A stretch of 64,000 nucleotides of DNA, from positions 33,730-97,729 of IMG/VR virus record IMGVR_UViG_3300033153_016044; one strand, written 5' to 3'. The position numbers were made by a program, and so were the translations under genes. The stretch is from a virus. The notes under the pieces were generated by a model, which saw nothing but the letters and a program-made list of their open reading frames with translations, ran no database searches and was not told where the DNA came from. Shown in pieces: positions 1-64,000 of the stretch (positions are counted from its first letter, which is position 1; each line of letters starts with the position of its first letter).

Positions 1-35
1 GTGGTTTGAGATAACACTTTAATTTTCTTAGGCAC
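1..35 (-). CDS. 5' end of a CDS running off the window (MPKKIKVLSQT...)
   Basis: GGAGAAG RBS followed by GTG at 35; open to the window edge. Confidence 0.5.
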   Translation of the reverse strand, partial: MPKKIKVLSQT

Positions 36-109
36 TAGTACTTCTCCAATCTCTTTACTATAACTACTAACCTCTACTAGTATGATACGCGTAATTTATT
101 GTTTGTATG

Positions 110-385
110 TTACTTTATCAAAAGCCTTCCAAGAAATGCGCCATGCTCTGGTGTAAACGGAACTACATAGAGTACCGTATTTCCCTTAGACATATCATGA
201 TTTCTAACTGCGTTAATCTTTATCCTTGTAACATCTCTATATTCTTCTGTTTCTTTTGCTTCTTGTCTAATTCTAACTAGTGTAGCTTTTTTCATTCTTT
301 GTTCATCACATGTTAGATAGTATTGTGGTTGCCCAACTGACAACTTATTTTTAGGTTGTCATCTTTTTCTTGGTTTAATATTCAT
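110..385 (-). CDS. hypothetical basic protein with an in-frame TGA at codon 9 (readthrough, pseudogene or sequencing error)
   Basis: GAGGA RBS and ATG at 385 abut the upstream stop; reads MNIKPRKR-TGA-QPKNKL in frame with track ORF 110..343. Confidence 0.5.
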
Positions 386-2188
386 TTATTCCTCATTCGC
401 GGCGCATGGTCCGGTATCTTCGTAATCTGGTTCAGAGTTATTACCGCCACCACAACCAACTCCAATATTAAGTTCTGTATCAGGAGCATTAGAACAAGGA
501 GCTTTGATTTTAACAGGAACACACTGGTCGCAATCAAACTCATTAAGTTTTTGTACGGTTATTGTAGAACCTGTGGGCTTAGGAACAGCAGGGGGCGAAA
601 TCGTTGGTATTGATGATTCACCTCCTATACCATCAATAGATGTCTCACATTCACAAGCAGCAAGAGCTGCATTAATCTGTTGAACTAATATAATAAGGTC
701 TGTTCCATGAGTAACTGCAATAGCAACGAGTGCTGCATTAATAGAAGCAGTTAGTCCAGCAAAAGCAGCATTAATACTGACTGCAAGCTTTGATGCTGCT
801 CCAACAGCACCACCAATTCCACCAACTAAAGCAGCATTATTACCATCTTGTCTACCTTTTAAATCTTCAGAGTAACTACTAATCTCAGTACATAAGCCAT
901 CTAATCTCATGATGGTATTTATATCATTAGTAACTAAAGTTTCACAGGCTCCAGCAATCAAAGAGCACTCATCTATTGCAACAGCAGGCACCCATTCACA
1001 TGGGGGTTTCTCTTCTGCTTCTCCAATCTCTCCTGGGTCATCATCGCAAGTAGGCAGTTCTTCGTCCATAAAGACCATCTCTCCAATGAACAATTTAGGC
1101 TTAGTTTTTAATGACGATGAATCACAACAAATTTCATCTCCTAAATCTGACAGACTTCTTCCGAACTTTATAGGTCCGTCTATTTCGTTTTCTTTCCAGA
1201 AGTGAACAGTGCTTCTAATATCTATACCGATACTATCTCCTGTGGTTTCACCACCTAGGATATTTTCTTCTCCCTTTTTGTGACATGAATCATCCTCTTC
1301 AGATGCTTCCTTATGGGGAATAACAAAGACAGTTTTTAATTTAGCAGAACCATCTGTTTCTTCATCGAAAAAACTATGTTCTAAATGAGTCATTATTTCT
1401 GCTGTTTTCTGACCTTCTAGTTTTCCATTAGTCCCGTTAAGAGCAGTAGGTTGGCGAACCCACCATACATCTTCTAGCTTACCCTTTAGCCAAGGGAACC
1501 CTTCTCCTGCATCAGGATTAGTACTGAAGACAGTTGTTCCCAGCCCCTTGCTTTCGTGGTCAACGATAATATCATTCCAAGCACCCCATACATTACGTCT
1601 TTCATCCCATCTTAAATCAACAGTTCCTACTTTCCATTGTGCTCTATCTAATTTTGCATCCTCTTCATTCTTTCTTGCATCATCAGCAGAGGGAAATAAC
1701 GGCAACATGTCCTTTGTTCTACCGTAGCCCTGCGCCATCATAGGCGTTCTCATGCAGAGACCTCTGATATTAAATAGCTCACCGAAGGTACCAATCCGTG
1801 TTCTGGCAGTCTCTATATCGTCTCCACTAACTACATACTGAACTTGTTGTTGTTTCTTGGGGACAGGCACGAGTTCAGGACTAGGTTCTACTGGCGCCCA
1901 TATATTGTCTGTATTTGTATTTGGAAATGCGGAAGCATATATTCCTTGAACCGTTATTGTACTCATGGCATTTACAATCTTAAATCCATCTACTATAGAT
2001 AGAAATGAATCCAAGGATGCACCATACGTATCTGACCATTTAGTCTCTAGCGTTCCTGGAGTATTTAGATTTATAATCATCGGTGCGTCTACGCCTTGCT
2101 CTAAGGCCCAGTCGGAACCGGCTATCGCGTATCCTGCTCTGGGTAAATTAATACCGAGCAGCTCATCTATATTTTTTTGTTCTGACAT
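386..2188 (-). CDS. putative tail-tip/structural protein, Cys-rich C-terminal half with an Ala/Gly hydrophobic segment
   Basis: 600-aa ORF, last large gene after the tape measure; TAATG-coupled to the upstream gene. Confidence 0.55.
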   Translation of the reverse strand: MSEQKNIDELLGINLPRAGYAIAGSDWALEQGVDAPMIINLNTPGTLETKWSDTYGASLDSFLSIVDGFKIVNAMSTITVQGIYASAFPNTNTDNIWAPVEPSPELVPVPKKQQQVQYVVSGDDIETARTRIGTFGELFNIRGLCMRTPMMAQGYGRTKDMLPLFPSADDARKNEEDAKLDRAQWKVGTVDLRWDERRNVWGAWNDIIVDHESKGLGTTVFSTNPDAGEGFPWLKGKLEDVWWVRQPTALNGTNGKLEGQKTAEIMTHLEHSFFDEETDGSAKLKTVFVIPHKEASEEDDSCHKKGEENILGGETTGDSIGIDIRSTVHFWKENEIDGPIKFGRSLSDLGDEICCDSSSLKTKPKLFIGEMVFMDEELPTCDDDPGEIGEAEEKPPCEWVPAVAIDECSLIAGACETLVTNDINTIMRLDGLCTEISSYSEDLKGRQDGNNAALVGGIGGAVGAASKLAVSINAAFAGLTASINAALVAIAVTHGTDLIILVQQINAALAACECETSIDGIGGESSIPTISPPAVPKPTGSTITVQKLNEFDCDQCVPVKIKAPCSNAPDTELNIGVGCGGGNNSEPDYEDTGPCAANEE

Positions 2189-4596
2189 TATCCGAAATCT
2201 AACCCTCCTCCATTTAAACTAGAATCAGAGAACCCAATATGTGAACCAAATCCTTTATCCACATTTACATTATGTCCGCTAATAAAACCAGCTTGTTGTT
2301 GTGGCAACACTCTGCCTCCACCATTGTTAACCATATAAGCTATAAGAGCTAACTCTTCTTTACTTATTTCACCAAACTTTCTTGTATATGTTTGAAGTGA
2401 ATAGCTAGTCTTAACTCCACCGTCACCAAAGCTTATACTAATAGAGTTTATATTTGAATTCTTTTCAAGAGAATCCCCAATGCTAAATTGAGGAAATCCT
2501 TCTACTTGAATGCTAGCAGAGAATGCCTCCTTCTGTAATGATGTAGCATTATCTACTTTTATCTGCATGGATTCTATCATTGCTCCTATACTTCCAAATT
2601 CCCATGGAGCAAATCCATCATCCTGTATAATTTGAACCTTACCCTGAGAATCAGCTCCAAGATTACTTGAGAACACAGGACCATATCTAATATTTCTAGA
2701 ACGTGTAGGTATATAGGCAAAGCTTGGCCCATAAGCAAAAGCGTGCACTCCAAAAAACGAAGAACCATAAAAAGCTATGTATCTACCATGAAGTTTTTCA
2801 TGAGCTTCTATCGTACCTATGCCTCTGCCGTCTGCGATTTCTAAAGCATCCGACATTAATTTATTTTTTAGGGGTGTCTTCTCAAAAACACCTCCAGGAA
2901 TAGTTACAACACCATCCTTATCTACCGTGCATGATACATACAGAGACGTTTTAACAGAACCAAATGGACTAGCAGATTCCTTATAAATATAACTAGCGGT
3001 ATCTTTAATCTCTAAAGTTACATCATTGGGGTCATATGCATTAACTAATTTTAATACCAGAATAGCCTCTCCGGCATTAATAATTCTATTGACAAACGTG
3101 GAACCATAAACAATAGAATTTCTAGCAAAAGATTGTTGATTACCAAATAGTTGTGTTAAATTCTCTAGCCCCAGAGAGAATGCACCTCCAGCAGCTTCTG
3201 AGGAAAATTCTACATAAGCTTTAGTTCTTCCATCGTTCTGCCTAAAATATTCATTAGGGTCATCGTTTCCCCCTACTACATCTCTAGTCCACGCAGATTG
3301 AATTACCTCATCTAATATTGTATCATGAACAAATCTTTTTCCATATGAAGATTTTGCATGTGCTTCAAGTTTTTTATATACAGCTCCGACCTCGGCCCGC
3401 TTTGCTATTTTTAGCTTAAGTAAAGCAGCAGCTCTTTTTGTATTAAAAGTAGGGACTTTATCTTTATCATTAGGCTCGTCAACATCATTCAAATCTGCAA
3501 TTAAACTTACTATGCCAGCTATATCATCATCTCCAAATCCAGGACCATATCTACTCATTCCAAAAGAACTTTCATTTGATTCTACTGTAGTTTTAGATTT
3601 TTCATTTCCTAACCACAGTTCCCACTGATGTTTTCCAGCTATTACTGCTATCATTTCATCTTCTGTCATTATATAATTATTAAATCCACCTTCAATAGAT
3701 AAGTCAATTGGCTCATTAGCCATACCTAATATTGCTACCTTAGTTAGATTCTCAAGTGGTGCACCCTGCAGGGCCATACAAGAAACTTCATTTCTAAGTT
3801 CTATCCCAGAGGTTGCAGTTATTACTCTCTCATCATGCTGGTCTAAGAAGCTTTGCAGGTCTATGTCTATATTATCAGTAGACCTATCAATTACTTTTAC
3901 AGTTACCTCTATGATGCCATCTGCTCTCTTCTCCGATTCAACAAACCAATCAAACGCATGTCTCTGTGACAAATCTTCTATTAGATTAGAAATGGGCGTT
4001 AGGTTTGTATTAACTCTGTGGTTGGGATTTACTATCGCTGCAACCTCGTCTAAATTAAATACATATCGCTCTCCAAATACATTGGCGATTTGTTGAGGAA
4101 TAGGAATTACTGCAGTTCCAAATAAAACATTATCCCCCTTTAGGGCGCTAACTATTCTTTCGAATGGCATACCAGATTGATTCCATCCAGATAAGTTAAT
4201 AAGACCTGCTCCATAAGGACCATATATATCAAGGACGGAACAGCCAGTATTATTTATTGTATCTATGATTGCCTGAGAGCCCGGAGCAAGAATCACAGGA
4301 ATAGATTTCATTATCTCTCTTGGGTCAGATACGGATACTCTAATTGTTCTTCCGGAAATATTAGTCACATCTATTTCATATCTAGTCAGCACACCAGAGA
4401 AGCTCCAGGAATCTCCCAGGGTTATTGTTTGAAAGGTTCCTACCTCCGGAAATTCAAATAATGCATCATCATCTTCTACGATAGTCACAGAAGCTGTACT
4501 TGGACTAGTAGAAAGACCTAGACTATTAGATATGTTTTTTATATATGAACCGAGGAACTTATTTGCTCCCCCACCACCTAAATCAGTTGCCGTCAT
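2188..4596 (-). CDS. putative baseplate hub/tail-tip protein
   Basis: 802 aa, beta-rich, lies downstream of the TMP; position-based call. Confidence 0.5.
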   Translation of the reverse strand: MTATDLGGGGANKFLGSYIKNISNSLGLSTSPSTASVTIVEDDDALFEFPEVGTFQTITLGDSWSFSGVLTRYEIDVTNISGRTIRVSVSDPREIMKSIPVILAPGSQAIIDTINNTGCSVLDIYGPYGAGLINLSGWNQSGMPFERIVSALKGDNVLFGTAVIPIPQQIANVFGERYVFNLDEVAAIVNPNHRVNTNLTPISNLIEDLSQRHAFDWFVESEKRADGIIEVTVKVIDRSTDNIDIDLQSFLDQHDERVITATSGIELRNEVSCMALQGAPLENLTKVAILGMANEPIDLSIEGGFNNYIMTEDEMIAVIAGKHQWELWLGNEKSKTTVESNESSFGMSRYGPGFGDDDIAGIVSLIADLNDVDEPNDKDKVPTFNTKRAAALLKLKIAKRAEVGAVYKKLEAHAKSSYGKRFVHDTILDEVIQSAWTRDVVGGNDDPNEYFRQNDGRTKAYVEFSSEAAGGAFSLGLENLTQLFGNQQSFARNSIVYGSTFVNRIINAGEAILVLKLVNAYDPNDVTLEIKDTASYIYKESASPFGSVKTSLYVSCTVDKDGVVTIPGGVFEKTPLKNKLMSDALEIADGRGIGTIEAHEKLHGRYIAFYGSSFFGVHAFAYGPSFAYIPTRSRNIRYGPVFSSNLGADSQGKVQIIQDDGFAPWEFGSIGAMIESMQIKVDNATSLQKEAFSASIQVEGFPQFSIGDSLEKNSNINSISISFGDGGVKTSYSLQTYTRKFGEISKEELALIAYMVNNGGGRVLPQQQAGFISGHNVNVDKGFGSHIGFSDSSLNGGGLDFG

Positions 4597-4603
4597 TAAT
4601 CAC

Positions 4604-6592
4604 CTATGTATTAGTGTATTTCCAGGTCACACTTCTAGTAAAAACAAGAGTCTGCCTATTGAACGAATATTGGTCTGCCGTTTTAAATGTCTTAGTCGCT
4701 ACAGGTTGTTCTCCTCTAGAATTTGTAAGAGGAGTATTACTAATCAGTATATTAGATTCTGTAAGAGCTTCAAGTTCTAGCAGCCCTTGGTTTGTAGTAT
4801 CTACTGAGCCACAATCGTTACCACTAGCCTGCATTGTATATGTAATCTTGAGGGTTTTTTGTGAGCCTGTTACAGTCTCTTGGTCCTGAAGAATGGGGCC
4901 GGTTGCCTTTTGAGGAATAGGAATTTCAGCAACCACATCTGCTGGTAGTGTGTAGTTAACATCAATCTTCTCATCTCGAATACTTGGGTTGGCTGTAGTA
5001 AATCTATTATCAAACCTTGATGAATATGTCAATGTCCCGTTTAGTTTATTAAACCCCAAAGAAGTCTGAACAGCGGAGGCCCCAAGACAAGTTCCAGGTG
5101 GGATAATTTCCAATGCTCTACTATTAATTAGTCCCTGAATACTAGAATAAAAGGCTCCAGATGCGGCAATGAATCTTTCAATGCTATTTGTGCCTAGCTC
5201 AGCAGCCAAGCCCTGAATGGTTCCATTCACAGTTACCGTAGTGGATGCATTCTCTATACTTTGCTCACGAGCAACCTGATATTCTTCTCTGTAAAGAGCG
5301 GTTCCTTGCTCTCTAAAGCTCCTGGTTAATGAGAATGATTTTGCAATTTCATCTCTTTGATAACTAACTGCTTCAATATTACCAGAGAGGGATGCATCAA
5401 AGAATGGTTCAACTGTTGAGTTAATAGGAAAGTTACTTGCGAAACAATAATCTATCGCTGACTGAATACCTGAATCACTAGCTAATCTTATCGACGCGGA
5501 GGTCGCTACAGTCTGTGAAACTGTTCCATCTTCATTCCTCTGTAGAGAATAGGAAATCGCCCGGCTTTCAATCGGGTCATCGTTTATTACACCAAAAGTA
5601 ATAGAGTAGCTTACCGTGCCGGCAAATCTATTTTCACTCAAAGATTTTGATGCTATGTCACTAGCGGTAAGAAATCCAATCTCAACAGCTACTACATTAT
5701 TAAATCCATCTAATGCATTATTAAGTTTCTCTGTAGTAGTATCTCCGTAACCAAGAACGGTTCCATTAATAGTTAGAGATTCTACTAACACCCCTAAGTC
5801 ATCTAGTTCATAAGACCTATCAATAGTTCTATCATCCTTATAGTTTCCGGAGGCCATAATCCAAGTTTCACTAACAGCATAGGATGCATTAGTTTCATTG
5901 ATACTCTCCGACCTAATATGATTAAACTCAAACAGGTTGTCAGCATCTACTACAGGGGGGAGGAATGGCGCAGTCAGGAATGCATACTGAGTTCTATCTA
6001 GCGTATCTACCCTAGCGAGGACGAACGTCTTTGCGTTATCCAAGGCTCCCATTCCATCTTGGTTAGATATACCCACTGCACTTACACTGTGGCTTACAGC
6101 TATTGTATCATCTTCTTGTGTAGAGAAATCCCAGGACTCATCAAACTCACTAACCTTACAGTTAGCATCGAAGCCTTCTTCATACTCAAACTGAATAGAG
6201 TAATCTCTCTTCTGAACCATTTGGCTTTCTGGAAAATCTATAGATACAACTTTTGGAAACACGCTCAACATCGGATAGCCACTGCCATCTACAATTAGAA
6301 GGTTGCCTCTATCTTCATCTAGAGCTGCACACAGTTGGTCAGATTTTCTATCAAGAAGCTCAAAGCAAGAGGCGTTAGGGTCTACTCCAGATAGAGCAGG
6401 TAGACTAGGAAGTAGTGTTCCAGTAAACGTAAGAGAATGTATAACCCCTAGTCTTGTTTCTACTCCGTCTTTTATTTTAGTTAACGTTTGTTTGCTATCT
6501 TGTATAAGCGGCACTGGACTAAAGCAATATGCTAGACCATCTGACTGTCTTACATAATACATTTGTGTGCCGGCATTAGGATTCGCACTCAT
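4604..6592 (-). CDS. putative distal tail/tail-tip protein with repeated beta units
   Basis: 662 aa; internal repeats (xINGTxxG, YSxxF); AGGAG RBS; tail-module position. Confidence 0.5.
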   Translation of the reverse strand: MSANPNAGTQMYYVRQSDGLAYCFSPVPLIQDSKQTLTKIKDGVETRLGVIHSLTFTGTLLPSLPALSGVDPNASCFELLDRKSDQLCAALDEDRGNLLIVDGSGYPMLSVFPKVVSIDFPESQMVQKRDYSIQFEYEEGFDANCKVSEFDESWDFSTQEDDTIAVSHSVSAVGISNQDGMGALDNAKTFVLARVDTLDRTQYAFLTAPFLPPVVDADNLFEFNHIRSESINETNASYAVSETWIMASGNYKDDRTIDRSYELDDLGVLVESLTINGTVLGYGDTTTEKLNNALDGFNNVVAVEIGFLTASDIASKSLSENRFAGTVSYSITFGVINDDPIESRAISYSLQRNEDGTVSQTVATSASIRLASDSGIQSAIDYCFASNFPINSTVEPFFDASLSGNIEAVSYQRDEIAKSFSLTRSFREQGTALYREEYQVAREQSIENASTTVTVNGTIQGLAAELGTNSIERFIAASGAFYSSIQGLINSRALEIIPPGTCLGASAVQTSLGFNKLNGTLTYSSRFDNRFTTANPSIRDEKIDVNYTLPADVVAEIPIPQKATGPILQDQETVTGSQKTLKITYTMQASGNDCGSVDTTNQGLLELEALTESNILISNTPLTNSRGEQPVATKTFKTADQYSFNRQTLVFTRSVTWKYTNT

Positions 6593-6600
6593 ATTTTCTC

Positions 6601-9600
6601 CTAATTAATAAAACCAGATGGTAATGTGATTGAAAGTAACGGACAAAGAGGGAAGTTGTGAGATGGACATGCAGAAGAAGAACTTTCGGCAACTATACTT
6701 CCGATTAATGTTCCCCAAATTTCAGAACTAGGAAGACCAACACCAGTTAAGTATCCATGAATACTTGTAGTAATAATTCCACTTACTCCGAATACATAAC
6801 CATGTATAGATGAAGAATTAAATCCCAACCCACTAGCATAACCATGAATACTACTTGGAATTTCATCAGAAGCATCGACAAAACCATGAATGGTCATATC
6901 GGCAGCTCCACTTAATACATACCCTTTAATAGTTGAGGTTGCAATAGGTGGCCGCTTAACATAGCCATGAATAGCTTGCGCGCTAATCTCACCCTTTAGA
7001 TATCCATGAAGAAAGTTAACACCAGGAACTACATTAGATGTAGATGGGTTACCCACTAGGCCACCACCAGAAGGAACAAGCCCCTCACTACCTAGATAAC
7101 CATATATACTAGAGTTGGGATAATTACCCAATAGATATCCATGAACAGATATCGACCCTGACCCAATAGGTGGCAATACATATCCATAAATAGCCTTTTG
7201 GTTTGGACCGAGCCCAAAGATTCCTCCATCCCAACCTTGAGTAAAGCCGTGTCTAAACTTACTAGTAAACTCTCCAGACTCACCAGCTATATAACCATGA
7301 ATAAGCTGAGCCCCAGTAAGGCCTTCTAGGTATCCATGAATATTATCTTGACTTGACATATCTCCGGAGCCAAAGCCTCCGATTAGGAAGCCATCGATTA
7401 CAGAACTAACACCAGTAGGGTCTACGGGAACATTACCAAATAAATAACTATGAACTTGAGAGGTTGTTAATTCATGTCCATGCAAAAACCCATGAATTAA
7501 ACCAGAGGCTTCTGTTCCAAGACCTACTAAATAACCATCTCTAAATGATTGTTGTGGTAGACCAGACGGAATATATCCATGAATAAATTCTGTAGCAATA
7601 CCAGAACTAATTACATATCCATTTATACTACTTATCTCGAACGGACTTCCACCAGTCAAATATCCATAGCGCTGATGTCTTGGTCCAAATTCAATATCTA
7701 CAGGGTCAAGACCGAATACACCATCAATCCAAGCAGCACCATAGGGATATAGAAGTCTGTCAGCAGGAATATCATAGACGCCCTTTGTGTATACCCACTT
7801 TAAAGTTTGAGCCCCTGCAAGACTAGTAGAAAAAGTTTCTCTTTCTCCAAGTTCAGGAATGTTTGAGTTAAAAGCATCTAGAGTATGCCAATGCATATCT
7901 CCATAAGTTTCTTGAAGAACATTATCTATAAAGAATTCAATCTTATCATCTACGTGAACATCCGAACGTATATAAAATCCAAACTCTCTACCAGCACTGC
8001 CGTCTGGTAATCTTTCATCTATATTGACATCAATATCTACTTCCAGAATAGCAGAATGTCCTGGTTGTATTCCTCCGCTCGGTACTATCCTTAGTGGACT
8101 ACCCAATCCAGAAGCATCTCCAATAGCCTCGCTTCTTATAGAAAATCCATCATCAGTTCCTCTTTGTGGAAATACAAATGACCAAATTCCACTCTGTACA
8201 GTTCCATCAAAATCAACTGGAAGAGGAGTAGATGGCAAGAAATTTGTTCTAGTGGCATTACCACTTGCTACAATTCCCCATTCAAAATCTCCAGATGTTC
8301 TCCAGCCTTCTGGTAGAGTCCCCTGTTCTTGTCTGAATGTTTGTTGTGTAGTTTGTAGTGGGCTTCTTACAATCTGTCTGTTATATGGGGGCGGGTCAGA
8401 GGTCGAGTTAGACCATGTTACAACTTCTGGATTAGTAGCTGCTGGACCAAATAATTTAATTTCATATACTCTTGAACTACTTTGTATAGAGTTAAAAAAT
8501 TGAAGTGTTACAAATTTTGCAGTAAATGGGTTAATGTTAAAAATTGGAACTAGCGATGCTACGTTTAAAGATTCTGTAACAGTCTGTGTTCCAGCCATAT
8601 ATTTTTCTAATGAACTATTTTGTGGAGGAAGCGAACTAATTGCACCAGATGGTATTGTAAATAATCTAACATGGTTTATTCCATCTAGTGTTCCCGATAC
8701 AGCTATGCCGGGAGCAGACGTTGTTCCATTTCTTTGTAGTACCTCTACTCTTTCTATAGTTCTAATCTTGTCTAATTCAAGAGTTAATGTATAGCCATCT
8801 CTGACTCTACCATAGGTAGTATTATCATCATCAAAAAGATTAGGAGATTCTTCATAATGAGATGTGAACTGTACGTTAGTATATGCAGCAATGCCTGTAA
8901 AGATTTCATTGGCCGTGCCGGACGTAAGAGTATAGTCAATGGTAAATTCTGATTCTTGCCACCTACCTAATGCGGGAGATTGTTCTACATCCCATACTGT
9001 TAAGATTCCACCAGAAGGATATGTTGAAACATGTCCCTGCGTAACTAGTAGTTCTTGCTTTGTGCCGCTGGCACCCGCGGGCTCTGTGGGATGCTTTAGT
9101 GCTTTAAATCCTCCCCAGAATAATGTATTGCTCCAGCCTCCAGTTTGAGATTGGCCCACAGATGCAGGATGTTTAAGACCCTTATCTTGGTCATCCATGG
9201 TAGGAAATACCCAGTTGCTTCCATCAAAGTCAGCCTTGAATCTTCCTATTGATTGTTTTCCCCATTCGTTTTTCTTTTGAAAATAGAATAAGAATTCTCC
9301 ATCATCATTAAAAGAGAAGTCACAATTAGTTCCTTCTCCTGGGAAGTTATGTCTTGTTACACCTTCTCCTGAAAAATTATTAGGACCTATACCATACATA
9401 TCGCCAGTGGGCACAATTCCAGATTGGATTAGTAATCCGCTTGTGCTACCATTAAGACTACCAGCTTTTGTTACCCAACTATTTTCTGTTCCATTTGCTA
9501 TATCTTTTACATTTATATATTCATCTGTATCTTCTGTCCAGTGATAAATACTCTGACCTACCCCTCCAATTCCAGAAGAGCATACAACGGCCATGCCGTG

Positions 9601-10377
9601 ACTTCCATTGAGTCCGCTGCCAATGGCCATGCTGGGACCAAAGCGCACCTCGTCTGATTCAATAGCTCTCTCATCAGGAGTTCCAAACCAGCCACCAAAA
9701 TCTCTATGCCATGTTTTTAGTTCATTATCTTCTGCATCATAGTATGTAGCATACGATGTTTTAAGTCCGAAGATTTCCGATACATATATAATAGGGAATC
9801 CGCCACTTGCACCTGCGGCGATATCTCCAAACTGAAGAGGGTCCAAAGAGGGGGCTACATTATACGGCGTTCCCAATACGGCAGTAGTCATGTCATTAGC
9901 AGAATCTTTGACAATCATTTTTACTGCGGGGAAACTAATGCCGGCTACTTCACTAGCGAACGGATGTTCTTGCATAGTAAGTGAGCCCTGAAAGCCTTTA
10001 GCTAAATTTCCAGAATCACCAGCAGCAACTAGCCCAATAGGACCTATGCCGCTTGCTCTCGTCCAACCACCGCCTGGTAGCTTACCTACAAACTGATAGC
10101 AACCAGAGCCATTAAACCTGAAGCCACAATGTATATGACCACTCCTATCCATTACTGTATCAAAGTTATTATGGATATGAAAGTCTTCTACTGGGAATAA
10201 AAGCTCAGGAGCACTCCATGATAATCCACCATTAGTAGATGTTATAAAATCAACTTCACTAGTTCCTGAACCATAGGCTAGAAATATTTCATCATCATTG
10301 GGGTCTTGCCAAAAAGCCCTGCCCCACTGAGGGAGTCTCATATCTTGAGAACCCGTAGTGGCTATTGAAAAAATCAT
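6601..10377 (-). CDS. putative tail fibre/receptor-binding protein: BNR/Asp-box-like N-terminus, discoidin-like middle, about 21 (I/V)HG(Y/F) repeats at the C-terminus
   Basis: STNGGLSWS Asp-box; NLFDDDNTT...VYEIKLFG F5/8-like signature; repeats visible in the translation. Confidence 0.6.
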   Translation of the reverse strand: MIFSIATTGSQDMRLPQWGRAFWQDPNDDEIFLAYGSGTSEVDFITSTNGGLSWSAPELLFPVEDFHIHNNFDTVMDRSGHIHCGFRFNGSGCYQFVGKLPGGGWTRASGIGPIGLVAAGDSGNLAKGFQGSLTMQEHPFASEVAGISFPAVKMIVKDSANDMTTAVLGTPYNVAPSLDPLQFGDIAAGASGGFPIIYVSEIFGLKTSYATYYDAEDNELKTWHRDFGGWFGTPDERAIESDEVRFGPSMAIGSGLNGSHGMAVVCSSGIGGVGQSIYHWTEDTDEYINVKDIANGTENSWVTKAGSLNGSTSGLLIQSGIVPTGDMYGIGPNNFSGEGVTRHNFPGEGTNCDFSFNDDGEFLFYFQKKNEWGKQSIGRFKADFDGSNWVFPTMDDQDKGLKHPASVGQSQTGGWSNTLFWGGFKALKHPTEPAGASGTKQELLVTQGHVSTYPSGGILTVWDVEQSPALGRWQESEFTIDYTLTSGTANEIFTGIAAYTNVQFTSHYEESPNLFDDDNTTYGRVRDGYTLTLELDKIRTIERVEVLQRNGTTSAPGIAVSGTLDGINHVRLFTIPSGAISSLPPQNSSLEKYMAGTQTVTESLNVASLVPIFNINPFTAKFVTLQFFNSIQSSSRVYEIKLFGPAATNPEVVTWSNSTSDPPPYNRQIVRSPLQTTQQTFRQEQGTLPEGWRTSGDFEWGIVASGNATRTNFLPSTPLPVDFDGTVQSGIWSFVFPQRGTDDGFSIRSEAIGDASGLGSPLRIVPSGGIQPGHSAILEVDIDVNIDERLPDGSAGREFGFYIRSDVHVDDKIEFFIDNVLQETYGDMHWHTLDAFNSNIPELGERETFSTSLAGAQTLKWVYTKGVYDIPADRLLYPYGAAWIDGVFGLDPVDIEFGPRHQRYGYLTGGSPFEISSINGYVISSGIATEFIHGYIPSGLPQQSFRDGYLVGLGTEASGLIHGFLHGHELTTSQVHSYLFGNVPVDPTGVSSVIDGFLIGGFGSGDMSSQDNIHGYLEGLTGAQLIHGYIAGESGEFTSKFRHGFTQGWDGGIFGLGPNQKAIYGYVLPPIGSGSISVHGYLLGNYPNSSIYGYLGSEGLVPSGGGLVGNPSTSNVVPGVNFLHGYLKGEISAQAIHGYVKRPPIATSTIKGYVLSGAADMTIHGFVDASDEIPSSIHGYASGLGFNSSSIHGYVFGVSGIITTSIHGYLTGVGLPSSEIWGTLIGSIVAESSSSACPSHNFPLCPLLSITLPSGFIN

Positions 10378-10386
10378 TTAATCATC

Positions 10387-13300
10387 CTATGTAAGGTTGC
10401 TTCCGCGAACTCTTGCTTTATTAGGCTTTCCTGTTCTAGGAGAATCCAAAAAGTGAACGAGACTAGCAGACCCACCCCTATCTATCTCGGTCTGAACAAG
10501 TTTCGAAACAGTCTCAGCAATTACTTCTACCTGGTCTTCAAGTCCAGTTCCTATCAAGGCCTGCACTAGCTGCTCTGCGAATTCCTCTCCCTTAATTATA
10601 CTTTCAATCTTAGCATTTAGCTCAAGCTCCATGGGGGCAACATTTACGTCTAGCTGGCCTTCGCTAAGTGCGGCGCTGAACTGAGTAACCCATAGCTGAC
10701 AGGCCTCATCGAATTTTTCTTTGAAAGAATTAATAAAGTCTTCACGAGAAGCTTCGTCTATAATTAGCTTAGCCTGTTGTGCTTCTGCTAATTTCTTTCT
10801 TTGAATTGTGTTCTGTGTATGCTGTGCTGCCTGCTCTTGTTTATGTGCACTTGTAGCATTGAATAAGCTATCCATCTTTGCATTAAACTGTTGCATAAAG
10901 TTTGCCGTCTTCTTTGCTGCATCCACTACTGGCTTATTGGCATCCGCAGTTTGTTGGCCTGCGGCGGCTATTGCTGCAGATGTTTTTTCTTGCTGAACCA
11001 ATAGGTGGTCAATTCCTGCAGAGATAAGAACATTGGGGTCTCTATCATCCGTGATTAGTCCTTCCTTAATAGCATCAAGCCTTTCTTTCTCTCCCTGCTG
11101 TAGTGAATACTGGGCTTTTAATTGCTCTAGGTTTTCTTTAGCAACAACTAGGGCTTCTGCGGTTAGGTTTCCGAATACTCCCTCTTTTTCAAACTGCCCC
11201 TCGTTAACCGAGACGATTCTTTCCATGGCTGCAATCTGTCTAGCTAGGGGGTCGTTCATTACATTAGAAAGGGCTTGTTCTAGTTTTCCCTTTTCGTCAT
11301 TGGAAGCCGCTTCTCTAGCAGCATTAATTTCAGCAGCTAATGTTCCAGGAGAAAGAATTTCAGACAGAGCAGTCTTTAGGTCTGCAGAGCCCTCTCCTCC
11401 GTTAGTTTTATCAAGAAGCTCTCCAGCTAGTGCGCTAACTAAGACTTTATTAAAATCTTCTTCACTGTTAACTAGTCCAGACCTCTGAGCAATAGCCTCC
11501 AGAGCCTTGCTATTAAGCCCAAGGTCATTTGCTAGGACTTCAAATTGACTTCCAAACTTACTTATGTCAGCATCAGGGTCAGCTATTCGTGTCTTTATAG
11601 CTTCGGCAAAATCAAAGCCAAGCCTCTTAGATAACTGTTCTACGAGGCCACCCTCGTCTACTCTCTTGGCCTTCTGTGTTGATATGGCTGCTTGTGCTGC
11701 TCTAGACAATTCAACCTTTGGTGCTGCGGTGGCTGCTGTTGTTGAAGCCGTTGCTGCGGCTCTTTGGGCGTCTGCCTTAGAGAGGGTCTCTGCGGCGGCT
11801 GCCCTGAGCGCTTCTCCTGCATCCTTTAGTCTTTCATTATTATCTTTAACGGCACCCAGGCTGGTTATTGTTTTTTCTGCGGCTGCAGCTTGTTCACATG
11901 CTGCAGCAAAAGCTTTGTTCGCAGCGGTCGCCTGTGTTTCGGCAGCAACCCTTACGGCAGAGTCTGTTTCAGAACTAAGTCTTATATCTCCGCTAGCATC
12001 TATATTAAATTTTTCTGTTGCTATTCTTTTAATTTCGGCGGCCCCTAATTCTGTACTTATTCTAGCTGCTTCAGTAGCATTGGCTACGGCTGCTGCACCA
12101 GTAGCTAGGCTGGTAGTAAAACCACCCATGGCTTTAATCACGTCAACCCCACCTGTTGCTAGTGATTTTTCTAGTACTTTGATTCTATCTGCAATAAATG
12201 ATTTCTTAAAATCTGACTCAAACTGCTCAGTAGTCTTTGCTGTTTCTAGTAGTCTTTTATTAAGCGCTGCGAATGCATCTTGGGCTTCAAAGAAAACTTT
12301 CGCTTCATCATCTGTTAATAAGTTAGGATTTATTCTTCCTTCTTTTAATTCGGTAGCTGCTATAAAAAGCTTAGCAACTTGAGCAAGAGAATCTCCCGTC
12401 CCATCGAGGCCAATCTGTCCACCACTAGCTACTGCAGCTATTGCTGAGGGGATTCCTTTTAGCAATGTTCCCACATCAAAATCTGTAGCAAGCTTTGATA
12501 TGGTATTTTGTTGTCCCTCTAGTCTCCCTAATGTTTTAGATAAGTCCTGTAGAATAGCTGCATCTCTTTTTTGTTGACTACTACGAGATGTTGTCCGAGC
12601 CTCTAGTCCTATCGCGAATGCCTTCTTATCGGACTCTCCTACATTTCCCTTTCTAAGAGCAAATAATTCTTCTAGTGCACGTTTGATTACTGTTGGCTGA
12701 CCACCAACCTTCACTTCTCTTGCATCCCTAATGTCTTTAAGTAAACTACTTACATTAACTAAAGAAGAAACAATTTGTTTATCTCCCTCTGTAGCTTGCG
12801 GAATTTTAGTATCGAAACTATCTTTGAGAAGGCTTACTTGAGAGGCCACTTTTTCTAAATTTCTCTTAGTATTAGTAGCGTTTGTTATTGCTGTATCAGC
12901 AGTTCCTTTTGTTGCAGCTACAATTGAAATTATTCCATCTAACTGCTTCAAGAAGGTTTCACTCTGGTCATTCATGAGGCTTGAAATAACTTTTTCTTCA
13001 TCAAGTAATTTGATTAATTCTAGTTTATTATCTTGTTGAACTTTTATTAGTTCGCTGACTTCATTAAGAAGGGCTTGTTCCTGAGTAATCTGCTCCTCTA
13101 GTAGTTTTGCATTTGGGTTTGCGGCAAGTCTTGCAAACAAAGATGTCAATTGTCCAGGAGTAATTCCTTCTACTAGGCTCTTTCCTCTAGACTCTGCGAC
13201 CTCGAACCCTTCAAAGATAGACTTTAGAGCCTCTCCACCTAGCTGTTTGTTTACCGTAGTAATAATCTTTAGTAGGCCCTTTTCAATATTGCCGCTATTT

Positions 13301-16300
13301 ACTTTCGCTAATTGCAATACATCTTCAGACTCGAATAGCTTGAGAGAGTTTTCTAGAAACTCCTTTGGTGTCTTAATTAATTCTTCGCCAATCTTAACTT
13401 CCAAATCTATTCTCTTCTGCATGACGCTTAGCTCTTCTCCAATAAGGCTAATACGTTGTCTAACAAAATCATTTTCTGTGCTAAGTAGATTCTTTCGAAG
13501 GCTAATCTCAGATTGTGCTAAGTTCTTTTGGACATCCAATAGCTGCTTGCTGGCAGTTATCTGGTCTAGCTGAAACTTTGTGCTCCTATCTAGGCCATCT
13601 TTGAATTGAGCGAATGGTCCACCAACGGCTGCTATGTTTGCCTTTATGCTATCCGCGGCTGCCCCAAGCTCTTCTAGAGATGGAACAATACCTATCTGTC
13701 CGAATTGTCTTTGTAGCAGGTCTCCTGCCTTCTTCGCGCCATCAACTAGTATTTGATTTCTTCGCCTAATAATATCTCTTTGTTGCTTAATATTGAGGTC
13801 AGTGATATCTCTTACGGCTCCACCAGCAGTAGACTTTTCTGCTGATTTAATTCCCTGCTCTTGTAGCTGGAATATATCCTTAAATATATCTGCCTCTCTT
13901 CCAATAAGCTCAACGATTTTTGCCTGACTATCTACGAGATTTTTAATCTGCTGATTGGCTGAAGATGAGATACTTTTAAATCTATCTACTTCAGTCTCGG
14001 CAACTTGTTCTCTAGCATCTAGGGCGGCCTGTGCTTTATCAAACCTAAAATTAATTACATCCAACTCTATATTTGCTAGTTTGTTCTGCAATGCCAATCT
14101 GTCTTTTGTTAATTTCTTAACTGTCTGGGCATTTTGATTTTGAGTACCAGCAGAAACAATAGCTAAGGTGACTTCACCAATCTGTCGTTTAATAGATTGT
14201 TTTTCTATAGCTAGTTGTCTTTCGTCTACTGTTGCGTTTATCTGTGCTTCAATTACTGGAGTAATTGCTAAGGTTTTATCTAGCGTTGCAAGCTCAGCTT
14301 TCTTGAGTAACTCTGAAACTTTACTTAATGTATTCTGCTCTTGCTTTATCTTTGAAATTCTTTCTTCAAATTTAATCTGTTCCTCAAGCTGTGCATCCTC
14401 TGCTCTCTTTTGTTGAGATAGTATGATATTTAATTTACTCTGTGCTATCTTCTTTTGTTCTATTAAGCCTTCGGAACTAAGTTGGGCTTCAGTATTTCTT
14501 TTAATTCTAATGTCTAAATCTGCAATATCCTTCTGTAGCTGAAGAGATAGCTCCTGTCTTGCTGTAATTTTTTCTTGACCTTTAGCTTTTTCTTCATCTG
14601 CCTTTGCTTGGAGTTCTCTATCTCTTTCAATAGCCTTTCTTACCTTGGCTTTAATTTTTACTTCCTCAAGTCGTAGTTCATTACCAGCAGAGACCTGAGA
14701 GTTATAAGCAGCGGCTGCGCCAACCAGGGCTCCGACAAAAGCACCAATAGGCCCACCGACAGCAAACCCTAGAAGTCCACCAGTTAAAGCTCCTTGCAAA
14801 CTAGTCTCTACTTCTTTACCAACATTTCCACCAATCGCTTTTCCAATAATTGGGGCTGCGAATAGGCCAGCTCCAATAAGGGCGGCTCCGACTCCTGTCT
14901 GAATTCTACGAGTACTTTTTCCACCAAGCACCCCTTGTCCACCTCTCACACTTGACTTAAGATTTGATTGAATTCCTAGTCTTTGTTCTTCAAGAAGTTT
15001 CAATTCTACAGCTAATGCAACCTCTCTTGCTTTTAATTTATTTATATCTCTTTGGTTTACAGACCCAAACTTTGATATCGCAGCAAGCTCTGCAGCATTA
15101 ACTACAAGCTCTCTTTCTTTTACAGATATTGCACTAGTTACGCCTACTATTGATGTTCTAAAGCTTAATATTTGTTGCTCAGTAAGTAGTCCTTGCGCCC
15201 TAGCAGCGTTAGCTCCCTCTAAAAGATTCCCTTCAACTTGTATATTATTTATTATTTTGTCAGTGACTTCTGCTAGCTTCTGAGATGGCAATAGACCAGC
15301 AACAAAACCCTGAGATACAGCCCTTAGGGTAGGAGCTAATGCCGCAAAGGCAGCAGCAAATATTGGAGCAACACCGCCTACAATATTAACAAAAGTATCG
15401 ACGCCGCCTATAACGTCTGTTAATCCTCTGGTTGTAGCCTTTAGAAAACCAATTACTCCAGAATCATTTACAAGCCCTTCTAGTGAGGCCTTTAGTTTTC
15501 CGAACTCTGCTGTCACAGTTCTTGATTGTGCTTCAGTTTCAGCCAGGAATCTCCTTAGAGTTCTTTCAATTCTTATGGCTTTAGTTTCTGTATTATTAAG
15601 TTTAGCGATGGAATCTTTAACTTCATCAACGTTACGTGCAAGACCAAGAATAACAGAGGCGTTTCTTTCATCTGTGAACTGCGAGATAAAATCAATCGCA
15701 GACTGTTCACCTTTAAAGGAGTTAATAACCTCTAGAACTTTTACTAGAGCTTCGGGGCCAGCTAGCTGTCCTTCTTCAATAATATCAATGCCGGCGAACT
15801 CTTTAATTTCATCTGCACTCTTAGCGACACCAATGCTTAATTGACGAAGCGTCGTTCCTACTCGGGAGACACTTGTCTGTGCAGCGTTAGAAGCTGAAGC
15901 CAGGAACTCAAGAGACTCAGCTACTGTAGCGCCCTGCACAGAACTGAAGGCACCACCAACTCTAGTTAGGCCTTCTGCAAGCTCTCCAGCACTGAAGGCA
16001 CTTCGCTGAGACACCTCAGCTAGCTGTGCTGCTACAATAACGGCCTCAGAGCCTTCAAGTTGGAACTGGTTTAGAACAGAGTTCAAATCAGCAGTTAGCT
16101 TTTCAGCATTACCAAGTGGACCCTCTAGACGAAGTAGTCCTTCCACGGCCTGTGCGAATGGGTTTAGTTCTCCCGTCTCAGAAAAAGCCTCTCTGTTTAC
16201 ACGACCGGCAACTAATACAATGTCGGCAAGCTTAGAGACTTCAAGGCCTGTTTCTTTTGCGCGCTCTATCAAGAGCTTCTGAGTTTGAGCGGCAGCAAGA

Positions 16301-19300
16301 GTTAGAGCGACATACTGTTCTGTAACATTGTTTAGTCTATCAAAAGAGCCAACGAGAGCACTTGACTCCCCCTCTATACTTCCGAATGCTGTTCCTAATC
16401 TATTAACGCCAGCAGCAGCTCTATCTAATGTTTCAGGATTGAAGAAGGCAATTCTTGTAACTTGCTCATCTAGACGTATGATAACCTGAACAGCTTCTCT
16501 TAGAGAGCCAATTGCCTGGAAGATAAACGCAGCAGGACTAGCCCAGGCCAGCAATCTATCTGCAGCATTGGCTGCGGCAAAACCAAACTGGAAGGCAGCT
16601 TTCTGTCCAGACGTCATGCTAGCGGTTAGCCTATCTACTCGTGAGTTTGCCTTTCCAATGTTTCCTTGGTGAGCTTTTAGCTGAGTATTCACAGTAGCAA
16701 GATTGGCGTCTTCTTGTTTTAGAATAGAAACGAATTTTTCCTGAGTTTTAACATCTAGTTTCTGCCCAAAGTTTTGTAGTGACTTTAGGTCAAACGATTG
16801 CAGAGGTCCACCACCTCCGACTCTATTGTCTGAGCCCGTGGCTGTGCGACGATTTCTTTTTTCTTGTAGTGCTGCAGATTCTTGGGTAGCTTTTGCTAGG
16901 CGATTTTCTGCAGTAAATATATCATCTTCAGCCCTAACTATTTGTTCTTGCTTTGCTCTTGCTTCATTTGCAGCTTGCACTTGTTTCGAAAAAGCTACAG
17001 CTATTGCAGCCTCAGAAGAAAGGACGGATTCTTCTACGCTAGCTCGTTTAGCTAATAGACCTTCTAATTCCTGCTCAAGAGCTAATGCATTATCAAAATC
17101 AAAGGACTGTATTGAGTCTCGTATTTGATTTCTTAATAGTCCAATCGCCCTTACTAAAGATTGTTGTACGCCTCTAGCTTCACGATTTCTAGTCTCTGCG
17201 AATCTTACAGATTCTGATTGAGCGCCTTCCTCTTGTCTCAAGCCAGCGACCTGAGCACTTAATGCAACTACGGCTTCTTTTGAAGCAGCTATAAGCGCAG
17301 AATTAACTGATTTTCTTTCTTCATTATTTGCTAGTATTTCCTTCTCTTCTGAAGAAAATGCATTTTGCAATCCACCAGCAGCTCTCTTAAACACATCTGC
17401 TATAGCACGACCGGCATTAGCTATGGCTCCACCACCAATCTCTCCTGCTAGTTCGCTTGCATTGAAGGCATTATTAATTCTATTGACAAGCTCTTGTGCC
17501 GCAGTTTCTTCTTTTGCTCTAATGGCAGCTATAGCACTATCTGATTGTGCGCGGTCTCCGGCTGCCTTTTTAATTTGTCTTCTTAGTGGCTTAGTTACAT
17601 CATCGACAATCTCCTCACTTAGTCGAGGAAAGTCAGAAGTAATTTTGCTTAGAGCATTTTGTAAAAAGTCAGGGTCTAACAATTGGCCGGCTTCGCCGCC
17701 AGACTCAGCTATTTTACTAGCTAATCTCTTAGCTCCTCTTAGAGCTTCAGCATCTAAGGTTCTAGCAACGTTCTTACTTTCTTTAGTAAATTCTGTTTCA
17801 AAAGTTGTTCCAGCTCTAAGAATAGCTTGTTCAAGTATATCTGAAACATCTACGCCAGCCTGGTCTAAGAAAGCGATTTGTCCTGGGTCAGTTGCTGCAA
17901 GTATATTACGCCTTACAGTAGCGAGACCTTCTTCAAGAGTTTTGAATGGAGCACCATTTACGAACTGTGCTGCCGCAGCACCGGCTCCTTTCATACCGAA
18001 CAATGTTCTTTTTAAAGTTTCCGCTAAATCAGCTTGTGCTGATTGAAGCTCTGTACTAGCCGTTTTTTGTAAGGCTGCACTAGATTCTCCTCTTCTGGAA
18101 TCTGCTAATTGTTTTGTGCTGTCGGATAGCGCAGTAGTCTGCCTAGCAGCTTCATCTGTTGTAGCTTTAAATATAGCCATAGATGAATCAATGTCTGCTA
18201 CAGCAGTACCTGCCCCATCGACTCCTTCTCTAAAGCTTCTAATAGTTTGCCTAAGGTCTTTTCCAGTATTTAAAAAAGTTTGTCTGAATAATTTTACACC
18301 ATCAATTATTTCTTTTTGAGTTCCATCTGGTATAATTCCTCTGACAACATTCTCCGTAGCAGAACTAAAGCCTACAGCCAGCTCTTCCATCCTCTGTCTT
18401 AGCGGCTCAATAGGCCTCGACAGAGTCGAAAGAGACTTGGCCGAATTCAGTAGTTGCTGAATTAGTTCAAACTGAGCATCACTTAGCCCCTCTGTTGCAC
18501 TAGCTCCTTGCCGGATACGATTCGCCTGCGCCAGCAAGTCGTCCTTTAGTAGTTGACCTGCTACCGCTCCATCCTCTAGTATTTTATTAAACTTTCTGGA
18601 CGCATTTCCTAGAGAGCTGGCATCAAGGTCAAAGCCATCCAGAGACTCCGTAGAACCAACGAGTCCTAATCTAAATCTGACTACAGCCTCGGTTCCCTTC
18701 TTTACTTGTTCTTTAAATTGTTCATTTATATCATCGTCTGAGATACCAAGAACAGATGCGCCGCCCGCTGCAGAATTCCTGGCTTCATCCTCTAGGTTTT
18801 TACGAACATCTCTTGTAGCATTAAGTCTGGCAAGAGCCTCATCTTTTGTCTGTATGATAACTACAGCTAATGCCTCTTGTGCATCTGCCTGTTTTGTAGC
18901 GAGCCTGGCCTGCTCAATGATTGTTGCCTTTGTTTTTCTGACCCCCTCTAGGTTATCAGATATGGCAGCAACCATTTCTTGAGTGACCAAGGAGCCATCC
19001 CTTAGAGCAAAGAAGATTGCTCGGTCAGCTTCTTCTGCTTTTGTTTGAAAGTTTCTTCTCTCGTTCTGGAGTCTATTAAGTATCTCTTGACTATTAAGCT
19101 GCTCAGAGGATATTGATTTTTGTTTTCTTTGTAGAACAGCAAGGTCAGATTGTAACTGGTTAGCTATATTTATTTCTTCAAGTCTCTTCTGCTGCGCCTT
19201 TGCAATTAATACTGCAGACCTTTTAACTTGTGCGAACTCATCTTCGCTACCCTCAATGGCGCCTAGCCCAAGAACAACATCCTCTAGTCCCTGACTTAGT

Positions 19301-20337
19301 CTTCTAGCTTTTGTGAGCTGCTCTTTAGTTTCCGCAACGAACAACTGTTGGTTGCCTTTTATTTCATTCAGTTTGCTATTTAGAGAATCTTGTATTGCAT
19401 TGAGGTCTGCAGCCTTTCTTACATTTAGGCCCCACTCTTTAGATATTTGTTGAATCTTATTTGTAAGACCAGCAGTAATAGGTATTTGATTTTCAACTCT
19501 AAAGGCATAGGCCTTAGACGCTCTGTTGGCGCGAGTAGCTAGGTCCTCAGCCTCCTTCGCGAGAGAGTTTAGAGCCCCCTGAGTGGCTGCCCTAGATGTC
19601 ACTAGAGGAATAATCTCTCTAGCTACAGCTCTAGTCTTAGCCTCTAGCTGAGTTGATAGCTCTACCTCTCTTTGTCTGTGTATAAGAGCTGCCTTAATAG
19701 CTTTCTGTTCAATATCTGTATTAAGGCCCCCTCCGGTATCTAGGGACTCTTGGCGCTCAGGTAAAGAAAAACTCTTTAATTTTTGGACTGCTGTTCCTGC
19801 TGCCCGAGAAACCTCTACCATATTTTTTGAGGTTGTTCCGAACGCGCTTCTTAGGTCTCCAAAACCTAGGTTTTCTGTTTGAGCATCTACTGCTGCTAAT
19901 TTTCCCTGCAGTAAATCAGCCTGTTTCGACAGCCTATCAAAGCTAGCCCGTGCTCTATTTGTAACGCCAGTAAGTCCACCCTTTGATGCGTTGGCGGCTC
20001 TGAGCTGTCTTTGTTCCTCTGCTGTAATAGAAGCACCCTTAGCTTCTAGTTCAGTTATCTTGATTAAATTATCGGCCCTCTTAGTCGCTGCGGCCGTAAG
20101 CTTGATAGAGGCGTCCTTGGCCTTCTTTGCTACTATCGCTAGCTCAGATTCAATTCCTTTTGACTTAGAGCTTTTCTGCCCAGACTTTCCACCAGGAGCA
20201 AACTTGCCACGTCCTCCTGTCTGAACATCAAGCTTTAGGGGGCGACCAAACTCTTTATCTAGAGCATCCCTAACGCCCTTAAGGGCACCCTTCGCTAAGT
20301 CGAATTCAATAATAAATGGAAGTTTTTCAGCCATCAT
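10387..20337 (-). CDS. tail tape measure protein (3316 aa)
   Basis: Very long Ala/Gln/Lys-rich helical ORF after tube and chaperone genes; TMP-core-like segment (AGELAEGLTRVGGA...VGTTLRQL); Gly-rich hydrophobic patches. Confidence 0.9.
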   Translation of the reverse strand: MMAEKLPFIIEFDLAKGALKGVRDALDKEFGRPLKLDVQTGGRGKFAPGGKSGQKSSKSKGIESELAIVAKKAKDASIKLTAAATKRADNLIKITELEAKGASITAEEQRQLRAANASKGGLTGVTNRARASFDRLSKQADLLQGKLAAVDAQTENLGFGDLRSAFGTTSKNMVEVSRAAGTAVQKLKSFSLPERQESLDTGGGLNTDIEQKAIKAALIHRQREVELSTQLEAKTRAVAREIIPLVTSRAATQGALNSLAKEAEDLATRANRASKAYAFRVENQIPITAGLTNKIQQISKEWGLNVRKAADLNAIQDSLNSKLNEIKGNQQLFVAETKEQLTKARRLSQGLEDVVLGLGAIEGSEDEFAQVKRSAVLIAKAQQKRLEEINIANQLQSDLAVLQRKQKSISSEQLNSQEILNRLQNERRNFQTKAEEADRAIFFALRDGSLVTQEMVAAISDNLEGVRKTKATIIEQARLATKQADAQEALAVVIIQTKDEALARLNATRDVRKNLEDEARNSAAGGASVLGISDDDINEQFKEQVKKGTEAVVRFRLGLVGSTESLDGFDLDASSLGNASRKFNKILEDGAVAGQLLKDDLLAQANRIRQGASATEGLSDAQFELIQQLLNSAKSLSTLSRPIEPLRQRMEELAVGFSSATENVVRGIIPDGTQKEIIDGVKLFRQTFLNTGKDLRQTIRSFREGVDGAGTAVADIDSSMAIFKATTDEAARQTTALSDSTKQLADSRRGESSAALQKTASTELQSAQADLAETLKRTLFGMKGAGAAAAQFVNGAPFKTLEEGLATVRRNILAATDPGQIAFLDQAGVDVSDILEQAILRAGTTFETEFTKESKNVARTLDAEALRGAKRLASKIAESGGEAGQLLDPDFLQNALSKITSDFPRLSEEIVDDVTKPLRRQIKKAAGDRAQSDSAIAAIRAKEETAAQELVNRINNAFNASELAGEIGGGAIANAGRAIADVFKRAAGGLQNAFSSEEKEILANNEERKSVNSALIAASKEAVVALSAQVAGLRQEEGAQSESVRFAETRNREARGVQQSLVRAIGLLRNQIRDSIQSFDFDNALALEQELEGLLAKRASVEESVLSSEAAIAVAFSKQVQAANEARAKQEQIVRAEDDIFTAENRLAKATQESAALQEKRNRRTATGSDNRVGGGGPLQSFDLKSLQNFGQKLDVKTQEKFVSILKQEDANLATVNTQLKAHQGNIGKANSRVDRLTASMTSGQKAAFQFGFAAANAADRLLAWASPAAFIFQAIGSLREAVQVIIRLDEQVTRIAFFNPETLDRAAAGVNRLGTAFGSIEGESSALVGSFDRLNNVTEQYVALTLAAAQTQKLLIERAKETGLEVSKLADIVLVAGRVNREAFSETGELNPFAQAVEGLLRLEGPLGNAEKLTADLNSVLNQFQLEGSEAVIVAAQLAEVSQRSAFSAGELAEGLTRVGGAFSSVQGATVAESLEFLASASNAAQTSVSRVGTTLRQLSIGVAKSADEIKEFAGIDIIEEGQLAGPEALVKVLEVINSFKGEQSAIDFISQFTDERNASVILGLARNVDEVKDSIAKLNNTETKAIRIERTLRRFLAETEAQSRTVTAEFGKLKASLEGLVNDSGVIGFLKATTRGLTDVIGGVDTFVNIVGGVAPIFAAAFAALAPTLRAVSQGFVAGLLPSQKLAEVTDKIINNIQVEGNLLEGANAARAQGLLTEQQILSFRTSIVGVTSAISVKERELVVNAAELAAISKFGSVNQRDINKLKAREVALAVELKLLEEQRLGIQSNLKSSVRGGQGVLGGKSTRRIQTGVGAALIGAGLFAAPIIGKAIGGNVGKEVETSLQGALTGGLLGFAVGGPIGAFVGALVGAAAAYNSQVSAGNELRLEEVKIKAKVRKAIERDRELQAKADEEKAKGQEKITARQELSLQLQKDIADLDIRIKRNTEAQLSSEGLIEQKKIAQSKLNIILSQQKRAEDAQLEEQIKFEERISKIKQEQNTLSKVSELLKKAELATLDKTLAITPVIEAQINATVDERQLAIEKQSIKRQIGEVTLAIVSAGTQNQNAQTVKKLTKDRLALQNKLANIELDVINFRFDKAQAALDAREQVAETEVDRFKSISSSANQQIKNLVDSQAKIVELIGREADIFKDIFQLQEQGIKSAEKSTAGGAVRDITDLNIKQQRDIIRRRNQILVDGAKKAGDLLQRQFGQIGIVPSLEELGAAADSIKANIAAVGGPFAQFKDGLDRSTKFQLDQITASKQLLDVQKNLAQSEISLRKNLLSTENDFVRQRISLIGEELSVMQKRIDLEVKIGEELIKTPKEFLENSLKLFESEDVLQLAKVNSGNIEKGLLKIITTVNKQLGGEALKSIFEGFEVAESRGKSLVEGITPGQLTSLFARLAANPNAKLLEEQITQEQALLNEVSELIKVQQDNKLELIKLLDEEKVISSLMNDQSETFLKQLDGIISIVAATKGTADTAITNATNTKRNLEKVASQVSLLKDSFDTKIPQATEGDKQIVSSLVNVSSLLKDIRDAREVKVGGQPTVIKRALEELFALRKGNVGESDKKAFAIGLEARTTSRSSQQKRDAAILQDLSKTLGRLEGQQNTISKLATDFDVGTLLKGIPSAIAAVASGGQIGLDGTGDSLAQVAKLFIAATELKEGRINPNLLTDDEAKVFFEAQDAFAALNKRLLETAKTTEQFESDFKKSFIADRIKVLEKSLATGGVDVIKAMGGFTTSLATGAAAVANATEAARISTELGAAEIKRIATEKFNIDASGDIRLSSETDSAVRVAAETQATAANKAFAAACEQAAAAEKTITSLGAVKDNNERLKDAGEALRAAAAETLSKADAQRAAATASTTAATAAPKVELSRAAQAAISTQKAKRVDEGGLVEQLSKRLGFDFAEAIKTRIADPDADISKFGSQFEVLANDLGLNSKALEAIAQRSGLVNSEEDFNKVLVSALAGELLDKTNGGEGSADLKTALSEILSPGTLAAEINAAREAASNDEKGKLEQALSNVMNDPLARQIAAMERIVSVNEGQFEKEGVFGNLTAEALVVAKENLEQLKAQYSLQQGEKERLDAIKEGLITDDRDPNVLISAGIDHLLVQQEKTSAAIAAAGQQTADANKPVVDAAKKTANFMQQFNAKMDSLFNATSAHKQEQAAQHTQNTIQRKKLAEAQQAKLIIDEASREDFINSFKEKFDEACQLWVTQFSAALSEGQLDVNVAPMELELNAKIESIIKGEEFAEQLVQALIGTGLEDQVEVIAETVSKLVQTEIDRGGSASLVHFLDSPRTGKPNKARVRGSNLT

Positions 20338-20345
20338 ATACCTCT

Positions 20346-20396
20346 AAAAAAATAAGCCATACATACAGATGTTGGTCCAACTGTAAGCATGGCTTT
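20346..20396 (-). terminator. hairpin plus U-tract immediately upstream of the TMP RBS
   Basis: Minus strand AAGCCATG-CTTACAG-TTGG..CCAA..CTGTATG-TATGGCTT followed by ATTTTTTT. Confidence 0.55.
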
Positions 20397-20414
20397 GTTT
20401 AGTCCTTAAAGCTT

Positions 20415-21113
20415 TTACTTTGCGGTAGCTTTCGCTTTCTTCTTTCTTGTCTTACGTTTCTTTGTAGCCTTCTCTGGGACTACCTTAGTCTCTGCTATGA
20501 AACCATTTAGCCACTCGTCTTCTGGCAGCGCAGTTTCCGACAGGTCTTTAGGCAACGTAATACCTAGCGCCTTCTCATAGTTAATAATTAGAGCCTGTTT
20601 ATAGCAGTCAGTGGTGATTTGCTCATCGAGCCTAGCGAGAAAATCCTTGAGACTATCAAAGACCTTTCTACCTGTCTTATTATACACCACGCACTCACTG
20701 GCAAAGAACTGTGTTCTCATTTCGGATGCCATCGATTCTGCGGTATTATCTAGGACATTACTTCTAACGCTATTAGAGTGATGCAGGCTACGCCTAGTCT
20801 GCTTAATCTCATCATAGAGAGAAATACTAGAGAGGTCTTTTTTCTTACATTCTTTTAATTGATTCTCAAGGTCAAACAACTTAACCTGCAAATCAACTAC
20901 CTCCTTCTCTTGCTCATCTCCCCAAATTTCTCTATCTCTTAGAATTTTAAGGGCCTCGGCATTAGTCATAACTCCTGCACGCATAGCCTTAGAGAAATAC
21001 TCTCTATAAATAAAATCGCCTCTTGTTAGAACAACCTGGTTAAGATTACCGAACGTAACCTCTACCTCATTGTCATCCTTGTCCTTGCTTGTGAAAACCC
21101 TTTCCTCAGCCAT
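20415..21113 (-). CDS. putative tail assembly chaperone (short paralog)
   Basis: Lies between tube and TMP; visibly homologous to the N-terminal half of 21425..22642. Confidence 0.6.
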   Translation of the reverse strand: MAEERVFTSKDKDDNEVEVTFGNLNQVVLTRGDFIYREYFSKAMRAGVMTNAEALKILRDREIWGDEQEKEVVDLQVKLFDLENQLKECKKKDLSSISLYDEIKQTRRSLHHSNSVRSNVLDNTAESMASEMRTQFFASECVVYNKTGRKVFDSLKDFLARLDEQITTDCYKQALIINYEKALGITLPKDLSETALPEDEWLNGFIAETKVVPEKATKKRKTRKKKAKATAK

Positions 21114-21114
21114 C

Positions 21115-21423
21115 TTACTCTCCTAATTCTTCCGGCCTATTATCCGGATGCTCGAATCTAATTTGATACGGAATAAACTCGATATTGTATCTTTCTAATT
21201 CTATTTCCATATTTCTAATCTGGTTATTTCCTACACTTAATATTTTGCTGCGTATTCTTTTGAATCTCTCCTGCTCATCATCACTGAACTCATCCTCTAT
21301 AGCAATTAATGATTCAACAAACGTCCGTTTAATCTTGTGTCTCATCGCAGCCTTCAACTTCTGTCTCGAACCTTTAGAGTAATTATCTTCCTTCTTTTCA
21401 GTATGTTTTTCTAAATGACTCAT
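21115..21423 (-). CDS. hypothetical helical protein (likely start MSHLEK)
   Basis: AGGAGA RBS before ATG at 21423. Confidence 0.65.
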   Translation of the reverse strand: MSHLEKHTEKKEDNYSKGSRQKLKAAMRHKIKRTFVESLIAIEDEFSDDEQERFKRIRSKILSVGNNQIRNMEIELERYNIEFIPYQIRFEHPDNRPEELGE

Positions 21424-21424
21424 G

Positions 21425-22642
21425 TTATTCTCTCCTACCCTGCAGGGTTCCTCCCGGCTTCTTATCAACTACGCGCTTACCAGTAAAGCCATCTGGTCTG
21501 CGAGCCTTTTTAAATACCACATCCTGCGAACCTATTACTCTTCTGGAATTACCATCCGACCTTAGGTCCTGCTCAGATATTACTCCGTACTTCTTAATCT
21601 TTCCTCTTTGATGAGCCAAGAACTTTTTCTGCAGTGGACCATTCAGGTCATTAACCTCAGCGGTAGTGGGCACATATGTATCTTTTGCTATGCCCATCTT
21701 GGCTGACCTATTCATATCCGCCTGAGCCTGAGGGTTAGTAATAATGCCAACTTCAGAATGTCTCCAGATTCTCTTGCTTCCAGTCTTACCTATATTGCTC
21801 TTGCCAGACTCTGTGTCTTTCATCTTTCTCTTTTTCGCCTGGTCCTCGAACCATTTATCTAAGGCTTCGTCATCATCTATTACATCTTGGCTTGGCCTAT
21901 CCATTGATTCATATGCAACATCATAGACCTGACTCCAATAAACTAACGCGTCCTGGTCGTTGGTTAACTCCTTTAGTGGCTTTCCGAATAGGTCCCCAGA
22001 TGCCTTGTATGCTGCCCATCTGAATCTCCAATTGGAAGACCTCGCCATTTCTCTTATCTGACCAACGGTAGTTTGTTTCTTATTAAAGACGGCAATGGTG
22101 GCATTCCTAATTAGCTTGTCATCTATTTCATTTAGGAAGTCTTCCCACTCAGGCCAGTATCTTTTGTCAGGGCTCCTATATAGAGAGGAGAAGATTGATG
22201 CATTAACTCTCTGCGTTCCGGCGTATGTCTCAAGAGAGTTAGTGAAGTGATTTGACTTTATATGTTCTTTCTTATTCAGCTCTTTTGTTAGTGTGTTCTT
22301 TAGCTTAAGGCTTAGCTTCTTCTCTCTCTTGCTAATATCTTCACCTAAAGTTTCATTAATTCTAGAGAGGCTAATCTTTAAGTTCTGAATTTCCTTATTA
22401 TCCTTCTTTGTCCAGACGCCACATGTTTCCAAAAAAACAGCAAGCTCGCTAGAAGGCATGAGATTATTCTCTCTACCCTCAGCTAAAGCTTGCTCGTATA
22501 TAAATTCAATCCAGATTTTGTCTTGTAATTCCAGGTCTTTTGAGATAAGAATTTTTTTCCTATTCTTACTGTCCTCGATACTAACATACCGTCTACCCCA
22601 CAGTATATTATTTAATAGCTTCGAAGTCTCCGCTTTCATCAC
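21425..22642 (-). CDS. putative tail assembly chaperone (long paralog with C-terminal extension)
   Basis: Directly follows tail tube; AGGAGG RBS; paralog of 20415..21113. Confidence 0.6.
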   Translation of the reverse strand: MMKAETSKLLNNILWGRRYVSIEDSKNRKKILISKDLELQDKIWIEFIYEQALAEGRENNLMPSSELAVFLETCGVWTKKDNKEIQNLKISLSRINETLGEDISKREKKLSLKLKNTLTKELNKKEHIKSNHFTNSLETYAGTQRVNASIFSSLYRSPDKRYWPEWEDFLNEIDDKLIRNATIAVFNKKQTTVGQIREMARSSNWRFRWAAYKASGDLFGKPLKELTNDQDALVYWSQVYDVAYESMDRPSQDVIDDDEALDKWFEDQAKKRKMKDTESGKSNIGKTGSKRIWRHSEVGIITNPQAQADMNRSAKMGIAKDTYVPTTAEVNDLNGPLQKKFLAHQRGKIKKYGVISEQDLRSDGNSRRVIGSQDVVFKKARRPDGFTGKRVVDKKPGGTLQGRRE

Positions 22643-22650
22643 CGCCTCCT

Positions 22651-22690
22651 AAAAGGCAAAAGGGGGACGAGCTTACACCTCGCCCCCCCC
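22651..22690 (-). terminator. intrinsic terminator after tail tube
   Basis: Minus strand GGGGGGCGAG-GTGTAAG-CTCGTCCCCC followed by TTTTGCCTTTT. Confidence 0.8.
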
Positions 22691-22706
22691 TGTTCCATAT
22701 TCTTTA

Positions 22707-23840
22707 TTAGCTGAATGTGCTATGAGTAATAGTCAAATCGTTGAAGTTACTATAGTTGTAAGTAACTGTCATGTTACCTCCACCAGCTTCACCACCAGCC
22801 ATGTCAACAGACTGCAGGCGGTTCTTGGTGCCAAGGTTAATGTTCAGCCCCTCACACAAGCAAACAATGATTTCTTCATTGACCGTGTTGTTGGTTCTAT
22901 TACAATCCAAATCCTCAAAAGCGACAGCATCAATGAAGTCACCCTGAGACGTCACAACTTCAACAGAAGTGGTTACCTCAAGAGGGAATGTAACGAACTT
23001 AGTGAATGGTCTCTTCTTGCCAAGCTCGAAGATATCCTCACGACCAAGGTCGCTAGAGATTGTAATGGTCTGAATGTGCTCAACAATACCAGCCAGTGTT
23101 CCAGACGAACTAACGCCAGGAATCTGAGTAGGTAGTCTAGAACAATCTAGGTCAAAGCTCTCACGTCTCTGAACACCGGAACCAATAACCTGAGCATCCT
23201 CTAGGTTCTGGAACTGAAGTCCACCGGGGAAGCCCACGGGAGTAGCAGCATCAGATGCGCCCTCAGCAGGCAGTGCATCAGCAGCGCCAGTAACACCTTC
23301 GTAATCAGCCCAAATCTTATCGTTACCTACCAGAGTAATAGACTCTGTGAAGTTACCATCGACTGGGAAGGTATAGTTGACGGAACTAATGAACATTCCG
23401 GAACCAAGAACCATCGAGATTGGGTTTCCAGAAGCTCTAGTCTGCGTATCAGAATAGATGCTAATTGCGACGTCAGTCTGGTAATCAGCAGTTCTATCTG
23501 TTAGTAGAGTAGTTCCTCGCTCAGTAGCCATGAACCAAAGAGGTTTCGTTCCATCAAGAACCTTCTCAACGGTAACCTCAATCTCAGGCTCTGCTTCAAT
23601 GAACTCATAAATCTCCAACTGACCAAGCTCAAACACTTGCTCAAAGTTGAATGTAGTAGTCATACCAACAGACTGTGCTCCACGAGCAACTTCCCAAAGG
23701 GGCTGGTTTCTGACTCCCGTAATTTCTACGTCTACGCCAGGCTGGATAACCACAACTTCGTTAGTTGGGTCGGCTCCACCACCTGCGTTATTTTTAAAGG
23801 CCACACTGTGTATGGCATAGAAAACTCTTTGATTTGGAAT
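22707..23840 (-). CDS. major tail tube protein; probable non-canonical ATT start (MPNQRVFYAIHSVAF...)
   Basis: Two internally repeated tube-like halves (EQVFELGQ / EDIFELGK); followed by a terminator; GGAGA RBS 7 nt before ATT at 23840, with an in-frame TAA just upstream. Confidence 0.75.
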   Translation of the reverse strand: MPNQRVFYAIHSVAFKNNAGGGADPTNEVVVIQPGVDVEITGVRNQPLWEVARGAQSVGMTTTFNFEQVFELGQLEIYEFIEAEPEIEVTVEKVLDGTKPLWFMATERGTTLLTDRTADYQTDVAISIYSDTQTRASGNPISMVLGSGMFISSVNYTFPVDGNFTESITLVGNDKIWADYEGVTGAADALPAEGASDAATPVGFPGGLQFQNLEDAQVIGSGVQRRESFDLDCSRLPTQIPGVSSSGTLAGIVEHIQTITISSDLGREDIFELGKKRPFTKFVTFPLEVTTSVEVVTSQGDFIDAVAFEDLDCNRTNNTVNEEIIVCLCEGLNINLGTKNRLQSVDMAGGEAGGGNMTVTYNYSNFNDLTITHSTFS

Positions 23841-23868
23841 TTAATCTTCTCCATTGGTAGCTAAGGAA

Positions 23869-24546
23869 TTATTCCTTCCTAGGTCTACTCTCTACGGAAT
23901 CGCGAATTAATATCCACTCACTGAGTAACTTTGCGCCTTTACTTAAGTTACACGATTCACATGCTATCGTAACATTATTAATACAATTTTGGCCGGCTCT
24001 TGATAAAGGAATAATGTGGTCTATAGTTAATTTAACTTCAACTTTTCCACAATACTCACAATACGGATGCCGGGCTAACAACTCTTCTATCTGTTTAAAG
24101 CTCAGGGTATTATTGCCATTTATTCTTGCCCACTCTCTTGTTCTGTGTGAGCTGGCTTTACTTTGGTTCCTAGCACGCTCAAGATTATTATGATACCAAG
24201 ACTTCCAGTAATCTCTAATCCTTTGCCTATTAAGCTTTACGTATTCCTTATGTCTCTCTGAGATATATTCTTTATTATTAATACGCCAGGCCTTATCCTG
24301 CTGAGCTTTCTTTACCTTAGCTTCAGGCCTCTGTCTTAGTTCAGAACGACGTTTAAGAATCTCATCATTATTTTCTTGGTAATGGTTCCTAACTCTAGCA
24401 ATTACCTTTTCTTGATTGGCTAAGTAATATTCCTTATTGCAGGCTTTACACTTAGGCTGACGTCCATCGGTTTTATTGCGAGCATTCTTAGCAAACTTAT
24501 CTAACTGCTTTGCTTTGAAGCATCTCGTGCATTTCTTAACGCGCAT
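23869..24546 (-). CDS. free-standing HNH (homing) endonuclease with an N-terminal CxxC..CxxC zinc finger
   Basis: CEYCG...TIDHIIPLSRAGQNCINNVTIACESCNLSKG HNH motif. Confidence 0.9.
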   Translation of the reverse strand: MRVKKCTRCFKAKQLDKFAKNARNKTDGRQPKCKACNKEYYLANQEKVIARVRNHYQENNDEILKRRSELRQRPEAKVKKAQQDKAWRINNKEYISERHKEYVKLNRQRIRDYWKSWYHNNLERARNQSKASSHRTREWARINGNNTLSFKQIEELLARHPYCEYCGKVEVKLTIDHIIPLSRAGQNCINNVTIACESCNLSKGAKLLSEWILIRDSVESRPRKE

Positions 24547-24570
24547 AGAATATTCGACCGTCCTTTCCTA

Positions 24571-24584
24571 CTATATAATACACC
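24571..24584 (-). promoter_or_regulatory. putative late promoter GGTGTATTATATAG upstream of HNH/tail tube
   Basis: One of 7 intergenic copies of GGTGTAT+AT-rich, each upstream of a gene start. Confidence 0.7.
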
Positions 24585-24586
24585 GC

Positions 24587-25513
24587 CTAGAAGTTCGGAT
24601 ACACCCTTATAAGAAAATTAATCTGTGTTCTTTCAATATTATAAAAAGGAGTGACTCTCCTGGAATCAATCTCGTCAATATAGATGCGTCTCCAGAAATG
24701 AGGACTACCCAAGTTGGCAAGCGTATCATAACTACTGAATGCTAGATTCTTATCGTTACGATAATCAAGGGGATAAGGAGCTGTATTAAAGTCTATGCCT
24801 AAGGCGACAACATGTTCTTGTGAACCAACCAAATCTTCTATCTGGTCCCTAGTATAGTCATCCCTAGCCCATACGATAAGGGAGCCTTGTAGGTCTAGCC
24901 TGTTCGATGCGTTACCTAGCTCATAAGAGTCATAGCTCATTTGGGTTACGTCAATCATTACCATAGGAAGAGTTCTGCTGTTCTCTTCTGGGAACGTTAT
25001 AACTCCTGTCTGGTATGGGTTGTCTTTATATGCAGTTTCAAAATAGAATTCTTTTTGTTCATTCTCAAACGTCGCAGCTAGGGCAACCGTTATTTCTTTA
25101 TAGGAGAACTCTCCCTGAACAGTCGACGTCAGGGTAATGGGGGTGTCAAATATGACACGTCCGTTACGGTAGTCTAGAGCGTGTGAGAAGGCCGGATTAA
25201 AGCCCGGGGCTGCTGAGTCCTTTGGGTAGAATACACCGTCCACAGTGACCCCTGAGGCGACGAGAGGGGGTGTTGTTGTTGACTCTGTAGGTATGATTCC
25301 GCTCTCGTGAACCCACTCTTTAAATGCCGATTGCCAGACCCTCCCATCTGCATAGGAAAAGTCCGATACATTAATCATCTCACTTATATCTCTGCTGTAA
25401 ACATCAGTCTCGCCAGTAGATACGTCTGTGAAAAATCCATCCTTAAGGAATAGGTTATTCAGCCATAGGTCAAGGTTTGATTTGACCAAAGCTTTGCGTC
25501 TTAATCTCGGCAT
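24587..25513 (-). CDS. putative tail terminator/completion protein
   Basis: Position before the tube; LPMVMID...YELG...RDQIEDL pattern. Confidence 0.55.
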   Translation of the reverse strand: MPRLRRKALVKSNLDLWLNNLFLKDGFFTDVSTGETDVYSRDISEMINVSDFSYADGRVWQSAFKEWVHESGIIPTESTTTPPLVASGVTVDGVFYPKDSAAPGFNPAFSHALDYRNGRVIFDTPITLTSTVQGEFSYKEITVALAATFENEQKEFYFETAYKDNPYQTGVITFPEENSRTLPMVMIDVTQMSYDSYELGNASNRLDLQGSLIVWARDDYTRDQIEDLVGSQEHVVALGIDFNTAPYPLDYRNDKNLAFSSYDTLANLGSPHFWRRIYIDEIDSRRVTPFYNIERTQINFLIRVYPNF

Positions 25514-25514
25514 A

Positions 25515-26291
25515 TTAACCCTCCACGATACTGTTTCTGATACTCTTTGCTATTTTGTTTTTAAATGCTGCGGACCTTAAGGACTTACCTATCTCAGCTA
25601 GTAGCTTACCAAAGGTGTTAGCTCGCCCCCTGCCGCGAAATGTAAATTGCTGTGCAGGAATCTTCAGCTTACCTACGGGGACCATGTGTCCAAGTCCGGT
25701 TCTAGAGAAGTTAGGATTAAAGTCAGGTCCTCCAGTTACGAAGGCAAACTCTGTTTCACCATCTGGGTATTCTCTTGTCTGCTCAGTGGGGACGCCATCT
25801 ATGAGATTTTGCATCCATGAGATTTGAAAATCTGAATCCCCTCTCTTTCGAGATATATATGTTGACCTAAAGTTATTAAAGAAACTATCTAAATTAATCG
25901 TATATGTAATTCTTCCGAAGTTACCAGCTCTAGCCTTTCTAAAAGAAGACGATAGTGCTGCGATTCCTTTTCCTTTAATAGGCCTAAGCAATGTCCAGGC
26001 AGCATCTTCACCAGCATACTTTTGCGTTGATGGTCTGCCGGCCTGACTTCCTGTAGATGACTGACCAATTCCAAGAAAGCCAACCAGGTCATCCCCACCT
26101 TCGGGACCTCTGTCTGGTCTGAATAAATCTTGGTTATTATTAACAGTCTTTTCTATTTGACTTAGTGCTAAGTTCTCCACTGAAGCCTTTAGCTTCCTAG
26201 AAGAAAGACCTGCGAGTATAGCATCCCTTAAGATTTTTTCTGCTCTGTCCAAGTTTATTGAAGCACTAACTGATTCAGGTATCTTAGCCAT
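25515..26291 (-). CDS. putative neck/tail completion protein
   Basis: Basic 258-aa protein in the neck position. Confidence 0.45.
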   Translation of the reverse strand: MAKIPESVSASINLDRAEKILRDAILAGLSSRKLKASVENLALSQIEKTVNNNQDLFRPDRGPEGGDDLVGFLGIGQSSTGSQAGRPSTQKYAGEDAAWTLLRPIKGKGIAALSSSFRKARAGNFGRITYTINLDSFFNNFRSTYISRKRGDSDFQISWMQNLIDGVPTEQTREYPDGETEFAFVTGGPDFNPNFSRTGLGHMVPVGKLKIPAQQFTFRGRGRANTFGKLLAEIGKSLRSAAFKNKIAKSIRNSIVEG

Positions 26292-26818
26292 TATCTATTA
26301 ACTACCTTCCACCAAGTTATGGCATAGAGAAGAGGAGCTTTACCGAAGCCAGTGCGCTTAGGCTCTCTAAATAGTTCTACGTTAACCTCATCTATAGTCG
26401 CACCAACAGATTGTCTTAGGTGGTCTATCGAAGAGTAAACTGTCTTTGTTCTCACAAAGTTTGCCCCCTTTCTTCCTGGTGCAAAAGTCTCCTGTGTATT
26501 TCGTGTGCTCTCATTAAATGGCTCTTCTGTCCACCTAATGTTTGCCACGTATACTGTTTGATTATTCTCTACTAAGAATCCTTGACCCTTACATGTCTCG
26601 CAAATCTTACCGTTTGTTCCAATGTATCTCTGGTAGGTTGAATTATATTTGCAGTTTACATCTGGGCATGCACTTTTACTAGCAGGAAGATGAATAGTTA
26701 TATCTCTTCCTAGTCCAACCAGCACTGTATCCATAGAGTTTTGAAATGCTGGTTTGAAGTCAATTAGATTGCCAGATGGCAAAGTAGGAAATGATTGAGA
26801 GTTTGGTATTATAGCCAT
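26291..26818 (-). CDS. putative head closure protein with a Cys4 zinc-finger insert
   Basis: CPDVNC...CETCKGQG; neck position. Confidence 0.5.
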   Translation of the reverse strand: MAIIPNSQSFPTLPSGNLIDFKPAFQNSMDTVLVGLGRDITIHLPASKSACPDVNCKYNSTYQRYIGTNGKICETCKGQGFLVENNQTVYVANIRWTEEPFNESTRNTQETFAPGRKGANFVRTKTVYSSIDHLRQSVGATIDEVNVELFREPKRTGFGKAPLLYAITWWKVVNR

Positions 26819-26823
26819 AAGGA

Positions 26824-27204
26824 TTACCAGATATCATATCCACAAGTTCTTTTAAGTTTTTCTATTATCATTTCTTTTTTGTATGTCGCGCAGGGGCCGT
26901 ATTCGCTATCAAAGAATTTACTTCTAGCGTCTCCCTTTCCTCTATTATCAAGCGCCTGTTCTCCATCCACAACTCTAATGCCGATTTGGTCACTATTTAA
27001 ATCATAGCTAAAGTCTCTCTGAGATAGTAAGCACTCAGACTGCATTAGAACTAAGTCTTCTAGTGTACCGTCCTGTGGTGTAATACATCCGGACGCATCA
27101 ACAACAATTTCATCATTTGTATTAAATAGACACAACTCTCTATTAACTCTTCTTGCGGCCTTCCTTAAGATGGCGAGTAGTTGTGCATCACTAAGTCTTG
27201 GCAT
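26824..27204 (-). CDS. putative head-tail adaptor
   Basis: 126-aa helical protein (LSDAQLLAIL) at the start of the neck block. Confidence 0.5.
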   Translation of the reverse strand: MPRLSDAQLLAILRKAARRVNRELCLFNTNDEIVVDASGCITPQDGTLEDLVLMQSECLLSQRDFSYDLNSDQIGIRVVDGEQALDNRGKGDARSKFFDSEYGPCATYKKEMIIEKLKRTCGYDIW

Positions 27205-27271
27205 CTTGCATCTCCTTTTCTAAATCTTTCGGTAAATTCAGCCATTACTATCCTCTATTCATTTTGTTATT

Positions 27272-29539
27272 TTAAGTTATAGTATTACCATCTGTAAATC
27301 CAACTCCCTCAATACTCATTGCAATCATGGTTAATTGACTACCTATAGACGTAGGCGTCATTTCCATAAAAATAAAATCTCCTGCATAATAATCAGAAAT
27401 ATCAACTCCTGTAAATTCTGCGACTACAACATTAGACTTATTAGTAGATGGATTTGGCGTTACAATAGGACTACTCGGTGGATTAATAGGTGTAAGGGAA
27501 TCTGTTAGGGCAGCAACACTTATATCTCTTCCTATTGGAACCTTTCCTCCTGCCGGGTCTGCAATAAGATTTTCAACTGTCTCTGCCGGAACATAAAGCA
27601 TTTCGATAGTGCTTGTACCACCACTAGAGTGAAAGCCATAATACAACTTTATAGTAACAGGATGGGCCGTACATGTTCCTTGTGGTATAATCAGAAAAGA
27701 CTCAACCGTATCTCCTGTATTATCTAACTTCCCCTTTTCAAGCTTCTGGTTCCACCCTGTCCCTCCTGCTCCTAAATCAATATCACTATTAGTTAAATTA
27801 GTGCCTTGCCACTTTACCTGAGATACATCAACATTTTTCGTCCACATAGCAAGACCTTTAGCTAAACGATTACCTCGATTATTAATCGTTGTATGAGAAG
27901 GTATCAGCTTCATCCTTTCAAGTACAGGTGCTGTAGTTATGGTAGTGGCAATTCTTACACGCATCCAGTGACCTAAAGTTCCGTTAATAGTCGTCTCAGG
28001 CCAAGTAGTACTCCCATCAATTCCTACAAATATTGATTCATCGCTACTTGCTCTAATAAATACATTATTAGCATATCTATACCCTTCTTCATTACTTACC
28101 GCCATTACATTAATTTCTGTCCAAGTATTTGCTGCTGTTTGAATTTCCCAAATATAAGTTCCACCAACACCTGCAATAGTTTGGTCTAACTCAACTCCCC
28201 AGGATTTAAGTTTATTCCCCGTATTATCTGTCCGGTTAGTACACCAAAGAATGCTGTGCCCCGCCGTTAAGCCTTGAAAAGAAAAAGTAGAACCCGACTT
28301 GCTTTCTGCTTCTACTGATTCATCAACAAACGTACTTCCATTATTACTTGGACTTGCTGTATTATCAGTTGTTAACACGGTATTATTTTTAGAATAGCTA
28401 ATTCCCTCTCCAGCACTCCATCCACTTCCAAACTCTGGATGACCGATGGCCATCTTTGCTCCCCACAATTGCCAAGTAGCATTTTCTGTGTCATCAGACT
28501 TAGTAAAAAATGTCCATGCGTGGTCAGCATCAAACCATGTATCAGGAATACTAAACTTTGGCTCCATATGGAGAGATAGACGAACAGTACCCGTAGCTCC
28601 TGTTAATCCTGAATCAATAAGAATATTAAAGGTAGATGCTTCAAATAAACCCCCCGTTACTCGCACGTCCGCAGAATTATCTGAAATGCGAAGGGCATTT
28701 GTCATATTAAATAGGTTAACACCAATACCAATAAATATAGCGTCCAACACTTGTACGCCAGTTGTTATTGTTGGGGCTCCCATATTAGGATGAATGATTT
28801 GTCCTCTTGCTCCACCACTAAGCCTAATACCTACTGCCACTGCTCCAGCAGTTCCGGGTACATGGCACGAATCAAGTGCTAGAACACCCGCAGTAGCCTC
28901 AATGATAGCATCACAATCTCCGGTCCCGTATCGAACTTCACTTGCGATAAGTTTGCCCGCGCCACTAAGCCGCAAACCAACACCATTCGCACCAGCGCCA
29001 TTCAATGTTATATTTAATATCGTAGCAACCCCGGCAGCAGCAGTCACGGATACCGCTGGCACTGCATCAGTTGTCATCGTAACTGTGAATCCGTCTAACT
29101 TTCCTCCTGCGGCTACTGTCACCCTAGTTCCAGTAACTGCCGCACCGCTAATAGTGGTAACCGTCCAGCCACCCTCAGACTGCAATACGACATCAGTAGG
29201 AACACTTAAGCCGCTCTCAGCGTATGTGCCTGGTCTCACGATTACAGCATCACCAGGCGCAGCAGCAGCAAGCGCGGCGGCAATCGTCAAATACGGAAGG
29301 TCAAGCCGATTAGGTAATGCTGTTCCATTATCTCCAGCCTTGTCTACCCAATTGATATTCGTAGTGGTTAAAACTGCAGTGGCTATTACTCCCGTTAAAG
29401 AAGCTTGGTCCACAAACGTTGGATTATTTTGGTCACTCCAAGCAAGCACTTGGCCTGGCCCTCCAACAACTACAGTAGTACTATCACCATCTGTGAATGC
29501 CATTAGTCCACTAGTTGCGCTTTCTCCTTGCCATGTCAT
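27272..29539 (-). CDS. virion-associated beta-helix (pectate-lyase-like fold) fibre or depolymerase-like protein
   Basis: PYLTIAAALAAAAPGDAVIVRPGTY beta-helix cap motif; TAATG-coupled start at 29539. Confidence 0.6.
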   Translation of the reverse strand: MTWQGESATSGLMAFTDGDSTTVVVGGPGQVLAWSDQNNPTFVDQASLTGVIATAVLTTTNINWVDKAGDNGTALPNRLDLPYLTIAAALAAAAPGDAVIVRPGTYAESGLSVPTDVVLQSEGGWTVTTISGAAVTGTRVTVAAGGKLDGFTVTMTTDAVPAVSVTAAAGVATILNITLNGAGANGVGLRLSGAGKLIASEVRYGTGDCDAIIEATAGVLALDSCHVPGTAGAVAVGIRLSGGARGQIIHPNMGAPTITTGVQVLDAIFIGIGVNLFNMTNALRISDNSADVRVTGGLFEASTFNILIDSGLTGATGTVRLSLHMEPKFSIPDTWFDADHAWTFFTKSDDTENATWQLWGAKMAIGHPEFGSGWSAGEGISYSKNNTVLTTDNTASPSNNGSTFVDESVEAESKSGSTFSFQGLTAGHSILWCTNRTDNTGNKLKSWGVELDQTIAGVGGTYIWEIQTAANTWTEINVMAVSNEEGYRYANNVFIRASSDESIFVGIDGSTTWPETTINGTLGHWMRVRIATTITTAPVLERMKLIPSHTTINNRGNRLAKGLAMWTKNVDVSQVKWQGTNLTNSDIDLGAGGTGWNQKLEKGKLDNTGDTVESFLIIPQGTCTAHPVTIKLYYGFHSSGGTSTIEMLYVPAETVENLIADPAGGKVPIGRDISVAALTDSLTPINPPSSPIVTPNPSTNKSNVVVAEFTGVDISDYYAGDFIFMEMTPTSIGSQLTMIAMSIEGVGFTDGNTIT

Positions 29540-30240
29540 TAGATTATATTCCACTCCGTTCCGTTCCACAGAAGACAGTATGCCTGATAATTCTGTGCTA
29601 ACAGAACCGTAGATACTCCATCTATAGTAACTCCACTACTGGGGGCTATAGTTATATTATTAGTATTTGCACTACCGTCTCCATCTTTGATTATTAATTC
29701 TTGTCCGAAGAGTGGAACGCTAGGTAGATTTACGGTTGTAGGACCACCTGTCTTTACTATTACTCTATTATTATCTGAATCTAGATTTATTATAGTTCCA
29801 GATGTAAAAATTTCTATCTCATTTGAAGGCTTCTTCCACTGTAGAAAATTTCCACTTGAGATACCGAGGAACTGCCCAGGTATTCCAATTGGAAATCTTA
29901 ACCACGATGGCCCTGCTCCAGACGCAACAATTATATCTCCAACTACAGGAGATGCCACCACTGTATCAAGGTGAACAGAAGATAGTAGATTATGTGGACC
30001 AATTCCACTAGCGCCTGCACCAGATGCAGACGGAGCCCACTGACTTCCATCAAACGTCAGTACATCACCAAACACAGGGATGGCAGTAGAAACTGACTGC
30101 CCCTGTAGTCCAATGACTAGTAAATTATCTATAGGACCAGTAACATCTCCGTTAGGAAATTCCCAATCTGTTCTTGCAATACCTCCGCCAATATTGATGG
30201 TCCAAAAAGCACCACTTGGAGCGTACCCTGCCCAGGACAT
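29539..30240 (-). CDS. head fibre/decoration-type protein (paralog family A)
   Basis: Shared C-terminal TVNLP..GQELIIKD..IDG..WNII domain; HNLLS..HLDT motif. Confidence 0.6.
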   Translation of the reverse strand: MSWAGYAPSGAFWTINIGGGIARTDWEFPNGDVTGPIDNLLVIGLQGQSVSTAIPVFGDVLTFDGSQWAPSASGAGASGIGPHNLLSSVHLDTVVASPVVGDIIVASGAGPSWLRFPIGIPGQFLGISSGNFLQWKKPSNEIEIFTSGTIINLDSDNNRVIVKTGGPTTVNLPSVPLFGQELIIKDGDGSANTNNITIAPSSGVTIDGVSTVLLAQNYQAYCLLWNGTEWNII

Positions 30241-30265
30241 ATGTCCTCCTCTTAGCTAAAATAGA

Positions 30266-31120
30266 TTATAGAACATTCCACATAGCACCAGTATATACCA
30301 AAGAGAAAGCTGCATATGCATTCTTGATTTGAACCTGAGTGTTACCATCGATATTGTTGCCGTTTCCACCAATTGTAATTCTATTTGCACCACTAGAGTT
30401 TCCGTTAGAATCTTTAATGTAATATAGCTGACCAATAAATGGAGACGCAGGCAGTGTAATTGTTGCCGGAGCAGAATCAACTAGCACCACGTTATCTGCA
30501 TCTGTTAATGTTCTTGAACCGCCACTTGTAACATGATATGCTTGACCACCAACCCAGTTTGTTCTTAGATTTCCACCATCAAGTGTCATTAGTCCAGAAC
30601 CACCAGCCGAGCCAACAAGCTCATCTCCTACCGCAGCAGACCAACCAGTATTCAAGTCTCCGGTAAAAGTCATTGCAGGAGCTGCTTCTGTTCCTAGACT
30701 AAATGGAGTAACTGCTCCAAGTCTAGTATAAGCGACATCTGTTCCATCCGAGAACAGAACAAACTCGTTAGTTCCTAGAGTTAACTCATTCCATTCCGGG
30801 GTAGAGTCTCCATAGATTATAGAACCCCTAGTGACAGCCGCAGTAGCAGTGTCGGTGTGAGTTCCTGATAGCAATCCGTGAGGTGCCCCGCCAGCGCCAG
30901 AGGCGTCTGGTGCAAGGGCCCACTTATTACCGTCCCACTTTAAAATCTGGTCTAATATAGGTGTGCCTTGCTCAACTGGGAAGCCAGCAATACCACTTAC
31001 AATTGTATTAAATAGTCCACCAGCAACGTCACCCTCTAGGACTCCATAGTCATTTAATACTGGGCCATCGCCTAGCGAGAAGAAAATATTTCCGCTAGTA
31101 GAAATTCCTGGATAACTCAT
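30266..31120 (-). CDS. head fibre/decoration-type protein (paralog family A)
   Basis: TITLP..GQLYYIKD..IDG..WNVL; HGLLSGTHTDT. Confidence 0.6.
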   Translation of the reverse strand: MSYPGISTSGNIFFSLGDGPVLNDYGVLEGDVAGGLFNTIVSGIAGFPVEQGTPILDQILKWDGNKWALAPDASGAGGAPHGLLSGTHTDTATAAVTRGSIIYGDSTPEWNELTLGTNEFVLFSDGTDVAYTRLGAVTPFSLGTEAAPAMTFTGDLNTGWSAAVGDELVGSAGGSGLMTLDGGNLRTNWVGGQAYHVTSGGSRTLTDADNVVLVDSAPATITLPASPFIGQLYYIKDSNGNSSGANRITIGGNGNNIDGNTQVQIKNAYAAFSLVYTGAMWNVL

Positions 31121-31135
31121 AATTTATCTCCTATT

Positions 31136-31633
31136 TTAAACAATACTCCACTCTGTGCCGTTCCAAGTTAGCATAATGGCCTGTTTATTCTGTGTCATAA
31201 TGAAAGAACTGAATCCGTCTATTAAATTAACGCCTGCTGTGACCGTGATGTTATTAATTGAAGCATCACCTTTTATATCCTTGATAATAATCACTTGTCC
31301 TAAAATAGGCGTATCGGAAAGTGTTATAGTTGTTGGTCCAGCAACAGTAGGATTAACAAAAATCCACACGTCATCTTGGAGTTGCGTATAGGTATTTGCA
31401 TTAACTATTATTGTTCCCCAAATTTCAGGAGCTTCTGGGTTCGGAAGAGGAGGATTTACAATGCCAAAATCAACTCCTTCATCATCTCCAATATCTACTC
31501 TTATATCTGTAAGTAGTAAATACGTTTGTCCACAAATATTCTGAATCGGCGCCGGAGGAGATACAGTGCCAGAGCCATAAATAACATCTTCATCATCTCC
31601 AGTATCAAGTCTTAAATCATTTATAAGGCTCAT
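31136..31633 (-). CDS. structural protein (paralog family A) with a duplicated N-terminal D(L/I)R(L/V)DxGDD motif
   Basis: TITLSD..GQVIIIKD..IDG..WSIV. Confidence 0.6.
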   Translation of the reverse strand: MSLINDLRLDTGDDEDVIYGSGTVSPPAPIQNICGQTYLLLTDIRVDIGDDEGVDFGIVNPPLPNPEAPEIWGTIIVNANTYTQLQDDVWIFVNPTVAGPTTITLSDTPILGQVIIIKDIKGDASINNITVTAGVNLIDGFSSFIMTQNKQAIMLTWNGTEWSIV

Positions 31634-31690
31634 TATGTTATTCCATTAGATTATATTTGTATTTAGCTTTGTCAATAGACGCTATTCCTA

Positions 31691-31704
31691 TATTAATATA
31701 CACC
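31691..31704 (-). promoter_or_regulatory. putative late promoter GGTGTATATTAATA
   Basis: Motif copy upstream of 31633. Confidence 0.65.
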
Positions 31705-31717
31705 AATTTTATTATTG

Positions 31718-31792
31718 TTACGGACAACTTACAGTGCTTATTCCTACTGTGGTAGAACCGGGAAGATAAACATTTGTATTGGATGAAAATGT
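31718..31792 (-). pseudogene. start-less C-terminal remnant (TFSSNTNVYLPGSTTVGISTVSCP*) resembling the end of 34519..34860
   Basis: PGSTTVGISTVSCP versus PGQSTLSGPGTNTMTCP; orphan GAGGG RBS directly upstream but no start codon. Confidence 0.5.
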
Positions 31793-31802
31793 TTAATCCC
31801 TC

Positions 31803-34508
31803 TTATATATCAAGATTGTACTTATCTTCAGCATAAACTCTTAATCTATCAATTTCTATATTTGCAAGGGCTCTGCTATAAAATCCTACTTCAAAAATTA
31901 TTCCATTAAAATAATCACCAGCACCAAGATAGGTGCCAGAAGGAGGAGTAGTCCACACATCTAATGAGCCAGTAAATCTACCAAATGTGATATTGCCTAA
32001 ACCAGTTGGTTCAATACTTCCATCTACTTCAACATTGGTTTCAAATTCTGGATGTCCACCAGGGAATAATTGGCCAGCACTTTCAAATGATATGTTGCGC
32101 CATACGGCGAATCTTATCTTGCTTGCTTCTCCACCACTGGGAAGAGTTAGATTTCTTGTACCTTTACCACTAAAGGTAGAACCAGTATCTAAATCTTCTA
32201 GGCCCATATCGTAAGGTTCAGACACTCCACTAAGTGTAACCGAATAATATTCGTGAGCTGTAATGGCACCAGAAGCAGGATGGTCATTAGATAGACTCCA
32301 CATTGTATCTCTGCCACCAGTTATACCAGATGGTTCATAAATCATAAACACAGTGCACGGTGAGCCATCAATGGGTGAACCAGAAGCAAATAAGAAGTCT
32401 CCTGGTGAATCATCTATAAAACCAACTCCGGGCGGTTCTCCAACTCCACGAGGAAGAAATACAGGCTGCTTTGTTAAATCAGATTGTACTAAGAAAATAC
32501 CAGAAGCATAATCTGTCCAAGAACTAACTAATCCATCCATATCTATAATCATGTCGGCATTATTGCCATTCCACCAACCCTCTAGACTAGATATGTCTGT
32601 GGGGTCATCAATAACTAGTGGCACTGGTGGATTTAGTGTAAGCTGACCTACAAGTGGAAAATAATCATTTCTTCTAATTCCAGCAGCTTTTGCATTCCAT
32701 TCGAACCAGTAGGTTGTACCAGAAGCAACAATTATATTTTTTATTTCTATACCTGAGATTGAACCATGGCTTGTTGCAGTTATTATACATGGAGTTTCTG
32801 GAGCATGATGATTATTATCATACCACCATCTAACAGTATCTACAGAGTTTCCTTCTGGATTTCCAGAACTTGGAATAATAGAATAAGAAACTCTAAGCTC
32901 ACCGTCAACCTTAGTTGGTATAGCTCCTCTAAATACAATGTCTGCAAGTCTATTGCCGTTATTATCAACTTCTGAATGGCGACTTCCACCACCAAGCATG
33001 CCATGTGGCGCTCCTCTGTGGCGTGCTTCCTTAGCAGGAAGCCCTAAGAACTCAAATGAATGCGGTCCATTTTTTGAGGGCGCAGTAGGATGACTTCCGC
33101 CATCTACATTTCCCGAACCCCTGAATGCATGGTATAATAGGTTGGTAAAATCACCACCTCCATGCGAACGGTTGTCGCACTTTTGACCTGAGAATCTAGT
33201 AGAAACTACAATGGCAGACTTGCCAGTCCCATCTGACCCTCTTTCTTTTTGGTCCATGAAGACGCGAAGAACCATCTTCTCATCTTTTCTTTGCTTGTAT
33301 TCATCAAGCCCCAGAATTTCTAGTAGAAAATTGTCTGAATTATGACTTTCTTCTTGGTCTTGACCCAATCTAAATGGCTTACTTCTAAATCCAGTAACCA
33401 TATTGGTAGCAGATACATCTACTAAGTCTCCATTCTCATCTAATCGAAATGGCACTGCACGCAAGCCGTGGTTAGTTTGATTAGTAGATTCGGTCATGTC
33501 ATCCCAGCCAGCCGTTTCTGCAGCCGCTACATAGTAGGTCCACATTGTAGGGCCAGGGCCACCCGGATGAAGTCCGTCAACATTACCACTGTCGTATATA
33601 TTGTCAACAAAGATTAGTGGGCGACCCTCAAAATCATTATTATTATTAATTGATTCTCCAACAAAAACTCCACCAATATCACTTGCTTCTGCTGTAGTAA
33701 GATTAACTTGAAATTTAGTTGAGCCGCCATCTTCTAGACCAGAAGGTTTGACTTGTAAAATTTGAATATCATCAGAGCCGTCATGATTTATTAGGTATAG
33801 ATTATTTTGGAATGAACAGAAATCCATAGGGTGACGAGACTCCTGTGAAATTGAAAAGGTTCCTCCAGTTTTAGTTCTATAATTGTAAAATCCTATTTCT
33901 CCAGATGCAGATGTTAGATAGTAAATTCTATCTTTATGTTGTATCTCAGTTAAGATACCGCCCTCGGAATCATCTGGAGCTAATCCATTACCGCCAGCAC
34001 CGAAGCTTCCTATTTCCCACACGTTTGTATTACCATTCATGATTGCATAAAACCATGTTGACGTATCACTAACTGACCATGCAGTAGTTAAATGTGGAGC
34101 ATCATTAAAGTATGCTGGATAAAGTCCAAGGCAACTTGTAGATGCTGGAGTTTTTCCTGTTGCTATTTGAGATAAGTCCCATGTTAAAGTATCGTCATTA
34201 TAGACATAAATACCATCACCTATAAGCACATAGTCTTTACCCATGAAATTTACTGCACGATTTACAGCCTGCTTATTTATGTTTGAAGATTCTTCTGTCC
34301 CTGAGCTAATTTCTCCTAAGAAGACATTTGTATCATTTGAGAAGTAATCATATGTATTTCTTGATACATCTATTTGACTACCTACAGGAGCTTTTTCATT
34401 ACGAGTGTTACAGTTAGAACCTGATTTTTCATCTCCGTAATTATTAGAGCCCTGCTCGGCTGGTGGCCAAAAGTATCTGCAGTATAGAACCCAATCTAGT
34501 GGTGGCAT
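31803..34508 (-). CDS. virion protein: paralog-B propeller-like region plus C-terminal LamG/ConA-like domain
   Basis: NRAVNFMGKDY matches NRVIHWENDLY of neighbours; PTDISSLEGWW...VSSWTD...FNGIIFEVGFYSRAL lectin-like signature. Confidence 0.6.
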   Translation of the reverse strand: MPPLDWVLYCRYFWPPAEQGSNNYGDEKSGSNCNTRNEKAPVGSQIDVSRNTYDYFSNDTNVFLGEISSGTEESSNINKQAVNRAVNFMGKDYVLIGDGIYVYNDDTLTWDLSQIATGKTPASTSCLGLYPAYFNDAPHLTTAWSVSDTSTWFYAIMNGNTNVWEIGSFGAGGNGLAPDDSEGGILTEIQHKDRIYYLTSASGEIGFYNYRTKTGGTFSISQESRHPMDFCSFQNNLYLINHDGSDDIQILQVKPSGLEDGGSTKFQVNLTTAEASDIGGVFVGESINNNNDFEGRPLIFVDNIYDSGNVDGLHPGGPGPTMWTYYVAAAETAGWDDMTESTNQTNHGLRAVPFRLDENGDLVDVSATNMVTGFRSKPFRLGQDQEESHNSDNFLLEILGLDEYKQRKDEKMVLRVFMDQKERGSDGTGKSAIVVSTRFSGQKCDNRSHGGGDFTNLLYHAFRGSGNVDGGSHPTAPSKNGPHSFEFLGLPAKEARHRGAPHGMLGGGSRHSEVDNNGNRLADIVFRGAIPTKVDGELRVSYSIIPSSGNPEGNSVDTVRWWYDNNHHAPETPCIITATSHGSISGIEIKNIIVASGTTYWFEWNAKAAGIRRNDYFPLVGQLTLNPPVPLVIDDPTDISSLEGWWNGNNADMIIDMDGLVSSWTDYASGIFLVQSDLTKQPVFLPRGVGEPPGVGFIDDSPGDFLFASGSPIDGSPCTVFMIYEPSGITGGRDTMWSLSNDHPASGAITAHEYYSVTLSGVSEPYDMGLEDLDTGSTFSGKGTRNLTLPSGGEASKIRFAVWRNISFESAGQLFPGGHPEFETNVEVDGSIEPTGLGNITFGRFTGSLDVWTTPPSGTYLGAGDYFNGIIFEVGFYSRALANIEIDRLRVYAEDKYNLDI

Positions 34509-34518
34509 AATAGTTCTC

Positions 34519-34860
34519 CTATGGACAAGTCATAGTATTTGTTCCAGGCCCGCTAAGTGTGCTTTGGCCGGGTGACGATAGTATATTTAGTGCACACAGG
34601 CCAGCCATGCTTGATGTTCCAGCTTCACCGAGTGCTTCTTCAATTGCAGTAAGGGGCTGGTAAATAGTTCCAGCTTCTCCAAGCGCTTCTTCAATTGCAG
34701 TAAGGGGCTGGTAAATAGTTCCAGCTTCACTTAATGCTTGCTCATCTACAGCAAAAATCTGCAGGATTGTTGAAGATTCACTAACTTTACCTTCACTAGC
34801 TTCATTCCAGAATGCTAATACTGGTACTGTAAATCCTAATGTGAAATTTTCATTAGCCAT
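34519..34860 (-). CDS. small structural protein with a 17-aa tandem repeat
   Basis: (EALGEAGTIYQPLTAIE) about 2.5 copies. Confidence 0.65.
   Translation of the reverse strand: MANENFTLGFTVPVLAFWNEASEGKVSESSTILQIFAVDEQALSEAGTIYQPLTAIEEALGEAGTIYQPLTAIEEALGEAGTSSMAGLCALNILSSPGQSTLSGPGTNTMTCP
34617..34740. repeat. 51-bp in-frame tandem repeat, about 2.5 copies
   Basis: GCTTCTTCAATTGCAGTAAGGGGCTGGTAAATAGTTCCAGCTTC occurs twice exactly. Confidence 0.9.
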
Positions 34861-34867
34861 AATTCAC

Positions 34868-36328
34868 CTACGGTATAAATACCCTAGCAGAGACTTTTGG
34901 ATTATCGCCGCTGACAATACCATCCAAGGCAGCACTCCATCCAATAGTTATCTTTGTCGAATTGTCTGCCGCAAGACCAATCACGCGATTTCCTACAACT
35001 GAACCTACTGTTGTCGAAGCTATAGTGCCTCGCGTTCTGGTATTCTCACCTTCCTTATCATAAAATAATTCTAATGCAACACCAGCTTGGCCATCTCCAT
35101 ATACAGTAAATTCACAATTAACATTAGCACCAGCCACAGTTAAGCAAGGTTGGGAAACGTTAAGTGTTCCACTACCAGACCAGATAGAGCCACCACCAGT
35201 TCCATTTCCTGTACTAATGTCATCAAAAGACCTATTATTTAAGGTGTGAGCTACAAGCTCTAGTATTCCGCTTGGCGCATTACTCCACCTATATAGTTCC
35301 GCACTTGTTGATTGACTAGAATTTGCATGTATCATCATTTCATAAATTGGGTCTATTCCACTATTCGTTACACCATCTATTCTCAAGGTCATAGATTCTG
35401 CTTCACCATTTGTAGCACTAAGTTCAGATGGTATTACAACGCTTGTTACATTTGCTTGACTAAGGAAATCTCCATTGGCATCTAGAGTTATCTCATGACA
35501 TTGCCAACCAACTCCATCTCCTTGATTTCCACCTGGATAGAAGAGGAATATTTTACCATCAATTTCGCACGCTGTGCCTGAAAGACGCAAGTCTGTACTA
35601 ACAGTCCCCCTCTCCTGAGTTCCTATAGTAGCTTGGTTTATAAAGGACAAGCCAGACTTTTTATGAAAGAAAACAGAATCTGTAAATTGTCCATATCCCA
35701 TATAATAAATATTGTCATTTACTACAAGCAAAGGGTCATGTGCCTGGTATCCATTACCACCTAGGTTCACCATTGTTTTTTCTTTTAAGTTATATTCGTA
35801 GAGTCGGACTTGGCCGGTTGCCCTATCACTCTTAAAAACAATAGAGTTTCTCCACGACACAGCATTAACCGCCAGTGTATTTCTAGTGTCATTAAGATAG
35901 AATTGCCAGTCACCAAGATATTGCTCCTCAGTTATATTGAAGTCTTTATCTATTCTGACAAATGCTATTTCTCTGGTGTCAAGGGACGCATATGCACAGA
36001 CTAATACTCCGCTACCTTCGACTGATGCGGGGGTCCACCCCATCTTAAACATTCTTTTTAGCTCGCTCGTCTCTGGATTCGCTAACGTATAGAATGGCTC
36101 CCAATCACCAGAATTGGCAACATCATATTTGAAAATCGTATCTCTGTTTATCGCATACAGGTCATTCTCCCAATGTATCACCCTATTTTGTTGTAGAGCC
36201 ACGGCATCAAGTTCCGAAACTCCAAAGTCGGTACCTACCTGAATCATTTCTCCATCTATTTCTTGGAAAACAGCACACTTAGGATGGACAGTAGACCTAT
36301 GCCTCATATATAAAAATCTCTGTGTCAT
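34868..36328 (-). CDS. virion protein (paralog family B)
   Basis: Colinear end to end with 36337..37821. Confidence 0.7.
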   Translation of the reverse strand: MTQRFLYMRHRSTVHPKCAVFQEIDGEMIQVGTDFGVSELDAVALQQNRVIHWENDLYAINRDTIFKYDVANSGDWEPFYTLANPETSELKRMFKMGWTPASVEGSGVLVCAYASLDTREIAFVRIDKDFNITEEQYLGDWQFYLNDTRNTLAVNAVSWRNSIVFKSDRATGQVRLYEYNLKEKTMVNLGGNGYQAHDPLLVVNDNIYYMGYGQFTDSVFFHKKSGLSFINQATIGTQERGTVSTDLRLSGTACEIDGKIFLFYPGGNQGDGVGWQCHEITLDANGDFLSQANVTSVVIPSELSATNGEAESMTLRIDGVTNSGIDPIYEMMIHANSSQSTSAELYRWSNAPSGILELVAHTLNNRSFDDISTGNGTGGGSIWSGSGTLNVSQPCLTVAGANVNCEFTVYGDGQAGVALELFYDKEGENTRTRGTIASTTVGSVVGNRVIGLAADNSTKITIGWSAALDGIVSGDNPKVSARVFIP

Positions 36329-36336
36329 AATAGCTC

Positions 36337-37821
36337 CTATGGTATAAATACTCTAACAGAAACTTTTGGATTATCACCGCCGACAATACCATCTGAAATT
36401 GCATCCCATACGAGAGTTACTTCCGTTGTATTATCTGCTACTAGGCCGGAAGCTGAATTATTTATGAGCGTGCCATGTGTTGTTGAAAGAATAGTTCCAC
36501 GCGTTATAGTGTTCTCGCCATTCTTATCATACAACAATTCCAGTACAACACCGGATTGATTAACTCCATAGATAGTAGTTTTACATTTAATGTTATAAGG
36601 CGGCTGGTTACCTAGAGGAGCAACGTAAGACAAGCAAGATTGGGCAGCATTTAAGGTTCCACTACCAGACCAGATAAATCCGCCACCAGTTCCATTAGAT
36701 GTAGCGACATCACTAAAGGCCCTGTTATTCATTGTTGCATCTATAAGTTCCAGTATTCCAGATGGAGCATTATTCCACCTATATAGATTACAGCTTGTCC
36801 CTTGACTTTGATTATTACGATTAATAAATTCATAGATAGGGTCTACTCCACTATTCGTAACACCATCTATCCTTATCATCATAGAGGTTTCCGAACCATT
36901 TGAAGAACTAAGTGATGTTGGCAAAACAACACTGGTAACATTCGCCTGGGAAAGAAAATCTCCATTTGAATCAAGAGTTATTTCGTGGCACTGCCAACCT
37001 GGTCCATCGCCTTGATTTCCTCCTGGTTGAAATAAAAATATCTTGCCGTCAATTTCACATGCGGTTCCTACCATGCCTCCATTACTACCAGTAGTTCCTC
37101 GTTCTTGAGTTCCTATTTGCGCTTGGTTAAGATACGAAAGGCCGAATTTCTTTAAGAATCTACACGTATCGTCAAACTCTCCATATCCCATGGAGTAAAT
37201 ATTGTCTCCAATAACAAGAAGAGGATTGGCGGGATTATAACCGGTGGTACCATTTTGTGTTAAAGTTTTTTCTTTTAGGTTATAGTCCCAATTTCTAGTT
37301 TGGACAGTTGCAGTGGTGCTTCTAAAAACAATAGAGTTTCTCCACGATACCGCACCCTTCGCAAGATGGGTTCTTGCATCATTAAGATTAGGTAAGTCAT
37401 TATCGAAATACTCATCTTCGGTTACATTAAGGTCTTTATCAATTAAAACAAATCTAATGCCGGGCTCGGTGACCGGCGAATAAGCGCACACTAATACGCC
37501 ACTACCTTCAATAGATGCTACGGTAAATCCCATCTTAAATCCCTTGGTCAACTCCGTGACTCTTGGACTTGCAAATGTATACCATACGCCCCAATCACCA
37601 GAATTAGCCACATCATACTTAAAGATAGTATCTCTATTAATTGCGTATAGGTCATTCTCCCAGTGTATAACTCTATTTTGTTCAATGGTTAAAATGGCAG
37701 AATCTTCTGATGTTCCAAAGTCAGTTCCCACTTGAACCACTTGTCCATCAATCTCTTGAAATACTGCACACTGTGCATGAACGCTGGACTTATGCCTAAT
37801 GTATAAAAATGGTTGTGTCAT
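36337..37821 (-). CDS. virion protein (paralog family B)
   Basis: Tandem duplicate; identical blocks such as QNRVIHWENDLYAINRDTIFKYDVANSGDW. Confidence 0.7.
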   Translation of the reverse strand: MTQPFLYIRHKSSVHAQCAVFQEIDGQVVQVGTDFGTSEDSAILTIEQNRVIHWENDLYAINRDTIFKYDVANSGDWGVWYTFASPRVTELTKGFKMGFTVASIEGSGVLVCAYSPVTEPGIRFVLIDKDLNVTEDEYFDNDLPNLNDARTHLAKGAVSWRNSIVFRSTTATVQTRNWDYNLKEKTLTQNGTTGYNPANPLLVIGDNIYSMGYGEFDDTCRFLKKFGLSYLNQAQIGTQERGTTGSNGGMVGTACEIDGKIFLFQPGGNQGDGPGWQCHEITLDSNGDFLSQANVTSVVLPTSLSSSNGSETSMMIRIDGVTNSGVDPIYEFINRNNQSQGTSCNLYRWNNAPSGILELIDATMNNRAFSDVATSNGTGGGFIWSGSGTLNAAQSCLSYVAPLGNQPPYNIKCKTTIYGVNQSGVVLELLYDKNGENTITRGTILSTTHGTLINNSASGLVADNTTEVTLVWDAISDGIVGGDNPKVSVRVFIP

Positions 37822-37831
37822 TTAAAACTCC

Positions 37832-38857
37832 TTATACCCAGGTAATTCCACCATTGAAGATTGTTAGGACTTGTCCTTCATCTCCAGATGGCAACACCTG
37901 TAGGTTGCCAGCGCCATCTGCATAAAGAATGTCGCCGGGGTTATATGATGTTTGTTCAGTTCCTCCATACTCTTGCGTAATTCCACTACCTTGCCATGAG
38001 CCAGCAGTAACGAGACCAAGCTCCGATACTCCACTAGACTTAACTACTAGTGAATCGAAAGCCGGAAGCGTAGCTCCACTGACAACGGTTAAGAAACCAA
38101 CGGTAAGTGGGTCTGTAACTCCTCCAGCAGCAGCGGCCCAAGCTGGGATACCACTTACAACCGTTAGAACTTCTCCTACTGCACCAATGCTTATGTTGCC
38201 AAACTCATCTGTTCCAGAAGCATAGAGAATGTCTCCAACGGCTCCAGTTAAGTCAAGAGATGAAAGAGTAATATTTGTAGTTCCGGCAACAGTTAATGTA
38301 CCAGGAATAACTAGTCCGCTTCCACCTGCTGTAGCAGTAATAGCACTATTCTTAATCAACTCACCAGTGATGCCATCATAGAGCGCTAGGGCGTCATCAG
38401 TAGCTAGAGCTGGTCCAACAACAAATCCACTAGCTGCTAAATCTAATCCTGCGATATTTCCTAGAACTGTAAGGTCACCACTAACAAAGGTATTACCTTC
38501 TATGCTTATGTTGCCAAGGTCATCTATTAAAATAAGACCTTCTTGAATAACCTTTCCACTTATTCCATCAAATCTAACTAATGCATTATCTGTAGATGCA
38601 CTAGGGCCAGTTACATCTCCTAGTCCACTACCGGCCTGAGCCGTCCAGGAAGGAACTCCTGCAACAATCACAAGATGGTCTAATTCAGAACCTACTGGGA
38701 GTCTTTTCCAAAAGATTCCTGTAGCTGAAATTATTATATCTCCAGCTAGCGGAGCTTCTGGAGTAGTATCACTATGTGACGCAGATAATAGGTCATGCGT
38801 AATTGGAGCTGGTGATGAGCCTGACCCCGGAGGACTGGGGAATCCTGCGAACGACAT
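37832..38857 (-). CDS. Gly-rich head/tail fibre-like protein
   Basis: GDVTGPSASTDNALVRFDG and GDILYA repeats typical of phage fibres. Confidence 0.6.
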   Translation of the reverse strand: MSFAGFPSPPGSGSSPAPITHDLLSASHSDTTPEAPLAGDIIISATGIFWKRLPVGSELDHLVIVAGVPSWTAQAGSGLGDVTGPSASTDNALVRFDGISGKVIQEGLILIDDLGNISIEGNTFVSGDLTVLGNIAGLDLAASGFVVGPALATDDALALYDGITGELIKNSAITATAGGSGLVIPGTLTVAGTTNITLSSLDLTGAVGDILYASGTDEFGNISIGAVGEVLTVVSGIPAWAAAAGGVTDPLTVGFLTVVSGATLPAFDSLVVKSSGVSELGLVTAGSWQGSGITQEYGGTEQTSYNPGDILYADGAGNLQVLPSGDEGQVLTIFNGGITWV

Positions 38858-38866
38858 AGTGCCTCC

Positions 38867-39298
38867 TTAGACCAAGCGCCAGATATCAGAACCAGCATAG
38901 ATAAACGACCACGACTGGTAACAATTGCTTAGTGGAAATTCTGGTAAAATACCTTCTATTAATTGAGTTCCGCTGGCTACTATTCTTTTAGTAGCACCTG
39001 AACAGCCATCTCCTGCGCCATCTTTAATTTCATATCTCTTTCCTACTAGCGCATCAGTAGGTAGAACTACGTCATAACTGCCAGAAGCAGCCATGACAAC
39101 AAATTCGAAGATAGCCTCGGTAGAACCTGGTGCAACCACAGTGACTGCCGTAGTCAGGTTAGTTACGCGATAGACTCCGCTACCTCCTAATCCTAATGCT
39201 ATTATATCCTCCAGCCTAAGAAGGTCGTGGTCATCCATAGCCCCAACACTATTTTGCTTAGCGGAGCGCCTATAATTTTCTTGCCAAATACTTCCCAT
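38867..39298 (-). CDS. structural protein (paralog family A)
   Basis: VVLP..GKRYEIKDGAG..IEG..WRLV. Confidence 0.55.
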   Translation of the reverse strand: MGSIWQENYRRSAKQNSVGAMDDHDLLRLEDIIALGLGGSGVYRVTNLTTAVTVVAPGSTEAIFEFVVMAASGSYDVVLPTDALVGKRYEIKDGAGDGCSGATKRIVASGTQLIEGILPEFPLSNCYQSWSFIYAGSDIWRLV

Positions 39299-39310
39299 TT
39301 TTATAGCTCC

Positions 39311-39661
39311 TTAACAAATTACTTTTTGTATGGCTCTGCATAATGCACGCTTTTCTTGAATATTTGTATTACGATTCCGAATATACTTTATTCCGATACC
39401 ATTGGCTATCTGTGTCAAAATATTCATATCTAATTTATAAAGTTGAGATAGTTTAAAAGAGGCATTCGGAAAATCTTTTTTATATTTATTCTCTAGCCAT
39501 ATCTTAGTATATTCAGCCTCTTCTAATATATCTCTCTTCTGTTTAAAAATACTCAGAGAAATATCTGTAGGACCAAAGGAGCCATAGGCAAATTTTCTGC
39601 CGTAAACTCTTTTATTATCCATAATTGTGTATGACATTTCGTTTTTTAAATATACCAACAT
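39311..39661 (-). CDS. hypothetical protein
   Basis: 116-aa ORF with GGAG RBS and an upstream promoter motif. Confidence 0.6.
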   Translation of the reverse strand: MLVYLKNEMSYTIMDNKRVYGRKFAYGSFGPTDISLSIFKQKRDILEEAEYTKIWLENKYKKDFPNASFKLSQLYKLDMNILTQIANGIGIKYIRNRNTNIQEKRALCRAIQKVIC

Positions 39662-39674
39662 TTAGATAGGCTCC

Positions 39675-39690
39675 ATTAAATAATACACCA
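39675..39690 (-). promoter_or_regulatory. putative late promoter TGGTGTATTATTTAAT
   Basis: Motif copy just downstream of the MCP terminator. Confidence 0.7.
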
Positions 39691-39702
39691 AAGTGAATAA
39701 AT

Positions 39703-39743
39703 AAAGAAAAAGCGGACACTAGAAATATCCAGTATCCGCTTTT
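39703..39743 (-). terminator. intrinsic terminator after major capsid
   Basis: Minus strand AGCGGATACTGGA..TCTAGTGTCCGCT followed by TTTTCTTT. Confidence 0.8.
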
Positions 39744-39766
39744 AAATGTGCAGCCAAATAAATGAC

Positions 39767-40768
39767 TTAGAAGGTAGCGAGTAGCAACCGTCTGTTATCA
39801 AGAACTGCGTAACCATGCTCTAGCCAACCGTAGAAACCAGCTCTTTGCTGACGGTGCAGTGCAGGGTCTTCGAAAGTCTGCAGCTCCTGCCTAATTGGCT
39901 GGACAAAGCTGTCATTGGTGCTGAGGTCAAGACCAACTGCAAACTCAGCATCACCAGGGTCAACTGCGCCAACAGCACGACCGAGAATACCCGTCAGATA
40001 TAGCTGGTATTCCTGTCCAACGCCGTATTCGGTCATTGGATGTAGGGTAACACCATAAATATTAAGCAGGTTTGTTCCTGCATTCTGAAGAATTTCTTTT
40101 CGTGTAAACATATCGACTTCAGTAATATCCCATGCACGGATATCTTCAACTGCTTCCATCGATAGGTAAACGTCTGTTAGCTTGCCAGCTTGACCGTTAC
40201 CACCAGCGTTGCGAGTCATAGCAGTCAGCATCTTGGAGATAAGCTCCTTGGTGAACTGACCGTTCTGAGCAACAGGGTCGTTAACTACAAGACCACGAGC
40301 ATCAGCAGCAGCGAGTAGTGTGTGCCAACCGTCCTCATTAATCTTGCGGGTAAAGCCCATGCGGTAAACATCAAGAGCACGCTTTACAATATCAAAGCGG
40401 GCGTCTCTTGCATAGCGCAGACTCCAGTCAATAGAATTAGAAATTCTAAATGTTGGAACCCACAGCTCATCGCCTTCAACGTGACGCTCTGGAATTCTAC
40501 CCTGCTTAGGTAGTGTAACAGCAGTGAAGTTAATATCTTCCTCACCTGGCTTGACAAAGTCTAGCTGGAAGTTGGCCTGGGCGCCTGGTGCTAGAACCAT
40601 ACGCTCATAGATTCCACCAAGGTTATCCTCATCGAAAATACCCTGACGGAGTGGCTCGGTCAGCGCCGCAGCTAGTGCTCGCTGTGCTGCAATGGCCTCA
40701 TCCATATTATCTGAAGCTGTAGCTCTTAGAAGAGCAATTTGTTCATCTGTAAATTTATCGTAACTCAT
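39767..40768 (-). CDS. major capsid protein (HK97 fold expected)
   Basis: 333 aa; follows scaffold and decoration genes and is followed by a terminator; C-terminal GFYGWLEHGYAVLDNRRLL. Confidence 0.85.
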   Translation of the reverse strand: MSYDKFTDEQIALLRATASDNMDEAIAAQRALAAALTEPLRQGIFDEDNLGGIYERMVLAPGAQANFQLDFVKPGEEDINFTAVTLPKQGRIPERHVEGDELWVPTFRISNSIDWSLRYARDARFDIVKRALDVYRMGFTRKINEDGWHTLLAAADARGLVVNDPVAQNGQFTKELISKMLTAMTRNAGGNGQAGKLTDVYLSMEAVEDIRAWDITEVDMFTRKEILQNAGTNLLNIYGVTLHPMTEYGVGQEYQLYLTGILGRAVGAVDPGDAEFAVGLDLSTNDSFVQPIRQELQTFEDPALHRQQRAGFYGWLEHGYAVLDNRRLLLATF

Positions 40769-40778
40769 CAGTATCTCC

Positions 40779-41222
40779 TTATAGGTCCACTAGTAGTCTA
40801 ACGAAGCCATTGGCATCGAGAGACGACCGGAAGGTTCCAACGCGAGGTGACACATTGCCGACGCCATCATCTAGTTGGACGGTCGAAACCTCACCATCTG
40901 GATGAAGGTAGGCTGGAGCACCCTGACTAGGCGTGTTTCCTGCTACCACTGCGTCAGTGTCAAAGACACCTTCATTGGCGATTCCTACAACAGAACCGAG
41001 GTCAACAACATTACGTTGCAAATACTCTGGATGACGGTCGTAATTCATATCTTCGACATCGTCCAGAAGAATACCGATAGGAAGTGCACCAGAACCATCT
41101 ACATTATACTCGGCTTCGCCGGCAGTAGCAGAATAGCTAAGGATTCCTCCGCGCACGGCGGCAGCATTAACTGCATAATCAATTGTGGTCTGAAAGACCT
41201 GTCTATTTGGTCCAAGGGCCAT
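40779..41222 (-). CDS. head decoration/cement protein
   Basis: 147 aa between scaffold and MCP; PIGILLDDV, G-x-P-AY motifs. Confidence 0.7.
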   Translation of the reverse strand: MALGPNRQVFQTTIDYAVNAAAVRGGILSYSATAGEAEYNVDGSGALPIGILLDDVEDMNYDRHPEYLQRNVVDLGSVVGIANEGVFDTDAVVAGNTPSQGAPAYLHPDGEVSTVQLDDGVGNVSPRVGTFRSSLDANGFVRLLVDL

Positions 41223-42016
41223 TACTTTCCTCCTTGTGAAGTATCTTGCTTAGTGCTCCAAAGAGCCGTGGCAAGGGTCTGCATTCTCTCAGGAAGGGAG
41301 ACAGGTTGGACAGCATCGTCAGTTCCGGCTGGCGCACCAGCAGAAGCAACAACATTATCTAGAATGCGTGTATCAGTAATGCCATCTTCATCAGATGCAC
41401 TCTTGGCAAACGGATTCTTTTTCTTATCCTTATCTTCTTCCTCGTCTTTTTCTTTCTTCTTATCTTTCATATCTTCTTTAGCAGAGATGAAAAGTTCCTT
41501 GGTATTCTCAAGCCAGTTATCAAAAGACTCATCATTAAGACTGTCTGTTGAAGCAACTAGCTTGCCAAGGCGCTCGTTATCACCTGAGGTAAGACCTAGT
41601 GAATCACGAATTGCGTTAGAACGAAAAGCAAGGCGCTTCTCATTCTCAAGCTCTCCGAGCTTTGCCTTAACTTCTTCAAGCTCTGTATTAATTTGGTCAG
41701 TTTGACCTAGTTTATCACCAATTTCACTAACCAATACATCGAAGAAATTCTCTGCATCAGTTCTTGAAATCTTATTAGCTGAGACGTCGCCTAGAACACT
41801 GACCAGAGCGTCAGCTCCTTTAGCAAATGCTGACTTTGCGTTGTCTGCATTTGACTTAAGGGCTTCAATCTCTGCACTTACTTTTGCAAGTTCAGCGTCC
41901 TTTGTCTCGATAATGTGCTCTGCTTTGACAAGTCGCTGGACTACTTGCTTGTAATCGTCGCTTGTGATATTGACTTGCGTATTCGCAGAGGTATTTAGCT
42001 CATTACTGTTAGCCAT
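41222..42016 (-). CDS. nested in-frame scaffolding protein (MANSNEL..., 264 aa)
   Basis: Internal AGGAGG RBS upstream of an in-frame ATG at 42016, at the protease/coiled-coil boundary. Confidence 0.6.
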   Translation of the reverse strand: MANSNELNTSANTQVNITSDDYKQVVQRLVKAEHIIETKDAELAKVSAEIEALKSNADNAKSAFAKGADALVSVLGDVSANKISRTDAENFFDVLVSEIGDKLGQTDQINTELEEVKAKLGELENEKRLAFRSNAIRDSLGLTSGDNERLGKLVASTDSLNDESFDNWLENTKELFISAKEDMKDKKKEKDEEEDKDKKKNPFAKSASDEDGITDTRILDNVVASAGAPAGTDDAVQPVSLPERMQTLATALWSTKQDTSQGGK

Positions 42017-42826
42017 ATTATCACATACCTCCTGGGATTCCTTAAAAGTTTTTGGACTTAACTGTCCAATTGTATTAGAAGCAATAGCACTATTTGTGCT
42101 AGCCTTTACTTCATTTAAATCTGCGTTTGTAAAAGAGTGTATTACAGAATCTTCATTTGCGGGATTTGCTACGATTCCAACTCCACCAAATACTATATTT
42201 CTCAAAACTCTACCAACATTTTGTCCTTCAAAATTTCCGTCTCCGCCGTTCGACCTTAGGTGTCTGTCCAGAAATGCTGTTTGTTCATTTCTGGCAACAA
42301 TCTTTGAACCAACTCTATAGTCGAAGCTACTGAACCATGCCTCCATAGAAACAAACATCCTATTGGCGCTGGCTTCATTTACAAGCTTGGCGGCGGTCTT
42401 TGGGAATAGATACTTCCAAATAACGGCCTCTGTAATAATATCGAAGTCTTGAGGAATCTCAAAGTCTTCTGCTAGAGCAGATTCTGTATTTATTGGGGAG
42501 CCATCTTTGTAGGCGGGATAAGAACTATCCATCACTCCAATAATCTGGTTGTCTGCTACAACCCTTTTGCCATCTCCATCTGGGGTATCAATAATCTCAT
42601 AGCCCGTATTATGTTCCCAGTTGACTGGCTTTTTCTCTGGACTTGACTTTGCTCTCCACATCTCTTCTGGAAGGAAGACGTCATCGTTTAAATTTTGTCC
42701 AGTACTAACTAAGACTGACTTCATATAAAGACAATCTTGTTGTGGTTCTGTCGCAGAGGCTGAAGCAGTTGCCTTGTTTGTAGAAACTACCTTAAGCGGA
42801 CTCAATATAAAAATTTGTTCCTGCAT
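41222..42826 (-). CDS. prohead protease fused to scaffold
   Basis: KPVNWEH...VSMEAW...FGGVGIVANPA protease-like motifs followed by a coiled coil. Confidence 0.75.
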   Translation of the reverse strand: MQEQIFILSPLKVVSTNKATASASATEPQQDCLYMKSVLVSTGQNLNDDVFLPEEMWRAKSSPEKKPVNWEHNTGYEIIDTPDGDGKRVVADNQIIGVMDSSYPAYKDGSPINTESALAEDFEIPQDFDIITEAVIWKYLFPKTAAKLVNEASANRMFVSMEAWFSSFDYRVGSKIVARNEQTAFLDRHLRSNGGDGNFEGQNVGRVLRNIVFGGVGIVANPANEDSVIHSFTNADLNEVKASTNSAIASNTIGQLSPKTFKESQEVCDNMANSNELNTSANTQVNITSDDYKQVVQRLVKAEHIIETKDAELAKVSAEIEALKSNADNAKSAFAKGADALVSVLGDVSANKISRTDAENFFDVLVSEIGDKLGQTDQINTELEEVKAKLGELENEKRLAFRSNAIRDSLGLTSGDNERLGKLVASTDSLNDESFDNWLENTKELFISAKEDMKDKKKEKDEEEDKDKKKNPFAKSASDEDGITDTRILDNVVASAGAPAGTDDAVQPVSLPERMQTLATALWSTKQDTSQGGK

Positions 42827-42849
42827 AACCTCTCCTAAAAACTTTTACT

Positions 42850-42865
42850 ATAAATAAATACACCA
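42850..42865 (-). promoter_or_regulatory. putative late promoter TGGTGTATTTATTTAT
   Basis: Motif copy upstream of the protease-MCP operon. Confidence 0.7.
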
Positions 42866-42918
42866 AATTCTTAAGAGTTTATCTAACAGATGTATCTTAA
42901 ATGAATTTTGTAACTTAA

Positions 42919-43281
42919 CTATATGGTAAGGCCAGGTTTACGAATGCTAGGAGTTACACCTAAATCTTCTTGCTTATGATGGTGTCCACCTAGGCCTCCA
43001 TTCTTGTGCATATGCTCTCCGTCAGCAGGTGGCTGTCCAGCCAAATCTCCGTGAGCATGAACTCCTCCAGGATTTTCTGGAGTATGCGTGTGTGCGCCCA
43101 TTGAGGGTTCTCCTTGCTTATGTTTATGTATACCTAGAGGATTACCTTCATCATGGATATGAAGACCCGGGCCTTCACTCTCTTTGTTTAATAAAGTTTC
43201 ATCTTCTTTTAGAGCTTTGTGTACTGCATTATTCCTTAGAATTTTTGCTGCGGCGTCTAGGGCTTTTTTTAGTAGGTCCAT
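42919..43281 (-). CDS. His-rich protein with six GxHxH repeats
   Basis: GLHIH, GIHKH, GAHTH, GVHAH, GEHMH, GGHHH. Confidence 0.65.
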   Translation of the reverse strand: MDLLKKALDAAAKILRNNAVHKALKEDETLLNKESEGPGLHIHDEGNPLGIHKHKQGEPSMGAHTHTPENPGGVHAHGDLAGQPPADGEHMHKNGGLGGHHHKQEDLGVTPSIRKPGLTI

Positions 43282-43528
43282 CTTTATTCCCCTTTTGAAT
43301 TACTGGAAAAAATTGTTCAGCCTCAGCAGGCGCCGGCTTATGAATTAACTTCTCATCCGCAACCTTCCCATTGACAACTGGCTGCGCCTTTTCTACATTG
43401 CGTGGTTTCCTATAAGTAGGATACACATTCCTAGACTGTGCAATTGTAGGTTTATTCTTTAAAAAATTATTTACTTTAGCTGGGGCCTTCTTTGGTGGCC
43501 TATCTTTCTTTTCTTTTTTAATTGGCAT
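43229..43528 (-). CDS. Lys/Pro-rich hypothetical protein (start MPIKKEKK)
   Basis: AAGGAG RBS; overlaps the portal stop. Confidence 0.55.
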   Translation of the reverse strand: MPIKKEKKDRPPKKAPAKVNNFLKNKPTIAQSRNVYPTYRKPRNVEKAQPVVNGKVADEKLIHKPAPAEAEQFFPVIQKGNKDGPTKKSPRRRSKNSKE

Positions 43529-45794
43529 TTGTAGCGTCTCCTTCATAAAAATATGTGGCCAAAGCCATTATTCTAACATCTCTTCTATCTTGTGCGGACA
43601 AATCTTCCGCCATTTGTTTTTTAATTTGATGTACATAAAAGTTCACGTGAGGATTAATAGTGGGGTTCTGTAGACAGTCCTCAATAAAAATATTATCTAC
43701 AACAGCTTGGTCATCTACAAGAGTAGAAAATACAGCAAAGGTTAATACCTCCAGGTCTTTTCTATCTTCCTTACTTAAGGCCTTCTTATATTTAACATCC
43801 CTAAGGTTTAACATCCTACTAGTGAGCGCATCTTCTATATAAGAATAATCTGCAGCCAATGTTTTCTTCAGGCCACTATAGAACTGAAGTATACCTAGGC
43901 CCATTCCTTGAGGTTTGGTCTCTCTTTTTTTATCCTGAGGTATTCCCTTAGAGCCACCAGGTCTTCCCCCTGGAGGTTTATTCTGCTTCTGCTGTTTATT
44001 TATTTGTTTTACTTTCTGGTCCATCATTTCTTTTTGCTGTTCAAAATCCATCTCTTTCATTTCTTCTTGAGACAAATCATTCATTGGGTCAGTATATGGA
44101 CCATGCTTAACAAGAATATCCTCTTCTTCAGCAAGCAGTTTTTCTCTGCGCATTCTTTCTAGTTCAATCATTGTTTCAATACCGAATACTTCATGAACGC
44201 GCTCTGCACTAATAACGTTTCTATCCAGCAACTGAATAATTAACTTCTTCTCTTCCTCCTCATTTCTTAGAGACATCTGTCCGAAGCGAATTTGAGGAAC
44301 ATCTCTATGTCCCATTATCTCAGCGATAATACGCATCTGTTTATTAATCCACTTGAGAACCTCTGTTCTTCCGTCCTCTAGTTTCTCAAGTAGCGTTCTA
44401 ACTTGTAGGAATGCATTAGAGAAGCTTCCGCCACTCTCATCATTTACTAGAATACCAGGAATGCCTAATCCTGCTAGGATATCCTTATCTACAGAGCGAT
44501 ACTTTTCTATACCAAGAATTTTTTCAATAGGAGGATAATTACTCTCCATTGATATAGCATCATTCCATACGATATTATGAGAATGAGTAGGAGTCCTAAG
44601 CATCTGTGCAAATTGCTTGTAGTGCTCTGGAGGAGCAACGAAGCCATCCTTTATAGCACCTAGCTTAAAGATAGTGATTGCATTTATTGTGCTGTTAATA
44701 ACAGAGCGGTCCATTGCTCGTAGGTCTCTCTTATACATGACATCATTCATGACTGGCCATACCATAGGGTCTGCCCAGTCCTCATGGTCATCCTTCATGT
44801 AATGAAGAGTCCACAATTTATCCTGGTCTAACTGAACTACTTTATCATTACTTCTAGGTAGATTCCTAAACTCAAGAGGTAGATTAATATCTGTTTCATC
44901 TAGTATATCAATATGCTCTGCTTTTCTTGAGCCCTTACTTTTTATCTCAACTAATGTCTGCTCAGAAATAACAAATATCCACTGAGATTCTCCGAAGAAT
45001 TTACTTCCAGTGATATCCATTTGAAAAGGATTAAGAAGAGTAAAGCGCCAGGGAATCTGTCTTTCTCCCATTGGCTTTGCTTTTTGGTCTTCTACAAAAT
45101 CAACTCTTTCATCTGATGCTGGGTCTGAGTTATCTCCTCTCGTTGACATCATTTGTTTACGAGACAGGTCACTTACAGTGCCCATAGTAGTATAAATAAA
45201 TACGTTGCCATACTTGTAGTAGTATCTCAGTATCTTTTTAACAACACCGGAAAGGTCTACGGACTTTGCCCATCTCTCATAGAACTTCTGAACTGCTGGA
45301 CGAGGATGAACTATTTTTAGCCCCTCTGAAGCAAAGTTGCACATAAGGTCTATAACGTTCTTAATTATTCCAAAGCCTTTATATGCCTCGACTGAAAACG
45401 CCATTTTAACATGAGCTATCCTGGTATTCTTATTTAGTGCAACAGAAGAGCCACTATTGCTAAATATGCTGGTTAGACCACCTGCTCCATTAAGCAAGCT
45501 GTGTGAACCAATACCGAATGGCTGTAGAGAGAAGCCACCTAGGCCTCCATTGCCTCTTCCGAACTGTCCTGTAATTCCTGTAAAGCCATGAATACCAAAC
45601 CCTTGTCCGCTTAGACCCCAACCCCTGTGGTTGTCGCCATTATATGTGTGTCCTCTCTTCTCTATATTAAGAGCAACAGTTTTATCTACATTCTTAGTAG
45701 CAGCTACAGCTGCAGCTACAGACCTGCTAACGTCAGCAACAACGCGCTCATCAATGCCTACAGGATTTATTTTAATGTCTGGATATTCTTCCAT
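43518..45794 (-). CDS. portal protein
   Basis: 758 aa directly after TerL; IIKNVIDLM..., YGNVFIY, ILAGLGIPGILV portal-like segments. Confidence 0.85.
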   Translation of the reverse strand: MEEYPDIKINPVGIDERVVADVSRSVAAAVAATKNVDKTVALNIEKRGHTYNGDNHRGWGLSGQGFGIHGFTGITGQFGRGNGGLGGFSLQPFGIGSHSLLNGAGGLTSIFSNSGSSVALNKNTRIAHVKMAFSVEAYKGFGIIKNVIDLMCNFASEGLKIVHPRPAVQKFYERWAKSVDLSGVVKKILRYYYKYGNVFIYTTMGTVSDLSRKQMMSTRGDNSDPASDERVDFVEDQKAKPMGERQIPWRFTLLNPFQMDITGSKFFGESQWIFVISEQTLVEIKSKGSRKAEHIDILDETDINLPLEFRNLPRSNDKVVQLDQDKLWTLHYMKDDHEDWADPMVWPVMNDVMYKRDLRAMDRSVINSTINAITIFKLGAIKDGFVAPPEHYKQFAQMLRTPTHSHNIVWNDAISMESNYPPIEKILGIEKYRSVDKDILAGLGIPGILVNDESGGSFSNAFLQVRTLLEKLEDGRTEVLKWINKQMRIIAEIMGHRDVPQIRFGQMSLRNEEEEKKLIIQLLDRNVISAERVHEVFGIETMIELERMRREKLLAEEEDILVKHGPYTDPMNDLSQEEMKEMDFEQQKEMMDQKVKQINKQQKQNKPPGGRPGGSKGIPQDKKRETKPQGMGLGILQFYSGLKKTLAADYSYIEDALTSRMLNLRDVKYKKALSKEDRKDLEVLTFAVFSTLVDDQAVVDNIFIEDCLQNPTINPHVNFYVHQIKKQMAEDLSAQDRRDVRIMALATYFYEGDATNAN

Positions 45795-45827
45795 TATTCC
45801 TCCAATGTAATTGCAATATGATTACCT

Positions 45828-45842
45828 ACTACATTATACACC
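45828..45842 (-). promoter_or_regulatory. putative late promoter GGTGTATAATG
   Basis: Motif copy upstream of portal. Confidence 0.65.
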
Positions 45843-47692
45843 TAAAGATACTCTATCCATCCGCCAACAAAAGGTTCAAAGGTCATTTGTCCTTGATTTA
45901 TGTAAGACCTTGCGGCATATGATGAAAGCAATAAGGCAGAATACCTATCCTTTCTTTGGACTAAGCTTATCTTTGTTTGTTGTGCTGTGGGGATGTTAGG
46001 CAGGTCAAAGTGTTGAATGCCTGTTTTTGTAAAGGTCATCGTTATTTTACACAGCTCGTTTATTTGTTCTTCAATCTCGTCCCACGGTTCAAATATTTTA
46101 CCCTTAATGGTATCGTTCTCATCTACGATATCTACACTGTTCTTAACTCTATAAGGAAATTGTATTCTTTTATGTTCAATGTCTGCCATGAGACCATAGT
46201 TGGCTTCTCCAATCCATGAAGGAGTAAAGTTTACCATGTCAAGAATATGACGACCATCAAATCTTCTATGCTCATCATCATTGTATCTCCAAATTGGGTC
46301 TTCACCTTTTTTAAGAATCTCTACGTTTTGCAGAAGGTCTTCTACAGTTAAGCCACCACCGCCGGAGTCAACAGCCATCCTGACAATATTAAATTTACTC
46401 AATAGCTCTCTAATCTTTCTAACACTAGTTACCCAATTCTTATTATTCATAGAGTAACAATATACGTTCCTGTAGCCCTTTCCATTTTTTAAAAGTTTTA
46501 ATATAGAGATAGAGAAGTTGTCAGTCTTTCTCGCAGGGTCTACTCCCATTATATATTCGAAACTAGGGTCGCCAACAAGCTCTACAGAGAATGGCTTTCT
46601 TACATCATCTAATCCTGGTGTTGTATCCTTAATAAGTTTTCTTTTAAAGAACCCATCAGAATCTGTAGGGAAGATACATTCATACTCCATAGAGAAGAGT
46701 GCACGAGGCATAGTAGCTCTCGCTTGAATGATTTGCTTTTCATCCATGAAGCCTTCAGGTAGTCCAGTATAAGGAACCTGAATGATGGCATAGTCTCTAT
46801 AGTCTAGGTCACCCTCTAGTCTGTAGCTCTCTTCATTATCTGATGAAGTAAAGGAATCGTTTATGTCTTCGGCGCTACCTACGAACTTGCTTTCAATTAT
46901 CGCCTTATGTATAGAGTAAAGTCTGTAGTAATGGTTAAACTGATAATTTGCAGTTCCTGAATATATAATCTTATTGCTCGATAGTTTCTTTCTATCTTCT
47001 TCTTTTATGATGCCCTTTTTAATCATCTCGTTTTCCATATGAATTTGCCTGGCTTGCTCAATGGGGTCAGCAGCAACAGCTGCGAAACCACGAACAACAA
47101 CCTGGAAAATTTCTTCAGGAATAGATGCATACTCATCGCAAACAATATCGGTAGCACGAACACCACGAATCTTTTCACCATTACCCAGTGGCAGAGCCCG
47201 GATGCTTGAGGTTCCTATTATCATTTCGCGCGCATCGTTAGGTCTAGCAATTTTAGTAACGGTAGCCTGCACTATAGGAGAGTAATTATATATTTGCTCT
47301 ATGTAGTCGAATACCAACTTACTCTGCCTGAAGGAGGCTGCTACGATTACTATCTTAGACCCAGGTACCATAATGGCCCGAAGCAGAGAGTAGACACCCA
47401 ACATAAATGTCTTACCGCCACCACGAGTCATTAATAGTATAGGGAAGGTTTTATCCCATATAGTCTGTAGTATTACACTTTGAAAAGGTGCTAGTTCCAG
47501 CGGGCCGTTCTTCCATCTCATTAAGCTATATACTGCAAATGTTAGATTGTTAAAGCAAACATCTACAAACTCATCATAAGCACTTTCGAACTTGCCGAAT
47601 CGTGCATGAAAAGGATTTATTATTTTTGCGTCTTTAGCCAGGTCATATATAACTGGTAACCTTGGTCTATTTAGAATGGACTCTTCTGACAT
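45842..47692 (-). CDS. terL: terminase large subunit
   Basis: Walker A TRGGGKT, IRGVRA, Walker B IVCDE, SGTA motif C, RNase H GVDPAR...D, KDRYSA. Confidence 0.92.
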   Translation of the reverse strand: MSEESILNRPRLPVIYDLAKDAKIINPFHARFGKFESAYDEFVDVCFNNLTFAVYSLMRWKNGPLELAPFQSVILQTIWDKTFPILLMTRGGGKTFMLGVYSLLRAIMVPGSKIVIVAASFRQSKLVFDYIEQIYNYSPIVQATVTKIARPNDAREMIIGTSSIRALPLGNGEKIRGVRATDIVCDEYASIPEEIFQVVVRGFAAVAADPIEQARQIHMENEMIKKGIIKEEDRKKLSSNKIIYSGTANYQFNHYYRLYSIHKAIIESKFVGSAEDINDSFTSSDNEESYRLEGDLDYRDYAIIQVPYTGLPEGFMDEKQIIQARATMPRALFSMEYECIFPTDSDGFFKRKLIKDTTPGLDDVRKPFSVELVGDPSFEYIMGVDPARKTDNFSISILKLLKNGKGYRNVYCYSMNNKNWVTSVRKIRELLSKFNIVRMAVDSGGGGLTVEDLLQNVEILKKGEDPIWRYNDDEHRRFDGRHILDMVNFTPSWIGEANYGLMADIEHKRIQFPYRVKNSVDIVDENDTIKGKIFEPWDEIEEQINELCKITMTFTKTGIQHFDLPNIPTAQQTKISLVQRKDRYSALLLSSYAARSYINQGQMTFEPFVGGWIEYL

Positions 47693-48170
47693 CTTTTGTA
47701 ATTACCCCGTCTTCACAATATTGAAATAGCTTTGCTAATAGTTTTCTAACGTAGGTTCTAGCAATATCCTTTCTCTTATTTGTAAAGATAACATGTATCC
47801 CATATTTAACTTCTAGAGAGATGAGTGATGCTAATATAAATTCTGGTCTTAGTTTGCTATATCTAAAGCCCTTATTAATATCACTAAGTGTTCCCTCTAT
47901 AATAAGGTAGCGCACAGGAAACTCCAGTGCTCTATCCATTTCTTTCATGAAGCGTTCTCGCCATTGACCAAGAGAACCCCATAAGTCAGGAATAGTCTTG
48001 CGCTCTACCATAATCAGGTCTTCATATCCTTCTATAGAATAATCACCTGTATCCAGCTTCTTAATAACCATGCCATCGCAATTTGCACTGGCCTTAAAGC
48101 TCCAACCACAACCTTTCTTTTCTCTGCTATCTCTTATGATAGTAAACTTACTATACTTCTTCCTTGCCAT
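47667..48170 (-). CDS. ERCC4 (XPF/Mus81-like) structure-specific nuclease
   Basis: DSRE...LDTGDYS...VERKT..DL signature. Confidence 0.85.
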   Translation of the reverse strand: MARKKYSKFTIIRDSREKKGCGWSFKASANCDGMVIKKLDTGDYSIEGYEDLIMVERKTIPDLWGSLGQWRERFMKEMDRALEFPVRYLIIEGTLSDINKGFRYSKLRPEFILASLISLEVKYGIHVIFTNKRKDIARTYVRKLLAKLFQYCEDGVITKDVRRVHSK

Positions 48171-48933
48171 CCGGCCCTCCTAATAGATAACGATACTTGC
48201 TCATATCCTCTTGGCACTTCTCTTTGAAAATTTCCATGAGGCCAGCGCGTCTACCTAGCTCTTGACGAGCCAGCTTATTTCTATATGTTTGAACAATAGT
48301 ATGGATAGTTTCCTTTTGTTCCTTATCTTTCTGTAGTCTCTTCTCTCTAGTAACGCTGAGAATCTTTTGGTATTCTACAAAGCGCTTCTCTGCCTTCTCA
48401 AGAGTATCATAGAGGCCATAAATAAGAGGATTACCATCCTCACTTTCTTCTTCTGTTCTTTTAATGTGCCTGCGAACTCTGCTTATGTTTATATCAGTCA
48501 TTATCATATGATGAAGTGAATCCTCTTCTTGAGGTGTCATCGTATCTACTGAGTCCATAAAGTCAACATACTTATGAACGTATACTTTTATTTCTGGTTC
48601 TGCTAATTCATTTTTAACTGTAGCATACCTAGGGTTCGCAGCAAAGTTTTCCTTATAGATAGCAAGTCTTTGATTCTTATCCATATTAGCAAAAGAGATT
48701 TCTCTAATGAAATCAGATGATTGAAAATTATGGTTAGTATCTAGAGCTGCCTGTTTTTTAGAAGCAACTGATGGTCTACCGTTCTGCTTTATCCATCCAA
48801 ATTTTTTACGCTGTCTACCTACCGATTCAACAGTTCGTCCTAGAATTTGAGCAATTTCTTTATCTGTATGACTCTTCCAGTTATGTTCTATGAACATTAA
48901 CTCTTCATCTGTATAGTGATAATTTTTAGACAT
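48151..48933 (-). CDS. putative terminase small subunit (N-terminal HTH)
   Basis: YTDEE...DKEIAQILGRTVESV HTH plus helical oligomerisation region; upstream of TerL. Confidence 0.6.
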   Translation of the reverse strand: MSKNYHYTDEELMFIEHNWKSHTDKEIAQILGRTVESVGRQRKKFGWIKQNGRPSVASKKQAALDTNHNFQSSDFIREISFANMDKNQRLAIYKENFAANPRYATVKNELAEPEIKVYVHKYVDFMDSVDTMTPQEEDSLHHMIMTDINISRVRRHIKRTEEESEDGNPLIYGLYDTLEKAEKRFVEYQKILSVTREKRLQKDKEQKETIHTIVQTYRNKLARQELGRRAGLMEIFKEKCQEDMSKYRYLLGGPDGKEEV

Positions 48934-49046
48934 TAGTAATCCTTATCTGTCTTCTTCTTCTCTTTTTTCTTCTCTTTTTTCAATAGAGCACTAAGAGCTT
49001 TAATCTCTTGAGGAGTTAGTGAAACAGGCTTGCTTCTTTTAGTCAT
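48933..49046 (-). CDS. 37-aa Lys-rich peptide (MTKRSKPVSLTPQEIKALSALLKKEKKKEKKKTDKDY)
   Basis: AAGGAG RBS; TAATG coupling to the next gene; below the ORF-track cut-off. Confidence 0.6.
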   Translation of the reverse strand: MTKRSKPVSLTPQEIKALSALLKKEKKKEKKKTDKDY

Positions 49047-49048
49047 AA

Positions 49049-49444
49049 TTACTCCTTGTTACATCTATAGATAGTAAAGGGCTCCCCAGGGTCATTACAA
49101 TAAACAGTATGGCTAGCACCATCGGCACTAACTTCATGTATCATTGCTAGTCCACCTTGAGCATACCCAATACAAACACTGAAGCGAGTCCACGCCCCGG
49201 TACTGCACACCTTGCCCTTCATTATATAGCCTTCTTGATTAGATGGTAACTCTACTTGTCTACCACCTATCTGAAGACGCATGTTAGTTATTGCTAGCTT
49301 ATTCTGTTTTACATAAGTGCCCAGGCGCTTCCAGGCACTTAGTGTATTTTTAAACTTATCCTCAAAGACAGTTTCCCCATTAGATAAAGATGCTATCCAT
49401 CTATCCTTACTAACATTTTTTGTAACTTTCTTTGTGACTGTCAT
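49049..49444 (-). CDS. hypothetical protein
   Basis: 131-aa ORF in operon. Confidence 0.65.
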   Translation of the reverse strand: MTVTKKVTKNVSKDRWIASLSNGETVFEDKFKNTLSAWKRLGTYVKQNKLAITNMRLQIGGRQVELPSNQEGYIMKGKVCSTGAWTRFSVCIGYAQGGLAMIHEVSADGASHTVYCNDPGEPFTIYRCNKE

Positions 49445-49447
49445 ATA

Positions 49448-50038
49448 TTACAGGAACTCTGTTTCGAAGTAGAATCCTAGTTCAGTCTTTTCGCCAATGC
49501 TATCTGGGCTGACAGTAAGTCCTACATACCAAACGTGAACACTGCTGGCTGCTACCTGGTCATCAAAGCTCAGGTCTGTTGTCCCTGCGATAGTGGTCCA
49601 GTTTATATCTCCAGAACCACGAATAGATGGACTTGGTTTAATAATCTCCGCGGCCAATACTGTAACGCCACTAGGGCCGCTATCAATAGTTGTTCTGTCA
49701 AATGCCCTAAAGGCAGAGTTCTGTGTTCCAACAGAGCTATCTGTACTTAGACGAACTCTAAGTGTAGATTCTGAGTTATCAACTTCAAGAAGCTCAGTAG
49801 CAGTAAGCTCACTAGCTACATACGCCCCAGACACGTTGGCCCATCTAAGGTTTGGAACCTGTCCAAAGTTAGTAGTACCGATGTCATCGGTTACATAGTT
49901 TGTGTTATTAAATTCTCCTACCCTAATAGAGAAGCCAAAGTTAGCTCCAAAGAATCCTAGCGTATCGTTGTTTCCGGATTCGGCAGGTAGAATTTCGTTG
50001 ATGGCGTCTCCGCCGAACCAATCAATTGTTGTTGCCAT
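49448..50038 (-). CDS. putative virion structural protein (beta-rich, acidic)
   Basis: GAGG RBS; composition resembles the structural genes. Confidence 0.55.
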   Translation of the reverse strand: MATTIDWFGGDAINEILPAESGNNDTLGFFGANFGFSIRVGEFNNTNYVTDDIGTTNFGQVPNLRWANVSGAYVASELTATELLEVDNSESTLRVRLSTDSSVGTQNSAFRAFDRTTIDSGPSGVTVLAAEIIKPSPSIRGSGDINWTTIAGTTDLSFDDQVAASSVHVWYVGLTVSPDSIGEKTELGFYFETEFL

Positions 50039-50105
50039 TTTTACCTCGTATCAATAGATTTATCTTATGATTATTTTGAACCGAAGCTAACTATACAATG
50101 CAATG

Positions 50106-50747
50106 TTAGCTACACCAATCTGTCATTATAAGTCTGACAGAAGCCTGTATCTCTCTTCTATATCTAACAGGCACCTTCTTACTGTTGCCTGTTAGGATTT
50201 TAATAAGGCCTGGACGTAAGTTATCCTCTATGTTGTCAATGAGGAATCTCTTAATGTCTTCGGCCTCTATTCGTTTCTCGAATTTGTTATCTTTTAAGTC
50301 CCCTACTACTTCAATACTCACGGGGTTCTTGATTATCTTTTGTTGTTCTATACGCTCTTGATGCTTGAGCCATCGCTTGCACATCTTACTAAGGTCAACG
50401 TCAGCCTCTCCACCATGAAGCATATCGCAATCTGAATTGCAAGGGGATGAGAATCTGATATATCTATCGCGCCTTAGATTATGAAGTCTATTGTCCACAC
50501 ATCTTCCAAAGAAGTTAACGAGTTTGTTTTCCTTAACCTTCTCAAAGTTGAAGTGGTCCAGTGCCTTAAAGCAAATTATTCTTATCTCTTGACCAATATC
50601 CGCTGGTTCAAAACAGTCGAATGTGTTATCTCTTGACTTTACTTTTACCAGGTATTCTACAATAGATTCTATGTCTTTATACGTTAGGTTCTTCTTGCTC
50701 TTCTGTTTCGTCTGTGAGTTGGTCTTCTGAGTTTTTAACTTCGCCAA
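50106..50747 (-). CDS. phage sigma70-family (region 2) factor, candidate late sigma
   Basis: DIGQEIRIICFKALDHF...LVNFFGRCVDNRLHNLRRD region-2 pattern; GAGGA RBS plus TTG at 50747. Confidence 0.7.
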   Translation of the reverse strand: MAKLKTQKTNSQTKQKSKKNLTYKDIESIVEYLVKVKSRDNTFDCFEPADIGQEIRIICFKALDHFNFEKVKENKLVNFFGRCVDNRLHNLRRDRYIRFSSPCNSDCDMLHGGEADVDLSKMCKRWLKHQERIEQQKIIKNPVSIEVVGDLKDNKFEKRIEAEDIKRFLIDNIEDNLRPGLIKILTGNSKKVPVRYRREIQASVRLIMTDWCS

Positions 50748-50874
50748 TTGTATTCCTCTCAATTAAATCCTTTTGTGAGACCCCGGCGACAGTCTTATGA
50801 ATAACGTCAACAAAGTCAGGGGATTTTTTAGCTGTTAATCCGGTAGTAAACTCTATGTCAAATTTGTCTCTCAT
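50677..50874 (-). CDS. hypothetical protein (MRDKFDIE...)
   Basis: GAGGAG RBS; overlaps neighbours. Confidence 0.5.
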   Translation of the reverse strand: MRDKFDIEFTTGLTAKKSPDFVDVIHKTVAGVSQKDLIERNTIGEVKNSEDQLTDETEEQEEPNV

Positions 50875-51040
50875 TTTGACGCTTCTCCTCAAAGTATCTA
50901 TATGCATCAGACTTTTCGATGGTCTTTAGTTCTCCACCACAACCTTGTCCACATGCAAGCTGTTTCTGAGCTACCACTTTATTAGTAGACAGAAAGATGT
51001 TATCGCACTCTTCACACAATAAAAAAACTGTCTTTTTCAT
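50858..51040 (-). CDS. small zinc-ribbon protein
   Basis: CEEC...CGQGC; GGAGG RBS. Confidence 0.65.
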   Translation of the reverse strand: MKKTVFLLCEECDNIFLSTNKVVAQKQLACGQGCGGELKTIEKSDAYRYFEEKRQNERQI

Positions 51041-51050
51041 TGTAACCTCC

Positions 51051-51064
51051 AATAATTATACACC
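51051..51064 (-). promoter_or_regulatory. putative promoter GGTGTATAATTATT upstream of the sigma-terminase operon
   Basis: Motif copy immediately after a terminator. Confidence 0.7.
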
Positions 51065-51066
51065 AT

Positions 51067-51100
51067 AAAAAAAGACTCTTCTAATAAAGGAAGAGCCTAG
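51067..51100 (-). terminator. intrinsic terminator ending the RNR operon
   Basis: Minus strand AGGCTCTTC..GAAGAGTCT followed by TTTTTT. Confidence 0.75.
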
Positions 51101-51194
51101 AACTACTTAAATGTATTTTATTTAATCTTTTTCTCAACAATTTTTTCGCACTCTCCAACCACCAATACATTAGACAAGAGCAAGTCCAAAACAT

Positions 51195-51365
51195 TTAATC
51201 TTCATGGTCACATTGGATGCAACTTAAATGCCCCACCTTGGCGCGTGAGCACTCACAGTAAAGCTGGTCTCTGTAAGACTTTATCTCTCTCAGCAGAGCT
51301 TCTACCGACTCGGTCTCTCCACCACATATGATATCCCACGCTTCATCTTCAATAGTTCTACTCAT
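51195..51365 (-). CDS. small Cys-rich hypothetical protein
   Basis: Overlap-coupled ORF (MSRTIED...CEC...CIQC). Confidence 0.5.
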   Translation of the reverse strand: MSRTIEDEAWDIICGGETESVEALLREIKSYRDQLYCECSRAKVGHLSCIQCDHED

Positions 51366-51546
51366 CTTCACCACAACTCCTTGCGGCAATCCGCGCATCC
51401 TCATGCTTCCTTATTTCCAGCCCACAATAATCGCAGGTCATCGTGCGGTAATCAAATAGCTCGGATAATAATATCCTAAGCCCTTTGTAGTCACGCATTT
51501 GCATTATCTCAAACATGGTATTTTTAATAAGTTCTTCTTTTGTCAT
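51358..51546 (-). CDS. small hypothetical protein
   Basis: ATGA overlap with the upstream gene; CDYC. Confidence 0.55.
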   Translation of the reverse strand: MTKEELIKNTMFEIMQMRDYKGLRILLSELFDYRTMTCDYCGLEIRKHEDARIAARSCGEDE

Positions 51547-51743
51547 TCTATTACTCGCCTTTCGGAAAAGTTCTCTGACATAGTTTTAAGGAAGTCTTTA
51601 AGAATCTCCCCTTCCGTCCTGCCTCTTGTTGCACCGCAGGGGAACTTCCACTGCTTATTATTGACATAGAGTTCATAACCCTTATCATCCCCGGCTCTGG
51701 CTCCTCTATAGCAAACCTCAACTATCTCTATATTCTCAAACAT
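51543..51743 (-). CDS. small hypothetical protein (MFENIE...)
   Basis: TAATG coupling to the RNR stop. Confidence 0.55.
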   Translation of the reverse strand: MFENIEIVEVCYRGARAGDDKGYELYVNNKQWKFPCGATRGRTEGEILKDFLKTMSENFSERRVIE

Positions 51744-53848
51744 TATATTGCACAAGCATCATTAGTACAGAACTTAGACCCGGCAATCTCTGCTTCATCC
51801 GCGCCTTTAAAATTAAGTGGCAGCAAGCTACCGCTGTATTCTTCGAATGTCTCCGCATCCATCTCTTGATACGGTGCCTGGTCATAACTATGATTCGTGA
51901 GCGGTAGGAACGATAGAGTCTTAACATACGGAGCATAGAACTCTATGGCGCGTTCAAGGTCTGCCTTTTCTGATTCACGAACCGTGACAGTACAGCTAAC
52001 GCTATTATCGCTCCAATAGTATTGGAGTTCTCTCACTAAAGCGAGCTGTTCCCAAATACTCACGTCAAATTTGCTCTTTGTAAAATTCGCCTCTTTGACG
52101 GGGAAGTATACTACCGCTGTTCCACCCGCCTTTTTAAACTTGTTAAAGATGAACTCGTTCTGCCTGACATCACGAAAGTTAGCTTTAATCCAGTCTCGTT
52201 TCTCTTGCTCTGTAGTGTCGATTTCTAAATGGCCAGCGTGAGTTAGGAGGTCAACCAGCATGTCCAAGTCTCTGCCGTTCAAGTTATATTCAACCTGGTA
52301 GCCCGCAGCTATGAGCCTGTCCATCATGCGATTGGTAGCTGGGACTCGGACGGACCTTAAGTAATGCTCACTATGTGTGCAGTGCACGCCTGGTGTGGCT
52401 CCTGCAAGCAAACTCACGGTTCCTGAAGGTTTTACTGTGGTCATCTTTATTGAGCGAGGAACGCCTAGCCAACGACTGTAGATGCGGTCTAGTGAACCTA
52501 TGACTTTGTAGCCTTTGTCGCAGAAGTCCCTTAGATAGTTCTGAAGACCAAACTTTTTTATTGCCTGCTGGATGCCCGACATTGAGCAACCGATACGGCG
52601 GTTACGCATCATGACGGAATTAGTGCGCTCATCATGGGTTGGGATTAGGGTGACTGTCTTTGCATACAGGTAGGCGAACTTCAATGTTCTATAGTAGTCC
52701 TCTGCACTATCATGATTAGCCGGGTAGGTTTCCACTAAACAGCACAGTTCTTTGTCCTCCAGAGACTGTTCAGCACAAGGATTAAACCCATCGACATTAT
52801 CATAGGAGTCGCTCTCAAAGCCATGGTACCCATCCTTGTATCTTCCGTAATGACGCGCATTGTCCAGAAAAATGAGTCCTGGTTCTCCGTTAGCAGCAAT
52901 ATTGGGAGTAACACCACCAAAGCTGCTGAAGCGGCTAGCAAACACGCTATTATTAGAAGCCCATCTACGGTCAGCCATTTCTTTGCCATACTTTTTTCCA
53001 TCCTTCATCGTGACGTAATTGATATCATCTATCTCGCCGATTGCCAGCTCTGCCGACCTACGAACGTTGCCTGCGACCACGCACTTGCCAATAAAGTTCA
53101 TCAGGTCCACTATGGCTACGCTGGTTATCTTAAGACCCACGAGAGGGGCTAGGATATAGTCTACGGCTGCGTGTAGTTCACGTAGTGGTTCAGGGCCGGA
53201 GGCTGTGCCCCCGAATCCCTTAATTGGTGTGCCGCGCTTGCGGATTAGCTTGTAGCCATATTCCATAGTCGGACCACCCATATACGAATTAATCCTTAGA
53301 TAGACAGACTCAACCCAGCCTTCACGACTGTCAGGAATTTCATAGAACTCTACCTTGTCCTTGGGCTTCTTAATTGTAACGCGACCTGCACCTTTAGTGT
53401 CGAACCCGATGCCAACGCCGAGCATAAGCATGTCCATGGCCCAAGCGAACGAATTAGCGAGGTCTACCGCAACATCCTTCGTAGATGTAAAGCCACAGTT
53501 GTTTAGGGCTGCTGAACCAACCTTGTCCACCATGGGCGTACCCATAATCCAGAAGCCGCGACCAGGCGGGGTGAACTTAAACTCCCACATGCGCGTGAAG
53601 AACTCCTGTGCGCTCTTCTGTGCCTTATATGCGTTCCAGGGCAATCTGTTGGAACTACAGTGAGACTTCTGTGCACTGAATACTCCTTCTGTTACTCGCT
53701 TACATGTATCATAGTATTCTTCTTGGGTTTCATCCGTTTTTATGCGCGCGTAGGTGCGCTTAAAGACGAAGTACGATAGGTCACCGAATCCCCATTCAGG
53801 TTGCTTGTTTTCATACTTAGTTAGAAAGAGAGGAGAGAGCTTGAACAT
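51743..53848 (-). CDS. nrdJ: class II (adenosylcobalamin-dependent) ribonucleotide reductase, monomeric RTPR-like
   Basis: FTPPGRG, LNNC, VVAGNVRRSA, NPCAEQ..LCCLVE, TTVKPSGTVS, C-terminal C-x4-C; no R2 gene nearby. Confidence 0.9.
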   Translation of the reverse strand: MFKLSPLFLTKYENKQPEWGFGDLSYFVFKRTYARIKTDETQEEYYDTCKRVTEGVFSAQKSHCSSNRLPWNAYKAQKSAQEFFTRMWEFKFTPPGRGFWIMGTPMVDKVGSAALNNCGFTSTKDVAVDLANSFAWAMDMLMLGVGIGFDTKGAGRVTIKKPKDKVEFYEIPDSREGWVESVYLRINSYMGGPTMEYGYKLIRKRGTPIKGFGGTASGPEPLRELHAAVDYILAPLVGLKITSVAIVDLMNFIGKCVVAGNVRRSAELAIGEIDDINYVTMKDGKKYGKEMADRRWASNNSVFASRFSSFGGVTPNIAANGEPGLIFLDNARHYGRYKDGYHGFESDSYDNVDGFNPCAEQSLEDKELCCLVETYPANHDSAEDYYRTLKFAYLYAKTVTLIPTHDERTNSVMMRNRRIGCSMSGIQQAIKKFGLQNYLRDFCDKGYKVIGSLDRIYSRWLGVPRSIKMTTVKPSGTVSLLAGATPGVHCTHSEHYLRSVRVPATNRMMDRLIAAGYQVEYNLNGRDLDMLVDLLTHAGHLEIDTTEQEKRDWIKANFRDVRQNEFIFNKFKKAGGTAVVYFPVKEANFTKSKFDVSIWEQLALVRELQYYWSDNSVSCTVTVRESEKADLERAIEFYAPYVKTLSFLPLTNHSYDQAPYQEMDAETFEEYSGSLLPLNFKGADEAEIAGSKFCTNDACAI

Positions 53849-53880
53849 GGGTTAATCCTCCATGGATGAGTGTGTATACG

Positions 53881-53920
53881 AAAATAGCCCCACCCGATTG
53901 CTAGGTAGGGGCTGATTTTA
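53881..53920. terminator. possibly bidirectional terminator
   Basis: AAAATAGCCCC-ACC..GGT-AGGGGCTGATTTT. Confidence 0.7.
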
Positions 53921-53928
53921 TTTGGGGT

Positions 53929-54294
53929 TTAAAACATGCCGCCAATAAAGTTATCCATCTCATCTGGTGTTAGACGACGGATACCTGCATCTTGCAGATG
54001 TTCTAAGAACGTGAGGGGTTTATCAATGATACCATACTCGACATCATCTGTTCCCATCGTTGTTTCTGTGAATAGCGCATGAGCAGTGCACATGATTACC
54101 AAAAGTGCTTCTCCTGGTTCATCTGTAAGTGCATACCACATGGCGTCACCATTGCGCTTCGCACGAATAGCAGGGCCAATATCGTAGTCAATAAAGTCAC
54201 TAATATCTTTAATGCAAGCTGCAAGTACAGCAGTCTCCTGACTAATCCATTCTGGTCTATCACTCTGCCAGTCTGAGAATTGTTCTGGTGTCAT
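53929..54294 (-). CDS. hypothetical protein (MTPEQFS...)
   Basis: AGGAG RBS before ATG at 54294. Confidence 0.65.
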   Translation of the reverse strand: MTPEQFSDWQSDRPEWISQETAVLAACIKDISDFIDYDIGPAIRAKRNGDAMWYALTDEPGEALLVIMCTAHALFTETTMGTDDVEYGIIDKPLTFLEHLQDAGIRRLTPDEMDNFIGGMF

Positions 54295-54311
54295 GTGCGG
54301 TACTCCTGTTG

Positions 54312-54325
54312 CATAATTATACACC
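54312..54325 (-). promoter_or_regulatory. putative promoter GGTGTATAATTATG
   Basis: Motif copy; first leftward promoter at the divergence point. Confidence 0.65.
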
Positions 54326-54518
54326 GCACTTCTCACGGCTTCTGTCTATGTAGAGTATAGATTTTAAGGCGTGTCTATTAAGGACTTAAGAAGAACGTAA
54401 AGTCAATGGCGGCCTAGTTATGCTTGAACATTATTACTTTGCTGATTATTTTTCTCTGGACCACCCCGGCGCTTCGCTAACTCCCGCAATCCCAGGGATT
54501 TGAAAAAGCCCCGGGGTC

Positions 54519-54548
54519 TTGCTTTTGTCTTGCTGGACGGAGTAGAAT
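54519..54548 (+). promoter_or_regulatory. sigma70-type promoter TTGCTT-N18-TAGAAT
   Basis: Upstream of the GGAGG RBS and ATG 54567. Confidence 0.55.
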
Positions 54549-54566
54549 TCGGGAAGCCACGGAGGC

Positions 54567-54833
54567 ATGACAGTGACGAACGACAGCGCAACCCAGACCA
54601 GCGTTAAGAACTATGACCTATGCCCAGACTGTCTATGTCTGACTGTCGAATGCCCCTGTGCGTACCTTGAGTCGCACGTTGACACAATTCCAAAGACTAT
54701 GCGACTCCGTGCTATTCAGTCCGCCGAACTAGACTCCCCAAACACTACCGCACAGCGTATACTGTGCGTTCTAGCAGGCTGCTACGTTGGCATTCTGCAT
54801 GTTCTCGCCATTGCCTTTCTTCTTTCCCGCTAA
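54567..54833 (+). CDS. hypothetical protein with CPDC-x-C..CPC cluster and C-terminal TM helix
   Basis: GGAGG RBS; translation. Confidence 0.6.
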   Translation: MTVTNDSATQTSVKNYDLCPDCLCLTVECPCAYLESHVDTIPKTMRLRAIQSAELDSPNTTAQRILCVLAGCYVGILHVLAIAFLLSR

Positions 54834-54845
54834 CAGGAGTATCCC

Positions 54846-55448
54846 ATGTCCACGTTCAAAATGACCCTAGACCTTTTCACCGCTTGTGCTGCTGCCATTG
54901 CGGCCGGTAGCACGCTGGCAAAGCACGCCGCTAACGTCGCTTCCTGTGGTGTCACTGACGCCAAGACGTTCTCTCTCGCCTACGCTACCTTCGCTTCCGA
55001 GCAAGCGGAGACGCTTTCGTACACCGCCATTCAGCACGCCTGCAACAAGGCAAGCAAGCCAGCCAAGGCAAGCAAGACGTTGGCTCTGCTCGCGTCTATT
55101 GACGTTCACAACAAGGCGCACAGCGACAGTGCTCCCGTTGTCTTGGCTCTGTCTCTGTCAGAAGACGGCGCAAGATACAGCCTATGCCTGACTGTTGGCG
55201 CTAAGGCTCGTAAGGCTCGCAAGCGTAGCACGGGCGGAACTGTCTCCGCTGGCAGCCATATTGCAGCGCCTACCATTGCAAAGAACTGCCACGAAGAGGA
55301 CGGATACACCTTCACTGGTAGCAGCAAAGAAGACTACGCCATTAACGGCGTGAAGGTTCCCGCTGGCAAGTTCATGCAGACGCTTAAGGATATGGCGCCC
55401 ACCAACGCCGCGACTCACGCCATGCTCACGAAGTACGGCAAACTGTAG
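54846..55448 (+). CDS. Ala/Lys-rich early protein, paralog of 57730..58428 (putative DNA-binding)
   Basis: AGGAG RBS; KARKARKRSTGG linker. Confidence 0.75.
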   Translation: MSTFKMTLDLFTACAAAIAAGSTLAKHAANVASCGVTDAKTFSLAYATFASEQAETLSYTAIQHACNKASKPAKASKTLALLASIDVHNKAHSDSAPVVLALSLSEDGARYSLCLTVGAKARKARKRSTGGTVSAGSHIAAPTIAKNCHEEDGYTFTGSSKEDYAINGVKVPAGKFMQTLKDMAPTNAATHAMLTKYGKL

Positions 55449-55454
55449 GATACA

Positions 55455-55482
55455 GGGAGGGGGGGGATAGCCCCCCCCCTCC
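55455..55482 (+). terminator. G/C hairpin after gene, no U-tract
   Basis: GGAGGGGGGGG-ATAG-CCCCCCCCTCC. Confidence 0.55.
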
Positions 55483-55500
55483 GCCTGTGCTGCCTGTGCT

Positions 55501-55607
55501 GCCGCTGTTCAAGCGGAGGTAGCACGCTAGTGTGGGTGCGCGAAGCGCACCATTACAGTCCGGCGGGACCTCCGCATCCTGGGAAGGTTTTACATTACTG
55601 TGACACT
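55501..55607 (+). repeat. structured intergenic element, copy A (GTTCAA-N10-CAC, hairpin, TCCGGCGGGAC) including a 44-bp direct repeat shared with copy B
   Basis: 55564-55607 equals 57457-57500 with 2 mismatches. Confidence 0.8.
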
Positions 55608-55631
55608 CACGTGCGTGTGATATGTTATACT
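55588..55631 (+). promoter_or_regulatory. activator-type promoter, TTACA-N4-TGTGA box plus TGn-TATACT
   Basis: Copy 1 of 5. Confidence 0.7.
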
Positions 55632-55653
55632 ATCGTATCAAGGAGACAAGAGA

Positions 55654-55854
55654 ATGATGTATCTATATGCTACTGATAGTGTCTGCTGTACGGCAGCTAT
55701 CGTTGTCAACATCACACAGGGTAATACTGTGTGCTCCAAGTGTCATCAGTTCAACCCTGATACCAAGCGTCGTCTTACCATCACCATCAAGCCCAGCAAT
55801 ATCCGTATGATGTCCAAGTCGTGCAAGCCAAGCAAACACCCCAGAGGAGAGTAG
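55654..55854 (+). CDS. small Cys-containing hypothetical protein
   Basis: AAGGAG RBS; CC...CSKC. Confidence 0.6.
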   Translation: MMYLYATDSVCCTAAIVVNITQGNTVCSKCHQFNPDTKRRLTITIKPSNIRMMSKSCKPSKHPRGE

Positions 55855-55857
55855 AGC

Positions 55858-56112
55858 GTGAACATCACAGTAACTAAACACATCATCAAAGTAAGTGACC
55901 TAGTCACTTGTATCGTATGGCAGGATGATACGTCCATGATACTCAGGGTACATTTCCTTGCTGATGATGGCAAGGGATGTCCTGTAAGCACAGAGATGAC
56001 CTGCTCATCACTTGCTGCTCTGCCACCATTCAACGTGACAGAAGAAGAACATCTCAATCTCATGAATAACTGGTCATCACAACAAGACGTTCAACCCAAT
56101 CCAACCGCCTAG
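55858..56112 (+). CDS. hypothetical protein
   Basis: GAGGAG RBS, GTG start. Confidence 0.6.
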   Translation: MNITVTKHIIKVSDLVTCIVWQDDTSMILRVHFLADDGKGCPVSTEMTCSSLAALPPFNVTEEEHLNLMNNWSSQQDVQPNPTA

Positions 56113-56122
56113 GAGACACGAT

Positions 56123-56461
56123 ATGACACCGGCAGAAGCGTACGACAAAGTGATGAGCCTGGCGAGATGGGGCACTAAGCCAAAGAGTGTCCCCCAGACG
56201 CAAGACGCATCAAAGGGTATGTTGGCTCTGGCTGATTTGCTCAGGACCCAAGAGCCCGACATCTTCGATTTCATCATGGGGCTTGATGGCAACCCCCGTA
56301 TCCACAGCCTGTCCATCGGGTACGACGACAACATCACGTTCATGGTCGAGACGGGATTCGGGATGAAGGCGAACGACAAGATTCAGTCCCTCTGCTCGAA
56401 TCAGGGCTACGTGGAGGTCGCCTTCGAAGATGGCGCAGACATCGTGACGTGGTGGGCGTAG
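56123..56461 (+). CDS. hypothetical protein
   Basis: AGGAG RBS. Confidence 0.7.
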   Translation: MTPAEAYDKVMSLARWGTKPKSVPQTQDASKGMLALADLLRTQEPDIFDFIMGLDGNPRIHSLSIGYDDNITFMVETGFGMKANDKIQSLCSNQGYVEVAFEDGADIVTWWA

Positions 56462-56550
56462 TGACCATCTTCTTATTCTTAATCGGAGTGTTTCTACTGG
56501 TCATCACTCCCGCCGTTCTTTACTATCTCGCAAGCAACAACAAAGCCTAG
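56461..56550 (+). CDS. 29-aa single-TM peptide MTIFLFLIGVFLLVITPAVLYYLASNNKA
   Basis: TAGTG coupling; fills the gap up to the next RBS; not in the ORF track. Confidence 0.55.
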   Translation: MTIFLFLIGVFLLVITPAVLYYLASNNKA

Positions 56551-56559
56551 GAGGCTATC

Positions 56560-56985
56560 ATGAACAGAAGACCCACTCCGATACCAACAGCCCGACGATT
56601 CGAAGATAACAAGAGTAGGCATACTCGATACTGCAACGAGTTCGATTGCGGCAAGCCCACGAATAATAGCAAGCCTTTCTGCCAAATCCACGTCGAGTCC
56701 AATCCCTACGTCAAAGGAATTCGCATCGTCATCAATGAAAGGATAAAAGAGATTGAGATGGTCAATAAAAGAGGAAGGTTCTCCATCAACATCGAGGGAA
56801 GCATCGCCAAAGATATAATCCAACTTCTCACTATCTACGGCGAGTGCACCATCAACCGACTTGCAAGAGACATGAATCTCGACCTGTTCATCGCCAAGCA
56901 GTACGTGATTAAACTCAAGCGGAAACGATATGTGATGTTCAGAAAGACGACTCGTGGAACCCTCGTGATTCAGGCAGCGGCATAA
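56560..56985 (+). CDS. zinc finger (C-x3-C..C-x2-H) plus winged-HTH regulator
   Basis: AGGAGG RBS; CTINRLARDMNLDLFIAKQYVIKLKRKRYV wHTH. Confidence 0.7.
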   Translation: MNRRPTPIPTARRFEDNKSRHTRYCNEFDCGKPTNNSKPFCQIHVESNPYVKGIRIVINERIKEIEMVNKRGRFSINIEGSIAKDIIQLLTIYGECTINRLARDMNLDLFIAKQYVIKLKRKRYVMFRKTTRGTLVIQAAA

Positions 56986-57380
56986 TGGATATGGAAAAGT
57001 TCGAGGCTGATTGTGTCGCCGCCGATGCTCGACTCGAAGCGCATCGCGCCCGAGACAAATCAAAAGACGATTGGCCAGACCTAGACAAGAAATGCATCAT
57101 TGAACTCTGCGCCAAGCTGCTCAATCGGACGTACTCCGATGGATACGCCGCCGAAAAGGCGAGACTCAGCAAACACGCTCATCTCCAGACGATTGCACGT
57201 TACGCCACTGTCGCCGCCTTGTGCGCCATTGGTGTCGCCAATCATGACTGGGATGATGTCCAGAACGCCATCGGTTCTTTGGTCACCGTGAGCGGCGCCC
57301 CTGATTGGCGCTGGGCTCGTCATCAGAGACAGATACTCTATTCCCTGCGTCCCAGCAACATCTCCCCAAGTCGATACTAG
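56985..57380 (+). CDS. hypothetical protein
   Basis: TAATG coupling. Confidence 0.65.
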   Translation: MDMEKFEADCVAADARLEAHRARDKSKDDWPDLDKKCIIELCAKLLNRTYSDGYAAEKARLSKHAHLQTIARYATVAALCAIGVANHDWDDVQNAIGSLVTVSGAPDWRWARHQRQILYSLRPSNISPSRY

Positions 57381-57390
57381 GGTATCAGGT

Positions 57391-57500
57391 CAGGCTCCGG
57401 TGTTCAACCGGAGCCTGCACCGTGTTGGTGTTGGCTACGCCAACCTTGCTCTCCGACGGGACCTCCGCAACCTGGGAAGGTTTTACATTTCTGTGACACT
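57391..57500 (+). repeat. structured intergenic element, copy B
   Basis: CAGGCTCCGGT-GTTCA-ACCGGAGCCTG-CAC, GTTGGC-TAC-GCCAAC, TCCGACGGGAC. Confidence 0.8.
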
Positions 57501-57643
57501 TCGCCGTTTTATTATGGTTACGTTCGCCATTTTCCTTTTACATTTCCGTGACACTTCACCCCTGGGGTCGGGTATAATCCCCCAAAAAAAATTCTGAGAC
57601 GGTACACTTCTGTGACAATTCTCCGGATTGGAATCGTTACGCT
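57481..57643 (+). promoter_or_regulatory. three tandem activator-type promoters (boxes at 57481, 57536, 57603; -10 TACGTT, TATAAT, TACGCT)
   Basis: TACA-N4-YGTGACA followed 19-20 nt later by TAnnnT in each copy. Confidence 0.7.
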
Positions 57644-57729
57644 AGACGGGCGTCGCCTCGCAAGCGGGGGCGGCGCGCGTCGCCAGGTATCCACTGGGGC
57701 GCTGATACGCTTGAAAAGGGATTTTCAAA

Positions 57730-58428
57730 ATGGCTAAATTTTCTGATATGTTTGCTGTGGCGACTGAGGAGTTCAACAAAGGTGATACGAAGGGATTCGC
57801 GGCCTACGCCGATATGGTGGCCAAGGTCACCGGCTCGACTGCTGAGGATTTCCTCGCGGCCTTCACTCTCCATCGCGCCAAGGCGGCGCAGGAGTCTTCA
57901 ATCACGGCAATCAACGAGTTCGCCGCAACCCGAACCGTCACCAAAACGGTGATGGCTCTCCTCAACAAGTGCCACGACCACGTCAAGGCTTTCACTATCG
58001 CCGAAGTCAAGGATTCGGAAGACAAGGTTACGACACCGGGATACAAGCCCAAGCTGACCGTCGTGATTGAGTACACCCCCAGCACCGGCGAGGGGAACGA
58101 TATGGTCGCCGCAAAGGCGGCCTTCAAGGTGATTGCTGGCAAGGTCAGCACGCGCAGCGGAGGCGGCAAAGGCGGCACGAAGAAAGGGCGTATCAGCCTG
58201 ATGAACGCCTACAAGTGGGTAAACAAGAACATCGATGGTGGCGAGCGATTCAAGCTAGAGGCAGCCGACGATGGTGGCACCCGCTACTGGCCCGCTGGGG
58301 ATACCGGCGCTGGTCGATACATTCCTAATAAGGGATTGACCAAGTTCCTCCTCGCTGTCGAGAACGATTGCGAGACTCTGAATCACGCACGGTCCTACGA
58401 TGGGATGACCTCGCTTCGCAAGGAATAG
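57730..58428 (+). CDS. early basic protein, paralog of 54846..55448
   Basis: 232 aa; STRSGGGKGGTKKGR linker. Confidence 0.75.
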   Translation: MAKFSDMFAVATEEFNKGDTKGFAAYADMVAKVTGSTAEDFLAAFTLHRAKAAQESSITAINEFAATRTVTKTVMALLNKCHDHVKAFTIAEVKDSEDKVTTPGYKPKLTVVIEYTPSTGEGNDMVAAKAAFKVIAGKVSTRSGGGKGGTKKGRISLMNAYKWVNKNIDGGERFKLEAADDGGTRYWPAGDTGAGRYIPNKGLTKFLLAVENDCETLNHARSYDGMTSLRKE

Positions 58429-58435
58429 GGGATAC

Positions 58436-58466
58436 GGGGGCGGGGGCCGATACGGCCCCCGCCCCC
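58436..58466 (+). terminator. G/C hairpin after gene
   Basis: GGGGGCGGGGGCCG-ATA-CGGCCCCCGCCCCC. Confidence 0.6.
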
Positions 58467-58489
58467 AGCCTTGATTGATATGATAGAGC

Positions 58490-58553
58490 GTGCGGGCGTT
58501 CAACCGTATCACACCTGCCACTGACCCGCAAAGCCGGGTCAGTCCGATGGGAC
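58490..58553 (+). repeat. structured intergenic element, copy C
   Basis: GTTCAA..CAC, ACTGACCCG-CAAAGC-CGGGTCAGT, TCCGATGGGAC. Confidence 0.65.
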
Positions 58554-58642
58554 GGCTGGATACGGGGAATCCATGGACGATGGAGATATATCAAAAATCG
58601 CGATATGATATTATCAATCCATTATTAACATCTATCAAAACA

Positions 58643-58686
58643 TTTTACACTTCTGTGACACTTCCCCCTCAAGATAGTGTTACAAT
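58643..58686 (+). promoter_or_regulatory. activator-type promoter, copy 5 (TGn-TACAAT)
   Basis: TTTTACACTTCTGTGACA-N20-TACAAT. Confidence 0.7.
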
Positions 58687-58733
58687 CGTGATGCGGGAAT
58701 TCCCCGCTCTAATCCGAAAGGCAAGGCGATACG

Positions 58734-60227
58734 ATGCAAGGCAGCGAAGGCAAAGAGATTTTCTCGGTGAAGACACCGAACGATTACTGGCAAAAGGAGA
58801 TTGCCACTTATTACGATTGGCCCTACGCTTGGGGTCGCGAGATAGGGCAGAACTCCCTAGATGCTGGTGCTAAGAACATCAACATCACTCTGACTCCGGC
58901 AAAGGATATTCAACGAGACCCCGATAACGAGTGGAAGACAGATACGTGCTGGGTAGTGTGGGAGGACGATGGGTGTGGTATGGATAGGGACGACGGAGAA
59001 GGCAACCTAATCGTCTTTTCCAAGTTCCTCACCCTGGGCGCATCGCAGAAGAAGGATGGCGACACCGGGGGATTCGGGTGGGCAAAGAAGCTCATCTGCT
59101 TCGCGATGGTCGAGTGGCACATCAGGACCGGCACCCTTCATATCCACGGGGAGGGTGGTCAATACTGGACCGAAGACAATCTTGAGTACGTCGAGGGAAC
59201 GAAGATGCGGATTCGCGTTCCGGCAGCGACCTGGCGGATTCGGCGGAACATCGAGAAATGGCTCTGCTGGACCGATACCAAGGGCGCAACAGTGATGCTG
59301 GATGGTCGCGTCCTCAAAACCTTCGCCGATGTTGCAGTCAAGGGGACTCGCCCAATCCCCGGCGTCGATTGGGCCAAGATGACCGTGACTGAGGTCTCTG
59401 GTCAAAATATTATCATTCGGGCCAACGGCCAGATGATGAGCACGCTGAGCGGGAGCGATGACCAGAAGTACGTAGTGGTGATTGACGTGATTGGCAAGAG
59501 CACCGACCACTTCATGTCGAATCGCGACGGATTGAGGTCCAAGAGCAGAAACGAGATTCAAGGATTTCTCGACAGACTCTTCGCCAACCCCAACCGTATC
59601 TCCAAGCTCGACACTCCTATCTGCCACGATTACAGGGGTGGCAAGGGTGCGATTGAGATTGGGATTTGCGACGGTTCGGGCGCAGACCTCTCCTTCCTCC
59701 TCGAATCGGGAATCGACCTGGTCAAGATGTTGACTGAGCTATTCTCAAAGGAGCGCGGTTCCGCTGGGCACGATAGCTTCGACATCCACGTTCACAACGA
59801 GATGGAGGGTCACGAGATTCCCGAGCGATTCCTCCCCGGCACCTGGGACAAGAAGGCGATTAAGATGATGGCCGAGTGGTGCGCCCTCATCAAGTTCGTC
59901 GGAGAGGTCACCGGATACAACGGACCGATTACTCCGGGCTGGGTGTTCAGTCCAGGCACCACAGCGATGCATAAGCGCGGACACATTCTCCTCAATCCTC
60001 TCTACATAGATGACAAGACGTTTCAGGTTACTGACCGATTAGTCGGCACCGGACCCAGCTCCGATTGGAACTCGATGGTCACGTCTGTGGTCCACGAGTT
60101 TACCCACGCCCACGGCTATCACAACCATGACGTCCGATTCATTAGCGCGATGGGTATGTATTACGCCATGGTGATGGATAACGCCGAGGACCTCCAGGAA
60201 CTCCGCGATTCGTTCTACGGCTGCTAG
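58734..60227 (+). CDS. GHKL (Hsp90/MORC/MutL-like) ATPase fused to a C-terminal HExxH zinc-metallopeptidase-like domain
   Basis: REIGQNSLDA (N box), EDDGCGM (G1), GGFGWAK (G2), GTK; VHEFTHAHGYHNHD. Confidence 0.85.
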   Translation: MQGSEGKEIFSVKTPNDYWQKEIATYYDWPYAWGREIGQNSLDAGAKNINITLTPAKDIQRDPDNEWKTDTCWVVWEDDGCGMDRDDGEGNLIVFSKFLTLGASQKKDGDTGGFGWAKKLICFAMVEWHIRTGTLHIHGEGGQYWTEDNLEYVEGTKMRIRVPAATWRIRRNIEKWLCWTDTKGATVMLDGRVLKTFADVAVKGTRPIPGVDWAKMTVTEVSGQNIIIRANGQMMSTLSGSDDQKYVVVIDVIGKSTDHFMSNRDGLRSKSRNEIQGFLDRLFANPNRISKLDTPICHDYRGGKGAIEIGICDGSGADLSFLLESGIDLVKMLTELFSKERGSAGHDSFDIHVHNEMEGHEIPERFLPGTWDKKAIKMMAEWCALIKFVGEVTGYNGPITPGWVFSPGTTAMHKRGHILLNPLYIDDKTFQVTDRLVGTGPSSDWNSMVTSVVHEFTHAHGYHNHDVRFISAMGMYYAMVMDNAEDLQELRDSFYGC

Positions 60228-60344
60228 CCGTGAGTATCCCCGAAGACATTCAACACCTAGTCTCCGCCCTATCGGGCGGGGGCGTCCCTCTCCTGCCTGC
60301 CTCTTTAATCTCTACCTTTATCCTTGCGATAAGAAAGAAAGATA

Positions 60345-60530
60345 ATGGACACTCTTCATCGAATAAGCCACAGCACAATCTTCTGGCAAATCATGTTCTT
60401 CCTGATGAGCTGCATAGCTGTGACTAACTATGTTATCCGCCCCAGGGTAATCATCAAGACCGAACACATCTACCTTATTTACGAGCATCCGTCCGACGAA
60501 CACCCCATGATAGAAACGAGAGCGATTTAA
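60345..60530 (+). CDS. small membrane protein
   Basis: Hydrophobic IFWQIMFFLMSCIAV segment; TAATG coupling downstream. Confidence 0.55.
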   Translation: MDTLHRISHSTIFWQIMFFLMSCIAVTNYVIRPRVIIKTEHIYLIYEHPSDEHPMIETRAI

Positions 60531-60715
60531 TGGCTGCCCGACCAACGCCCAAGATGGGTATCTACGAACGCACGAAGGGAACACGTCTATGGAAGCGAGT
60601 GATGCCTGGCGCATCTGGCTCTCGCGACCTAATGGCTCGCACCTTCCAATCGTGGTTGATGTTCGCTCCCTCCAACAAAGAGCGCGCAATCCGCAAGATT
60701 CCGAGGACCAAGTGA
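60530..60715 (+). CDS. small basic protein
   Basis: Translational coupling at both ends. Confidence 0.6.
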   Translation: MAARPTPKMGIYERTKGTRLWKRVMPGASGSRDLMARTFQSWLMFAPSNKERAIRKIPRTK

Positions 60716-60831
60716 ATCACTATCACCTCAAACATCCCGACGGTCACGTTGTGACTATCTGGGTTCCTGACCACGTCTACATCGGCTCCTTTACCTACTG
60801 CTCCTGCAACATCGAAAGAAAGAAGAATTAA
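60712..60831 (+). CDS. 39-aa His/Cys peptide
   Basis: GTGA overlap. Confidence 0.5.
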   Translation: MNHYHLKHPDGHVVTIWVPDHVYIGSFTYCSCNIERKKN

Positions 60832-60833
60832 TC

Positions 60834-61007
60834 ATGCCCAAGACTCCAATCCTTACCAAACCCGGCGTCAACGTCACGATGGATGCCAATGGCTATATTG
60901 TTATCCGCTGGAAGACCCAGAGCCTCAATGGTGGCGGTCTCATCTACAACGAAACCTACCACGTTGATTGCGACAAGCGCATCAGCTGGTCGTCGAAGGT
61001 CATCTAA
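60834..61007 (+). CDS. 57-aa hypothetical protein (MPKTPIL...WSSKVI)
   Basis: Not in the ORF track; TAATG coupling to the next gene. Confidence 0.55.
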   Translation: MPKTPILTKPGVNVTMDANGYIVIRWKTQSLNGGGLIYNETYHVDCDKRISWSSKVI

Positions 61008-61186
61008 TGGAAGGCGACTGGACCATCGACGGCTGCCAGGTCGATATCACCATACCTATCCACGTCAGCGAGACACCCGTCCGCGAATCGGAGAAGAGAG
61101 AAATCAAGAACGAGATTCTCAAGGGCAACCGCGAGGGTATCCTTCACCACGGGACCATCAGCCAGCTAACTTGGAAGGTCATTTAA
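61007..61186 (+). CDS. 59-aa hypothetical protein (MEGDWT...LTWKVI)
   Basis: Coupled start. Confidence 0.55.
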   Translation: MEGDWTIDGCQVDITIPIHVSETPVRESEKREIKNEILKGNREGILHHGTISQLTWKVI

Positions 61187-61188
61187 TC

Positions 61189-61323
61189 ATGCCAGACTGT
61201 ATGTATTGCGGTCATCACTACAAAGGCCGTATCTACCCCTGTCCCGAGTGCGGGCCAGAGGAATCAGCCTACGACATCAAGCCTCAGCAGCAGGACGACT
61301 CTGACGATTGGGGGAATATCTAA
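61189..61323 (+). CDS. 44-aa zinc-ribbon peptide
   Basis: CMYC...CPEC. Confidence 0.55.
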   Translation: MPDCMYCGHHYKGRIYPCPECGPEESAYDIKPQQQDDSDDWGNI

Positions 61324-61514
61324 TGTTCCCTCGAATCGCCTCTCTCTCTTGCCGCATCGTCAACCTCCTGCCATACCCCGTATCGGAGTTCCTCGGCAGG
61401 CACGAAATCCACAACGAGAGGTGGGTTCGATACGGTGACGAGATTTACACCGAGGTCACTATCCTCGGCTTCCACGTCGCCCTGATTGGTAAGTATCACG
61501 AACTGAAGAAGTAG
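61323..61514 (+). CDS. 63-aa hypothetical protein
   Basis: TAATG coupling. Confidence 0.55.
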   Translation: MFPRIASLSCRIVNLLPYPVSEFLGRHEIHNERWVRYGDEIYTEVTILGFHVALIGKYHELKK

Positions 61515-61522
61515 CGGACCAC

Positions 61523-61558
61523 CCCGAGATGCGGTTGACCTGTTCAATCGTATCTCGG
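61523..61558 (+). other. 15-bp RNA hairpin (two G-U pairs) closing the early gene block
   Basis: CCGAGATGCGGTTGA-CCTGT-TCAATCGTATCTCGG. Confidence 0.65.
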
Positions 61559-61819
61559 CCGCACGCCCGATATGATAGTAAAAAACGGATTCCCAGTTCC
61601 TGTGAGATTCTGCTAACGCCTCTTGGATTGCATGTATCCTACAGAGCCACGCTCGATTGCTGCATATATGGATAGGAACCTCTCAGTGTATGGGGGGCTT
61701 TGTTACGTATATAAAGATGTTATGGAGATTATATGAGAAGAACCCCGTGGAAATCTCTTCTCTGTCCCAGGGTCGGTGTAAGCCAATGGATAACATCACT
61801 CCCTGGACTCCCTATGGAT

Positions 61820-61885
61820 GGGCCGTGTTCAACCAAAGGATACACGCGCAGATACCAGACAAGGCCCTGGTATCTCCGACGGGGC
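61820..61885 (+). repeat. structured intergenic element, copy D
   Basis: GTTCAA-N10-CAC, AGATACCAG..CTGGTATCT, TCCGACGGGGC. Confidence 0.65.
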
Positions 61886-62365
61886 GATACGATGGAACCC
61901 AGGAGATATATAAAGGACTTACAAGAAGATTTAATAAAGATTTCATGTAGAGCATTTGGGATTTCTGGGTGGGATGTGGTTGGATGGCATTAAATATTAA
62001 GCTAGGCACATCAGCTATGTAGAGAGATAGCAAATGAGACTTAACTCCTTATCTATCCGTAAAGTTCCCTTATATATCCCTAGGGACGAAGCTATAGTGG
62101 GGAGCCATCCTACCTTCTCTTTGTATAGGGGTTATCTCTATGGGATATGCTAGTAAACAAACCCCTTTCTCTATCCTATGTCACGGCGCGAACGGTGGCG
62201 CTCACGAGCCTATCTACCCCCTATCGGACACCTACATCATCCTAAGTCTAGCGATTAAACTACGCGCTCTCTGTGCGTCTGGTGCGTTTATATTTAACGG
62301 AGCCCTGATTTAATGGATAAATAGCCCAAAATCATAGGATTTATGCCCTCATCAAGCCAAATTCC

Positions 62366-62466
62366 CTGCCAAAATGGCAGATTTGACAGGCAAAACGGCC
62401 AAAACTGCCAAAATGGCAGGCCCAGGCGACGTAAACAAAGGAGTTACGCGCGGCACGGGGTTCGCT
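62366..62466 (+). promoter_or_regulatory. candidate sigma54 promoter (CGGCACG-GGGT-TCGCT) with two upstream CTGCCA-AAA-TGGCAG palindromes
   Basis: GG at 62452 and GC at 62464 give exact -24/-12 spacing; palindromes at 62366-62380 and 62405-62419. Confidence 0.6.
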
Positions 62467-62704
62467 CTAGGCAAGGCTCGGCCCGCCGGTACGTCCGCGC
62501 GGGTCGATGCGGCCCCCGCTATCGCGCGGGTCGCGCGGGACGGCTCGCGTATCTTCGCGAGATGTTCTTTCACAATTCGTATCGGCTGGCGCAAGGGACG
62601 GATGAAACCTTGCACAGTAGCGGGATTGCTATCTTCTTCGGTGTTTTTGCCGTGGTAGTGATTGCATGACGCGAGACGATATTTCGGCGAGGATTGATAC
62701 CATG

Positions 62705-63731
62705 GGGTTTTAATCCTACCTTCTTCTTCCCTTACGAGGGGATTAGATTGGCCTAGCCTAGTGCCAATGGTGCCGGATAACATTCGACTCGAAGATTGTA
62801 GCGTTTAGCGTAATCACTCCGGTCTAAACTTTGATGTGCGAACATCAGGACTGCTTTAGATACGGCTCCCGTCGGATGTCTGTGGCTGCGATTATTTGGT
62901 CAGTGTAAAACCTGATTGAGAATCGTAAGTGCAGATAGCTGGCGGAATCTGTTCTAGATGTGGACCTGATTAGTAGCCGCACGAGGGGGATAGACGATGG
63001 CTATGAATCAACATAGCTGAGATGACCTCTTATACCTGTAGGGGCGATTCAAACTGCATTCGATACGGTGATATTTGACAATTAGACGTTGCGTGCGTGA
63101 GGGATACAGCTGTAATCGCTGTGTCTTACACTCGATACGTACTTGCCAATTATATATCGACCCCGGAGACAAGTTAGGGATTTATTCCTAGCCTAGGTCC
63201 ACGATGGCAGTCGATGTATATGGTGTTGTGGTGACGAACACAGATTTAACTGTGCGGTCTAACTATTGTTGTCAGGATGGCAATAATCACAACACTAGGA
63301 TGTCTTAGACGGCATTGTAGCAGGGACGTTGAGATAGCGCTGACAGTTAGGGCAATAAGAACCTATCGTAACGATGTTGGGCAACCTACCCCGGATTTAT
63401 TTCTAGGATGACCCCGACAGGCGACGATAGCAGGCAATTGTGGCACAAATCCACGGGGTGAGTAAACATCCTAGCCTAGCTGCGTAACGTGGTGCTTTTT
63501 CATCAGAAAGCACAATCTGTAATGCGACATTAGCCCGCTCTATCGACAGTAGAGCCGGTGTCCATCATAGACAGATTGAGCCTGGGCGGAAGGGTCATTC
63601 ACCGATGACACGGGTGATGAAACTAGTACCAAGCCAAATCAGGACACTTTCTCGATTTACGAGAGACACCGGGTGGCGGTGATAGGTGAGACTCCTATGT
63701 GTCCAATCTTCTTAACCTTGAAAGGGTTAAT
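62705..63731 (+). ncRNA. candidate large (about 1 kb) highly structured non-coding RNA
   Basis: No track ORF in any frame between 62784 and 63733; more than 15 adjacent or nested stems rich in G-U pairs on the + strand; GNRA, T-loop-like and repeated (A)UUUA loops. Confidence 0.7.
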
Positions 63732-63733
63732 CC

Positions 63734-64000
63734 ATGCTTCAGATAACGTTTGTTAAGACGGGTAAAACCGTCGATTTCTCTCTTGCGGTTCCATCGCATG
63801 TTGTTTCTGACCAAATCAGGGAGAACAGGGAGCCGATGATGATTCATCTAGAGGATTGCGTCGTCGCCGTCGATTACGACTCCGGTTCGATTGCTGCACT
63901 CAATGTGCTTGAGGTCGATTGCGCCAAGAAAACGGGATTGAGTCCCGAACTAATCGAGAACATCTTGGCTCTGGCGATTAACGACAAAGAATCCTACGAC
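63734..64000 (+). CDS. partial hypothetical protein (MLQITFVKTGKTVDF...), runs off the window
   Basis: Open frame from ATG 63734 to the end; GAAAGGG RBS. Confidence 0.65.
   Translation, partial: MLQITFVKTGKTVDFSLAVPSHVVSDQIRENREPMMIHLEDCVVAVDYDSGSIAALNVLEVDCAKKTGLSPELIENILALAINDKESYD

Follow-up and report, generated by a model that had tools for sequence, protein, structure and literature searches.

The early region of this viral genome carries four dispersed copies of a compact element that is most likely a clade-specific structured RNA of ~70-80 nt, with the sense of the gene strand and ~17-19 invariant letters. The window in which we analyzed it is the whole 64-kb stretch of DNA at hand. 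A pattern search with GTTCAA-N34-52-TCCGRYGGGRC recovered exactly the four copies that an earlier note on this DNA had claimed (55507-55569, 57402-57462, 58498-58553 and 61827-61885, all on the + strand), whereas none of 100 dinucleotide-preserving shuffles contained a match, i.e., four were observed against none expected. The spacing of 45-52 nt given in that note holds too, with TCCG lying 52, 50, 45 and 48 nt after GTTCAA in copies A, B, C and D, respectively. Across the whole 97,729-bp genome the word TCCGRYGGGRC is restricted to these four copies on either strand; every copy is oriented in the same direction as the genes, and all four fold better on the + than on the - strand. The copies, a relative that has only the first hairpin, and the neighboring features are as follows:

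55493..55570, + strand: copy A (pattern match, model matches, consensus fold); H1 55496-55525, GUUCAA 55507-55512, H2 55535-55551 (7 bp, loop GAA), H3 55558-55569
57388..57463, + strand: copy B (pattern match, consensus fold, model matches); H1 57391-57417 (stem of 10-13 bp, loop UGUUCAA), H2 57430-57444 (6 bp, loop UAC), H3 57451-57462
58486..58554, + strand: copy C (pattern match; found by covariance model R1); short H1 in which 58492-58495 pairs with 58504-58507, GUUCAA 58498-58503, H2 58521-58542 (8 bp), H3 58542-58553
61810..61886, + strand: copy D, divergent (pattern match); weak H1, GUUCAA 61827-61832, H2 61850-61875 (9 bp, 8-nt loop), H3-like UCC-GACG-GGG 61875-61885
61526..61556, + strand: copy E, H1-only relative (fold z -2.7); a 13-bp hairpin with two G·U pairs, 10 nt past a stop codon, with GTTCAA 61542-61547 spanning part of the loop and the 3' strand, then a GATATGATA box; H2 and H3 absent
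55455..55483, + strand: T_A, a GC-rich hairpin without a U tract, between the stop codon of a 200-aa gene and copy A
58436..58466, + strand: T_C, a GC-rich hairpin without a U tract (13 bp, loop GAUAC), between the stop codon of a 232-aa gene and copy C
55588..55640, + strand: first promoter-like box (repeat family D1; genome-wide count)
57481, 57536, 57600 and 58643: starts of the other four promoter-like boxes

Three hairpins and their covariation

The earlier note described a two-part element; its conserved words stand, but the fold comprises three hairpins, with the second word forming a mini hairpin of its own. H1 has a variable stem that includes G·U pairs and carries GUUCAA toward the 3' side of its loop. 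H2 is a perfect Watson-Crick stem of 6-11 bp that is unlike between copies and has a loop of mostly 3 nt (GAA, UAC, CAAAGC and ACAAGGCC in this genome). H3 is an invariant mini hairpin of the form (G)UCC-GNYG-GGA(C). The fold confirms the hairpin-loop position of GTTCA in A and B, and also that a perfect hairpin, unrelated from copy to copy, precedes TCCG in each. Other details of the note apply more narrowly: the CAC 10 nt after GTTCAA is present in A, B and D but is not conserved in relatives, and in A and B it is a piece of the H1 3' strand; the RY of the second word is right for this genome, but in the wider family these letters are NY, the middle of a 4-nt loop; and the shared 3' extensions, CCTGGGAAGG in A/B and GGAGATATAT in C/D, are found in this genome but only partly retained in relatives.

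H2 and the conserved word are separated by 7 nt in copies of the A/B class and by 0 nt in those of the C/D class, and the linkers are conserved among orthologues and different among paralogues. GUUCAA occupies the loop in A and B, but the folds of copy E and of the L121 orthologue of copy C show it paired; it may thus be read as sequence rather than as a loop. A loop-tail pairing of GUUC with GGAC is also possible within the element.

An alignment of five A/B-type copies shows covariation in 12 of the 24 pairs of the three-hairpin consensus. In a 10-copy alignment 85.5% of the cells are paired, as against 64.8% when shuffled and 31-43% when slid; both sides have changed in 17 of 23 pairs, and H2 is 98% paired. 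With the element known from four genomes, the H3 stem and any pseudoknot are predictions beyond the reach of covariation. Of the 150 pairs in the folded H1 segments, 19 are G·U; these would turn into A·C mismatches on the other strand, which argues for the + strand. Among ~97 H2 stem pairs (hand count over 12 core stems) there is no G·U pair or mismatch; this is unusual for an RNA helix, and a DNA hairpin would also suit it.

Homologues in related phages

Eight further copies occupy matching syntenic places in three metagenomic contigs of related phages (L121, L122 and L132):

L121:2814-2891: orthologue of copy A, with compensatory changes in H1 and H2
L121:3789-3866 and L132:876-955: orthologues of copy B
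L121:4928-4993, L122:303-377 and L132:1858-1933: orthologues of copy C
L121:7732-7789 and L122:4080-4152: orthologues of copy D

The H1 stem of the copy B orthologue in L132 differs entirely in sequence from that of copy B, the copy D orthologue in L121 retains H2 via three compensatory pairs, and the H3 loops of the relatives include GCUG and GUGG. The copy E hairpin is retained in L121 and L122 with pairs changed on both sides (alignment read by eye). In the surroundings, the place of T_A in L121 holds a hairpin of other sequence, T_C is retained in all three contigs with altered stem letters, and the promoter-like boxes are retained in these and in the more distant L123. The neighboring early protein is 59-64% identical across the relatives and the adjacent ribonucleotide reductase 93%. 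An unrelated viral contig with no protein similarity (L182) has TCCGTTGGGAC ~52 nt upstream of the same promoter-like box, with H1 and H2 absent. The distance from the element to the box varies, being ~19 nt here, ~26 nt in L121 and L132 and ~52 nt in L182 (the last two hand-counted).

The covariance model R1 was derived from five A/B-type copies with no C copy included. In a search of 79 kb on both strands it recovered five of the seven C/D-type copies at E<0.02, with no further match below E 0.5. Copy A scored 89 bits with R1 and 79 bits with a second model, R2; copy B was also matched by both, and copy C scored 20.7 bits (E 0.005) with R1 and 54.8 bits with R2. Copy D and its L121 orthologue are divergent members: the former reached merely 12 bits (E about 1) with R2 and the latter was matched by neither model at E up to 10, while the L122 orthologue of copy D scored 53 bits. 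Copy E was not recovered by the models. The covariance-model search proposed in the earlier note thus found homologues, and shuffled controls gave no similar matches. Together, the syntenic homologues, the covarying stems and the specificity of the model support that note's view of the variable stems as part of a functional structured RNA or single-stranded DNA motif; among the findings here, none points to the DNA-injection signal that it had also suggested.

Candidate roles at the junctions of early units

As the earlier note had it, A, B and C follow a stop codon or GC-rich hairpin and lie upstream of promoter-like boxes (TTTTACAyTTCyGTGACAC, ~20 nt, TAnnnT, with TGn often preceding TAnnnT), which are outside the element. 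A and C are placed behind U-less GC hairpins that directly follow stop codons, and H1 of copy B begins ~10 nt 3' of the stop codon at 57378-57380; copy D is in a long non-coding leader and not behind a protein gene. Hairpin-plus-U terminator-like sites are present in the late region. H1, H2, T_A and T_C are absent from the list of hairpin-plus-T sites, having no T run after them; the units that end at A, B, C and the copy E hairpin lack a U tract, and hence an ordinary intrinsic terminator would not account for their ends.

The analysis shows the structure of the element, how it is conserved, its strand and where it is placed, whereas we infer both that it is transcribed and what it does. We tentatively favor a role in cis at unit junctions, where the RNA would generate or process the 3' ends of early transcripts, a reading to which we give somewhat less than an even chance. 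The element would lie in the untranslated tail of each early unit, just 5' of the promoters of the next, and would work in cis on transcripts running on from the upstream genes. Their 3' ends might arise either from non-canonical termination that depends on a factor or on the fold, or from cleavage by an endonuclease or by the RNA itself; the upstream message would be left with a stable GC hairpin cap, and the next promoter would be shielded from incoming polymerases. H1 would present GUUCAA, H2 would be purely structural and H3 (UCC-GNYG-GGA) would supply the invariant part. There is precedent in phages T7 and SP82, whose early transcripts are cut at conserved intergenic structures. The leader location of copy D is a poor fit to a pure end-of-unit role, and no nuclease, terminator factor or catalytic core could be named for it.

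Antitermination is, next to processing or 3'-end formation, the other leading candidate. If the element were a processive antiterminator of the put or nut kind, the nascent transcript would act, by itself or jointly with a protein of phage or host, on the host polymerase that had just produced it, modifying this enzyme for read-through of the hairpins and terminators of the following units. We consider this credible but unlikely. The leader location of copy D fits it, and hairpins or terminator-like sites do follow the copies (T_C after B, 60273-60299 after C, and 62097 and 62544 after D). In phage lambda nutR stands directly after a stop codon, which the post-stop-codon site here recalls. The several ~70-80-nt copies, each combining stem-loops with unpaired letters that are conserved, stand in an early region that the host polymerase apparently transcribes, and so have the layout of HK022 putL/putR (PMC9378689). 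However, A, B and C lie upstream of recognizable promoters, so that polymerases starting there would miss the nearest copy; boxA is absent, the H2 loops are unlike in each copy, in contrast to boxB, and neither a similarity to put nor an N-like protein was found.

The perfect inverted repeats of H2 and H3, which are such on either strand, would also allow the element to act as DNA, either through hairpins in single-stranded or supercoiled DNA (cruciforms) that serve as an N4-type promoter, a priming or replication signal, or a nick or recombination site, or through its words as protein-binding sites. The mostly 3-nt H2 loops, like those of the N4 promoter hairpins (PMC4496689), and the lone TCCGTTGGGAC of L182, a hint that the word is perhaps recognized by its sequence, point this way. 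Nevertheless, such a role is rather improbable: searches detected no virion or single-subunit RNA polymerase, and the terminase is indicative of a siphovirus with a long tail; no letter of H2 is conserved, and H2 lies 0 or 7 nt from the word, which is not the N4 arrangement; H1 requires G·U pairs, available on the + strand only; the distance to the promoter box is not kept; and compensatory changes in the variable stems argue against a duplex protein site.

We regard as slightly more improbable still a family of trans-acting RNAs freed from 3' untranslated regions, whose shared scaffold (the GUUCAA loop and H3) would bind one partner, be it a titrated protein or the large structured RNA 1 kb downstream. 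Its attractions are the invariant scaffold common to four to five copies per genome, the orthologue-specific linkers, and the presence in that large RNA, at 62867-62876, of UCCCGUCGGA, which is complementary to H3: on the opposite strand the H3 word has a single complement, within the large RNA, and all four H3 variants of this genome could pair with UCCCGUCGGA via wobble. Against this, the search was post hoc (a 9-nt complement is expected ~0.02 times per 1.2 kb by estimate), a 150-nt fold already pairs part of the UCCCGUCGGA stretch, the GCUG and GUGG loops of the relatives would be incompatible with this genome's UCCCGUCGGA, and the modules have no promoter or terminator of their own nearby. 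That the copies are functionless relics of intergenic DNA duplication is very improbable. A and B are 87% identical across 60 nt, promoter included, and their 3' extensions are closer to each other within a genome than to their orthologues, which shows recombination between copies; yet words and fold are kept in four genomes whose early proteins are down to ~60% identical, with many compensatory changes, and this covariation disfavors duplication alone.

A bolder proposal, which we think quite unlikely, is that the element is a new autonomous RNA device, either a self-cleaving ribozyme or a protein-free polymerase-modifying RNA, used four to five times to punctuate and time a fast-evolving early region, maybe together with the neighboring 1-kb ornate RNA that holds the H3 complement. 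The early regions of phages are where host takeover gets timed, and to our knowledge few RNA devices, namely nut, put and RNase III sites, have been described there. Here, a compact, well-defined, covarying motif recurs at each early-unit junction in a phage lineage of which no relative is in culture, and it neighbors a structured RNA of very large size. If the motif proves to effect 3'-end formation without an ordinary terminator, self-cleavage or polymerase reprogramming, it would represent a new mechanism and a small portable part; if merely a stabilizer, it would still be a clean marker of the early-unit boundaries of this clade.

Comparison with known systems

Rfam 15 gave no gathering-level match in the 64-kb window; at E up to 10, positions 55000-62500 together with L121, L122 and L132 gave scattered, unrelated weak matches, none recurring at the copies. 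ARAGORN found no tRNA or tmRNA in the window. A tRNA-like identity was rejected: UUCAA agrees with the pentamer of the T loop, yet neither the register of the loop nor the pair that closes it (G53-C61 in tRNA) fits. An intrinsic (rho-independent) terminator was ruled out by the lack of a U tract directly after the GC-rich hairpin. For an integron attC site GTTCAAC fits RYYYAAC, but the 3' end lacks the GTTRRRY partner; no integron integrase was recognized among the proteins scanned.

The promoters of the N4 virion RNA polymerase, located in the early region, form hairpins (5-9 bp, 3-nt loop) that adjoin conserved letters (PMC4496689). These hairpins have conserved bases at fixed distances from the start site, whereas H2 is devoid of such bases and variably spaced. 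Neither the 3316-aa protein nor any of the other large proteins matched Pfam or PHROG families, and none had a PDB sequence match to polymerases of the N4 or crAss type, although very remote homology may escape such searches; with a virion RNA polymerase undetectable, an N4-type hairpin promoter is unlikely.

The element resembles the small self-cleaving ribozymes of phages (we compared hammerhead, twister, pistol, hatchet and HDV-like) in its size, co-oriented intergenic copies and freely varying helices; unlike in these, its conserved letters are in a loop and a stem rather than in a junction core, and the Rfam ribozyme models gave no match at E up to 10. The RNase III sites of T7 and SP82 are ~20-bp duplexes with an internal loop that leave hairpin-ended early messages. 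They are likewise conserved structures between early genes that divide up polycistronic early RNA, but each unit here has its own promoters, and because the helices of the element are of 4-13 bp, separate and not coaxially continuous, RNase III is an unlikely enzyme.

The putL and putR sites of HK022 are ~70 nt long, have two stem-loops, need no protein and act in cis on transcripts of the host polymerase (PMC9378689), whereas activity of the present element is predicted. Both come as several ~70-nt early-region copies per phage in which stem-loop shape counts for more than sequence. However, put lies downstream of early promoters, while our element is upstream of visible promoters and directly behind gene ends; it has three hairpins rather than two, and the sequences are dissimilar. 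A lambda nut site was rejected, as GUUCAA is not boxA, no boxA-like word is present and the hairpin loops differ in every copy. Nonetheless, as in nut, a hairpin comes after a short, conserved word that is single-stranded, and this arrangement recurs in the early region, at times right behind a stop codon; in lambda the boxB loop is the conserved, protein-binding part, and here a third, invariant mini hairpin is added.

Distribution of the element and its genomic setting

We searched the window for the two words by which the earlier note had recognized four dispersed copies of a structured element, GTTCAA and, 45–52 nt on, TCCGRYGGGRC. This recovered four matches, all on the + strand, as against none in 100 shuffles, and the pattern is thus a real one. 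The second word is confined to these four element sites and occurs nowhere else in the 97,729-bp genome. The element is a module of about 70–80 nt comprising three hairpins: H1, a variable stem bearing GUUCAA; H2, a copy-specific stem; and H3, an invariant mini-hairpin.

Copies of the element and a related hairpin (window coordinates)
55493-55570, + strand: copy A
57388-57463, + strand: copy B
58486-58554, + strand: copy C
61810-61886, + strand: copy D
61526-61556, + strand: E, a hairpin related to H1

Using a profile of homologues of a 497-aa early protein, we retrieved metagenome contigs, of which three from related phages (L121, L122 and L132) furnished eight additional copies (four, two and two, respectively), all of them syntenic, with the same placement relative to the same genes. 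The element is absent from more distant relatives (26–33% identity in the 497-aa protein); one of these, L123, retains the promoter-like box described below, though the element is missing there. Searches of two early proteins against viral contigs found no close relatives, a profile search of the same kind of contigs recovered distant relatives only, all without the element, and a DNA search of a phage collection gave no match. Scans of viral and prokaryote genome contigs with three patterns returned single matches only; since these lie inside coding sequence or lack a hairpin, they are attributable to chance. So far, the family is limited to one clade of four genomes. In copy C of L132, TCCGC is duplicated, the repeats being separated by two Ns (L132:1910-1921), probably an assembly or masking artefact, and this copy was handled with caution. 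The 497-aa protein itself (58734-60227) weakly matches GHKL-type ATPases, at a score under the Pfam cut-off, and has an HExxH motif (H454, E455, H458) invariant in 12 of 12 aligned homologues; it could be an ATPase-metallopeptidase fusion.

The window is the terminal 64 kb of a single virus contig, in which the genes at 1–88 kb are all on the - strand with ~40% G+C, whereas the last 9.4 kb (window 54.3–64 kb) is + strand and 50–55% G+C. Relative to L121, the ribonucleotide reductase is 93% and its neighbour 79% identical, whereas the adjoining + strand early proteins are only ~60–64% identical. The GC-rich block therefore belongs to the phage itself and evolves fast, and is no host flank. A sharp mosaic boundary falls at the divergent intergenic region 54337-54566, with the early genes (54567-61514) being 10–15 points richer in G+C than the late-side genes (51743-54336). 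IMG/VR labels the record a provirus and estimates its completeness at 62%, and an identical 497-aa protein sits on a 101-kb contig of another assembly; hence, the early region lacks its right end, and further copies are possible beyond 64000. The terminase is ~26% identical to those of Bacillus siphophages, and the closest enzymes to the reductase are from actinophages. The 3316-aa protein has no match in Pfam, PHROG or PDB, and its gene is sited in the late region among other large genes likewise without Pfam or PHROG matches, for which reason it is more likely a tape measure than a virion RNA polymerase. An N4-like promoter, which this gene had suggested, was rejected given the absence of a polymerase signal and the siphovirus-like terminase. 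A query of the ESM Atlas for the function of the upstream 232-aa protein yielded nothing usable.

Anatomy and covariation of the three hairpins

RNAalifold on five A/B-type copies returned exactly H1, H2 and H3, with both sides changed in 12 of 24 pairs. As a check of the kind that the earlier note had proposed, a covariance model was built from these five copies. Of the seven C/D copies it recovers five, at E 5e-7 to 0.02; an unfiltered search of 79 kb on both strands gave no further match below E 0.5. In an alignment of 10 copies, 85.5% of cells are paired, compared with 64.8% upon shuffling (a value of 85.5% being reached in 0 of 500 shuffles) and 31–43% when the partners are slid, and both partners change in 17 of 23 pairs. 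Of the three hairpins, H2 is 98% paired and covaries in 7/7 pairs, and H1 is 75% paired and covaries in 10/12, while H3 is invariant in this alignment, such that covariation neither supports nor refutes it.

The H1 stems differ by copy, with three unrelated sequences in the A/B class and a 4-bp stem in class C; GUUCAA occupies the 3' edge of the H1 loop, immediately ahead of the 3' strand. After a linker comes H2, a perfect 6–11-bp hairpin with no letters in common between copies, whose loop is mostly 3 nt, a longer CAARGCC-like loop being kept in class D. H3, a 3–4-bp hairpin of the form (G)UCC-GNYG-GGA(C), follows at a distance of 7 nt in the A/B class and 0 nt in C/D, most often with CAG just before it; relatives have GCUG and GUGG among their H3 loops. 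The RY that the earlier note placed in the second word is simply the centre of the 4-nt H3 loop. In their 3' extensions, A and B of one genome resemble each other more closely than either resembles its orthologue; copies therefore exchange sequence, yet each keeps its distinct H2.

Copy D scores only 12 bits with a second model, which also misses its L121 orthologue, and is accordingly regarded as a divergent member; it retains the two words, and three pairs of its H2 are compensatory, H1 being nearly absent. The same model found no copy in the first 33.7 kb of the genome. The E hairpin (13 bp, two G·U pairs, containing GTTCAA) lies 10 nt past a stop codon and is followed by CCGATAYGATAC (window 61526-61590). 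It is conserved in three genomes (L121 about 7530-7600, L122 about 3890-3960), with apparent compensatory changes in an alignment read by eye, and resembles a form of the element reduced to H1, or else an independent signal at the end of a unit.

Several other identities and folds were rejected. Rfam searches of the window and relatives, with gathering thresholds as well as with a cut-off relaxed to E 10, found no known RNA family, and ARAGORN found no tRNA-like genes. A long-range GUUCAAnCGGA/UCCGnnGGGAC helix is possible in A and B here, absent in C and D, and broken in copy A of L121, where the change is compensated within H1 instead. The pairing of a helix closing H2 and H3 (A: GCGGAGG/CCUCCGC; C: CCGUAUC/GAUACGG) is not kept by orthologues, and an H1 loop of only 7 nt leaves no room for the inner helices of an HDV-like topology. 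A small ORF from the GTG of GTGTTCAA in copy B has no counterpart in other copies, and the hairpin at about 60262-60285, past the end of the 497-aa gene, was dismissed as a sixth copy, as relatives do not keep the nearby TTCAA.

Strand, gene ends and neighbouring boxes

Every copy is co-oriented with the genes, and the fold is more stable on the + strand in all four (z of -2.7, -3.8, -2.5 and -1.0 for A–D, versus -1.3, -2.8, -1.1 and -0.8 on the - strand). The G·U pairs in H1 and the E hairpin become mismatches if read on the opposite strand, which favours an RNA transcribed in the same sense as the genes. The core H2 stems have no G·U or mismatch in ~97 pairs (manual count), a property that would also be required of a DNA hairpin.

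Two paralogous genes each have, directly 3' of the stop codon, a GC-rich hairpin of 11–13 bp without a U tract, and A and C follow these hairpins; H1 of B begins ~10 nt past a stop codon. Since hairpin-plus-U terminator-like sites do occur in the late region, the U-less ends of early units are a distinct feature. Downstream are promoter-like boxes that include a TAnnnT element, in many cases with TGn before it; the distance from element to box varies from ~19 nt here to ~26 nt in L121 and L132 (manual count).

Positions of the promoter-like box TTTACAyTTCyGTGACA
55588, 57481, 57536, 57600 and 58643, window: promoter-like box
L182:3662, 3774 and 3833, - strand: promoter-like box in an unrelated viral contig

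L182, a 5-kb contig, shares no protein similarity with this phage, and its three boxes lie, in our reading, just upstream of a TTGACA -35. Tandem partial copies occur in another contig group (L178, L181, L184). A host factor common to unrelated phages may act at this box. At L182:3585-3660, TCCGTTGGGAC stands ~52 nt upstream of a box between two AAGGACTTA words; the window has AAGGACTTA at 54376 and 61914 as well, and in L122 it follows copy D.

A further box, GATAYGAT(A/G), flanks C, D and E (58477-58488, 58606-58615, 61575-61585, 61884-61893), with matching sites in L121, L122 and L132; TG often precedes it, giving what reads like an extended -10. Compared with the rest of the genome, the early block is enriched on its + strand ~4-fold in GATAC and ~13-fold in GATACG. 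This box may represent another type of promoter, or a site for a regulator. Upstream of a large structured RNA and surrounded by GCCAAAA repeats, two identical CTGCCA-AAA-TGGCAG palindromes 38 bp apart (62368-62382 and 62406-62420) resemble iterons or operators.

Possible functions

The module is tightly tied to upstream gene ends and loosely to downstream promoters, and for this reason we tentatively favour, at somewhat below even chances, the view that it acts in cis to generate early-transcript 3' ends. Such ends would arise through termination of a non-canonical type, or through cleavage, whether by the RNA itself or by an enzyme of the host; in both cases the messages would be capped by a hairpin and the next promoter insulated. 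A role of the hairpins or words at the DNA level is quite improbable, being weakened by the variable spacing, the strand-specific G·U pairs and the lack of a detectable phage polymerase; in its favour, the unrelated L182 has the H3 word by itself upstream of a box of this kind. About as low we place a trans-acting role, including docking on the large RNA ~1 kb downstream: its positions 62867-62876 are the complement of H3, but this is a single post-hoc match and the segment is already partly paired in the local fold.

The main rival to 3'-end formation is a put- or nut-like antiterminator, which we consider unlikely. Copies A–C are upstream of visible promoters, and the element has neither a boxA nor a conserved boxB loop; nevertheless, its size, copy number and setting would fit such antiterminators, as would the position of copy D in a leader.

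Follow-up and report, generated by a model that had tools for sequence, protein, structure and literature searches.

The window analysed here, a stretch of 64,000 nucleotides, forms the right-hand part of a 97.7 kb IMG/VR record, and both end at the same position. The record is labelled a provirus in IMG/VR, has a CheckV completeness of about 62%, and belongs to a tailed phage with terminase, portal, major head protein and ribonucleotide reductase genes, all encoded on the − strand. From about 54.8 kb onward, small + strand genes form a block, and a long stretch devoid of reading frames lies at the end of this block. No ORF in any of the six frames exceeds 54 aa between positions 62784 and 63733, which bears out the original prediction of about 950 nt without an ORF. 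A scan of the 97.7 kb shows that this is the longest stretch of the record lacking an ORF of at least 60 aa, the runner-up being 309 nt long. Recoding of the stretch (TAG as Q, TGA as W, TAA as Q) opened no credible frame. Immediately downstream starts the gene of a 104-aa orphan protein (63734-64000, + strand), cut by the record end.

Base composition varies along the record. The last ~8 kb (window 56000-64000), comprising the + strand early block and the RNA region, has a GC content of 52%, compared to about 41% in the remaining genome; the RNA region itself has 47.9% versus 42% for the genome. The record contains no GATC site where about 355 are expected, and GATC is also absent from two terminase relatives of 12.5 kb and 21.3 kb and from the 5.7 kb homologous contig described below, while counts are normal in more distant relatives. 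Such avoidance across the lineage points either to a GATC-specific restriction system or to Dam-dependent targeting as the source of the pressure. As it is common to the 56000-64000 module and to the rest of the record, both belong to the same entity, even though the composition of the module differs. Upstream of the ORF-free stretch, the ORF-poor segment 60300-62000 is likely to contain several small genes on the + strand (44-97 aa), one of which (around 61190-61323) has a zinc-ribbon end of the CxxC...CxxC type. Further upstream, a 497-aa protein (58734-60227) shows a weak GHKL/HATPase_c match slightly under the Pfam cut-off and has no relative in IMG/VR according to a peptide-pattern search. 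A second stretch of 980 nt without an ORF of at least 80 aa (50763-51742), with GC falling to 29%, displays no folding excess on either strand (z from +1.4 to −2.7).

A scan of JGI metagenomes with the alignment of the 104-aa protein returned one locus, on a metagenome contig of 5,690 nt with a GC content of 53% (hereafter L012). The arrangement is the same as in the window: related small genes are followed by at least ~1.1 kb devoid of ORFs (none reaches 60 aa between 4240 and 5277) and by the 104-aa gene. Positions 62940-63998 of the window are 73% identical to L012, with further aligned blocks extending back to 62366, and parts of the segment 60300-62000 are 78-83% identical at the nucleotide level. 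The core of the ORF-free region (63020-63300) reaches 78-90% identity, against 68% nucleotide identity for the adjacent coding sequence. The pattern of substitutions is that of non-coding DNA: mismatches in the RNA region are distributed over the three phases as 100/111/93 and most indels are of 1 nt, whereas those of the adjacent coding sequence are biased towards the third codon position (25/17/43). The one small ORF of the core (63204-63308) meets a stop after its fifth codon in L012. The upstream ORFs 62343-62669 (+ strand) and 62352-62783 (− strand) were likewise discarded, having no protein-level conservation in L012; a block match of 14 aa is due to nucleotide conservation.

Searches for further members of the family indicate that it is very rare. 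No homolog was detected among the INPHARED phages by blastn or tblastn, and no further copy in IMG/VR by flanking-protein searches and three conserved-block patterns, nor in GTDB genomes by one conserved-block pattern and the protein alignment. The five terminase relatives in IMG/VR are short fragments from which the RNA is absent, and the record contains no second copy. A 22-mer match on another contig fell in unrelated coding DNA. The phages carrying the family probably form a rare lineage of large tailed phages.

The predicted minimum free energy of positions 62705-63731 is −359.3 kcal/mol for the + strand and −279.0 kcal/mol for the − strand. Set against 30 dinucleotide shuffles, the gain is 47 kcal/mol for the + strand (z = −4.75), whereas the − strand yields a z-score of −0.57. 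Seven coding controls of 1027 nt each, folded in the mRNA sense, range from z = +1.26 to −3.42. Local z-scores over 200 nt reach −5.3 in the RNA region, but scores of −4 to −5 are likewise seen in about 4% of coding windows (values below −3 in 2 out of 50). Because coding sequences can also reach such low z-scores, thermodynamics alone is supportive, not decisive. In each of the two sequences, 13 of the 113 helix pairs common to both are G.U, and one-sided changes of the G.U to A-U or G-C type, in either direction, fix the + strand. This agrees with the original argument that the G-U pairs point to RNA read from the + strand, the only one with a folding excess.

We evaluated the conservation of the structure by comparing the window with its homolog. 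To prevent circularity, one sequence was folded alone, its pairs were projected onto the alignment, and the other sequence was scored. The numbers of double changes that keep a pair are 31 for the window fold and 35 for the L012 fold, compared to 14.2±3.1 and 15.1±3.3 when partners are permuted within pair type, with none of 2000 permutations reaching the observed values. Fewer pairs are broken than in the permutations (80 versus 105.4±4.6 for the window fold and 76 versus 111.2±5.0 for the L012 fold). When partners are slid by 1-5 columns, a control that preserves local substitution rates, 37-38% of double changes keep pairing, compared to the observed 60% and 70%. Compensatory changes between the two homologs thus exceed both controls. 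The RNAalifold consensus has an energy of −227 kcal/mol on the + strand against −151±6.6 for column-shuffled alignments (z = −11.5), a z-score of −4.6 on the − strand, and 43 compensatory pairs versus 21.7±5.1, on an alignment of two sequences, which RNAalifold overfits and which stands below R-scape-grade covariation statistics. In the helices whose pair probability exceeds 0.2-0.3 in each of the two independent partition functions, there are 24 double and 15 single changes. Local folds also give the same hairpins on different sequences in the window and in L012, with GNRA loops kept.

All the stems quoted in the original prediction are present in the window, and most of them find support in L012. 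Two compensatory pairs are seen in each of the stems GCTATG/CATAGC and AATCTGT/ACAGATT, one compensatory and one wobble change in TGGTGTTGTGGT/ATCACAACACTA, and two changes between G.U and A-U in GGGATACAGC/GCTGTGTCTT. The long hairpin formed by CCGTCGG... and ...CTGGCGG contains about ten compensatory pairs. In the GNRA hairpin, GAUGU-GCGA-ACAUC of the window corresponds to UUAGC-GAAA-GCUAA of L012, and covariation is also seen in the terminal GAAA hairpin. As the stem CTATCGT/ACGATAG is invariant, it is uninformative either way. Two of the quoted stems, TCTAAA/TTTAGA and GTGCTTT/AAAGCAC, are lost in L012 and give way to covarying alternatives, namely the long hairpin 62847-62967 and a long-range helix UUCAUCA/UGAUGAA (63499-63505/63615-63621).

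The resulting model of the RNA (62570-63730, + strand) comprises five domains. Domain 1 (62570-63071) is closed by a long-range helix, 62570-62584/63061-63071, which has a probability of at least 0.41 in the independent folds of both sequences and includes one compensatory pair (C-G to U-A). A second helix, 62643-62652/62820-62829, is also predicted in both independent folds. The interior of this domain contains a variable-length hairpin (62705-62745), ~40 nt longer in L012, the GNRA-capped hairpin (62830-62846), the irregular hairpin of 35 bp at 62847-62967 with its ~10 compensatory pairs, and a hairpin at 63000-63017. It is followed by the most conserved core (63072-63316), with 78-90% identity to L012, which contains a hairpin with a GUAA-containing loop (63098-63134), an arm of 16+7 bp (63151-63220) and a three-way junction (63225-63293) including the invariant hairpin CACAG-AUUUAA-CUGUG. 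Domain 3 (63317-63483) is closed by the helix 63317-63324/63475-63483 with two compensatory pairs, and holds CUAUCGU/ACGAUAG, a 12-bp stem with three compensatory pairs and the hairpin 63456-63471. In domain 4 (63499-63621), the closing helix UUCAUCA/UGAUGAA becomes UUCGCCA/UGGUGAA in L012 and encloses the stems 63513-63578 and 63594-63609, the latter with four compensatory pairs. Domain 5 (63642-63704) is a three-way junction with GGACAC/GUGUCC as its closing helix; of its three hairpins, two covary (UUUCUC/GAGAGA to UCUAUC/GAUAGA, and AUAGG/CCUAU to GCGGG/CCCGU). The 3'-terminal hairpin (63712-63730), UUAACCUU-GAAA-GGGUUAA, corresponds to the stem AGUCUU-GAAA-GGGACU in L012.

The sequence CCTAGCCTAG occurs in three exact copies within the RNA (62752-62761, 63187-63196 and 63470-63479), where 0.1 would be expected genome-wide. 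The L012 counterparts read CCTAGCCTCG, CCTGGCCTCG and CC-AATCTAG, the first two sharing an A-to-C change. The repeated words are thus mostly not kept in the homolog: at the RNA level, the three exact copies of CCUAGCCUAG read CCUAGCCUCG, CCUGGCCUCG and CC-AAUCUAG in L012, and only one GAUUUA loop is retained. The structural contexts of the copies differ and no common pairing partner was found for them. A pattern of two copies separated by one nucleotide, CCTAGCCTAG-N-CCTAGCCTAG, matched three contigs, all unrelated.

The 5' boundary of the RNA had been placed at 62705 and has to be moved upstream. As the conserved blocks 62570-62652 pair with 62820-63071, the RNA starts at or before 62570, where the conserved structured region begins or which it already includes. 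The extended −10 element proposed upstream of the former limit, TGA-TACCAT (TGATACCAT, 62695-62703), consequently falls inside the RNA; L012 reads TGAGACCGT at this place and the element is unconserved. Other candidate signals lie further upstream. Two identical palindromes, CTGCCA-AAA-TGGCAG (62366-62380 and 62405-62419), are 39 bp apart and may be regulator sites; their half-sites are kept in L012, 40 bp apart, with a different centre (CTGCCATTTTGGCAG and CTGCCATTTTGACAT). A sigma-54-like −24/−12 element on the + strand (62451-62466, CGGCACG-GGGT-TCGCT, with GG-N10-GC) is a candidate promoter. L012 keeps GG-N10-GC (CGGTCCC-TGGC-TTGCG), its −24 half matching less well. No sigma-54 activator or enhancer-binding protein is encoded in the 97.7 kb record. 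Between this element and the RNA, a GC-rich (~60%) non-coding segment (62470-62560, + strand) contains the conserved blocks GGCTCGGCCC and GGGTCGAT and is possibly the 5' part of the transcript; the homologous segment of L012 ends with a 61-nt insertion. Taken together, the conserved palindromes and the GG-N10-GC element point to a regulated promoter, possibly of the sigma-54 type; if that element is used, transcription would start near 62478. We saw no obvious promoter of its own that would mark the RNA off as a separate gene.

At the other end, no terminator was found between the RNA and the 104-aa gene. The protein has three relatives, with 70, 66 and 46% identity, and a profile search of 1.84 billion representative proteins places its family in only 8 representative clusters. 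Both ends are invariant in the family, with MLQ..FVKTGKT.DFS at the N-terminus and EEFF.DF..RF.P at the C-terminus. The protein belongs to no Pfam or PHROG family, its AlphaFold model is of low confidence (pLDDT of 47), and the Atlas offered no useful lead. The only Shine-Dalgarno-like sequence of the gene (AAAGGG), 7 nt before the ATG, is located in the loop and 3' arm of the terminal hairpin, which is predicted with pair probabilities of 0.93-0.97 and has a stem that covaries in L012. Other genes of the phage have strong Shine-Dalgarno sequences of the AGGAG type. The core (63075-63099) might in addition pair with the start codon and codons 4-8, at a probability of only 0.3-0.37 and with mixed comparative support. 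Since the RNA runs without a terminator into the gene and holds its Shine-Dalgarno sequence in the last hairpin, it may be, or may also be, a giant 5' leader.

No known RNA family accounts for the region. A cmscan of the whole window against Rfam 15 gave nothing at the gathering score, and with E-values up to 10 allowed for positions 60000-64000 the only match was a weak one of the pemK RNA motif (RF02913) at 63638-63700. With 23.9 bits and E = 0.27, it remains under the gathering score of 34.8 and is ascribed to chance, as it is not reproduced at the homologous place in L012. The covariance models of GOLLD (RF01998) and ROOL (RF03087) have no match with E up to 10 in the window region or in L012, and no Rfam match was obtained for OLE, HEARO, raiA, RNase P, tmRNA, 6S or group I/II introns, nor for riboswitch families or known aptamers. 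ARAGORN detects no tRNA or tmRNA anywhere in the 97.7 kb record, the window included; this record is ~62% complete. These searches agree with the original prediction, which did not recognise the RNA as GOLLD, ROOL, tmRNA, RNase P or an intron.

Few known classes of bacterial or phage RNA exceed ~500 nt, among them rRNAs, RNase P, tmRNA, group I/II introns, OLE, GOLLD, ROOL, HEARO and raiA. At 1,160 nt or more, non-coding and with a structure that covaries on the basis of two sequences, the RNA described here has the features of the large ornate non-coding RNAs. Many GOLLD and ROOL loci adjoin tRNA islands. The present locus shares their phage context (terminase, portal and head genes) and has no tRNA in the ~62%-complete record. 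GOLLD RNAs are encoded by phages and prophages, and are ornate and multi-domain, with many members above 800 nt, no known protein partner and an unknown function (PMC12286853). Like them, the RNA is phage-encoded, larger than 1.1 kb, multi-domain and unevenly conserved. It differs from GOLLD in matching no model, in showing no nearby or embedded tRNA genes within the ~62%-complete record, in being known from two copies, and in running into a protein gene with the Shine-Dalgarno sequence in its last hairpin. ROOL assembles into cages made of RNA alone and held by kissing loops and A-minor contacts (PMC12286853). The present RNA resembles ROOL as a large, structured RNA from a phage with multiple junctions, and is distinguished from it by about twice the size, the lack of an Rfam match and of a tRNA island in that record. 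Speculatively, a conserved loop with a CUAG palindrome (62752-62756 region) could form a symmetric kissing loop.

Other large or phage-encoded RNAs are more distant. OLE, raiA and HEARO are chromosomal or transposon RNAs with characteristic partner genes (oapA/B/C; IscB). The present RNA is likewise long, GC-enriched and intergenic with extensive conserved structure, yet matches none of their models, and these partner genes are absent here. The phi29 pRNA (RF00044), an early phage RNA of ~120-174 nt that forms a multimeric ring by loop-loop pairing, is also structured and phage-encoded; the RNA here has at least 1,160 nt, no Rfam match, and comes from another type of phage. With Shine-Dalgarno-sequestering leaders (riboswitch platforms, RNA thermometers) it shares a covarying Shine-Dalgarno hairpin immediately before the start codon. 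Such leaders measure from tens to a few hundred nucleotides, and the present RNA is far longer and matches no known aptamer. A published screen of IMG/VR for structured RNAs reported motifs of only 29-151 nt (PMC10690425) and would therefore miss this RNA as a whole.

As the region is non-coding, strand-specific, rich in compensatory changes within its conserved boundaries, and absent from Rfam, all of this established computationally, a new family of large phage RNAs is the best reading. The new class of the original prediction thus holds as to its non-coding nature, + strand specificity, conserved structure and lack of an Rfam family, and fails as to its boundaries and promoter; from the sequence we infer that the region is transcribed from a promoter and has some function. 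We consider, with somewhat better than even confidence, that 62570-63730 (+ strand) specifies a conserved structured RNA with several domains, at least 1.16 kb long and outside the Rfam families, that is functional in its own right. The most serious competitor is that the RNA is solely a giant cis-acting 5' leader, controlling transcription elongation or translation of the 104-aa gene and of the genes that follow, for example by means of the 3' hairpin that sequesters the Shine-Dalgarno sequence and perhaps by pairing of the core with the start region, with no function in trans. In the absence of a terminator and of an obvious own promoter, a leader fits as well as a non-coding RNA. The RNA is positioned directly upstream of the gene at both loci and would be co-transcribed with it, and regulator-type palindromes lie upstream with no intervening ORF; the Shine-Dalgarno sequence is firmly paired within a covarying hairpin, 3 nt ahead of the ATG region, and CAUGC at the start codon has its complement in the core segment GCGUG, which becomes GCAUG in L012 (a G.U to A-U change). 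This last pairing has a low predicted probability, however, and two of its pairs break in L012, while the 3' hairpin is weak (−5 to −6 kcal/mol). With at least 1.16 kb and five domains, the RNA is moreover, to our knowledge, several times the size of any bacterial or phage cis-regulatory leader, and it matches no riboswitch. Its core is also more conserved than the gene supposedly regulated. The size, the junction-rich architecture and this higher conservation lead us to favour a functional RNA in its own right, and to regard an exclusive role as leader as unlikely, albeit worth serious weight.

Conservation of non-coding sequence cannot by itself separate RNA from DNA, and the conserved palindromes and GC-rich repeats just upstream might suggest an element acting in DNA instead of RNA, for instance an origin of replication, a site of packaging or recombination, or a single-stranded DNA structure. 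Double-stranded cruciforms would however signal symmetrically on both strands, whereas the folding excess is asymmetric; G.U pairs and their one-sided changes to or from A-U or G-C would be A.C mismatches on the opposite strand, GNRA tetraloops are conserved, and long-range helices span ~500 nt. We therefore find an element of this kind improbable. Slightly less credit still goes to a degenerate or unusual mobile RNA missed by the models, such as an ORF-less group I/II intron, a retroelement template or a transposon guide RNA. Introns are frequent in phage genomes, and the large size, the multi-domain architecture and the GNRA loops would be in keeping with this origin. Against it, neither sequence has an Rfam intron, ribozyme or HEARO match with E up to 10, no exon halves flank the region (the upstream side is non-coding and the downstream gene has its own conserved N-terminus), no reverse transcriptase is encoded in the record, and the RNA is present there in single copy. 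Equally slim is the chance that the region is a neutral or recently exchanged spacer, its structure resulting from coincidence and fitting. Two sequences only are available, one coding control reached z = −3.42, and phage mosaicism can raise local similarity. Yet compensatory changes beat both the permutation and the slid-partner controls on structures predicted without the second sequence, the same helices emerge independently from differing sequences, and conservation is higher in this non-coding DNA than in the gene next to it.

If the RNA is functional in its own right, as we favour, its expression might proceed as follows. Transcription would run rightward from a regulated promoter within 62420-62560, with the sigma-54-like −24/−12 element and the two conserved palindromes upstream as candidate parts, and the transcript would read on, with no terminator, into the 104-aa orphan gene. 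The RNA would fold into its five domains, with long-range closing helices, GNRA caps and several three-way junctions, and could be ornate in the GOLLD/ROOL sense, acting as a scaffold, in an assembly or in an RNP, possibly with the adjacent small protein. Its 3' hairpin would additionally occlude the Shine-Dalgarno sequence of the 104-aa gene, and through this occlusion the RNA fold probably also gates translation of that gene. More specifically, it is plausible, if short of an even bet, that the RNA founds a new class among the ornate RNAs of phages, forming an RNA machine, a self-assembling scaffold or an RNP with the 104-aa protein during early infection by large GATC-avoiding phages.

Large RNA classes with known roles have revealed new biochemistry. 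GOLLD, ROOL and OLE build RNA-only assemblies, which are nanocages in the case of GOLLD and ROOL (PMC12286853). As the founding member of a new ornate class, the RNA would be larger than GOLLD; if it is a leader instead, no structured cis-regulator known from phages would come near it in size. In both cases, the locus supplies a candidate regulated promoter together with an RNA and a partner gene that are both defined. A further phage RNA class above 1.1 kb, unrelated to the others, would lend itself well to cryo-EM and may help to understand what phages use giant RNAs for.

Follow-up and report, generated by a model that had tools for sequence, protein, structure and literature searches.

Genomic setting

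The 64-kb stretch of DNA that was analysed, referred to below as the window, is the right-hand part of a 97.7-kb IMG/VR record labelled as a provirus, and the end of the window is the end of the contig. The first 54.4 kb (window positions 1-54.4 kb) consist of minus-strand genes with a GC content of about 40%, and the last 10 kb consist of small plus-strand genes with a GC content of 50-54%, designated the early block. The switch in GC content and strand adjoins the RNR gene (54400-54460) and is conserved in a metagenome contig, L002 (positions 1-1760). Since L002 covers the junction, and since its RNR protein is 93% identical whereas its early-block proteins are only 37-65% identical, the GC-rich block was taken to be phage DNA that is evolving fast, much faster than the core genes, and the provirus label is probably a composition artefact. 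The CheckV-type completeness is 62% for the record of this phage and 91% for a 167-kb relative, which gives a phage size of roughly 160-180 kb. No tRNA genes were found in the window.

The stretch of interest (62700-63731, plus strand) is located in the early block, at the far end of this GC-rich and fast-evolving region, and contains all of the repeated words described below. Synteny with the two close relatives, L002 and L003, begins at 54.4 kb, and the contigs of these relatives stop just short of the stretch, at positions equivalent to about 62000 and 62100, respectively. A small ORF (63734-64000, plus strand) follows the stretch and is cut by the contig end; it has two relatives only, of 102-106 residues, among 1.84 billion representative proteins, and it had no Pfam or PHROG match. 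No terminator-like site was found between the 3' end of the stretch and this ORF, and no sigma-70-type promoter-like site was found upstream of the stretch on the plus strand.

Several other elements lie upstream. A box of the form TGGATGG-N2-TTAAATA-N6-TAGGCACATCA at 61978-62012 (plus strand), about 700 nt upstream of the stretch, is conserved in three related phages. Copies of the same TGGATGG-N2-TTAAATA type were seen in L003, at about 4400-4440, and in L002, where the end of the contig falls inside the box. The box may be the promoter for the candidate transcript. Just upstream of the stretch there are two identical 15-nt palindromes (CTGCCAAAATGGCAG; 62366-62380 and 62405-62419), 39 nt apart, followed by a sigma-54-like GGCACG-N4-TCGC element (62452-62466) and a GC-rich run of CGCGCGGG repeats. 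A 497-residue protein is encoded at 58734-60227 (plus strand). Its N-terminus resembles GHKL-type ATPases in sub-threshold Pfam matches and an HExxH...H pattern at residues 454-465 is invariant across 12 relatives, a combination that suggests an ATPase fused to a metalloprotease-like domain; a tblastn search of GenBank phages with this protein gave no match. None of the ORFs near the stretch matched an RNA-binding domain, and no partition or repressor gene was recognised among them.

A strand-specific fold in an ORF-free stretch

The plus strand of the stretch had an MFE of -352 kcal/mol, compared to -301 +/- 8.6 kcal/mol in shuffled sequences (z -5.9), while the z-score of the minus strand was -0.6. 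In 200-nt sliding windows, the plus strand was structured from about 62800 to about 63800. The longest stop-to-stop frame within 62700-63731 was 64 residues (table 11). When the stops were recoded, the longest frames inside the stretch were 130 residues (TAG=Q) and 102 residues (TGA=W), scattered over both strands. A recoded protein-coding gene was rejected, as there was no gene-length ORF under table 11, TAG=Q or TGA=W. A 143-residue minus-strand ORF that overlaps the first copy of the 10-mer described below has no relatives and is probably spurious. A replication origin was also considered and rejected; no match to the DnaA box TTATNCACA, with one mismatch allowed, was found beyond 60427, and there was no tandem iteron array.

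A search of the whole window against Rfam 15 at gathering thresholds gave no match, including to GOLLD, ROOL, OLE, HEARO and raiA, and a search of 61500-64000 at E<=10 gave weak, chance-level matches only. The stretch 62700-63731 was taken to be, probably, the template of a structured non-coding RNA of about 1 kb or, alternatively, of a giant structured leader of the small downstream ORF.

A 10-mer present in three copies

The first-pass annotation had reported that a 10-mer occurs three times in this stretch, and its coordinates proved to be exact. The 10-mer, CCTAGCCTAG, starts at 62752, 63187 and 63470, in all cases on the plus strand and within 730 nt, and no further exact copy is present in the 64-kb window or in the 97.7-kb contig. 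None of 2000 dinucleotide-shuffled versions of the stretch contained a triple 10-mer. Elsewhere in the contig, a 10-mer is present at least three times per kb at only five loci, all of which are inside long ORFs in the six-frame list and were consequently taken to be coding repeats. A literature match to the 10-mer was an arbitrary control oligonucleotide and was set aside.

The 10-mer has the form C-CUAG-C-CUAG, a tandem of the self-complementary tetranucleotide CUAG, so that any two copies can pair. By a simple count, this form is common to only about 2.4e-4 of all 10-mers. The calculated duplex of two copies has 4+4 bp around a C-C mismatch and an energy of -7.0 kcal/mol, or -13.0 kcal/mol when the 3' G of the second copy is included. 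The density of CUAG is 10 per kb in the stretch compared to 0-4 per kb elsewhere in the early block. The CUAG-based words in the stretch comprise six CCUAG, three CUAGG and one CAUCCUAG, which are self-complementary and complementary to one another.

The three copies of the 10-mer (CCUAGCCUAG, plus strand), designated words 1, 2 and 3, were found in three different predicted structural contexts. Word 1 (62752-62761) can form the 10-nt loop of a hairpin with a perfect 6-bp stem (62747-52 / 62763-68), the pair probabilities of which are 0.32-0.87 in the ensemble; the isolated hairpin has a calculated energy of -5.8 kcal/mol with the loop open and -8.5 kcal/mol with an inner 3-bp CUA/UAG helix. 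The first half of word 2 (63187-63196) is the 3' strand of a hairpin capped by GAUUUA (hairpin 1, below), while its second CUAG is unpaired in an internal loop (probability unpaired 0.76-1.0 for 63193-96). Word 3 (63470-63479) is predicted to lie buried in a three-way junction, within two of its helices, and the 5' flank of the word makes CAUCCUAG (63467-74). A common fold of the three word modules was rejected because the predicted local structures differ.

Predicted GAUUUA hairpin loops

The hexamer GATTTA occurs four times in the stretch, at 63179, 63243, 63394 and 63654, all on the plus strand. Some 6-mer was present four times in 970 of 2000 shuffles, so the count by itself is not significant. 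The placement of the hexamer was a different matter. The claim that it caps hairpins at all four sites agreed with the MFE structure, in which the loop bases had a probability of 0.94-1.0 of being unpaired, and in 96 folded shuffles no 6-mer was found on more than two predicted hairpin loops, compared to four for GATTTA.

Three of the predicted hairpins are robust; their stems, of 8, 5 and 7 bp, are unrelated in sequence. Hairpin 1 (63173-63192, plus strand) has the 8-bp stem and a UUUA loop (-8.1 kcal/mol when folded in isolation), hairpin 2 (63239-63254, plus strand) has the 5-bp stem and an AUUUAA loop (-5.3 kcal/mol), and hairpin 4 (63648-63666, plus strand) has the 7-bp stem and an AUUUA loop (-6.8 kcal/mol). 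Hairpin 3 (63393-63403, plus strand) is weak, with a stem of 3 bp. A GTTTA sequence at 62803, which had been put forward as a variant loop, was paired in the MFE structure (probability unpaired 0.15-0.6) and was not retained. No complementary partner for the GAUUUA loops stood out among the unpaired segments of the RNA.

Hairpin 4 is the first arm of a three-hairpin element at the 3' end of the stretch (63638-63700, plus strand), which is closed by GGACAC/GUGUCC. This element resembles the pemK RNA motif (RF02913) in that the alignment covers the 61-position model from end to end and takes in an AU-rich first loop. The assignment was rejected, as the score was 23.9 bits against a gathering threshold of 34.8 bits (E 0.17 in a 2.5-kb search) and the downstream gene, the ORF at 63734, is not pemK-like.

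Composite words and possible traces of duplication

An 8-mer, CTAGGATG, had been reported to occur twice, and both positions (63295 and 63403) were exact, but the repetition is without significance, since the count is at chance level and fifteen other 8-mers also occur twice. The first copy (CUAGGAUG, 63295-63302, plus strand) is paired in the MFE structure to 63221-23 and 62781-85; the second is at 63403-63410 (plus strand). The stretch as a whole contained 25 repeated 8-mer pairs compared to a median of 19 in natural 1-kb windows of the phage genome. A general excess of repeated short words was therefore discarded, as the number exceeds that of shuffled sequences yet is ordinary for natural 1-kb windows of this genome.

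A 14-nt composite, GGATTTATTYCTAG, that links the loop word to a CUAG word also occurs twice. The first copy, GGAUUUAUUCCUAG (63178-63191, plus strand), joins a GAUUUA-type loop word and a CUAG word, and the second, GGAUUUAUUUCUAG (63393-63406, plus strand), runs into CUAGGAUG. The sites at 63178 and 63393 were the only two zero-mismatch or close matches to the composite form GGATTTATT(C/T)CTAG in the window. In two of its four copies, the loop word is thus followed immediately by a CUAG word.

Around the three 10-mers, the flanking sequences have in common a G-rich run, an AU-rich run preceding the word and a ...UGG following it. They are only weakly alike: the similarity of modules S1 and S2 was reached by 4 of 300 shuffles and that of S1 and S3 by 14 of 300. 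A block, CGGUCUAA... (62820-62837, plus strand), and its partner (63255-63272) are located 68 nt after word 1 and word 2, respectively, and lie on the same +435 diagonal; the repeat families D5, D7 and D10 are all spaced by 435. Two further 8-mers, ACCCCGGA and AGTTAGGG, recur between 63160-63300 and 63345-63410. Outside the 10-11-nt core the identity drops sharply. A large internal duplication was rejected, since there was no significant long self-alignment and no long repeat unit was detectable. Flanks that are weakly alike around cores that have been kept suggest, at the level of sequence, an old duplication of a module.

Possible pairing between the words

The sequence CAUCCUAG (63467-63474) is the complement of CTAGGATG, and the first-pass annotation had proposed that it could pair with either copy of the 8-mer to give alternative long-range helices. 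The segments are complementary as proposed, but nearest-neighbour modelling gives little weight to the alternative helices. The ensemble probability was 0.35% for the pairing of 63467-74 with 63403-10 and approximately 0 for the pairing with 63295-302. Forcing CAUCCUAG onto a copy of CUAGGAUG cost +3.5 kcal/mol for the copy at 63403 and +8.6 kcal/mol for the copy at 63295, only the first of which is within the error of the model. Forced intramolecular pairing of the words with one another, as single helices or duplexes, cost +8 to +18 kcal/mol. Two further arrangements were rejected, a three-strand CUAG hub at +33 kcal/mol and, in module 2, a parallel helix of GUCUAA with UUAGAC at +24 kcal/mol.

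Single-sequence thermodynamics thus argues against the words forming ordinary nested helices with each other. It neither establishes nor excludes the use of the words in tertiary or intermolecular contacts. Self-assembly would be compatible with the palindromic word and with the predicted exposure of word 1 as the 10-nt loop of a hairpin with a 6-bp stem.

Search for homologues

No homologue of the RNA stretch was found by blastn against GenBank phages, by searching viral contigs for the exact word patterns, or by using the conserved promoter-like box as a pattern. The neighbouring genes were also used as a means of reaching related loci. The downstream ORF, alone and as an alignment, led to no RNA homologue in viral contigs, and the 497-residue protein, alone and as an alignment, reached none in viral and metagenome contigs. 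None was found by way of RNR, either in GTDB genomes or in the RNR relatives G001-G005, the whole records of which were searched with the RNA, or in the early block of G003. Whole-record searches of eight related phage records gave the same result, as did blastn and nhmmer searches of the retrieved loci up to L004-L013 and blastn searches of the later loci. The terminase gave 26% identity at best in a tblastn search of GenBank phages.

Three apparent leads were dismissed. A cluster of one-mismatch words in the distant phage G008 is a repeated intergenic palindrome and not a homologue of the RNA. It consists of GCTAGGCT-N4-AGCCTAGC together with a second GC hairpin (L025 2570-2595 and 3227-3250; G008:C1), is built on an AGCCTAG core as in the 10-mer and is located about 35 nt before the starts of minus-strand genes. 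It is an operator-like or 5'-UTR hairpin. Four genome matches to two spaced words are tandem or dispersed bacterial repeats that have no similarity to the RNA. Tandem arrays were seen in a Persicirhabdus genome (141-nt period; L028 14-713) and a Chlorobiota MAG (79-nt period; L029 1-317 and 3161-3438); their units have CCTAGCCTAGGG inside hairpins with similar flanks and no Rfam match, and the arrays may constitute an undescribed repeat family. The third lead, an ORF-free gap of 0.9 kb in L011, was unstructured and iteron-like. It contains four tandem 24-nt iteron-like repeats (at about 7900-8020), 1.4 kb upstream of a distant homologue of the 497-residue protein, and is a candidate replication origin.

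Comparison with known RNAs

Recent work has shown that large structured phage RNAs without a known function, among them GOLLD and ROOL, assemble into RNA-only cages by means of short kissing words. Cryo-EM of ROOL (RF03087), GOLLD (RF01998) and OLE (RF01071) is described in PMC12286853, where palindromic tetranucleotides in OLE L9.3 and GOLLD L21a form symmetric intermolecular kissing loops. The present stretch, like ROOL and GOLLD, which occur in phage and prophage settings, is long, free of ORFs and heavily structured, and, like OLE and GOLLD, it has short palindromic words that by analogy could make symmetric RNA-RNA contacts. Unlike these three RNAs, it has no match to a covariance model even at E<=10, and its window has no tRNA genes. 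Only one of the three words is predicted to be in a hairpin loop, in contrast to the kissing loops of GOLLD and OLE. As to self-assembly of the ROOL and GOLLD type, what was found is a computed pairing potential of -7 to -13 kcal/mol for word-word duplexes and the placement of word 1 in a 10-nt loop. The stretch is regarded as a new, orphan representative of the large structured phage RNAs, a class that is growing.

The same words invite comparison with two other types of RNA. In RNA genomes and plasmid antisense RNAs, kissing-loop formation is initiated at palindromic dimerisation loops. Word 1 is similar to these loops in that it is self-complementary and is predicted to occupy a hairpin loop of roughly 10 nt, but it differs in that its two 4-bp halves are split by a C-C mismatch, that there are three copies per molecule and that the arrangement is a predicted one. 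The GAUUUA loops resemble CsrB, RsmY and RsmZ sponges in that a single short word recurs in several hairpin loops whose stems are unrelated. The word is GAUUUA rather than GGA, however, and there are four copies in 1 kb instead of about one per 15-25 nt. The trinucleotide GGA occurs 17 times in the stretch, compared to 18.6 expected; two copies are fully unpaired and three are ANGGA. The CsrB-like logic suggested in the first-pass annotation does not therefore apply in its strict sense, and a CsrB-type sponge in that sense is excluded because GGA is not enriched.

Interpretation of the reiterated words

The reiteration of the words is non-random and fits some shared function. The exact 10-11-nt core between flanks that have drifted, the tandem palindrome and the presence of one loop word on unrelated stems point to selection acting on the words. 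The best reading, which we put forward tentatively, is that they serve as RNA-RNA contacts or docking sites, repeated along a new large phage RNA. A small module, comprising a G-rich arm, an AU-rich GAUUUA-type loop and CCUAG, would probably have been duplicated several times, after which the flanks would have drifted and the cores been kept. The CUAG words would work by RNA-RNA pairing, through either tertiary or alternative helices in one molecule or symmetric contacts between molecules, and the (G)AUUUA loops on their unrelated stems would serve as docking points for one common partner.

This reading is supported by the strand-specific structure (z -5.9 vs -0.6), by the lack of an ORF under three genetic codes, and by the occurrence of the triple 10-mer in an ORF-free stretch when the other five such loci are in long ORFs. 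Further support comes from the palindromic form of the 10-mer, the CUAG density, the predicted exposure of word 1 and of the second CUAG of word 2, the word shared by four loops, the two copies of the composite, and the weak similarity of the flanks together with the second block on the +435 diagonal. The symmetric kissing loops of OLE and GOLLD provide a precedent (PMC12286853). Counted against it are the lack of a homologue, the unfavourable energies of the intramolecular word pairings, the differing contexts of the three copies with word 3 buried, the failure of any loop partner to stand out, the chance-level count of GATTTA and the fact that natural windows are rich in repeated short words. 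In a more specific form, which is unlikely, the stretch would encode a new self-assembling or multivalent large phage RNA, in which the CUAG words act as bridges, either symmetric between molecules or switchable within one, and the AUUUA loops as sites for docking. If this were true, the product would be an RNA-only oligomer or an RNP scaffold, analogous to ROOL and GOLLD but unrelated to them in sequence.

A partner that is a protein rather than RNA was weighed as well. Both word families could be bound by one or two RNA-binding proteins, of phage or host origin, that recognise specific sequences, the tandem CCUAG-CCUAG being read by a dimer and the AUUUA loops serving as hairpin-loop sites, so that the RNA would act as a multivalent RNP scaffold or sponge that titrates or organises the protein. 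Identical loops on unrelated stems are in favour of such a scaffold, repetition of a motif in multiple loops is how CsrB/RsmZ-type RNAs are known to be built, and an exact 10-mer in three structural contexts fits a sequence read-out better than a purely structural role. The idea is nevertheless doubtful, since the neighbouring ORFs include no candidate for the protein, four loops and three words per kb are few, the lack of GGA enrichment means that the RNA is not a CsrA sponge, and protein binding leaves the tandem palindrome unexplained. The words could instead be relics, the slowest-diverging parts of paralogous hairpins or junctions that have neither a common ligand nor contact with each other. 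The weakly alike 10-mer flanks and the second block on the +435 diagonal, the recurrence of the composite 14-mer and the two further 8-mers, and the origin of all other triple 10-mers in the contig from internal repeats are what such relics would leave. This is quite unlikely, however, as the identity falls sharply beyond the core, no long repeat unit exists and, because the local structures of the three copies differ, there would be no common structural reason for their exact retention.

Two explanations dispense with a role for the words in RNA. CTAG-N-CTAG is a 9-bp palindrome, a form typical of the sites of dimeric DNA-binding proteins, and the three copies could be bound as DNA by such a protein in an operator, partition or packaging site, the RNA fold being secondary or irrelevant to the words. 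A distant phage that carries a homologue of the 497-residue protein has repeated intergenic palindromes on AGCCTAG half-sites, and the stretch is near the contig end, with related contigs breaking just upstream. DNA sites were considered improbable, given that the strong strand asymmetry of the folding argues for RNA, that all copies point the same way and form part of RNA helices and loops, that neither DnaA boxes, an iteron array nor a recognised partition or repressor gene is nearby, and that the GAUUUA loops would be left unexplained. Lastly, the stretch could be a non-coding spacer without function in which chance words and predicted hairpins were noticed post hoc. A single sequence was indeed read post hoc, several of the listed words are individually at chance level, and the RNA has no relatives in any collection searched, yet the shuffle tests (0 of 2000 and 0 of 96) and a fold z-score of -5.9 on one strand only make chance very improbable.

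The reading of the words as contact or docking sites remains the one that is preferred. An unrelated 1-kb phage RNA with a tandem palindrome in three copies and a loop word in four would have simple, mutable handles for testing self-assembly or multivalent binding. Coming from a single orphan sequence, the value of this proposal is that of a well-defined hypothesis, not of a result.

Possible pairing with early transcripts

Four TCCGACGGGA-type cores are present in the early block on the plus strand, at 55559, 57452, 58543 and 61875, and the exact complement of this core is located inside the large RNA at 62867-62876 (minus strand). Five matches were found at no more than one mismatch, a number reached by none of 100 shuffles. 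From this complementarity, the candidate RNA could base-pair with four early transcripts.
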